NCBI RefSeq assembly: GCF_000284115.1
Contig: NC_017080.1
Span: 3,210,001 to 3,242,000 of the forward strand
DNA length: 32,000 nucleotides
Direction of reading: 5' to 3'
Source of the DNA: Phycisphaera mikurensis NBRC 102666
GTDB taxonomy: Bacteria > Planctomycetota > Phycisphaerae > Phycisphaerales > Phycisphaeraceae
Positions within the stretch are counted from its first letter, which is position 1, and each line of letters starts with the position of its first letter. The notes beneath the pieces are model-generated. The model searched no databases and was not told the DNA's origin. It saw only the letters and a program-made list of their open reading frames with translations. The position numbers were made by a program, and so were the translations under genes. Of the stretch, positions 1 to 32,000 are shown piece after piece.

Positions 1-9
1 CGCTCCGCC

Positions 10-1125
10 ATGGCATTTGGTCTCAGCAGCAAGAACCGCACCTCGCCGATCGCGGTCGACTTCGGGAGCGACACGCTCAAGGTGCTCCAGATCGACAGCA
101 GCGAGCGGACCGAGATCATCGCGGCCGGCTCCGCCGTGCTCAGCGACGACGCCCGCACGAACCCCGCGGCCCGCATGGCCTTCCTCGAGGAGTCGCTGAA
201 GAAGATCCTCCGCGGCCTGCCCTTCCGCGGACGCCGGGCGATGCTCGCGATCCCGGGCTACCAAACGCTGATCCACAACTTCACGATGGACCGCTGCGAC
301 GACGAGGACATCGACGCGATGGTCGACCTGCAGCTGCAGGAACGGCTCGGCGTGCAGGCCGCCCGGATGGTCACGCGGAACACCAAGACCGCCGACCACC
401 ACCGCGGCGGCTCCGAGAAGACCGACGTCAGCTGCCTCGCCGCCAAGCGGGACCTGGTGATGAGCTATCTGCAGCTCGCCGGACGCTGCCGGCTCGAGGT
501 GGTCGGCATGCACCCCGAGCCGATCGCCCTGATCCGCGCCTTGAGCGACCGCGACGCCGGCGTGCCCGCCGCGGCCGTCGACGACCGCAGCGTCGCCCTC
601 CGCGGCACCCGGTCCGGGCCCTCTCCGGCCCGGCTCGTGCTGGACTTCGCCCACGCGACCTCCCGCGTTCTGATCCTCGAGGGCGAGACGCTGCGGCTCG
701 CCCGCACGATCCACGCCGGCGGCCTCCACCTCACAAGGCAGCGGACGCGCGAGAGCGGCGAGAGCTTCCTCGCCGCCCGCACCAAGCGTCGCGCCGAGGC
801 CGCCGCCGAACCCGGCGACACGCCGCTTTCCTGCCGCGTTGCGGAACTGCTCATCGAGGAGCTCCGGATGACGCTGCGGCACCACCACGCCCGGCACCCG
901 GCCTCGCCGGTGACGCGGGTGCTGGTGTGCGGCGGCGAGGCCGCGTCCGAGCCGCGCCTGCGCGCTCTCGGTGCGGCGTTGAGCCTGCCGGTCAGCCGCT
1001 TCGACCCGCTCGCCGGCGCGGCGGCGGGCCCCGGTCCCTCCGCCCTCTCCGGCGTCGACCTCGCCGCCGGCACCGGCGGCTGGGCCGTGCCCTGGGGCCT
1101 CTGCCACAGCGAGCTGAACCTCTAA
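10..1125 (+). CDS. pilM: Type IV pilus / T2SS-type assembly protein PilM (actin-like ATPase fold)
   Basis: 371-aa ORF with strong G/C at codon position 3. N-terminal IAVDFGSDTLKVLQID is an FtsA/PilM phosphate-1-like motif; C-terminal RVLVCGGEA...LSLPVSRFDPL. It heads a co-directional gene series with gaps of 57, 85, 64 and 67 nt. Confidence 0.75.
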   Translation: MAFGLSSKNRTSPIAVDFGSDTLKVLQIDSSERTEIIAAGSAVLSDDARTNPAARMAFLEESLKKILRGLPFRGRRAMLAIPGYQTLIHNFTMDRCDDEDIDAMVDLQLQERLGVQAARMVTRNTKTADHHRGGSEKTDVSCLAAKRDLVMSYLQLAGRCRLEVVGMHPEPIALIRALSDRDAGVPAAAVDDRSVALRGTRSGPSPARLVLDFAHATSRVLILEGETLRLARTIHAGGLHLTRQRTRESGESFLAARTKRRAEAAAEPGDTPLSCRVAELLIEELRMTLRHHHARHPASPVTRVLVCGGEAASEPRLRALGAALSLPVSRFDPLAGAAAGPGPSALSGVDLAAGTGGWAVPWGLCHSELNL

Positions 1126-1182
1126 GCCCCGACGGGCTCGACGCATCCCACCCGCCCATCCATCGCTCCCCCCGGTGCTCCC

Positions 1183-1929
1183 ATGAACAACAAAGCCAGC
1201 TTCCTGCCCGAGGACTACCTCGACCGCCGCCTCGCCAAGCGGAGCCACGCGCTCTTCCTCACGCTCTTCGCGGTGGTGATCCTCGGAGCGATCGGCTCCT
1301 TCGTCGTCCTGCTCTCGCAGCAGCGCGAGGCCCGCGAGGCGCACGACGAGGTCGTCCGCCGGATCCAGGTCGAGAGCACGCAGCTCGAGACGATCAAGGC
1401 GCTGGAGACGCAGCGCGAGGCGATGATGCGGAAGGCGGCGATCACCGCGACGCTCATGGACCCGATCCAGAAGAGCAACGTCCTGGCGGAACTGATCAAC
1501 CACATGCCGCTGCCGGTCTCGCTCACGGAGGTGGAGGTCGAGACCAACGTCGCGACCCAGCGGGTCGTCACCCGCTCGGCCCTCCAGCAGGCGAGCCAGC
1601 GGGCCGCCGCCGCCGCGGAGGCGGAAGCCCCGCCGCCGCCGCCGCTGCGCACCGTCGTGCTGCAGGTGACCGGCATCGCGCCCTCGGACCTGGATGTCTC
1701 GACCTTCATGGTGTCGCTCCAGACCCACCCGCTCTTCGCCGACGTCGAGCTGCTCGAGACGCGGCAGCAGCGGATCGACGAGGAGAAGCTCCGCGAGTTC
1801 AAGATCAAGCTCGAGCTCGATCCCAACCTCACGATGGCCGACCTCGAGCCGACCCGGCGCGACCGCACCCTGACGGTGAACCCGATGGGCGGCGACATCG
1901 TGATCGAGCCCGCGGGCTTTCAGAACTGA
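1183..1929 (+). CDS. pilN: PilN-like bitopic inner-membrane assembly protein
   Basis: 248 aa. Basic N-terminus (DYLDRRLAKR), one TM helix (LFLTLFAVVILGAIGSFVVLL), a coiled coil, then NVLAELINHMPLPVSLTEVEVE and a beta-rich C-terminus. The call rests on PilN-type topology and position directly after pilM. Confidence 0.55.
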   Translation: MNNKASFLPEDYLDRRLAKRSHALFLTLFAVVILGAIGSFVVLLSQQREAREAHDEVVRRIQVESTQLETIKALETQREAMMRKAAITATLMDPIQKSNVLAELINHMPLPVSLTEVEVETNVATQRVVTRSALQQASQRAAAAAEAEAPPPPPLRTVVLQVTGIAPSDLDVSTFMVSLQTHPLFADVELLETRQQRIDEEKLREFKIKLELDPNLTMADLEPTRRDRTLTVNPMGGDIVIEPAGFQN

Positions 1930-2014
1930 ATCGGCGGCAACGCCGCTCCCCGGCCCCGACGGGCCCCACACCCCCTCCCCCAGATCCCCGCCTCGGCGGC
2001 CCCCGGAGCCCACC

Positions 2015-2563
2015 ATGCGTTTCAGCATCCGCGAAGCCCTCTACCTCGTCGTCCTCCTCGCCGTCGCCGGCGGCACCTGGCACTTCGGCATCACCCCGGT
2101 GCGGGCGAACATCGCCGCCTACCGCGAGGACACGGCCATCCGCGAGGGCACCCTCGCCGAGCTGGACAAGGCCAAGGCCCGCTACCCCGACTTCGACGCG
2201 GAGATCCGCCGGCTCGAGACCGCGATGGGCACCTTCTCCGAGAAGCTGCCGGAGCGGAAGGAGACGGCGGACATCATCCGCGGCATCACCGAGATCGCCA
2301 CCGCGAACCAGCTGACGGTGACGACCGTCAAGCCCGCCGCTCAGCTCGCCGCCGCCGGCTACATCGAGCTGCCGATCCGCCTGGAGATCGAGGGCGACTT
2401 CGACGGCTTCTACAACCTGATCCGGCAGATCGAGAACCTGCCGCGGATCACCCGGATGCCGGCGATGACGCTGGAGCGGCTCAACCGCGGGTCCGATGGG
2501 GTGGTGAGCGCGAAGCTCACGCTGTCGATCTTCTTCGAGGGCGATCCCGACGCCGACGCCTGA
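2015..2563 (+). CDS. pilO: PilO-like inner-membrane assembly protein
   Basis: 182 aa. N-terminal TM (LYLVVLLAVAGG), a coiled coil, and C-terminal YIELPIRLEIEGDFDGFYNLIRQIENLPRITRM, which looks like the conserved PilO/GspM-type domain. Confidence 0.65.
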   Translation: MRFSIREALYLVVLLAVAGGTWHFGITPVRANIAAYREDTAIREGTLAELDKAKARYPDFDAEIRRLETAMGTFSEKLPERKETADIIRGITEIATANQLTVTTVKPAAQLAAAGYIELPIRLEIEGDFDGFYNLIRQIENLPRITRMPAMTLERLNRGSDGVVSAKLTLSIFFEGDPDADA

Positions 2564-2627
2564 AGGCCTCGCCGCCCGCCCCGCCCCGCCCCGCTCCCCC
2601 ACCCAAAGCACCCACGAAGGACCGACC

Positions 2628-3401
2628 ATGCTCGACAGCGACCACCAGCTCGACCCCGCGGACGCCGCGGGCCCTTCCGCCAAGGCCGGCGGGAGCCTCC
2701 CGCTCCTGGGCGACTTCGGCCACGACGCCGACGTCGACGAGTTCGACGTCGGCTACGACGGCTCCGCCGAGGGCAAGCGCCTCGCCCAGCAGTCCGCTGC
2801 GCTCATCGGCCTGGTGGTGGTGCTGGCGGTGGGGATGCTCGTCGGGATGCAGCTCTTCGGGGCGACCGGCGAGGCGACCGACTCGACCGCCGAGATCGCG
2901 AGCATCGAGGACTTCATCCGCAAGAGCCAGCACCCCGATCTCGTCTCCAAGGCCGATCCGCAGCACCCCGACCGGCTCGCGGCGATGTTCTCCGAGGCCG
3001 ATCGGATCGTCGAGAAGATCTCGATGACCTACCCCGAGAAGCGGGTGGACGTCGCGGAGATCCAGAAGAACCCCTTCGCCCGCCCCGAGGCCGAGGTGCT
3101 GGTGGCCACGCCCGACGTCGACGCCGAGGAGGAGCGGCGGAAGAAGCAGCTCGTCTCGCTGACCGCCGAGGCCGGCCGCCTGAACCTGCAGAGCATCATG
3201 GGCAGCGGCACCCGCTCGGTCGCGGTCATCGACGGCGACTTCTACCGCACCGGCCAAGCCATCGGCGGCTTCCGGGTCCGCGGCATCGAGGACGGCCGCG
3301 TCTCGCTCGTGCCGCTCGCCTTCGAGCCGCGTCCCGGCGACCCCGAGTTCACGCTCTCCATCGAGTCGGAGATCTCCCGCGTGCCGATGCAACGCTTCTG
3401 A
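2628..3401 (+). CDS. PilP/GspC-like bitopic protein (fourth member of the pilMNO-type series)
   Basis: 257 aa. Acidic N-terminus (DADVDEFDVGYD) and one TM (LIGLVVVLAVGMLVGMQLF). C-terminal LNLQSIMGSGTRSVAVIDGDFYRTGQAIGGFRVRGIEDGRVSL resembles the small beta domain of PilP or the GspC HR domain. Confidence 0.45.
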   Translation: MLDSDHQLDPADAAGPSAKAGGSLPLLGDFGHDADVDEFDVGYDGSAEGKRLAQQSAALIGLVVVLAVGMLVGMQLFGATGEATDSTAEIASIEDFIRKSQHPDLVSKADPQHPDRLAAMFSEADRIVEKISMTYPEKRVDVAEIQKNPFARPEAEVLVATPDVDAEEERRKKQLVSLTAEAGRLNLQSIMGSGTRSVAVIDGDFYRTGQAIGGFRVRGIEDGRVSLVPLAFEPRPGDPEFTLSIESEISRVPMQRF

Positions 3402-3468
3402 TCCGCCCGGACGCCGCGGCTCCGCCCGCTCGCGCCGTGCCGCCACGCCCCTGACCCACGCCAACCCC

Positions 3469-5385
<1,917 letters not shown>

Positions 5386-5459
5386 GGGTTGGTGCCGCCG
5401 GGCGGCACGCTCCCCCGCGCCGGCCCGCGTGCACAGGCCATCCGTCCTCGGGACGCGGA

Positions 5460-6329
5460 TCAGGCCCCGGGGCCTGCCCGACGCGCCCCCACGACGATGG
5501 CCACCGCGCCGTGCGGGGCCCACGCCCGCTCGAACGCTCCGGCGTCGAGGGTGAGGCCTTCGCCGGACACGCCGGCGGGGTCGTGCACGCGGACGCCGCC
5601 GGCGCCATCGAGGCCGGTGATGACCAGGAGGTGCCCCTCGGTTTGCGGCATCACGGCGCCGGGCAGCCCGCCCTCCTCGTACGCGATCGAGGCGATGACC
5701 GGGCCGGACGCGCGGAGCCAGCCGGCCAGGACCGACCAGGAGCGGGCCTGCCGCACGACGGCCGGCCGGCCGGCGGCGGTCGCGACGGCGGCGGCCCGCA
5801 GCCAGTTGCCGTAGAGGTCGTGCCGGGGATCCCGCACCGCGGCGGCGACCCGCGGGAGCGGGCGCGGGAGGCCGTGGAAGCCGAGCACCATCGCCAGCGA
5901 GGTGGGGCAACAGGTGCGGCCGGCCATCGGCTCGGGCAGCGAACGCTGCGTGAGGAACGGGACCGCGTGCGCGACCACGCCCGCCGCCGCGGCGTCGCCG
6001 AAATGACGAACCGGCCCCGCGCCGCCCAGCGTCACCGACCCGAGCCCGCCGCTCCGCACCCGAACCGCTTCGGCCGGCGACCCCAGGCGCAGCACGTCCA
6101 CCTCCACCGCGTCGCGGTCCGCGGCCGCCTCGCCGGGCCCCAGCACCGCCATCCACGGCGACCACACGCCCGCCCGCCGCACCGCGAGCTGCAGGGTCGC
6201 ATCGTCGAGCGCGCCCCGCGGCTCCACCGCCAGCAGGAGGCGGTCAACCCCGGGATCCAGCGGCACTTCACCGCCCCCGGGAACGGCGTGGACCTCCCCC
6301 GGCACCAGCTCCGGCGCCCCGGGCGTCAC
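5460..6329 (-). CDS. Peptidase C39-like (papain-fold cysteine peptidase) domain protein
   Basis: In-frame C-terminal part of track ORF 5460..6824. Start placed at GTG 6329, which overlaps the upstream TGA (GTGA); alternative ATG at 6152. Motifs: FLTQRSLPEPMAGRTCCPTSLAMVLGFHG (Cys), EGHLLVITG (His), VRVHDPAG (Asp). Confidence 0.6.
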   Translation of the reverse strand: MTPGAPELVPGEVHAVPGGGEVPLDPGVDRLLLAVEPRGALDDATLQLAVRRAGVWSPWMAVLGPGEAAADRDAVEVDVLRLGSPAEAVRVRSGGLGSVTLGGAGPVRHFGDAAAAGVVAHAVPFLTQRSLPEPMAGRTCCPTSLAMVLGFHGLPRPLPRVAAAVRDPRHDLYGNWLRAAAVATAAGRPAVVRQARSWSVLAGWLRASGPVIASIAYEEGGLPGAVMPQTEGHLLVITGLDGAGGVRVHDPAGVSGEGLTLDAGAFERAWAPHGAVAIVVGARRAGPGA

Positions 6330-6781
6330 CGCCCGATGTCCTCGTGCCAGAGGTCCGGCTGCCCGGCGATGAAGGCCCGCATCATCTCGACGCAGCGGGG
6401 GTCGTTCACCGGGATCACCTCCACGCCCGCCGCCCGGAACAGGTGCTCGGGGCCGGCGAAGGTCGTGCTCTCGCCGATGACGACGCGGCGGACGTTGAAC
6501 AGCAGCGACGTGCCCGTGCACATGACGCAGGGCGAGAGCGTCGACACGAGCGTGAGCGACGACCAATCGCGGCGGCGGCCCGCGGCCCGGACGCAGCTGA
6601 CCTCGGCGTGCGCCGTCGGGTCGCCGTCCTGCACGCGGCGGTTGCGGCCGCGCGCCACGATCTCGCCGCCGCTGGTCGCGAGGACGGAGCCGATCGGCAG
6701 GCCGCCCTCGGCGAGGCCGGCCTGCGCCTCTTCGTAGGCCGCGTCGAGCAGGCGTCGGTCGGTGTCGGTGGGCTCGGCCAT
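6326..6781 (-). CDS. Cytosine deaminase, yeast FCY1-type (CDA/dCMP-deaminase zinc-binding fold)
   Basis: 151 aa. HAE and PCVMC zinc-ligand motifs. Collinear with my memory of yeast Fcy1, including AYEEAQAGLAEGGLPIG near the N-terminus and FIAGQPDLWHEDIG at the C-terminus. Confidence 0.8.
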   Translation of the reverse strand: MAEPTDTDRRLLDAAYEEAQAGLAEGGLPIGSVLATSGGEIVARGRNRRVQDGDPTAHAEVSCVRAAGRRRDWSSLTLVSTLSPCVMCTGTSLLFNVRRVVIGESTTFAGPEHLFRAAGVEVIPVNDPRCVEMMRAFIAGQPDLWHEDIGR

Positions 6782-6960
6782 CGGCGGACCTTAAAGCTCG
6801 GACGCTTCCGCCGCCGTGTTCCACCGGCGCCCGCCGCCGCTGGTCTCACGTCCTTCTCGGGTTCGCGCCTTGCTTCCTGCCAGCCTCGAGGGTTGATCCC
6901 GCACGAACGCGGGCACGAGGCCGCTGGACCCGTCGGCGAGCGGAGCCGGGGAACCGGGCG

Positions 6961-7902
6961 ATGCCGCGGGCCGCGGTACCCTTCCCGCCGCTCATGGGCC
7001 TCCTCGTCCTCCTGGCGGCCTCGGGCCTTCTCATCGCCTTCGCGGGCACCTGGCAGCTCGTGCGCGGGACGGATCGACCGGGCGGGCGCGGCGTCGCGTG
7101 GTGCATCGCGAACGACCGGCCGTGCGACCCGGAGGACCTGGGGCTGCCCGCGGACCGCTGGCGGGACCGCGTCTTCAGGCTCTCCCGCGGGGAGCAGACG
7201 CGGGGCTACGAGATCGACGGCGGCGACCCCGACGGCCCGCTGGTGCTGGTCGTCCACGGCCACTCCGCCGGCCGCCACCACGCGATGGCCACCCTCGCTT
7301 GCGCGGTCCCGGTCGCCTCGCGCGTCGCGGCGTTCGACCTGCCGGGCCACGGATCGGTGCAGAAGCTCTTCTCGCGGCAGGGCCTGCGGGAGCCCGAGGA
7401 CGTCGCGGTCGTGCTCGGGCAGCTGCTCGCCGAGCGACCGGCGGGCACCCCTGCCCCCCCGGTCGTGCTGTTGGGCTACTCGATGGGGGCTCAGATCTCG
7501 CTCGCCGCGGCGGCGGGCCCGCTGCGCGGCCAGCTCGCCGGCGTGGTCCTGCTCGCGGTGTACCGCTACCACGGCGAGCCGATCCGGGCCTTCCTGCGGG
7601 AACACGGCCTGCCGTGGTGGCCCTTCCAGCCGCTCGGCGACCTCTTCACCGCGGTCCGCACCCGCGGGGCCTCGCGCTTCGACCGCGTCGAGGCCGCGGC
7701 CGACGTCGACTGCCCCGCGCTGCTGCTGTCCTTCCGCGACGACCCGCTGTGCCCGCTGGCCTCCGCCGAAGCGATCGCCGCCGCCATCCCCCACGCCCGG
7801 CTCGAGGTCTTCGACGGCGTGGACCACACCGACTTCCACCTGAGGGAGCCGCAGCGCTACACCTCCCTGGTGCAGGACTTCCTCCGGAGCCACCGGCCAT
7901 GA
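6961..7902 (+). CDS. Membrane-anchored alpha/beta-fold hydrolase
   Basis: 313 aa. N-terminal anchor LMGLLVLLAASGLLIAF, oxyanion-region LVVHGHSAG, nucleophile elbow GYSMG, C-terminal VDHTDF histidine. Confidence 0.75.
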   Translation: MPRAAVPFPPLMGLLVLLAASGLLIAFAGTWQLVRGTDRPGGRGVAWCIANDRPCDPEDLGLPADRWRDRVFRLSRGEQTRGYEIDGGDPDGPLVLVVHGHSAGRHHAMATLACAVPVASRVAAFDLPGHGSVQKLFSRQGLREPEDVAVVLGQLLAERPAGTPAPPVVLLGYSMGAQISLAAAAGPLRGQLAGVVLLAVYRYHGEPIRAFLREHGLPWWPFQPLGDLFTAVRTRGASRFDRVEAAADVDCPALLLSFRDDPLCPLASAEAIAAAIPHARLEVFDGVDHTDFHLREPQRYTSLVQDFLRSHRP

Positions 7903-8627
7903 ACGACGACACGACGACAACGCCGCTCGCGGCCCGCATCGACCACACGATCCTCAAAGCCGAGGCGACGGAGGACCAGGTCGACACCGTCACCGACGAG
8001 GCGGTCGCTCACGGCTTCGCCTCGGTCTGCGTCAACCCCCGCCACGCCGGCCGCGTGCGGGAGCGTCTCGACGCGGCGGGCTCGGCCGCGAAAGCCTGCG
8101 TCGTCGTCGCTTTCCCGCTGGGGGCGAACGCCGCGACGCTCAAGGGGATCGAGGCGGTCGCCTGCCTCAAGGCCGGGGCGCAGGAGATCGACTTCGTCGC
8201 CCACCTGCCGTCGCTGCTGGCGGAGGACGCCGAGGCGGTCCTCGCCGACTTCCTCTCCGTCACCGTGCCCGCCCGGGAGCGGGACGGCGGCTGCGTGGTG
8301 AAGGCGATCCTCGAGACGGCGGCGCTCGCCGCCGGCGTGTCCGACGATCGGGCCGAGGCCCGCATCGCCGTCGGCTGCCGGGCCGCGGCCGAGGCCGGCG
8401 TCGACTTCGTGAAGACCTCGACCGGCTTCCACCCCGCCGGCGGGGCCACCGAGCAGCACGTGCGCTGGCTGCGGGCCCACGCCCCGCGCTTGGGCGTGAA
8501 GGCCAGCGGCGGCATCCGCACCCGCGACGACGCCGAGCGCATGCTCGCCGCCGGCGCGACGCGGCTGGGCTGCTCCGCCTCGGTCGCGATCGTCGGCGGG
8601 AACGCCGCCGCGGCCGGCGGATACTGA
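7899..8627 (+). CDS. deoC: Deoxyribose-phosphate aldolase
   Basis: 242 aa from ATG 7899 (ATGA overlap with the upstream stop); in-frame tail of track ORF 7098..8627. Motifs: IDHTILK, SVCVNP, VKAILET, DFVKTSTGF (Schiff-base Lys), VKASGGIR. Confidence 0.9.
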   Translation: MNDDTTTTPLAARIDHTILKAEATEDQVDTVTDEAVAHGFASVCVNPRHAGRVRERLDAAGSAAKACVVVAFPLGANAATLKGIEAVACLKAGAQEIDFVAHLPSLLAEDAEAVLADFLSVTVPARERDGGCVVKAILETAALAAGVSDDRAEARIAVGCRAAAEAGVDFVKTSTGFHPAGGATEQHVRWLRAHAPRLGVKASGGIRTRDDAERMLAAGATRLGCSASVAIVGGNAAAAGGY

Positions 8628-8658
8628 ACCCGCGACCGCGAGCCCTCCGAGGACGATC

Positions 8659-9390
8659 ATGAACGGAACCCTCCGCCTGGGAAGCATCTTCGGCATCCCG
8701 CTGCTCCTGCACTGGAGCTTCCCGCTGCTGCTCGCCTGGGTCGTGTGGACCGGCAGCCGGGCCGGCGCGTCCCCCGCGGAGATCGGCCTGAGCTGCGTCT
8801 TCGTGCTGGCGATCTTCGGCTGCGTGCTGCTGCACGAGTGCGGCCACGCGCTGGCCGCCCGCCGCTACGGCATCTCCACCCGCGACATCACGCTGCTGCC
8901 GATCGGCGGCCTCGCCCGCCTGGAGCGGATGCCGGCGACGCCGGCGGGCGAGATCGTCGTCGCCCTCGCCGGCCCGCTGGTCAACGTCGCGATCGCGCTC
9001 GTGCTCGGCGGCTTCTTCCTGCTCCGCGACGGCATCGCCGAGACGCTGAACGTGCCGGTCGATCCCTTCGCCGGCGGCTTCGCCCGGCGGCTGATGGCCG
9101 TGAACGTGCTGCTGGTGCTCTTCAACCTCATCCCGGCCTTCCCGATGGACGGCGGGCGGGTGCTGCGGGCCGTGCTGTCTCTGCGGCTGGGCCCGGCCCG
9201 CGCCAGCCTCTACGCCGCTTACGTGTCGATGACCCTCGCCGCCGGGTTCGCCGCCTGGGGCCTCCTCGGCGGCGGGGGGCCGTTCCTGCTGCTCATCGGC
9301 GTGTTCATCTTCATCGCGGCGCGGGCCACCGCGTCCAACGCGAAGCGGCTGCTCGCGGGAAGCCTCCCGCCGGATCGGGCGGGCCGCTGA
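8659..9390 (+). CDS. Site-2 protease family (M50) intramembrane zinc metalloprotease
   Basis: 243-aa polytopic membrane protein. HECGHALAARRYG (HExxH) and NLIPAFPMDGGRVL (second M50 motif). Confidence 0.8.
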   Translation: MNGTLRLGSIFGIPLLLHWSFPLLLAWVVWTGSRAGASPAEIGLSCVFVLAIFGCVLLHECGHALAARRYGISTRDITLLPIGGLARLERMPATPAGEIVVALAGPLVNVAIALVLGGFFLLRDGIAETLNVPVDPFAGGFARRLMAVNVLLVLFNLIPAFPMDGGRVLRAVLSLRLGPARASLYAAYVSMTLAAGFAAWGLLGGGGPFLLLIGVFIFIAARATASNAKRLLAGSLPPDRAGR

Positions 9391-9426
9391 AGCCGGCCCC
9401 TTTCCGGGCCGCCGCTCGCGCACCGC

Positions 9427-9562
9427 GCGCAATTTTCCGATCGCCTCTGCGGGCGAGTCGTGCCCCTCGCTTCGTCGGCTGCATCGCCCTGCAGGGGCAG
9501 GGCTGCTTCGCCTCCTCACGAGGAACACGACGCGCGGACGCAGGCCGATCGGAAAATTGCGC
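9427..9562. repeat. 136-bp imperfect palindrome (long inverted repeat), candidate structured RNA
   Basis: Perfect 17-bp arms: GCGCAATTTTCCGATCG (9427-9443) and CGATCGGAAAATTGCGC (9546-9562). Further complementary blocks: 9447-9451/9539-9543, 9453-9455/9533-9535, 9457-9462/9526-9531, 9465-9469/9519-9523. A ~16x15-nt unpaired bubble lies at 9470-9485 / 9504-9518. The apical hairpin is GCCCTGC-AGGG-GCAGGGC (9486-9503). Confidence 0.85.
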
Positions 9563-9636
9563 ACGATGCTCTAGGAGGAGCGGGTCTCGCGTCCCGCGAG
9601 AAAACTTCGAGATCGACCGGCCGGACCATTTCAGAA

Positions 9637-9645
9637 TGCTAGAAT
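9637..9645 (+). promoter_or_regulatory. Possible extended -10 promoter element TGCTAGAAT
   Basis: TGnTAGAAT lies in the only AT-rich patch of this intergenic region, a few nt upstream of the first hairpin of the candidate sRNA. No convincing -35 element. Confidence 0.3.
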
Positions 9646-9651
9646 CCATCA

Positions 9652-9729
9652 CCGCGGGTCTCCGCCCGCGGCTCCCACCACCCCCGGAAGCGTCCGGTGT
9701 CTCTTCGTGAGGCACCGGGCGTTTTTTTT
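9652..9729 (+). ncRNA. Candidate small RNA (about 78 nt): 5' hairpin, C-rich linker, terminator hairpin with U8
   Basis: Hairpin 9652-9658/9665-9671 (CCGCGGG/CCCGCGG, 6-nt loop). Apparently unpaired CUCCCACCACCCCCGGAAG (9672-9690). Terminator at 9691-9729. Lies between convergent genes. The 5' end is only inferred from the putative -10. Confidence 0.3.
9691..9729 (+). terminator. Rho-independent terminator
   Basis: 13-bp stem (9691-9703 pairs with 9709-9721, two G-U pairs) and a 5-nt loop, followed directly by T8 (9722-9729). This is by far the longest T-run I noticed in the window. Confidence 0.8.
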
Positions 9730-9762
9730 GCGCCGCGGACCGCGGGACCGGGCACAACAGGA

Positions 9763-10929
9763 TCAGGCGTCCTCGCCCGCGAGCAGCCCCGCCCGCCCCG
9801 CGTGCTGGCGGACGAGGCGGTCCCGCAACGCCGCGGCCCCGCCCCCGACACCCGGCCCCAGCCGCGCCGGCAGCGCCGCGAGCAGGCGCAGCATGCCCCC
9901 GAAGTCGCGGAGCGAGATCACCTCCCGCTCGATCGTGCCCGGCCGGGTGTCGCTCATGTTGTGGTAGTTGCCCAGCGGGACGCACACGCACGTCGCCGCG
10001 AGCCCGAAGGCCGCGTACGCCGTGGCCTCGCAGGTCCCGCCGGTCATCAGCTTGCGCTGCCACCGGAACGCGGGAGTCCCACCCGGAACGGGCGCCCCCG
10101 CGAGCTCCGCCGCCGCCGAGGCGACCGCGGCGGTCAGCGCCGGGTCGAAGGTGGACGATCGGTCCCCCACCCGCACGACGGGGCCGGCGCCCAAGGGCGC
10201 CTCGGCCGACGCTTTCGAGCACTCCAGCACGATCACGCGGGCGTCCGGCTCGAGGGTCCCGGCGAGGCAGGCGGCGACGGCCCCGACGAAACCCACCTCC
10301 TCCGCCCGCGTGAGCAGGACCCGCAGCGGCGCCTCGCCCGGATCGATGCTCCTCCGCCGCGCCTGCGCGTCCAGCGTTGCCAGCGCCGCCGCCACGCCCG
10401 CGAGGTCGTCGCAGGCCGGCGCCTGCAGCCGCGACCCGCGGACGCGGGCGGCGGGCAGGTCCCACGCGAGGACGTCCCCGGGCTCGGCCTCCACCGGCCG
10501 GGCGAAGGCGACGGCGAGCACCGGGTCGTCGGCGTCGGGGCCGGACGCCTCCCGGCGGTCCACGCCGACGACGACCCCGCGGCCGCAGCGCCGGCCGCCG
10601 CGCCAGAGCCGCACCGCCGAGCCCCGGAAGTGCGGCTCGGAGACGCCTCCGCGGAAGCGGGCCCGGAGCCGGCGCGGGTCACCCGGATCGATGCCCGCCA
10701 CCACCGCCGCCGGGTGGTCGGTGTGGGCCACGAGCAGCACCGGCGGCCCGCCGCCGGCCTCCTCACGCAGGCGCAGCGTCAGGTTGCCCGCCGCGTCGGC
10801 TGCGAGCAGGATTCGCTTCCGCCGCTTCGCCCATGCCCGCACGGAGGCCAGGACGGCGTCCTCCTCCCCGGCCGCCGTCGGGAGCGACGTCAGCGTCAAC
10901 AGCAGCTTCCGCGTGCGGTCGTCGAGCAT
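9763..10929 (-). CDS. M42-like (M20/M28 superfamily) metallo-aminopeptidase
   Basis: 388 aa. Collinear M42-type motifs: VLLVAHTDHP, LQAPACDDLAGVAAALATLD, LLTRAEEVGFVGA, GPVVRVGDRSSTFD, TGGTCEATAY, VPLGNYHN. Confidence 0.6.
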   Translation of the reverse strand: MLDDRTRKLLLTLTSLPTAAGEEDAVLASVRAWAKRRKRILLAADAAGNLTLRLREEAGGGPPVLLVAHTDHPAAVVAGIDPGDPRRLRARFRGGVSEPHFRGSAVRLWRGGRRCGRGVVVGVDRREASGPDADDPVLAVAFARPVEAEPGDVLAWDLPAARVRGSRLQAPACDDLAGVAAALATLDAQARRRSIDPGEAPLRVLLTRAEEVGFVGAVAACLAGTLEPDARVIVLECSKASAEAPLGAGPVVRVGDRSSTFDPALTAAVASAAAELAGAPVPGGTPAFRWQRKLMTGGTCEATAYAAFGLAATCVCVPLGNYHNMSDTRPGTIEREVISLRDFGGMLRLLAALPARLGPGVGGGAAALRDRLVRQHAGRAGLLAGEDA

Positions 10930-11021
10930 CGGGCGAGCCTAATTCCGCGGACCGCGAGCCCCGCGGGCCCGCGTACGCCTTGGTCCGCGGGCCGCGGCGT
11001 CCGGCGGCTCTACGGTCCGGC

Positions 11022-11882
11022 ATGACCCCGTACTGGAACGCGCTGAAGCAGGCCGTGCTCGACTTCTTCAACGACCGCGGCTTCGTCTGGGCGGCCGCGC
11101 TCGCCTTCTACGCGGCGCTCTCGTTCGCGCCGCTGGTGATGCTCACGCTCTACGCGACGGCGCAGCTGGGCCCGGACGTGCAGGCCCGCGTCGTCGAGCA
11201 GTTCGGCGACCTGCTCGGGGGCGCCGCGGGCGACACGCTCGGCGAGATCATCGACAACGCGGAGAAACGCGAGACCAGCGGCTTCTGGGCGACGATCGTC
11301 TCGGTCGGCGTGCTGATCTTCTCGGCATCGGGGGTGTTCGGGCAGCTGCAGGCGGCGCTCAACGCCATCTGGGACGTGCGGGCGAAGCCCGGCAACAGCA
11401 TCCTCGCCTTCCTCCGCTCGCGGCTGCTCTCGCTGGGGATGATCGGCAGCCTGCTCTTCCTGCTGCTGCTCTCGCTGGGCGCTTCCGCGGTGCTCAACGC
11501 GGTGCTCGGCGGCTTCGGCCTCGCCTGGGTGGTCAACCAGGCGGTCACGCTGGGGGTCTACCTGCTGCTCTTCGCGGCGATGTACAAGCTGCTCCCCGAT
11601 GTGCGGCTGACCTGGCGCGACACGCTGATCAGCGCCGCCGTCACCGCCGTGCTCTTCGCCGTCGGCAAGGCGGGCATCGGCCTCTACCTCGGCCGCGCCG
11701 CGGTGGGCAGCAGCTACGGCGCCGCCGGCTCGCTGATGGCCCTGCTCGTCTGGGTCTACTACGCCTCGGTCGTCGTGCTCTTCGGGGCGGAGCTCTCCCA
11801 GAGCCTCTTCGCGGAGTTCGACAAGCGCATCAAGCCCTCCAAGCACGCGGAGCGGGTGCCCGAGCAGGCTGCGGCGATCTAG
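11022..11882 (+). CDS. YihY/BrkB-family polytopic membrane protein
   Basis: 286 aa from ATG 11022; in-frame tail of track ORF 10377..11882, whose upstream part is Arg/Pro/Gly junk. Family-typical AAALAFYAALSFAPLVMLTL, multiple TM helices, GSLMALLVWVYYASVVVLFGAEL. Confidence 0.8.
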   Translation: MTPYWNALKQAVLDFFNDRGFVWAAALAFYAALSFAPLVMLTLYATAQLGPDVQARVVEQFGDLLGGAAGDTLGEIIDNAEKRETSGFWATIVSVGVLIFSASGVFGQLQAALNAIWDVRAKPGNSILAFLRSRLLSLGMIGSLLFLLLLSLGASAVLNAVLGGFGLAWVVNQAVTLGVYLLLFAAMYKLLPDVRLTWRDTLISAAVTAVLFAVGKAGIGLYLGRAAVGSSYGAAGSLMALLVWVYYASVVVLFGAELSQSLFAEFDKRIKPSKHAERVPEQAAAI

Positions 11883-11980
11883 CGCACCACGCGCAGCGTC
11901 CCGATGGCCTCTGCGGGCTTGCTCCGCCGGTTGAAGAAGCACCGCTCCGGCCCGCGAGCGGGGCAGATCGGCGCGAAGGA

Positions 11981-13264
11981 TCAGGAGCCCCCAGCGGCGA
12001 CGACGCGGCGGAGGCGAGCGATCATCCAGTCGGCGCGGCGGTCCCAGTCGAATGCCTCCTCCGCGGCGCGGCGGAGCCCGGCCTCGCCCGCGCGACGCCG
12101 CAGGCCGGCGTCGGTGGCGAGGGCGCCCATCGCGTCGGCGAAGCCGCGGGCGAGCTCCTCGGAGCTCCCGCCGCCGACCTTGAAGCCCTCGGCTCCGGTG
12201 ACGTACTCCGCCGGCCCGCCCCAATCGGTGACGACGACCGGGAGCCCCAGGGCCATCGCCTCCAGCACCACCGCCCCGCCGCACTCCTGGACGCTGGGCA
12301 GGCAGAAGGCGTCGGCACCACGCATCGTCTCCGCGGCGTCCTCCTGCCGCACGAAGCCGTGCAGGTGGAGGCGATCCGCGGCCGGGGACGACGCCGCGGC
12401 GGCGGCGAGGCGGTCTTCGTCGGTCCCGCGGCCGTAGACGTCCAGCTCCGCCTCGATGCCCCGCTCGGCGAGCAGCTCCATGGCGCGGAAGAGCACGTCG
12501 ACGCTCTTCCAGCGGACGAGCCGGCCCAGGAACGCGAAGCGGATGGGACGCTCGGCGTCGGGCTCGCGGATCGCCTCCGGCTGCCAAAGCTTCAGGTCGA
12601 CGCCGTTCTCGCAGAAGACCTCCACCTCGCCCCGCACCGCGGGCAGCGCGCGGCGGGTCCGCTCGTTCGCGGCGAGCACCAGCGTCGCCCTGCGTTTGCC
12701 GGGCAGAACGCGGTGGAGCAGAGGCGCCACCCGCATCGCCGCCCGCTTCAGCGGCCCCTGGACGCGTGCCTGGACCGCGTCGAATCCGGGCATCGGCTCG
12801 ATCGCACCGTTCAGCGGCCCCACCACCAGCGGCGCCCCCAAGCCCCAGAGCCCGCCGGGCTCGCGCGGGCTCACCGGATTGCACTCGTGGACCACCTGCA
12901 CCCGGTGCTCCGCGACCAACGCACGCGCGGCTCTGCGGAGCCGTCGCAGGAAGAGCACACGGGAGGGCGGGCGGTACAGCAGCCGGCGCAGCGGCGGCGA
13001 CAGGCGGCTGGTCCGGTACCGGTGGGCGAAGGCCCCCCCGATACCGGCGTCGGCGACGAAGTGCAGGCGATCGGCGTGCTCGGGGAACAGCTCCCTCAGC
13101 TCGTCGGCGTAGCGGTCGTGGGCGAGCAACCGCGCGTCGACGCCGCGCTCGAGGTAGCGGCGGAACCACTGGACGGGCAGGAAGGCCTCGCCGCCCGCAC
13201 GCTTGGAAGCGTTCTCGGCCACGACGAGGACGCGGAGCGGATCCTGTTGAGCGACTCCGCTCAT
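11981..13264 (-). CDS. Glycosyltransferase, GT-B fold, group 1 (GT4-like)
   Basis: 427 aa from ATG 13264 (ATGA overlap with the epimerase stop); in-frame tail of track ORF 11981..13933. Motifs: RVLVVAENASKRAGGEA, FLGRLVRWKSVDVL, EX7E-type CLPSVQECGGAVVLEAMALGLPVV. Confidence 0.8.
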   Translation of the reverse strand: MSGVAQQDPLRVLVVAENASKRAGGEAFLPVQWFRRYLERGVDARLLAHDRYADELRELFPEHADRLHFVADAGIGGAFAHRYRTSRLSPPLRRLLYRPPSRVLFLRRLRRAARALVAEHRVQVVHECNPVSPREPGGLWGLGAPLVVGPLNGAIEPMPGFDAVQARVQGPLKRAAMRVAPLLHRVLPGKRRATLVLAANERTRRALPAVRGEVEVFCENGVDLKLWQPEAIREPDAERPIRFAFLGRLVRWKSVDVLFRAMELLAERGIEAELDVYGRGTDEDRLAAAAASSPAADRLHLHGFVRQEDAAETMRGADAFCLPSVQECGGAVVLEAMALGLPVVVTDWGGPAEYVTGAEGFKVGGGSSEELARGFADAMGALATDAGLRRRAGEAGLRRAAEEAFDWDRRADWMIARLRRVVAAGGS

Positions 13265-14310
13265 GCCGCATCTCCCGCCGGGGACGCCGGCCGGCGCTCG
13301 TACCATTCCCACAGAGCCGCGAGGCCCTCGGCGACCGGCGTCCTCGGGTCGTAGCCGAGCAGCCGGCGGGCCTTGGAGATGTCGGCGCTGGTCCGTTCCG
13401 GCTCGCTCGCCGGCGCCGGCGGCGTCTCGAGGATCGCCCGCTTGCCCACCAGCTCCTCGATGATCTCGACGAAGTCGGCCATCCGCACCGGCTCGCCGCG
13501 GCCGAGGTTGACGATCTCGTAGCCCAGCGGCGTGTCCATGGCGGCGGACACGCCCGCGGCGATGTCGCCCACGTAGGTCCAGTCGCGCCACAGCTCGCCG
13601 GCCGAGAAGAGCGTGATCGGCTCGCCGCGGAAGACCCGGTCGGTGACCATGAAGGGCATCATGTCGGGCCGGGCCCGCGGGCCGTACACGCTGAAGAACC
13701 GCAGCGCCGTGAAGTTCATCCCGTGCAGGTTCGCGTAGGTGTGGCCCAGCAGCTCCACCGCCTTCTTGCAGGCGGGATATGCCGAGAGCGGCGCGTTGGA
13801 TGGATCGTCCTCGCGGAAGGGCAGCGCCGCCGACTTGCCGTACGCGCTGCTGGTGGAAGCGAAGGCGAAGACGCCGGGGGCTTTGCCGACCGAGCCGGTC
13901 CCGAGCCGGCCGTCGGCCTCCCAGGTGCGCCACGCCGCCTCGAGCAGGTGGACCGAGGCGGTGACGTTGACGTCGGTGTAGAGCGGCGTCCGGCCGATCG
14001 CGTACCGCACGTTCGCCATCGCCGCGAGGTGGGCCACCCGATCGAAGCGGTGCACCTCGAAGAGCTCATCGATGGCCGCCCGGTCGCGGATGTCGGCCTC
14101 GGCGAGGGTGAAGTTGGGGTGGTCCAGGAACCCCGCCACGTTCGCCCGCTTCTGCTGCGGGTCGTAATAGCCGTTGAAGTCGTCGAGCCCGACGACCCGG
14201 TCGCCCCGGGCGAGACGCAGCTCCACGGTGTGGCTACCGATCAGCCCCGCCGCCCCGGTGACGAGGCAGCAGGACTCTTCGGCGGCGGGGTTGGGGTTCT
14301 CCTTGGGCAT
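13261..14310 (-). CDS. NAD-dependent sugar-nucleotide epimerase, UDP-glucuronate 4-epimerase-like (SDR family)
   Basis: 349 aa. Rossmann VTGAAGLIGSH, GLDDFNGYYDP, STSSAYG, catalytic YPACK (YxxxK), RFFSVYGPRARPDM. Confidence 0.8.
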   Translation of the reverse strand: MPKENPNPAAEESCCLVTGAAGLIGSHTVELRLARGDRVVGLDDFNGYYDPQQKRANVAGFLDHPNFTLAEADIRDRAAIDELFEVHRFDRVAHLAAMANVRYAIGRTPLYTDVNVTASVHLLEAAWRTWEADGRLGTGSVGKAPGVFAFASTSSAYGKSAALPFREDDPSNAPLSAYPACKKAVELLGHTYANLHGMNFTALRFFSVYGPRARPDMMPFMVTDRVFRGEPITLFSAGELWRDWTYVGDIAAGVSAAMDTPLGYEIVNLGRGEPVRMADFVEIIEELVGKRAILETPPAPASEPERTSADISKARRLLGYDPRTPVAEGLAALWEWYERRPASPAGDAA

Positions 14311-14512
14311 CGTCAGACGCTATCGGCAGATGCGGCGGGCGGGGGTAGAAGCCGGCTCCGATTGCTTCGGCTCGGCGATCGATGCATCGGGAGCTGCCCA
14401 GCCCGTGCGTTGTGGTCCGCTCCACCAGACCCGCGTCACGAGGAGGCGGTGGCGGTGGCGGTAGCCGGGGGCGGAGCGACGGCTCGTGCGGCGAGTTCTG
14501 ATCCCGATTGAG

Positions 14513-17380
14513 TCAGTCAAACGGCACGAAGGAGAAGCCTTGGCGGATGTGGCTGTTGATGCCCGTGGCCGTCCAGCGGCTGTCCCAGGTCCCTCGCGGC
14601 CGCTCGCGAGCCAGCTCAAGGAAGCGATCGAGGCCGCCCCGCTCGTCGTGGCCGCCGAGGTACGACTCCACCCCTGCGCCTTCGTCGGTGAAGGCGGGTC
14701 CGTCGAACGGCCGCGACTCCCCGGAATCGACCACCACGTTCCCGCTGACCTCGGGGGCGTTGATCTCGTCCACGACCTGGATCGCCTCCCAGCGGTCGGA
14801 CATCTTCCACTGGTAGATGATGTTGTCTTTGACGACGGCGCGGAGATCAAAGTTGCCCATCCAATCGTGCCATACGTCCTCCTTCTCCTCGACCCGGATG
14901 GCGGCGAGGTGGGTGCCCGAGCCAACCTTCCGCGCGATGATGTTGTCCCGCACGAGCAGCCGCTCGACCGACTTGGCCTCGATGCCGAGCCCGCGCCCAC
15001 CGTTGGCGGAGGAGTCGATGTCGTCGCTCTCGAGGATCACATTCGCCGCAACCTCCGTTGGCGCATCGCACACCATCAGGGCCAAGGCGTTGCGAGCGAA
15101 AAAGTTGTTGCGGACGTTGCCGCCGGGTCGCACCTGCGCCCCATGCGAGGCGGCGCGGGTGATGATGTTGCCCTCGAGGGTCACCGGCGCGTTGAGCGTG
15201 AAGTAGTTGTAGAGGTTGTGATTGAACATCGTGCGGACAGCGCCTGGCACCTGGGCGTTCCAGCCGTTGTGGTCGAAGACGCTGTCGCGCACGACCAGAC
15301 CCGTCAGCCCGCTGGTGAAGAGGCCCTGCGCGTGGCCTCCGGCCGAGTAGGCGTCGGTGAGGATGCAGCGATTGATGGTGAGGTCGGCAAGGCCGTGCTC
15401 GCCGTCCCGCTGCCGCTGAAGCTCCGCCTGCTTGCCTCGATCGACGTCGTCGAAGGCTTTGAGTTCCATGTTGACCGAGAAGTGCGAGATCTTCAGGTCT
15501 TCGAAGAGGATGTTGCCGCCGGTCTGACGCCAGATGACTCCATAACGAAACTCGCTCGTGTCCTCTCGGCGGAAATCACGGGAGCCGGGGACGCGGGTTT
15601 GGGCCAGCAACTCGAATCCTTGAAACACGACGTGACTCACGCCGTTGCCGGTGTGACTCAAAAGGCCGGTCTCAAGGCCGCACAGAAAGACCGGGCGGTC
15701 GCCCTCGCCGTAGGTCGAAACGATCATCGGCTGCGACTCCGAGCGGCCGGACTTGTCCCAGAAGCCGAAGGGGCCGTCGAAGACGTCGCCGGCGCGGATC
15801 AGCAAGCGGTCGGGGAAGCCGTCGCGGAGCAGGCTCTTGCCGCTCTCGATTCTGGCAAGAGGCCGCTGGGGCGAGAGCCCGTCGTTGCGGTCGCTCCCGG
15901 CGGAGCTGCTGACGTAGACCAGGCGCGCGTCGCGGGCGACCGGGAAGCTCGTGAACCCAGCGTCGCTTCTGCCGGCTCCCGGCCGGGGCGAGGGCCGGCT
16001 GGGCGTCGGCTTGGGCGCGGCGGAGGGCGGCGTCGGCTTGGGCGCGGCGGAGGGCGGCGTGGGGCGGGGCGAGATGGGCTTGGCGGCGTTGACGACGCCG
16101 GGTGCCTTGGGCGCCGGCTTGGCGGCGGGCGCCGGCTCAGGAGCGGGATCGGAAGCGGGCTGGGGGGTCTCGCCGGCGACCGGTGCGGGTGCCGGCTCGG
16201 GCGTCGCGACCGCGAAGCCCGGATCGAGCGCGGGGGCGGGCGTCCCGGGTCCGGCGGAGGCCACCGGGGCGCCCGGGGCTGGCGCGGCGGGAGGCGTCGC
16301 CGCCCCGCCCGGCTGGCGGATCGCGCTGGCGGGCGCGGGACGGGTTGCGGGTTGCGGGCGGTCGGCGCGGGCGACCGCGGGCGGCGCGGCCGCGGCGGCG
16401 GGGGCGGCGGCGGGGGCGGCGGCCGATCCCGCCGCGGACGCGGCGCCGCCGTCCCCTTCCCCGGAAGCGTCGGAGGCGACACGCGGGGTCACGCGGCTGT
16501 CGGCGACACCCGGTGCGCCCAAGGATTCCGAAAGCTCCAGCGGCCGCGGCGCCGGCTCCTCCGCGGCCTCCGCCGCCGGGGTCTCGCCGGCCGGATCCTC
16601 CTCCGCCGCCACCTCCAGCGGGTGGCGTGCGACGCCAAGCACCTCCCCGTCGCGGCGCTGCATCAGCTGCAGCTCCACCACGCCGGGAGCGAGCCGGGCC
16701 AGGCGTTCCCCCTCGATCCACCAGGGCGGGCCATCGAGGACCTGGGCGAAGTCCTCGCGCATCTCCAGGCGCTGCGGGTCCCATGCGACGACGAGCACGT
16801 CCTCGCCGGGCGCGGGGGCGCCAGTCACGACGAGCTCGATCGGCTCGCTGTCGCCCAGCCGGCGTCGCTGCGGCTCCGAGGCCCCGAACGCGGCGGCGAA
16901 GGGGGCAGCGGCCGGAGCGGCCGACGCGGCGGGCGCCAAGCGGAACCCGACCGCCTCCCGCACCGTCTCGCCGGCGGCGGTGCTGGCGCTGGCCCGGAGC
17001 GTGTACGCACCCGGCGACGCACCGGCCGGCGTCCAGGGGCGGCGTGCCTCGGGCGGACCGGTCATCAGCACGGCGACGGAGCCGCCCAGGCCGGTGGCGA
17101 CGGTCTCGCCCGCCGCGTTCTCGAGCACGGCGGCGAGGCCGGTGACGCCCTCCACGCCGCGGACGCCCAGCGGCGTGTGGGCCGCGGCGGCGCCGCCTCC
17201 GGGAACCCCGACGAAGCGGAGCACCGGCGCCACGCTGGAGCCGGCTTCCGCGGAAGCGGGGGCGTCCGCGGGAGCGGCCGGCCCGGCCGCCTGGCCCGCG
17301 GCCAGGCCGGCGAGCGGCAACGACAGGCAGAGCGCGAGGCGGAGGGCGCCAACGGACCGGCGGGTGGGGGCAAGGGGCAT
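14513..17380 (-). CDS. Large secreted right-handed beta-helix protein (protein A)
   Basis: 955 aa from ATG 17380; the track ORF extends to 17566. Sec-type signal MPLAPTRRSVGALRLALCLSLPLAGLAAG. Two small N-terminal domains. Pro/Ala-rich linker of about 230 aa (about nt 15926-16609). C-terminal 470 aa (nt 14516-15925) has a beta-helix N-cap (VYVSSSAGSDRNDGLSPQRPLARIESG...LIRAGDVF) and repeated N/D-rich coils (VVRDSVFDHNGW, VRNNFFARN, LVRDNII, VVKDNIIY). Confidence 0.75.
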   Translation of the reverse strand: MPLAPTRRSVGALRLALCLSLPLAGLAAGQAAGPAAPADAPASAEAGSSVAPVLRFVGVPGGGAAAAHTPLGVRGVEGVTGLAAVLENAAGETVATGLGGSVAVLMTGPPEARRPWTPAGASPGAYTLRASASTAAGETVREAVGFRLAPAASAAPAAAPFAAAFGASEPQRRRLGDSEPIELVVTGAPAPGEDVLVVAWDPQRLEMREDFAQVLDGPPWWIEGERLARLAPGVVELQLMQRRDGEVLGVARHPLEVAAEEDPAGETPAAEAAEEPAPRPLELSESLGAPGVADSRVTPRVASDASGEGDGGAASAAGSAAAPAAAPAAAAAPPAVARADRPQPATRPAPASAIRQPGGAATPPAAPAPGAPVASAGPGTPAPALDPGFAVATPEPAPAPVAGETPQPASDPAPEPAPAAKPAPKAPGVVNAAKPISPRPTPPSAAPKPTPPSAAPKPTPSRPSPRPGAGRSDAGFTSFPVARDARLVYVSSSAGSDRNDGLSPQRPLARIESGKSLLRDGFPDRLLIRAGDVFDGPFGFWDKSGRSESQPMIVSTYGEGDRPVFLCGLETGLLSHTGNGVSHVVFQGFELLAQTRVPGSRDFRREDTSEFRYGVIWRQTGGNILFEDLKISHFSVNMELKAFDDVDRGKQAELQRQRDGEHGLADLTINRCILTDAYSAGGHAQGLFTSGLTGLVVRDSVFDHNGWNAQVPGAVRTMFNHNLYNYFTLNAPVTLEGNIITRAASHGAQVRPGGNVRNNFFARNALALMVCDAPTEVAANVILESDDIDSSANGGRGLGIEAKSVERLLVRDNIIARKVGSGTHLAAIRVEEKEDVWHDWMGNFDLRAVVKDNIIYQWKMSDRWEAIQVVDEINAPEVSGNVVVDSGESRPFDGPAFTDEGAGVESYLGGHDERGGLDRFLELARERPRGTWDSRWTATGINSHIRQGFSFVPFD
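16002..16063 (-). repeat. 27-bp tandem repeat inside the protein A linker (2 full units plus a partial one)
   Basis: GGCGTCGGCTTGGGCGCGGCGGAGGGC occurs at 16002-16028 and again identically at 16029-16055, followed by a partial unit. It encodes PTPPSAAPK PTPPSAAPK on the minus strand. Confidence 0.9.
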
Positions 17381-17609
17381 GGGGGCTCTCGGGGGCAAGG
17401 GCTCCCGTGTCTTCGGCCTCTTGACGACCCGCGTTGAGCGGGGAGCCCTCAGGATTTCCCGGATCCCCGCACGCGGGCAGCAGAACCCGCGGGCGGGTGC
17501 TTGCCGGCTCCAAGAGCGTCCCGCCAGGGTTCGGGCCGCCCCCGGCGTCCGGCGTACGCGATCCACCCCGGACGCGCGGCCCCGCCGCTCGCGAGCCCTC
17601 AGCGCCCGC

Positions 17610-18473
17610 TCAGAGGAACTGCCAGTCTCCGCTCCACCACGTCCACCCCCAAAGGCCCGCGTTGACGAGCCCGTGGCTCCAGATCACCGGACCCAGGCCC
17701 GCCCGCCGGTCCTCCGGGAGCGAGGGCCGATTGGTGTACGCGATCATCGCGCACCACACGAAGCCGCAGGCGAAGCAGCCCGCCCAGTCGCGGACGCCGT
17801 GGGAAGCCGCGAACACGACCGTCGACGCGAACGCGGAGAACAGCGTCACGGCGCCCAGCGACGTCTCGATCAGCTGCTTGGTGAGGGCCGGCGGCTCCTT
17901 CTGCGCGGCCTCGACCGACGGCCGCTCGGCGATGGCGTCGCCGAGGCCGGGCATGTCGCCGGCGAACTGCAGCAAGCCCGTGCGGGTGCCCCGCCAGCGG
18001 TGCACCGCCCGGAGCACCGCCGAGCGGACGAACAGCTCCTCGAACAGCGGCACGACCAGCGACATCCCCAGCCCGCGGGCGACGAAGGCGGCGCCGAAGG
18101 CGAGCGTGGAACCGGCCGCCAGCGGGCCGAAGACGTCCGCGTCGGCCAGCGCCACCCGCGCATCCTCCACGCCCATCAGGCGGTTGTAGCCGTGGCCCAG
18201 CAGCAGCCACGCCGCCAGCAACAGCCCCGCCGAGGGCAGCACCGTCCAGTGGAAGCGGAGGTTCAACTCCGGCGTGAGGGCGCGGTAGCGCCAAAGCAGG
18301 AACACGATGACGCCGCAGATCAGCGCGTACAGCGGCAGGTAGGCGTACGCCCCCAGCCGCCCCTCCGGCGTCAGCGCCCCGCTCACCGCGAGCCCCAGGA
18401 TGTAGACGAAGAACGGCGTCACCCGCGGGTGCCACGGGCTCGCCGCCATCCACTTGTCGAGGCGGACGAGCAC
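17610..18473 (-). CDS. CPBP-family (CAAX-protease-like) glutamic intramembrane protease
   Basis: 287-aa polytopic membrane protein. Motif 1 PLFEELFVRSAVLR (EExxxR); motif 2 FASTVVFAASHG (FxxxH); a later HG in VIWSHGLVN. GTG start at 18473 lies 9 nt after the TAA of the upstream gene; alternative ATG at 18449. Confidence 0.8.
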   Translation of the reverse strand: MLVRLDKWMAASPWHPRVTPFFVYILGLAVSGALTPEGRLGAYAYLPLYALICGVIVFLLWRYRALTPELNLRFHWTVLPSAGLLLAAWLLLGHGYNRLMGVEDARVALADADVFGPLAAGSTLAFGAAFVARGLGMSLVVPLFEELFVRSAVLRAVHRWRGTRTGLLQFAGDMPGLGDAIAERPSVEAAQKEPPALTKQLIETSLGAVTLFSAFASTVVFAASHGVRDWAGCFACGFVWCAMIAYTNRPSLPEDRRAGLGPVIWSHGLVNAGLWGWTWWSGDWQFL

Positions 18474-18482
18474 GCTGGAACA

Positions 18483-21248
18483 TTAACCCGCGGCGGCGAG
18501 GGCCCGATTGCGGTAGAACGAGACCAGGTCGCGGGCCTCGGGGAGGCCATCGAGACCGTACCCGCCGCGATCACGATTGACCGCGGCGTCGACGATCTCA
18601 TCGACCGTCTGGTAACGGGAACCAAACTCGCCGTCGAGCGCGGTGGAGCCGGTGTTGAACCGATCGATCCCGACGCCGGAGTAGTTGTTGCCGGGAGTGA
18701 AGGGTTGGTAGTCAACCCAGTTGAGCTCGTAGTTGCCCGAAGCTCGAACCGGCTGTGGTCGCGCAGGATCGGGGTTGTGGTGGATCGGACCACGCTGCTC
18801 GTGATTCGCCTGCGCGTCCGCGAACACGTTGTTGCGGACAGCGACCGGGCCGAGGCGGCGGCTGTCGATCCTGGCGTCGTGGTCGATCTGGATCTGGTAG
18901 CCGCCGCGATCTTTCCAGCGCTGGTAGCCGGTCTTGGTCTCGCCATCCCTCGGCCAGATGGTGTCGCCGGAAGCAAAGGCGGAGCTGGAAACCTCACCCG
19001 CGGGCAGGCTGATGCCAAAGGGGCTGTTGTAGAAGAAGCTGTCTCTCACGATACCGCCCTGCCGGAGCTGAGCCGCATTGGCACCGTTGTCCGAGAAGAT
19101 CGTGTTGATGATCTGAGTGTCCCGCGGGTCGAAGCTCTTCGCGTCGCCGGTGTTGAGGTACAGGCCGTGGCTGTAGGCGCTCGCGTGCGTGTTCAGGAAC
19201 GCATCGTCCCGCCACCCGTTGTGGTAGAAGACGCTGTCCTGCACCTTGATCGAGTTGTAGTTGCGGGCGTAGATGCCGTTGGCCGGCCCGCCGGTCCTGC
19301 CTGGCTCAAAATAGAGGTCGCGGTCGGGAGCGTTTGAATGCTCAATGATCGAGCGGTCGATCACGATGTCGGCGCCCTGCGACTGCGGGCCGCCGAAGCC
19401 GGACACGTCGATGTTGTTGCGGGCTCCGGAGAGCTTGCTGTCGAACAAAGTGAGCTCGCCCCCGCCCCGCCAGACGATGAAGTCCACGAAATCGTCTGGC
19501 TGCCGCTCGGGCATCGTCATGCTGATGCCGTCGAGCGTGAGCTTGCCCTCGCTTGTGCTGGGCATGAAGATGATGTTGCTCCACTTCCCGTAGGCGTCCG
19601 GGCCGACCTCCAGCGTGGCGAACCCACCCGAGCCGTCGTTGTCTGCGCTCGCCGCAGAGACGAGGCGGAGATCCGCACCCGACATCGAAAGGTTGCCGAC
19701 CGTCTTGAGACCGGGGCCCCGCTGCGGGCTGAAGTCGTAAGTCTCGCCCGGATCGAGGCGGACCTCAATGGAGGTGTAGCCGCGATCCATCGCCAAGCGG
19801 ATCACCGGGATGATGTTGGTGTTAGACCGCAGGTCGTAGCCGTCGAGCTTGGTGCCGTCAAGCAGGTAGATGCCGGTGCCGGCGGTGACCTCGCCGGCCG
19901 GCGGGGCCGGGCGGGCCGGAGCGACGGGCCGGGCAGGCTGCGTCGGCAGCACCGGCCGCGGCAGACCGGGGGCGGGGGCGGGGGCGGCCGTGCCTGACAC
20001 GGGGAAGCGCCGGGTCGGTCCCTCAAGGCTCGCATCCACCAGGCGGACATCGCCATCGCCGTAGTGGCTGATGAAGCCGACGAACTCGCCCGAGCGGCGG
20101 CCCTCGGCGCTCAAGTCGACGCTTTCGAGCTGGAGATTTCCCGAGCCCGAAGCGTGCAGATAAAACGGATTGCTGAAACCACCTCGGGCGTTCCGCTGAA
20201 CGACGAGGTCGGCCCGGCCGCCCGAACCGTCAGCGTCGATCTCCTCGATCGCGGCGACCGTGAGATCCGCACCATCGAGGAACAGGTCGTTGATGAAAGG
20301 CAGGCCCGCCTGCTCCTGCGGGTTGAGGTAGTACGTTTCGCCCGGATCCAGCGCAACAAGGATGTTTCTGTGGCCGCCGTCGAGCGCATGCCGCACGGAG
20401 GGAAGGATGTTCTCCCCGGACTTCAGCTCGAAACGCTCGCCCGACAGGAGGGCCCCATTCTCGTAGATGCCGGCCGGGGCACCCGGCTTGAGATCAATGG
20501 GCGTGCGAATCGGCTCAAGCGGCTTCGCCGGCGAGGCAACCGCGGTCGAGATCCGGGCACTGGCGATGCTGGCGTCGTTCAGCGTGACCGAGCCGGGACC
20601 GTGATTCGCCACGAACCGGATGTACTCGCCGGGCTGGTGGTCCGAAGCCGAGAGATCGACCCCATCGAGCGTCAGCTCGCCGCCCCGCTTGGAATCGATG
20701 ATGATGGGGAAGGTGCGCCGACCCGACTCGGACCGCTCCACTTCCAAACTCGCCCGGCCGCCGGAGCCGTCCGCGTCCGCCGCGGGATCGGCGGTGAAGG
20801 TCAGCTTGTCGTCGCGGAGGTACAAGTCGTTGATGACAGTCGAAGGACCACCGTCGATCGGCTGGAGGCGGTAGGTCTCGCCGGGGTCGAGCACCACCTC
20901 GATGTCCACGCGGCCCTCGTCAAGAGCGTTGCGGACGGAGGGGAGCAGGTTGGCGTCCGCCCGGATCGCGTAGCGCTCGCCCACAAGCAGTTCACCGTTG
21001 CTGTAGATGCCGGGAACGGCTGAGAACAGCTCGCGGGTTTCGAGGGGTTCGAGTGGGTTGAACATCAAATGGGGCTCGGTGGCGGCAGGAACGGCGGGTT
21101 CCGCTCTCAGGGCAGTTCCCGCACGCCGGATCGGCGACGGGGGGACAGGCACTCCAACTCTTCTTCCTTCCAATTCCAGCGTCGCGATCCTTGGCTCCAC
21201 CGGCCTCCGATCGCACCGCCGAAGGGACCGGTTTAGCAGCCATCGCAC
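18483..21248 (-). CDS. Large multi-module beta-helix protein (protein B), paralogous to protein A in its C-terminal module
   Basis: 921 aa from GTG 21248; alternative ATG at 21065. Basic N-terminus with LELEGRRV and LEPLETRELFSA strings, then three tandem ~150-180-aa modules. The C-terminal module (nt 18486-19424) aligns with protein A: KVQDSVFYHNGW / VVRDSVFDHNGW; YSHGLYLNT / FNHNLYNYF; AQLRQGGIVRDSFF / AQVRPGGNVRNNFF. Confidence 0.75.
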   Translation of the reverse strand: MRWLLNRSLRRCDRRPVEPRIATLELEGRRVGVPVPPSPIRRAGTALRAEPAVPAATEPHLMFNPLEPLETRELFSAVPGIYSNGELLVGERYAIRADANLLPSVRNALDEGRVDIEVVLDPGETYRLQPIDGGPSTVINDLYLRDDKLTFTADPAADADGSGGRASLEVERSESGRRTFPIIIDSKRGGELTLDGVDLSASDHQPGEYIRFVANHGPGSVTLNDASIASARISTAVASPAKPLEPIRTPIDLKPGAPAGIYENGALLSGERFELKSGENILPSVRHALDGGHRNILVALDPGETYYLNPQEQAGLPFINDLFLDGADLTVAAIEEIDADGSGGRADLVVQRNARGGFSNPFYLHASGSGNLQLESVDLSAEGRRSGEFVGFISHYGDGDVRLVDASLEGPTRRFPVSGTAAPAPAPGLPRPVLPTQPARPVAPARPAPPAGEVTAGTGIYLLDGTKLDGYDLRSNTNIIPVIRLAMDRGYTSIEVRLDPGETYDFSPQRGPGLKTVGNLSMSGADLRLVSAASADNDGSGGFATLEVGPDAYGKWSNIIFMPSTSEGKLTLDGISMTMPERQPDDFVDFIVWRGGGELTLFDSKLSGARNNIDVSGFGGPQSQGADIVIDRSIIEHSNAPDRDLYFEPGRTGGPANGIYARNYNSIKVQDSVFYHNGWRDDAFLNTHASAYSHGLYLNTGDAKSFDPRDTQIINTIFSDNGANAAQLRQGGIVRDSFFYNSPFGISLPAGEVSSSAFASGDTIWPRDGETKTGYQRWKDRGGYQIQIDHDARIDSRRLGPVAVRNNVFADAQANHEQRGPIHHNPDPARPQPVRASGNYELNWVDYQPFTPGNNYSGVGIDRFNTGSTALDGEFGSRYQTVDEIVDAAVNRDRGGYGLDGLPEARDLVSFYRNRALAAAG
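19425..21011 (-). repeat. Three diverged tandem protein modules within protein B (aa 80-259, 260-458, 459-608)
   Basis: Each module starts GIY(S/E/L)xG...(L/I)P(S/V)(V/I)R.A.D.G...(I)(E/L)V.LDPGETY, continues through DADGSGG(R/F)A.L.V, and ends (L)(T/Q)L(D/E)(G/S)(V/I)(D/S)(L/M)...(V)(T/R)L.D(A/S)(S/K)(I/L). Conservation is at protein level only; there is no near-identical DNA. Confidence 0.85.
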
Positions 21249-21517
21249 CCCCGGTCAACCGTGCGGACCCAGCTCGACGGACACCCCCGAGAATTCTCGA
21301 GCCCCCGCCTGGTCCTCGCAGAGCGCGTCCCGAGCCCGCCAGCGCCCTCACCCCGAGCTCGTTGTGACCCGATAGCTGCGTCGTGCAGCGTGTGCCGGGC
21401 ATCGGGCCTGGACGCGCTCCTGCAGGGCCACGCCACCTCGAAGCGGGACCGGTGCCGGCTGGATTAGCCTGCCGGCGGCGGCTCCTGCGAGAAGCCATCC
21501 CGCCTCCATTTTCTCCC

Positions 21518-22897
21518 ATGACGCAAGCCTCAGCCGAGCCCGCGACACCGGCGGCCGACGCTCCCACCGCCGTTGCAACCGGCGGGCTGCTCCTCGTCCT
21601 CCCCCAACTCTTCCACGAGCGGGACGGGGTGCTGCAGGTCGAGGCGCAAGCGGCCAACGGGCTGCGCCTCTACACCGAGCACTTCGATTGCATCACGCTT
21701 GCCGCCGGTCTGCTGCCCGAAGGCCTGCCGCTGCCGCCAAGCCTCCGGGGCGTGCCAGCGGACGCTCTGGCCGACACGCTCGGCCTCCGGCTCGTGCCGC
21801 TGCCGCGGTTCGGGGGGTACCGCCGCGGGATCCGCCGGCTGGGGCTCCGTGGCCTGCGGGCGCAGGTCCGCGGCGTACGCGAGCGGCTCGGCCCGCTGAT
21901 CGATGAACACCGCTTCCTCCAGTTCACACCCAGCCGTCATCTCGACGACTGGGGCAGCCTCGCCGCAGAGATCGCCATCGGGCGGGGCCGCCGGTACGCC
22001 GTCCACACCGATCGGGTGCAGGAGCAGATGGAGTTGGACAACGCCCGGGGGCGTGGACCGATTCCGCGGCTGCGGGCCCGCGTCTACCAACGCCTCCTGA
22101 CGAAGCGCCGGCACCGGGCGATCCGGGGGGCGGCTCTGGGGATGTTCCACGGGGCGGACTGCTTCAGCGCCTACGCGGACCTGGTACCCGAAGCCGCGCT
22201 GATCCACAACATTCACGTCGGCCGCGTGGACGCGATCGATGACGGAGCGTTCGCGAACAAGCTCGCCGCGGCGATGAACCTCGACCTGCCGCTGCGGGTC
22301 ATCTACGCGGGCCGCGTCGACGCCGACAAGGGCCCGCTGGACTTCGCCGAGGCCCTCGCCGCCGCCCTCGCCGCCGGTGGCAACGTGGAGGCCACCTGGC
22401 TCGGCGACGGCGCATCCATGGGAGCGTTGCGGCGGCGGGCGCAGGAACTCGGCCTCAACGATCGCCTGCGACTCCCGGGCTTCTGCGACGACAAGGCGGA
22501 GCTGCTCGCCGCCCTGCGCGACCACCACATCATGATGTTCTGCCACAAGGTGCCCGAGTCGCCGCGCTGCCTCATCGAGGCGCTCGTCTCGGGCACGGCC
22601 CTGCTCGGCTACGACTCCGCCTACTCGCGCGACCTCATCGGCGAGGGGAAGGATGGCCCACCCGCCGGCGTCCATGTTGCGCGCCACGACCACGCGGCGC
22701 TCGGTGCCGAGTTGGCCCGCCTCGCGGGCGACCGCCCCGCCGTGGTCCGACTCCTCCACGCGGCCCGCGAGGCTGGAAAGCACTTCAACGACGAGGACGT
22801 GTTCGCGCACCGGTGTGGCTTGCTCAAGCGGCACCTAGGCGCGGACCGCGGCCCCGCGGCCCCCGGATCGGCCACCGTCCGCGGCGAAGCCAGCTGA
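21518..22897 (+). CDS. Glycosyltransferase, group 1-like C-terminal domain
   Basis: 459 aa from ATG 21518; the track ORF begins at GTG 21383 with an Arg/Pro/Gly-rich prefix. C-terminal half: RVIYAGRVDADKGPLDF, RLPGFCDDKAELLAALRDHHIMMFCHKVPESPRCLIEALVSGTALLGYD. The N-terminal half is not recognisable to me. Confidence 0.65.
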   Translation: MTQASAEPATPAADAPTAVATGGLLLVLPQLFHERDGVLQVEAQAANGLRLYTEHFDCITLAAGLLPEGLPLPPSLRGVPADALADTLGLRLVPLPRFGGYRRGIRRLGLRGLRAQVRGVRERLGPLIDEHRFLQFTPSRHLDDWGSLAAEIAIGRGRRYAVHTDRVQEQMELDNARGRGPIPRLRARVYQRLLTKRRHRAIRGAALGMFHGADCFSAYADLVPEAALIHNIHVGRVDAIDDGAFANKLAAAMNLDLPLRVIYAGRVDADKGPLDFAEALAAALAAGGNVEATWLGDGASMGALRRRAQELGLNDRLRLPGFCDDKAELLAALRDHHIMMFCHKVPESPRCLIEALVSGTALLGYDSAYSRDLIGEGKDGPPAGVHVARHDHAALGAELARLAGDRPAVVRLLHAAREAGKHFNDEDVFAHRCGLLKRHLGADRGPAAPGSATVRGEAS

Positions 22898-22925
22898 GCA
22901 CGCCGCGACCTGACATCCTGCCGAC

Positions 22926-23360
22926 GTGAGCGACGCACCCGAACCCGACGGCGGGCCCGCCCGCTTCACCCTCCGCCACGCCAGCCGGCTGACGGGCAGG
23001 GACGCGTTCGGGCCGGTCTTCGCGGCCCGGCTCCGCCGCGACGCCGGGCCGCTCACGGTGCGGGTCGCGCCCAACGGGCTGGGCTTCCACCGGCTCGGGG
23101 TGTCGGTGCCCAAGAAGGCCGGCAACGCGGTGGCCCGCCACCGCTGGAAGCGCCTCGTCCGCGAGGCCTTCCGCCTGAACCGGCACGCCTGGCCCGGCGG
23201 CTACGACCTGGTGGTCGTCGTGCGGCCGTGCCGGCACCCCGAAAGCTTCACCAGCGCCCGCGTGGCCGCGCTGCTGAACGAGGCGATGCCGCGGCTGCAC
23301 GCCGCGGCGCAGCGGAACCCGCCCGGCGGCGCCGCGGACCGCGAGCCGAAAAGCCGCTGA
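22926..23360 (+). CDS. rnpA: Ribonuclease P protein component
   Basis: 144 aa with a GTG start. Motifs: [48 protein letters not shown] (the RNR-type motif), YDLVVVVRP. Confidence 0.85.
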
Positions 23361-23445
23361 ACCGCGACGGTCCGCGGCGCCGGGCGTCGCGCTCCCCCCG
23401 GCGGCACGCCCCGCCGCCGGCCTCTCCACCCGTACGCTGGCCGCG

Positions 23446-25320
23446 ATGGATCTCCGCAGCATCCTCGCCCGGCTGCACGACTTCATCGGCGCCGAGGGCC
23501 CCAACTCCTCGTGGTGGCGGCGGGGCCTGTGGTACCTCGTCGAGCTCGGGCCGCTCACGTACCAGAAGATGCAGGAGGACAAAGCCCCGCAGATGGCGGC
23601 GGCCCTGACCTACCACACGCTCTTCTCGCTGCTGCCCACGCTCGTGCTCACGCTGGTCGTCGCGAAGTCCTTCGTCTCGGAGGCGCAGCTGCAGGACCTC
23701 AAGGAGGACACCGTCGGCTGGACGCTGCAGTGGCTGCACACGCCCGCGGGGGCGCCGGCCCCCCAGCCGCCCGAGGCCGTGGACGACCTGACCGAGGCGG
23801 GCTCCGCCGTGGCCGAGGCGCTCGGCGGCGCCGAGCCGGTGGAAGCGGTGGAGGCGGCCGTGGAGGCCCCCGCCCCCTCGCCCTTCGGCGGCTTCCTGGC
23901 GGCCGCCCGCGAGGCCGCCGAGCGGGCGCAGGCAGAGGCCCGCGAGCAGGTGGCCGAGGCGACCGGCGAGCGGCTGAAGCAGGAGTTCAACGAGACGGCG
24001 GCGAAGCTCGACCAGAGCCTCCAGGAGCTGCTCGACCGGCTGCAGAACATCAGCTTCGCCTCGATCGGGATCGTCGGCGTGCTGCTGTTCCTCTGGGGGG
24101 CCACGACGCTGCTGTCGACGATCGAGGACAGCTTCAACTTCATCCTGCGCAACCCCTCGGGCCGGTCCTGGCACATGCGCTTCGTCATCTACTTCACGAC
24201 GCTGGTGCTCGCCCCGCTGGTGCTCGTCGCGGGGCAGGTCGGCCAGGCGAAGCTCTTCTCCATCCTCGAGACCGGCAGCTTCACGACGTGGATCGTGCCC
24301 CTGGCGGCCGCGGCGACGCCGCTGGTCGCCGCGTGGGGCGTTCTGTTCGCGCTCTACAAGCTGCTGCCCAACGCCTCGATGCGGCTGGTGCCGGCCCTGA
24401 TCGGATCCTTCGTCGCCGCCTTCGCCTTGGGCGTCACGACCTGGGGCTTCGGCCTGTACGTGAGCAACGCGGCCACCACCTCGCTCTACGGGGCGATGGC
24501 CCTCCTGCCGATGTTCCTGCTGCTGCTGTGGATCGTGTGGCAGATCGTGCTCTTCGGGCTGGAGCTCGGCGCGGTGATCGAGCGGCTGCCGGCGCACCGC
24601 GAGGCGACGGCCTGGGGCCGGGCCGACCCGCTGCAGACCCGGGCCACGATGCCCGACCCGCGGATGCTCATCCCGGTCGCCGCCGAGCTGGCCAGCCGCT
24701 TCGGCGAGGGCAAGCCCGCCACGCCCAGGGAGCTGGCGCAGCGCGTCGGCCTCGCCGCCGACACGCTGCAGCTGCTGCTCGAGCGGCTCGTCGCCCGGGG
24801 CGACGCGCACCGGCTGCCCGGCGAGGAGGCGGCGTACACGCTCGCCCGCCCCGCCTCGGCCATCGGCCTGCCGGCGCTGCTCGACGAGACCTTCCTCCTC
24901 GGGCGGACGGGCGCCGAGGGCCGCACCGAGGCCCTGCTCGCCGAGCTCGACGCGGCGGAGCGGCGAGCGGTGGAGGGCCGGTCGCTCGCGGACCTGCTGC
25001 CGGCGGAGGCGGGCGCGGCGGGCTCCCGGGCCGCGGCCCGGCCGGAGCCTCCGCCCCAACGCCAGGCGCCGGCCCAGCCCCCGCCCGCGGCTCCGGCCCC
25101 GGCCAAGCCGGCGCGGCGTCGGTTCCGCCTGCCTTTTGGACGCCGCCGAGCCGCCGCGCCGCCCGCGGGGACGGAGGCGGCGGCGGCAGCAGACGCGGCC
25201 GAGCCGGCCGCCGCGTACGACACCGCCGGCGACCCGTGGGGCGACGCCGCGGCGAAGGGTGAACGACGGGACTCGAACCCGCGACCCTCGGGATCACAAC
25301 CCGATGCTCTAACCAACTGA
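23446..25320 (+). CDS. YihY/BrkB-family membrane protein with an internal acidic/Ala-rich insertion and a long C-terminal extension
   Basis: 624 aa. Family-typical MAAALTYHTLFSLLPTLVL and SLYGAMALLPMFLLLLWIVWQIVLFGLEL. About 130 aa are inserted after TM1. The C-terminal ~220 aa include a winged-helix-like stretch (PATPRELAQRVGLAADTLQLLLERLVARGDAHRL) and a Pro/Ala tail. The last 21 codons lie antisense to tRNA-His. Confidence 0.7.
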   Translation: MDLRSILARLHDFIGAEGPNSSWWRRGLWYLVELGPLTYQKMQEDKAPQMAAALTYHTLFSLLPTLVLTLVVAKSFVSEAQLQDLKEDTVGWTLQWLHTPAGAPAPQPPEAVDDLTEAGSAVAEALGGAEPVEAVEAAVEAPAPSPFGGFLAAAREAAERAQAEAREQVAEATGERLKQEFNETAAKLDQSLQELLDRLQNISFASIGIVGVLLFLWGATTLLSTIEDSFNFILRNPSGRSWHMRFVIYFTTLVLAPLVLVAGQVGQAKLFSILETGSFTTWIVPLAAAATPLVAAWGVLFALYKLLPNASMRLVPALIGSFVAAFALGVTTWGFGLYVSNAATTSLYGAMALLPMFLLLLWIVWQIVLFGLELGAVIERLPAHREATAWGRADPLQTRATMPDPRMLIPVAAELASRFGEGKPATPRELAQRVGLAADTLQLLLERLVARGDAHRLPGEEAAYTLARPASAIGLPALLDETFLLGRTGAEGRTEALLAELDAAERRAVEGRSLADLLPAEAGAAGSRAAARPEPPPQRQAPAQPPPAAPAPAKPARRRFRLPFGRRRAAAPPAGTEAAAAADAAEPAAAYDTAGDPWGDAAAKGERRDSNPRPSGSQPDALTN

Positions 25321-25332
25321 GCTACGCTCACC
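25258..25332 (-). tRNA. tRNA-His (anticodon GUG)
   Basis: Reverse complement reads G-GTGAGCG-TA-GCTC-AGTTGGTT-AGAGC-A-TCGGG-TTGTGAT-CCCGA-GGGTC-GCGGG-TTCGAGT-CCCGT-CGTTCAC-C. This gives a full cloverleaf with anticodon loop TT-GTG-AT. The His-specific extra 5' G(-1) sits opposite C73. CCA is not encoded. Confidence 0.93.
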
Positions 25333-25418
25333 AGCGTGTTCCGCGGGCGTGCCGGCGTCGGCCGGCCGCTCCGCGGCGGGTCAACGTAGGCCCGATCCGC
25401 CCGGTCTGTCAACCGCCC

Positions 25419-25955
25419 GTGACGCCCGATCCCGCCCGACCTCACGCCGCTCCACACCGCCGGCGCCGCGCCAACCGGGCGGCCATCGGCGGCGCTTCGG
25501 CGGCCGTCGCCGGGCTCGCGGCGCTTCTGCTCTGGCCCGGGTGCGTCGCGGGACCGTCCCCCTTCGGCGGGCCGCCGGTGACCACCGCCGACGGCCAGCC
25601 GCTGCTCCGCTCCGCCGCCGGCCGGGCGCTCGTGGCCGACGACGCCTCGCCGCTGCCCGACGTGCCGGTGCCGCTGCGCTTCGTGCTGATGCCGGAGCGG
25701 TCCAGCGCCTCCCCCTCCCCCGGTGCGGGGCTGGCCCGGCGGGTGACCCACGTCTACCAGGGGCGTGCCGGCTACGACCAGCTGTCCACCTTCTTCACCG
25801 AGCACCTCGCCCGCCGCGGCTGGCGGCCCGACCCCGCCGGCCCCGCATCGGGGCCCATCCGCACCTACCGCAAGGGCCCCGAGCAGCTCCACCTCTCGCT
25901 GTCCGAGGCCGGCGGCGTGGCGACCGTGTCGGTGCTGATCGGGCCCGCGGCCTAG
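25419..25955 (+). CDS. Hypothetical secreted protein or lipoprotein
   Basis: 178 aa with a GTG start. Basic N-region (HRRRRANR), hydrophobic AAVAGLAALLLWPGC with a Cys that could be a non-canonical lipobox. The mature part has ordinary composition. It competes with a junk-like overlapping frame (25349..). Confidence 0.45.
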   Translation: MTPDPARPHAAPHRRRRANRAAIGGASAAVAGLAALLLWPGCVAGPSPFGGPPVTTADGQPLLRSAAGRALVADDASPLPDVPVPLRFVLMPERSSASPSPGAGLARRVTHVYQGRAGYDQLSTFFTEHLARRGWRPDPAGPASGPIRTYRKGPEQLHLSLSEAGGVATVSVLIGPAA

Positions 25956-26050
25956 CCCGGGGGCGGGGCGCCGACGCCGTGCGCGGCGTTCCCGCGCCCG
26001 CCCGAAGAGCATCCGGCGGGCCGCGGGCGGGCCCCGATACCCTCTGCCCG

Positions 26051-26878
26051 ATGGAACAACGACCGCACGAAGCGCCGCGCAGCGAGGTCATGGAGACCCT
26101 GGATGACTGGCGCAACGCCTGGGAGCGCTACGGGTCGGTGATCATGACCGTCGTGGCGGTCGTTCTGATCGTCTTCGCGGTCACCCGCTACCTCTCCACC
26201 AGCCGCTCGGCCGCGCACAACGAGGCGTGGTCGTCGCTGGCGGCCTCCACCGCCCCCGCCAGCTACGTGGCGGTCGCGGGGGAGACCGCCAACGGCGGCG
26301 TGCGGCAGAACGCCCGCCTCGCCGCCGCCGACCTGCTGCTCGACGAGGCGATCCGCGACCCCACCGCCGCCGGCGAGGCCGGCACCGCCCTGCTCGACCG
26401 CGCCGAGAAGCAGTACCAGGCCGTGCTCGACGAGGCCCGGGCCGCCCGCGCCGGTGCCGCCGGCCACCCGCTCTACGAACTCAACGCCCTGGAGGGGCTG
26501 GCCGTGGTCGCCGAAGCCCGGCGCGACGCCGAGCTCGCCCGCACGCGTTTCGAGGCGGTCATCGCGGCCGCCGAGGCGATGCCCGGCATGGGCCGCTGGT
26601 CGGCCCGGGCCCGCGGCCACATCGAGGCGCTCCCGCTGCTGAGCGAGGAGGTCGTCTTCGCGCCGGAGCCGGAGCCGGAGCCGACGCCCGAGGCGGAGCC
26701 GGGAGCGGGCGCCGACCCCGCCGCCGACCCCGCCGGATCGCCCACGCCCGACGCCTCGGCCACGCCCGGCGATGCGTCCACGCCCGGCGATGCGTCCACG
26801 CCCGGCGACGAGGCCGCCGGCGGATCCCTGATCGACGCCCCCGCCGACGCCGAGCCCGCTCCCGCGCCCGCCCCGTGA
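26051..26878 (+). CDS. Membrane-anchored TPR-like protein (YfgM-like architecture) with a Pro/Asp/Ala-rich tail
   Basis: 275 aa from ATG 26051; in-frame tail of track ORF 25349..26878. Short cytoplasmic N-terminus, one TM (VIMTVVAVVLIVFAV), then a helical region (ARLAAADLLLDEAI, AEKQYQAVLDEA, LEGLAVVAEARRD). Confidence 0.5.
   Translation: MEQRPHEAPRSEVMETLDDWRNAWERYGSVIMTVVAVVLIVFAVTRYLSTSRSAAHNEAWSSLAASTAPASYVAVAGETANGGVRQNARLAAADLLLDEAIRDPTAAGEAGTALLDRAEKQYQAVLDEARAARAGAAGHPLYELNALEGLAVVAEARRDAELARTRFEAVIAAAEAMPGMGRWSARARGHIEALPLLSEEVVFAPEPEPEPTPEAEPGAGADPAADPAGSPTPDASATPGDASTPGDASTPGDEAAGGSLIDAPADAEPAPAPAP
26742..26813 (+). repeat. 18-bp tandem repeat (about 4 units, 2 identical) in the tail of the YfgM-like gene
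   Basis: CCACGCCCGGCGATGCGT occurs at 26760-26777 and again at 26778-26795, flanked by diverged units. It encodes TPGDAS TPGDAS TPGDEA. Confidence 0.85.
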
Positions 26879-28122
26879 GCGAAGCCTCCACGCCAGCCGC
26901 CGGGGGCGAGGACCGCCTCCCCGCCGGCGGCCGCTACGAGGCCAGAAGCCTCGACGATCTCGACGCCGTCGGCGCCGAGACGAAGACCTGGACGCTCGGC
27001 CACGACACCGGCCTCCGCCTCGACAGACACCTGCAGAACCACGGCGGCGGCATGTCCCGCGCGCAGCTGCAGAAGCTCATCGCGATGGGCGCGGTCACCG
27101 TCAACGGCCAGCCCGGCAAGGCCTCTCAGAAGCTGCGAGCCGGCGACGCGATCGCGATGCGGGTGCCGCCCAAGCCCGGCAGCGACCTCTCGCCCCAGGA
27201 GATCCCGCTGTCGGTCCTCTACGAGGACGACCTGATGATCGTCGTCAACAAGGACGCCGGCATCATCGTCCACCCCGCCCGCAGCTACACCAGCGGGACG
27301 ATGCTCAACGCGCTCGCGCACCACTTCCGGCGCGACGCCGAGGGCGGAGGCGGGGAGGCCGACGCGCTCAGCGGCGTCGGCTCGGCGGAGGCCCGCCCCG
27401 GCGTGGTCCACCGGCTGGACATGAACACCACCGGCTGCATCGTCTTCGCCAAGGACGAGGCCTCGCACCACGCGATCGCGAAGCAGTTCGAGCACCGCAC
27501 GAACCTGAAGTGCTACCTCGCCCTGGTCCACGGCAACCCCGACCCGGCGTCCGGCGCGGTCGACGCCCCGATCGGCAAGCACCCCACGATCCGCGAGGCC
27601 ATGGCCGTGCGGCACGACGAGAAGGCCCGCAGCGCGCTCACGCTCTACCGCGTCCGCCGCTTCTACGACGGCTACGCCCTGGTCGAGTGCGAGCTGAAGA
27701 CAGGCCGCACGCACCAGATCCGCGTGCACATGCAGTACATTGGCCACCCGATCGTCGGCGACATCCCCTACGGCGGCCTTCCAACCGGCCTGCCCGAGCT
27801 GCAGAACCCCCCCGAGCACGTGCCCGGCGGCCGCCCCGGGCTCACCCACGCGACCACCAAGGCCGAGGGCCAGAAGATGGAAGCCGCCTTCCGCGAGCGG
27901 CTCGCCGCCGCCGAAACCGCCGGCGACGACAGCCCGCTGATCGGCACGCCCGCCCTGCACGCCGGCCTGCTCGAGATCGAGCACCCGCGCACGGGCGAGC
28001 GGATGCGCTTCACCGCCCCGCTGCACGACCGCATGGGCGCGGTGGTCGGCTGGCTCGAAGCCCACGCCCATCCCCGCCCCGGCGTCACCGACGGCACCCA
28101 CCTGCCCGTCCCGGGCAAGTGA
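26875..28122 (+). CDS. rluD: RluA-family 23S rRNA pseudouridine synthase (RluD-like)
   Basis: 415 aa from GTG 26875 (GTGA overlap with the upstream stop); in-frame tail of track ORF 26227..28122. S4-like RLDRHLQN...SRAQLQKLIAMGAVTVNG, catalytic HRLDMNTTG, GRTHQIRVHMQYIGHPIVGD. Has a C-terminal insertion/extension. Confidence 0.75.
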   Translation: MSEASTPAAGGEDRLPAGGRYEARSLDDLDAVGAETKTWTLGHDTGLRLDRHLQNHGGGMSRAQLQKLIAMGAVTVNGQPGKASQKLRAGDAIAMRVPPKPGSDLSPQEIPLSVLYEDDLMIVVNKDAGIIVHPARSYTSGTMLNALAHHFRRDAEGGGGEADALSGVGSAEARPGVVHRLDMNTTGCIVFAKDEASHHAIAKQFEHRTNLKCYLALVHGNPDPASGAVDAPIGKHPTIREAMAVRHDEKARSALTLYRVRRFYDGYALVECELKTGRTHQIRVHMQYIGHPIVGDIPYGGLPTGLPELQNPPEHVPGGRPGLTHATTKAEGQKMEAAFRERLAAAETAGDDSPLIGTPALHAGLLEIEHPRTGERMRFTAPLHDRMGAVVGWLEAHAHPRPGVTDGTHLPVPGK

Positions 28123-28124
28123 AT

Positions 28125-28170
28125 CCGCGGACCGCCGCGGCGTCCGAGGCTTTCCGCCCGCGGTCCGCGG
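28125..28170 (+). terminator. Stem-loop directly after the rluD stop (possible U-tract-less terminator)
   Basis: CCGCGGACCGC (28125-28135) pairs perfectly with GCGGTCCGCGG (28160-28170) around a 24-nt loop. It starts 3 nt after the TGA. No T-run follows. Confidence 0.3.
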
Positions 28171-28204
28171 GCTCCGGATCCGCGGGCTGCCGGCACGAGC
28201 GGGG

Positions 28205-28232
28205 TTGATTCTGAGATCGACATCGGTAAACT
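28205..28232 (+). promoter_or_regulatory. Possible sigma-70-type promoter upstream of the LacI-family gene
   Basis: TTGATT (28205-28210), a 16-nt spacer, then TAAACT (28227-28232), in a locally AT-richer patch about 75 nt upstream of ATG 28306. Confidence 0.3.
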
Positions 28233-28305
28233 TGTTCCCGCGGGTACCTTTCTTCTCCGACCCGCACCGTCCGAGGTCGCCCCTCGCCCCTTCTGGGACA
28301 CGTCC

Positions 28306-29361
28306 ATGGCCACCCCCACCCTCCAAGACATCGCCGACATCGTCGGCGTCTCGCGGGTCACGGTTTCCCGGGTCCTGCGCGGCAAGGTGAAGGGCTGCTG
28401 GCCCAAATCCGCCGCCCAGGCGCAGCGGATCCGCGACGTGGCGGAGGAGATCGGCTACCGGGTCGACTGGAAAGCCCGGACCCTCAAGACGGGCAAGACC
28501 TTCATGGTCGGCCTGCTGTCGACGGAGAAGAAGTCCACCCAGATCCACGACGCCAGCCTGCTCGGCGGCCTGGTGGAGGGCCTCGGCGACGCCGGCTACC
28601 ACCTGACCTTCGTCCGGGTGGCGGCGGGCGCCCGCGGCAGCGGCTTCGCCGATTCCCGCTTCGACGGTCTGCTCATAGATTATCACCTCGAGCCCGAGGA
28701 GATCGCCGTCATCCAGGAGGCGCAGCTCCCCGCGGTGATCATCAACGCCCCGGGGCTGCCCGGCGTCGACTCGGTGATGCCCGACCACCGTGCCGCCGGC
28801 CGCCTCGCGGCCGGCCACCTGCTCGGGCTGGGCCACCGGCGGATCGCGATGCTCCACGCGCCGACGTCGGAGCACAAGAACTGGCCGCGGCACATGTACG
28901 AGGGCTGGCGCAGCGGCTTGCTGGCCGCGATGCGGAGAGCCGGGTGCGGCGACGGCTTCCGCGACGTCATCCCCGAAGCGCTGACCCGCGAGGAACACGA
29001 CGCCGCCTACGCCTCCGCCCTCGACCAGGTCTTCGCCGAGGCCGAGCCGCCCACCGCCCTGGTCACGCTCAACAGCGAGCAGGCGATGAACGTCGGCCTG
29101 AGGAACCTCCGCCGCCTCGGCCTGGACTGCCCCCGCGACGTCAGCCTCCTGTGCATGCACGGCGTCGAGGCCCACGGCTGGACGTCGCCGGAGCTCACCG
29201 ACCTGGACTTCGACTTCGCGGAGATCGGCCGCCGCGCGGCCCGGCTCCTGCTGCATCAGATGGAGCCCGATCGCGAGCAAGCCAAAGCGAAGCTCTGCAC
29301 CGCCCCGAAGCCGCGGCTCATGATCCGGGGTTCCACGGCGCCGGCGCCGGCCGGCCGCTGA
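28306..29361 (+). CDS. LacI-family transcriptional regulator
   Basis: 351 aa. N-terminal HTH TLQDIADIVGVSRVTVSRVLRGK followed by a periplasmic-binding-protein-like sugar-binding fold (GYRVDWKARTLKTGKT, VDSVMPDH, GHRRIAML). Confidence 0.9.
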   Translation: MATPTLQDIADIVGVSRVTVSRVLRGKVKGCWPKSAAQAQRIRDVAEEIGYRVDWKARTLKTGKTFMVGLLSTEKKSTQIHDASLLGGLVEGLGDAGYHLTFVRVAAGARGSGFADSRFDGLLIDYHLEPEEIAVIQEAQLPAVIINAPGLPGVDSVMPDHRAAGRLAAGHLLGLGHRRIAMLHAPTSEHKNWPRHMYEGWRSGLLAAMRRAGCGDGFRDVIPEALTREEHDAAYASALDQVFAEAEPPTALVTLNSEQAMNVGLRNLRRLGLDCPRDVSLLCMHGVEAHGWTSPELTDLDFDFAEIGRRAARLLLHQMEPDREQAKAKLCTAPKPRLMIRGSTAPAPAGR

Positions 29362-29463
29362 TCGACCGTTCCTGAAGGCCGGGCCGGACGGCGGCTCCTC
29401 GATCGCCCTTCTTCCGCCCGCCGCTCCCGCGGCGACCTCTCGTTTCCACCGTTCGAGTCATCG

Positions 29464-30432
29464 ATGAACATCTCCCCCCGCATGCCGCGTCGCTCCGCCT
29501 TCACGCTCATCGAGCTGCTGGTGGTCATCTCCATCATCGCCCTCCTGATCGGCATCCTGCTGCCGGCCCTGGGGGCGGCGCGAGCGATCGCGCGGCAGTC
29601 CGCCTGCCTCAGCAACATCCGCCAGGTCAACATCGCCGCGGTGACGTACGCGACCGACAGCAAGGATTACCTGCCGTACCAGGCCTGGATGAACGTCCCG
29701 GTGACCGCGGGGGGGACCAGCGGGCACAACGTGATGGCCTACGACGACCTGATCTCCGGCTATCTCGGGAACGAGCGGCCCACCGCCACGAAGTACTCGC
29801 CCAACCTCCTGGGCGGCAACAACCCCGCGTACGTGCTGAAGGTCCTGGTCTGCCCCTCCGACGACGTGCAGCGTGCTCTGTACGGCACGCCCAACGACGA
29901 CATCCACAAGCGGAGCTACTCCGCCGTTTCCGGCGCCCGGGTGGCCAACCCGGCCCGCCCATCGGGGACCACCGGCTTCCTGGGCACCGCGAACGCGCAG
30001 TTCGCGAGCGCGCCCGACCCGACGATCAAGCAGATCCAGATCGCCGACATCCTCGACGCGCCCGGAACGCTGACCTACGCCGAGCACCACATCCCCAAGA
30101 ACGTGCAGGGGGCATTCGACTTCCAGAGCGGCTGGCTCATCGAGCCCGGCGTCCAGTACATGACGGACCGCAACGCGACCGGAGCCGCGGACGCGCCGGT
30201 CCAGCACCTCCCGCACGGCTCCCGCACCGGCGCGGTGGGGGATCCGCTGGACACGGTCAACGGCCTCTTCAACTACGCCTTCGCCGACGGCCACGCCTCC
30301 ACCCTCGGCAGCCGAGAAACGTACCGCTACGACCGCGTCGGCACCGTCGCGAAGGAGCAGAACGTCGGGGGCGCCTGGACCCGCGCCTCCGGCGACGTCG
30401 ACCCCTCCACCTTCAACTACGGCCGCTACTGA
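29464..30432 (+). CDS. Type II secretion / type IV pilin-like pseudopilin with a prepilin N-terminal methylation domain (planctomycete DUF1559-like)
   Basis: 322 aa. RRSAFTLIELLVVISIIALLIGILLPALGAARAIARQSACLSNIRQV is the class III signal plus hydrophobic helix. C-terminal LFNYAFADGHAS is typical of the expanded planctomycetal/verrucomicrobial family. The residue before the Phe is Ala, not the usual Gly. Confidence 0.85.
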   Translation: MNISPRMPRRSAFTLIELLVVISIIALLIGILLPALGAARAIARQSACLSNIRQVNIAAVTYATDSKDYLPYQAWMNVPVTAGGTSGHNVMAYDDLISGYLGNERPTATKYSPNLLGGNNPAYVLKVLVCPSDDVQRALYGTPNDDIHKRSYSAVSGARVANPARPSGTTGFLGTANAQFASAPDPTIKQIQIADILDAPGTLTYAEHHIPKNVQGAFDFQSGWLIEPGVQYMTDRNATGAADAPVQHLPHGSRTGAVGDPLDTVNGLFNYAFADGHASTLGSRETYRYDRVGTVAKEQNVGGAWTRASGDVDPSTFNYGRY

Positions 30433-30647
30433 GCCACCTCGGCCTCCTCGGCCCGCCGCCGGGGGCACCGCCACGCCACGCCGCGCCGCGGGCCGCGCGC
30501 GGGACTTTGCCGCGTGGCCGCAAGGCCCGCCCGCCTCCCCGGCGGAGGCCGCCCGAGGCCGAACCGTAACGCCCGCACGCCCCCCCGCGGCCGCGCGGGT
30601 TCGGATCCGCCGCCACGGGGGCGAGCGTTTGTCTCCCGGACCTCTCC

Positions 30648-32000
30648 ATGAAGAATCTCCTCCTCGCGAGCCTCACCCCGCTGCTCCTCGCCGCGGCCAC
30701 CGCCGCGGCCTCCCGCACGACCGCCTCCGCCGCTTGGCTTGCCGCCGCTGGAGGCGCGCAGATCGCCGGCTCGCCCGTGGAGGCGGAGAAGGCGACGCGC
30801 GGCACGACGGAGGTGGAACCGCGGACCAACCCGATCGACCGCGACCTGGTGGAGCGGCTCGGGCCGGACGCCGAGCTCGTCATCGCCGGGAACCGGCCCG
30901 CCGACTTCCGCGGCCCCGGGCCGGACCCGACCTCGCGGCTGACGCTCGTGCCCGTGGCGGGCGAGGATTTCGTGCAGGCCGCCCGAGTGAGCGTCGGCGA
31001 GGCGACCGACCCCATCTGGGACGCGCAGCTGACCTCGCCGCCGTCCACCGCCGCCGTGAAGAAGGGCGACGTGCTCTTCGGCTCGCTGGACCTGCGGGCC
31101 GTGAGCGAGAAGGAGTCCGGCGGCGGCCAGTTCGTCGGCTGGCTCCAGAACGGCGGCAGCGACTGGCACGGCTTCCGCAAGCTCGAGGGCGCCCCGGGCG
31201 CCGCCTGGCAGCGCCGCCACTTCGCGCTGAAGGCGGACGCGGACGCCGCGGCGGGCGAGATGGATTTCGTCTTCCAGCTGGGCATGATCCCGCAGGCGTT
31301 CGAGGTCGCCAACGTGCTGCTGTGGAACCTCGGCCCCGACGCCGAGCTCGACCGCCTGCCCAAAACCCGCCTGACCTACGAGGGCCAGGCCCCCGACGCG
31401 CCCTGGCGGGCGGAGGCCCGGCGGCGGATCGACGCGCACCGCAAAGCGGACCTGCGGGTTGCCGTCGTCGACGCGGCGGGCGAGCCGGTCCGCGGGGCAC
31501 GCGTCCGCGTCGCGATGGACAGGCTCGGCTTCGGCATCGGCACCTTCCTTTCCGACAGGCACGTCGCCGCCGACGACGCGACCGCGCAGCGCTACAAGCG
31601 GACGGTGCTCGCGCACTTCAACCGGGTCACCGCGCCGAGCTACGGGGCCCAGGCCTGGGGCTGGCCCGATCCGGCGTCCCGCGAGCGGTACCTGGCCACC
31701 CTCGCTTGGGCGTCCGAGCAGGACCTGACCCTCAAGGCCCACCCGATCGTGTGGTCCCGCTTCGACTGGATGCCGCGGTCGTTCAGCGAGGCCAGAGACG
31801 ACCCCTCGGCGTTGCGGGCGGAGATCGAGCGCTACATCACCGAGGTCGCGACGATCCTCGCCGAACACCGGGTGGAGGAGGTCGACGCGCTCAACGAGCC
31901 GGTGCTCTTCCACGAGTTCGACGACGTCATCCGCGCGCCCGGCCTCCGCGCGGCGTGGTTCGAGGCCGCGCACGACGCGGCGCCGCGGATGCGGCTCTTG
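30648..32000 (+). CDS. Secreted CBM4_9-like plus GH10-like glycoside hydrolase (partial, runs off the window end)
   Basis: Not in the supplied track because no stop is reached. My own translation from ATG 30648 stays open for 451 codons to nt 32000. Signal peptide MKNLLLASLTPLLLAAATAAA. CBM-like region (DPIWDAQLTS...GDVLFGSLDLRAV...AAWQRRHFALKA...FVFQLGMIPQAFEVANVLLW). Then GH10-like HFNRVTAP, LKAHPIVWSRFDWMP, EVDALNEP (acid/base Glu context). The antisense ORF 30426..31973 is junk-like. Confidence 0.6.
   Translation, partial: MKNLLLASLTPLLLAAATAAASRTTASAAWLAAAGGAQIAGSPVEAEKATRGTTEVEPRTNPIDRDLVERLGPDAELVIAGNRPADFRGPGPDPTSRLTLVPVAGEDFVQAARVSVGEATDPIWDAQLTSPPSTAAVKKGDVLFGSLDLRAVSEKESGGGQFVGWLQNGGSDWHGFRKLEGAPGAAWQRRHFALKADADAAAGEMDFVFQLGMIPQAFEVANVLLWNLGPDAELDRLPKTRLTYEGQAPDAPWRAEARRRIDAHRKADLRVAVVDAAGEPVRGARVRVAMDRLGFGIGTFLSDRHVAADDATAQRYKRTVLAHFNRVTAPSYGAQAWGWPDPASRERYLATLAWASEQDLTLKAHPIVWSRFDWMPRSFSEARDDPSALRAEIERYITEVATILAEHRVEEVDALNEPVLFHEFDDVIRAPGLRAAWFEAAHDAAPRMRLL

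What the first reader, a model, noticed from the sequence alone, without database searches (positions are those of the whole stretch)
14513..21248. Two paralogous giant beta-helix proteins bracket a CPBP intramembrane protease inside a glycan-type gene cluster
The minus strand is transcribed in this order:
- protein B (18483-21248);
- CPBP protease (17610-18473), whose start lies only 9 nt after B's TAA;
- protein A (14513-17380);
- UDP-GlcA-4-epimerase-like gene (13261-14310);
- GT4 (11981-13264, ATGA overlap).
A second glycosyltransferase is divergent at 21518.

A and B share a C-terminal module (DSVF-x-HNGW, (F/Y)(N/S)H(N/G)LY, AQ(V/L)R-x-GG-x-VR(N/D)-x-FF). Their N-terminal halves are unrelated: A has a Sec signal and a Pro/Ala linker, B has three tandem modules.

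Beta-helix folds are typical of polysaccharide lyases, epimerases and tailspike-like depolymerases. CPBP proteases are known as maturation or immunity enzymes. Comparative genomics has also proposed some of them as dedicated sorting proteases or as EPS-locus partners. I know of no characterised system that couples a CPBP protease directly to beta-helix enzymes. One hypothesis is protease-dependent maturation or surface anchoring of glycan-remodelling enzymes.
Basis: partly seen in the sequence, partly recalled or inferred. Interest (0 to 1): 0.7.

Follow-up and report, generated by a model that had tools for sequence, protein, structure and literature searches.

The report
Glycan enzymes flanking a core protease
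Two related secreted beta-helix sugar-polymer enzymes do sit on either side of a membrane protease gene in Phycisphaera mikurensis, but the arrangement exists only in its closest relatives, so it looks like a local gene neighbourhood and not a new protease-enzyme system.

Summary
The gene map is correct. On the minus strand lie B (860 aa; start revised to 21065), a CPBP protease 9 nt downstream, A (955 aa), an SDR epimerase and a GT4. A second GT4 is divergent. A and B share a right-handed beta-helix module (BLASTP E 2e-8; AF2 pLDDT 91.5; nearest solved folds are GH136, PL9/PL6 lyases and AlgE4). B carries three tandem ~175-aa modules.

The proposed protease/beta-helix coupling is not supported:
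- The CPBP belongs to a Phycisphaerae-wide orthologous family with intact EExxxR/FxxxH/HxxxN motifs.
- In 80 of 80 species-level loci holding an ortholog (37-63% identity), no A or B relative lies within 10 kb, and no neighbour is conserved.
- In 80 of 80 metagenome loci holding A-module relatives, no CPBP is present. Their neighbours are often polysaccharide-synthesis genes.
- Only P. mikurensis and its nearest relatives (CPBP 75-82% identity) keep B-CPBP-A.
- A, B and the divergent GT4 have lower GC3 (0.84-0.90) than the CPBP and core genes (0.95-0.97).
- Neither A nor B has a C-terminal sorting signal.

Best reading: a variable glycan island lying on both sides of a core protease gene. One lead emerged: PEP-CTERM genes are about 2.4-fold denser near the CPBP orthologs elsewhere.

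The parts
11981..13264 (-). GT4 glycosyltransferase (GT4a), last gene of the minus-strand run
   Evidence: PF00534 at 7e-30. Weak similarity to EPS glycosyltransferases EpsH/EpsE. GC3 0.93.
13261..14310 (-). Extended SDR NAD-dependent sugar-nucleotide epimerase/dehydratase, UDP-GlcA-4-epimerase-like
   Evidence: PF01370 at 1.5e-45. No NCBIfam equivalog reaches its cut-off. Full-length solved relatives include 6zl6 (E 4.7e-39) and MoeE5 (E 4e-33). I identify these as UDP-GlcA 4-epimerases from memory.
14513..15970 (-). Protein A, C-terminal catalytic right-handed beta-helix module (485 aa)
   Evidence: AF2 pLDDT 91.5, pTM 0.93. Foldseek matches GH136, RG lyase, AlgE4, Pel9A, RbmB and PL6. PF13229 26.0 bits against 25.9. 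Family invariants are F232, H234, G236, H251 and Y254.
15971..17380 (-). Protein A, N-terminal half: signal-peptide-like N-terminus (MPLAPTRRSVGALRLALCLSLPLAGLAAG), small domains and a long Pro/Ala-rich linker
   Evidence: Translation. Orthologs keep a signal-peptide-like N-terminus. No Pfam or NCBIfam hit.
17409..17418 (-). Conserved GGCCGAAGAC block 28 nt upstream of A's ATG, in the 229-nt CPBP-A spacer
   Evidence: It is the only block kept among four relatives in an otherwise unalignable spacer. Function unknown. A long spacer suggests A has its own promoter or leader.
17610..18473 (-). CPBP (Rce1-like) glutamic intramembrane protease, member of a Phycisphaerae-wide orthologous family
   Evidence: PF02517 28.6 bits, above the 22.4 cut-off. 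Invariant E145-E146-x3-R150, F221-x3-H225 and H267-x3-N271 across 36 orthologs. 122 relatives among GTDB species genomes. GC3 0.97, like core genes.
18483..19340 (-). Protein B, C-terminal part of the A-like beta-helix module
   Evidence: BLASTP against A, E 2e-8. PF13229 23.2 bits, below the cut-off. Motifs DSVFYHNGW, SHGLY and AQLRQGG.
19341..21023 (-). Protein B, three tandem ~175-aa modules (20511-21023, 19971-20495, 19341-19895)
   Evidence: Pairwise identity 36-48%, E 1e-28 to 1e-39. AF2 pLDDT 70-88 within the modules. Only 12 hits in 1.84 billion representatives, and the strongest (E <= 1e-30) include known B orthologs.
21024..21065 (-). Protein B N-terminus MFNPLEPLETRELFSA: conserved, no signal peptide, resembles the planctomycete LEPR-XLL motif
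   Evidence: Conserved in all full-length orthologs. No NF012209 hit, although a positive control scored 18.3 bits against a cut-off of 17.
21518..22897 (+). Divergent GT4 glycosyltransferase (GT4b); the start is 21383 or 21518
   Evidence: PF00534 at 2.9e-11. GC3 0.88. Relatives carry an extra GT4 and a GT61 here.

Best explanation
The window comes from Phycisphaera mikurensis. The region is a variable surface-glycan/exopolysaccharide island restricted to that clade. It holds GT4 transferases, a UDP-GlcA-4-epimerase-like SDR and two paralogous beta-helix carbohydrate-active enzymes, A and B. The island lies on both sides of a core gene conserved across the class, which encodes a catalytically intact CPBP intramembrane protease.

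A is exported by a classical signal peptide. B probably leaves the cell by an unknown route that uses its conserved LEPLExRELFSA N-terminus.

Inferred function: A and B cut, epimerise or otherwise trim the probably uronic-acid-containing polymer made by the neighbouring transferases. The chemistry (hydrolase, lyase or epimerase) is unresolved.

The CPBP does something common to all Phycisphaerae and is not a dedicated partner of A or B. Its position between them reflects shallow synteny. B and the CPBP may still share a transcript.

Shown: gene identities, folds, paralogy, and the phylogenetic distribution of the adjacency. Inferred: substrates, export and the lack of a functional link.
For: Source and identity:
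- B is 100% identical to an NCBI P. mikurensis protein.

CPBP orthologs across Phycisphaerae:
- 80 of 80 GTDB species loci (37-63% identity) have no A or B relative within 10 kb, even at tblastn E < 1.
- No neighbour cluster is present in more than 22 of the 80 loci.
- The 63%-identity orthologs sit among unrelated housekeeping genes.

Close relatives:
- B-CPBP-A is kept only where CPBP identity is 75-82%.
- There the glycosyltransferase content varies (GT61 and an extra GT4 present or absent), and the genes after A differ.
- The CPBP is 75-82% identical while B is 53-67% and A 48-63%.

Reciprocal test:
- 80 of 80 metagenome loci with A-module relatives lack the CPBP family (HMM at E <= 10). 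A motif screen gave only spurious hits.
- 3 of 3 annotated contexts lack PF02517.
- One MAG carries the two genes on separate contigs (L038 and L092).
- GT4s are the commonest neighbours of A-module relatives, with a few flippases, acetyl- and methyltransferases and NusG-like genes.
- Family members carry malectin or dockerin domains.

Composition:
- GC3 is 0.84-0.90 for A, B and GT4b, against 0.95-0.97 for the CPBP and core genes.

Fold:
- AF2 pLDDT 91.5, with Foldseek matches to beta-helix CAZymes.

Spacing:
- The 229-nt spacer before A (192-267 nt in relatives) suggests a separate transcription unit.
Against: - B's stop and the CPBP start are 9 nt apart. The two genes stay on the same strand with 9-80 nt gaps in most close relatives (219 nt as called in L081), so co-transcription is likely.
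- Six related lineages keep the trio.
- B has no recognisable signal peptide and has an unusual conserved N-terminus, which leaves room for a dedicated processing step.
- No expression or proteomic data exist.
- The negative synteny results cover only +-10 kb, and they do not exclude a clade-specific co-option of the core protease.
- No enzymatic activity of A or B has been tested. Sequence identity to solved enzymes is only 10-13%.
Confidence: 0.7

Rival explanations
1. One reading: the CPBP is a dedicated maturation or anchoring protease for A and/or B. The model would be the one-to-one CPBP/target pairs of the JDVT-CTERM type or the myxosortases.
For: - 9-nt B-CPBP spacing, and the trio kept in about six close lineages.
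- Precedent for dedicated CPBP sorting proteases encoded next to their target: 16 of 17 adjacent for JDVT-CTERM (Haft preprint 10.1101/2023.06.07.544157; myxosortase PMC11980579).
- B has a conserved odd N-terminus and no signal peptide.
Against: - The adjacency is absent in 80 of 80 more distant ortholog loci, and in 80 of 80 loci of A-module relatives.
- A and B lack any C-terminal signature-TM-basic signal, and B has no cysteine.
- The CPBP is conserved where A and B do not exist, so it must have another substrate.
- A, B and GT4b differ in GC3 from the CPBP.
Confidence: 0.08
2. The Phycisphaerae CPBP family works with the PEP-CTERM/exosortase protein-sorting system, like the TIGR03008 'PEP-CTERM-associated CAAX-protease-related' proteins. 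Its placement between A and B in P. mikurensis is incidental. This reading is compatible with the best explanation and names the protease's real partner.
For: - The only curated family touching the CPBP is TIGR03008, at 28.6 bits over residues 16-157.
- In the 80 ortholog loci, ORFs with a PEP-CTERM-like tail are 2.4-fold denser within 4 kb than at 4-10 kb: 34 of 50 against 47% expected, p = 0.002.
- 13 loci have such an ORF within 1.5 kb.
- Exosortase-CPBP fusions are reported in PMC1569441.
Against: - The TIGR03008 score is far below its 81-bit cut-off.
- The enrichment is modest and is not corrected for shared ancestry or tandem arrays.
- The PEP-CTERM detector is a regular expression of my own.
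- No PEP-CTERM ORF and no exosortase lie in the 32-kb window.
Confidence: 0.25
3. A and B are not enzymes. They are structural beta-helix surface proteins, such as adhesins or S-layer-like fibres.
For: - Beta-helices also occur in adhesins and autotransporters; there are weak hits to Hbp, Ag43 and IgA1 protease passenger domains for B.
- B's repeated modules and A's long Pro/Ala linker would suit a stalk.
Against: - The best structural and sequence matches are CAZymes.
- A compact set of invariant polar residues (D233, H234, N235, W237, H251, Y254, R281) suggests an active site.
- Relatives lie in polysaccharide-synthesis loci and carry malectin or dockerin domains.
Confidence: 0.12
4. The CPBP is an Abi-type immunity or defence protein, and the locus is a defence or bacteriocin island.
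For: PF02517 includes bacteriocin-immunity and Abi proteins (established knowledge).
Against: - No PADLOC hit for any of the five proteins tested.
- The family is vertically conserved across a whole class with variable housekeeping neighbours.
- No bacteriocin-like gene is nearby.
Confidence: 0.03

Closest known systems
CPBP / Rce1-like type II CAAX endopeptidase superfamily (PF02517), including myxosortase MrtX and the JDVT-CTERM-associated proteases
   Same: A polytopic membrane protein with the three catalytic motifs EExxxR, FxxxH and HxxxN. It passes the Pfam threshold.
   Different: - It matches no curated NCBIfam sorting-protease family.
- It has family-specific features: N-terminal LDxWMAxxPWHPR, a conserved loop TGLLQxxxDLPxIGD, RDWxGCxACG and a C-terminal GDWQFL.
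- The neighbouring proteins lack C-terminal Cys-containing sorting signals.
- No solved relative is detectable by sequence.
TIGR03008 pepcterm_CAAX (PEP-CTERM/exosortase-associated CAAX-protease-related protein)
   Same: Weak N-terminal similarity (28.6 bits). It lies in an EPS-type neighbourhood. PEP-CTERM genes are enriched near orthologs in other Phycisphaerae.
   Different: The score is far below the 81-bit cut-off. No PEP-CTERM gene or exosortase lies in the window.
GH136 lacto-N-biosidases (LnbX, ErLnb136, TnX, BsaX)
   Same: They are the best Foldseek matches (E 1e-9 to 2e-7, TM ~0.45). The family profile matches their N-terminal ~100 residues at E 2e-18 to 1e-11, through the motif YVSSxxGDDxNDGxSxxxPxKTL...GDxxLLxRG.
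   Different: - The sequence match stops after the N-terminal cap, and overall identity is 12-13%.
- The GH136 catalytic Asp pair could not be mapped.
- GH136 depends on an LnbY chaperone (from memory), not on a protease, and no LnbY-like gene was looked for.
Beta-helix polyuronate enzymes: AlgE4/AlgG mannuronan C5-epimerases, PL9 Pel9A, PL6 lyases, RbmB, rhamnogalacturonan lyase
   Same: - Right-handed parallel beta-helix fold (Foldseek probability 1.0).
- Conserved Asp-His, His/Tyr and Arg residues, of the kind used for proton abstraction on uronates.
- A neighbouring UDP-GlcA-4-epimerase-like gene.
   Different: 10-13% identity. No shared signature motif was demonstrated, and no lyase or epimerase family HMM hit was found.
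LEPR-XLL N-terminal domain of planctomycete extracellular proteins (NF012209)
   Same: B and its orthologs begin with LEPLExRELFSA, which resembles the LE-x-R-x-LL-S/A core.
   Different: The curated model does not score B, while it does score a genuine example next to another CPBP ortholog in L004. B lacks the basic stretch that precedes the motif there.

Membership tests
CPBP / Rce1-like (PF02517) | Pfam gathering score reached | tested here: met
   28.6 bits against a cut-off of 22.4.
CPBP / Rce1-like (PF02517) | Catalytic motifs EExxxR, FxxxH and HxxxN | tested here: met
   E145, E146, R150, F221, H225, H267 and N271 are invariant or nearly so in 36 orthologs.
CPBP / Rce1-like (PF02517) | Proteolytic activity | not testable with these tools
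   This needs biochemistry or genetics.
TIGR03008 pepcterm_CAAX | Curated NCBIfam cut-off (81.05 bits) | tested here: not met
   28.6 bits, N-terminal half only.
TIGR03008 pepcterm_CAAX | Genomic association with PEP-CTERM proteins or exosortase | tested here: inconclusive
   None in the window. Density is 2.4-fold higher within 4 kb of orthologs in 80 other loci, p = 0.002 uncorrected.
Dedicated CPBP sorting protease with adjacent target (myxosortase / JDVT-CTERM type) | The target carries a C-terminal tripartite signal (Cys-containing motif, TM helix, basic tail) | tested here: not met
   A ends ...HIRQGFSFVPFD and B ends ...FYRNRALAAAG. Neither has a hydrophobic tail, and B has 0 Cys.
Dedicated CPBP sorting protease with adjacent target (myxosortase / JDVT-CTERM type) | Protease-target adjacency conserved across the family | tested here: not met
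   0 of 80 ortholog loci and 0 of 80 A-relative loci show it. It occurs only in the P. mikurensis clade.
Right-handed parallel beta-helix (PF13229, pectin-lyase fold) | Pfam score and predicted fold | tested here: met
   A's module scores 26.0 against 25.9. B scores 23.2, below the cut-off. 31 of 40 family members match. AF2 pLDDT 91.5 with beta-helix DSSP, and Foldseek probability 1.0.
GH136 lacto-N-biosidase | Sequence homology across the catalytic domain | tested here: inconclusive
   The profile match is significant (2e-18) but covers only the N-terminal ~100 residues.
GH136 lacto-N-biosidase | Conserved catalytic Asp pair; dependence on an LnbY-type chaperone | not tested
   No residue-level structural alignment was available. 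The features are recalled from memory.
LEPR-XLL domain (NF012209) | Model hit at the N-terminus | tested here: not met
   No hit for B at E <= 10. The positive control in L004 scored 18.3 against a cut-off of 17.
UDP-glucuronate 4-epimerase | Closest characterised relatives and an equivalog model | tested here: inconclusive
   No NCBIfam equivalog reaches its cut-off. Solved relatives 6zl6 (E 4.7e-39) and MoeE5 (E 4e-33) align over the full length. Their function is recalled from memory.
Anti-phage defence systems (PADLOC) | Any model hit | tested here: not met
   0 hits for A, B, the CPBP and both GT4s.

The most novel reading that the evidence does not exclude
In the Phycisphaera mikurensis clade, the class-wide CPBP protease has been co-opted to process B. 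It would be co-transcribed with B and would act on B's conserved, signal-peptide-less LEPLExRELFSA N-terminus, giving a new N-terminal, CPBP-dependent export or maturation route for a glycan-active enzyme. More broadly, this Phycisphaerae CPBP family may be an unrecognised sorting protease. Its general substrates could be PEP-CTERM or LEPR-XLL-type proteins.
Probability: 0.07. Interest if true: 0.6.

Novelty: new member of a known kind. Interest (0 to 1): 0.2.

Why it matters
If the coupling were real, it would be the first CPBP protease tied to beta-helix glycan enzymes. The comparative evidence argues that it is not.

What remains is still useful:
- An uncharacterised family of beta-helix carbohydrate-active enzymes, seen mainly in planctomycete MAGs and environmental metagenomes, with a clear candidate active site (DHNGW / HNxY / QxRxGG).
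- A lineage-restricted triple-module architecture in B.
- A sharply defined, class-wide CPBP family in Phycisphaerae. Its real partner may be the PEP-CTERM sorting system.

These are ordinary annotation gains, not a new kind of system.

Tried and rejected
- Conserved partner of the CPBP: I clustered neighbour ORFs in 80 loci. Only DUF1559 prepilin-like, HD-domain and ClpB genes recur, each in 22 loci or fewer. Rejected.
- LEPR-XLL membership of B's N-terminus: no model hit despite a working positive control.
- Defence-island reading: no PADLOC hit.
- Promoter and terminator scan of 11800-21700: nothing above shuffle expectation.
- Rfam scan of the window: only a tRNA.
- The Foldseek search of the full-length B model is of little value, because the model is poor (pLDDT 62, TM <= 0.22).
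- A loose CPBP motif regex proved too unspecific. A stricter one plus a family HMM replaced it.
- Literature: no paper holds both 'Phycisphaera mikurensis' and 'beta-helix'. The two 'LEPR-XLL' mentions are incidental.
Full report
**Observation**

The window is 72% G+C, so I used third-position GC to separate real genes from spurious ORFs.
- GT4, 11981-13264.
- SDR epimerase, 13261-14310.
- A, 14513-17380.
- CPBP, 17610-18473.
- B, ending at 18483.
- A divergent GT4 follows at 21383/21518-22897, then rnpA and a YihY/BrkB gene.

The CPBP's GTG lies 9 nt after B's TAA.

B's start needs one correction. It is most likely the ATG at 21065 (860 aa) and not 21248. NCBI's model of the identical protein is 860 aa, and every full-length ortholog begins MFNPLEPLE.... 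That identical protein also shows that the window comes from Phycisphaera mikurensis.

**The parts**

*CPBP.* It passes Pfam PF02517 (28.6 bits against 22.4). It touches TIGR03008 only weakly (28.6 bits against a cut-off of 81). An alignment of 36 orthologs shows invariant EExxxR, FxxxH and HxxxN motifs. It also shows family-specific blocks: LDxWMAxxPWHPR, RDWxGCxACG and a C-terminal GDWQFL.

*A and B.* They are true paralogs over a ~485-aa module. BLASTP gives E 2e-8. F-D-H-N-G-W, H-N-x-Y and Q-x-R-x-G-G are invariant or nearly so in 40 family members.

*A's module.* It folds with high confidence into a right-handed beta-helix (pLDDT 91.5).
- The nearest solved folds are GH136 lacto-N-biosidases, rhamnogalacturonan lyase, AlgE4/AlgG epimerases, Pel9A, RbmB and PL6 lyases. 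TM scores are about 0.4-0.47 and identity is 10-13%.
- The family profile also matches GH136 by sequence (E 2e-18), but only over the N-terminal ~100-residue cap.
- 31 of 40 family members match PF13229, and a few carry malectin or dockerin domains.

*Export signals and domain layout.*
- A has a signal-peptide-like N-terminus, as do its orthologs, followed by a long Pro/Ala linker.
- B has three tandem ~175-aa modules with 36-48% pairwise identity. These modules are almost confined to B orthologs: 12 hits in 1.84 billion representatives.
- B has no signal peptide.
- B's conserved N-terminus LEPLExRELFSA resembles the planctomycete LEPR-XLL motif, but the curated model does not score it, although a positive control does score.

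*SDR.* Its full-length solved relatives include 6zl6 and MoeE5. I recall these as UDP-GlcA 4-epimerases, which hints at a uronic-acid-containing polymer.

**Is the CPBP/beta-helix adjacency conserved?**

*Starting from the CPBP.*
- The CPBP has at least 138 homologs, mostly annotated as Phycisphaerae.
- It has 122 relatives among GTDB species genomes.
- In the 80 best loci (37-63% identity, up to 10 kb flank each side), tblastn with A and B finds nothing, even at E < 1. The same method detects A-module relatives at 26-40% identity with E 1e-45 to 1e-75, so the negative result is meaningful.
- Clustering all neighbour ORFs gives no conserved partner. The most frequent are DUF1559 prepilin-like, HD-domain and ClpB genes, each in 22 of 80 loci or fewer.

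*Close relatives.*
- Only metagenomic contigs whose CPBP is 75-82% identical keep B-CPBP-A: L081, L082/83, L084, L087/88 and L089, with L090 continuing the locus.
- The 63%-identity orthologs (L001, L085) do not keep it.
- Within the clade the glycosyltransferase content varies. A GT61 and a second GT4 are present in relatives and absent here. The genes after A also differ.
- The CPBP is much better conserved (75-82%) than B (53-67%) or A (48-63%).

*Starting from the beta-helix module.*
- 172 metagenome relatives carry the VFDHNGW motif.
- None of the 80 best loci (30 of them at least 8 kb long) has a hit to an HMM of the CPBP family at E <= 10. A stricter motif screen gave only spurious hits.
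- Three annotated contexts lack PF02517.
- One of those contexts is a classic EPS cluster with WecG, GT4s, a deacetylase and a pyruvyl transferase.
- A Pfam census of 98 neighbouring ORFs finds GT4s (4 ORFs) as the commonest family. A few flippases, acetyl- and methyltransferases and NusG-like genes (2 ORFs each) follow.
- In MAG P01_H01_bin.18, the CPBP ortholog (L038) and an A-module relative (L092) lie on different contigs.

**Composition and spacing**
- GC3 is 0.95-0.97 for the CPBP and the surrounding core genes. It is 0.84-0.90 for A, B and the divergent GT4.
- The B-CPBP gap is 9-80 nt in most close relatives (219 nt as called in L081), which is compatible with co-transcription.
- The CPBP-A spacer is 192-267 nt. 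It is unalignable except for one GGCCGAAGAC block 28 nt before A's ATG. This suggests that A has its own control region.
- Consensus promoter and terminator scans were uninformative.

**Interpretation**

The most economical reading is a variable, clade-specific glycan island lying on both sides of a core, class-wide protease gene. A and B are most likely exported enzymes that remodel or degrade the polymer made by the neighbouring transferases. Whether they are hydrolases, lyases or epimerases is open. The invariant D/H/H/Y/R set fits proton-abstraction chemistry on uronates, but conserved acidic residues (E157, D158, D206, D233) also allow a hydrolase.

Known CPBP sorting proteases act on C-terminal tripartite, Cys-containing signals and can be encoded next to their target. 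Examples are the myxosortases and the JDVT-CTERM type, where 16 of 17 pairs are adjacent. A and B have no such tail, and B has no cysteine. A dedicated link limited to this clade, for example through B's odd N-terminus, cannot be excluded. I put it at under 10%.

**A lead on the protease's real partner**

In the 80 ortholog loci, ORFs ending in a PEP-CTERM-like tail are about 2.4-fold denser within 4 kb of the CPBP than at 4-10 kb.
- 34 of 50 such ORFs lie within 4 kb, against 47% expected (p = 0.002). This is not corrected for shared ancestry or tandem arrays.
- 13 loci have one within 1.5 kb, and most lie convergently downstream.

Two further points fit this lead: the weak TIGR03008 similarity and the reported exosortase-CPBP fusions (PMC1569441). 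Together they suggest that the family may belong with PEP-CTERM sorting. No PEP-CTERM ORF lies in the window itself.

**Verdict**

The component annotations are supported, but the coupling hypothesis is not. The finding is a new member of known kinds: an uncharacterised beta-helix CAZyme family and an uncharacterised CPBP subfamily. Interest is low to modest.

Noticed in passing
L001-L080 (for example L051 1367-2530, L059 2022-3188, L043 10821-11885, L014 11926-14923, L019 11935-15294): ORFs with PEP-CTERM-like C-termini cluster near the CPBP orthologs. Density is 2.4-fold higher within 4 kb than at 4-10 kb, 13 of 80 loci have one within 1.5 kb, and most lie convergently downstream. None occurs in the window. 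This suggests the CPBP family may belong with PEP-CTERM sorting.
   Followed up: partly
window 17409-17418 (-): A GGCCGAAGAC block 28 nt upstream of A's start codon is the only conserved element in the CPBP-A spacer across four relatives. It may be a regulatory or leader element.
   Followed up: no
window 25258-25331 (-): A tRNA gene (Rfam 67.8 bits) overlaps, antisense, the last ~60 nt of the YihY/BrkB ORF at 23446-25320.
   Followed up: no
window 10-5385 (+): A type IV pilus assembly cluster: PilM, PilN, PilO, an unassigned 257-aa protein and a T2SSE/PilB-type ATPase with an MshEN domain.
   Followed up: no
window 19341-21023 (-): B's ~175-aa repeated module is almost lineage-restricted. There are only 12 hits at E <= 1e-3 among 1.84 billion cluster representatives, and the strongest (E <= 1e-30) include known B orthologs.
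   Followed up: yes
L004 ~2411-3262 (-), next to the CPBP ortholog at 3966-4847 (+): A large RTX-repeat protein with a genuine LEPR-XLL N-terminal domain (NF012209, 18.3 bits) is divergently adjacent to a CPBP ortholog. It is the only such case in the 80 loci.
   Followed up: partly
window 14513-15970, 18483-21065 and 21518-22897: A's beta-helix module, B and the divergent GT4 have GC3 of 0.84-0.88, against 0.95-0.97 for core genes including the CPBP. They are compositionally atypical, either through more recent acquisition or through weaker codon bias.
   Followed up: partly
L081, L082/L083 and L089 compared with window 21066-21517: Close relatives carry a GT61 gene, and in L082 a second GT4, immediately upstream of B. 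P. mikurensis lacks these. Glycosyltransferase content therefore varies between close relatives, as is typical of surface-polysaccharide loci.
   Followed up: partly
window 11153-11557 (-) and 8012-8656 (-): Two unannotated ORFs (135 and 215 aa) have GC3 of 0.97-0.98 in otherwise 'empty' spacers, so they may be real small genes.
   Followed up: no
window 29464-30432 (+): A DUF1559 / prepilin N-methylation-motif protein. Homologs recur near the CPBP orthologs in 21-22 of 80 loci, probably because the family is abundant in Planctomycetota.
   Followed up: no
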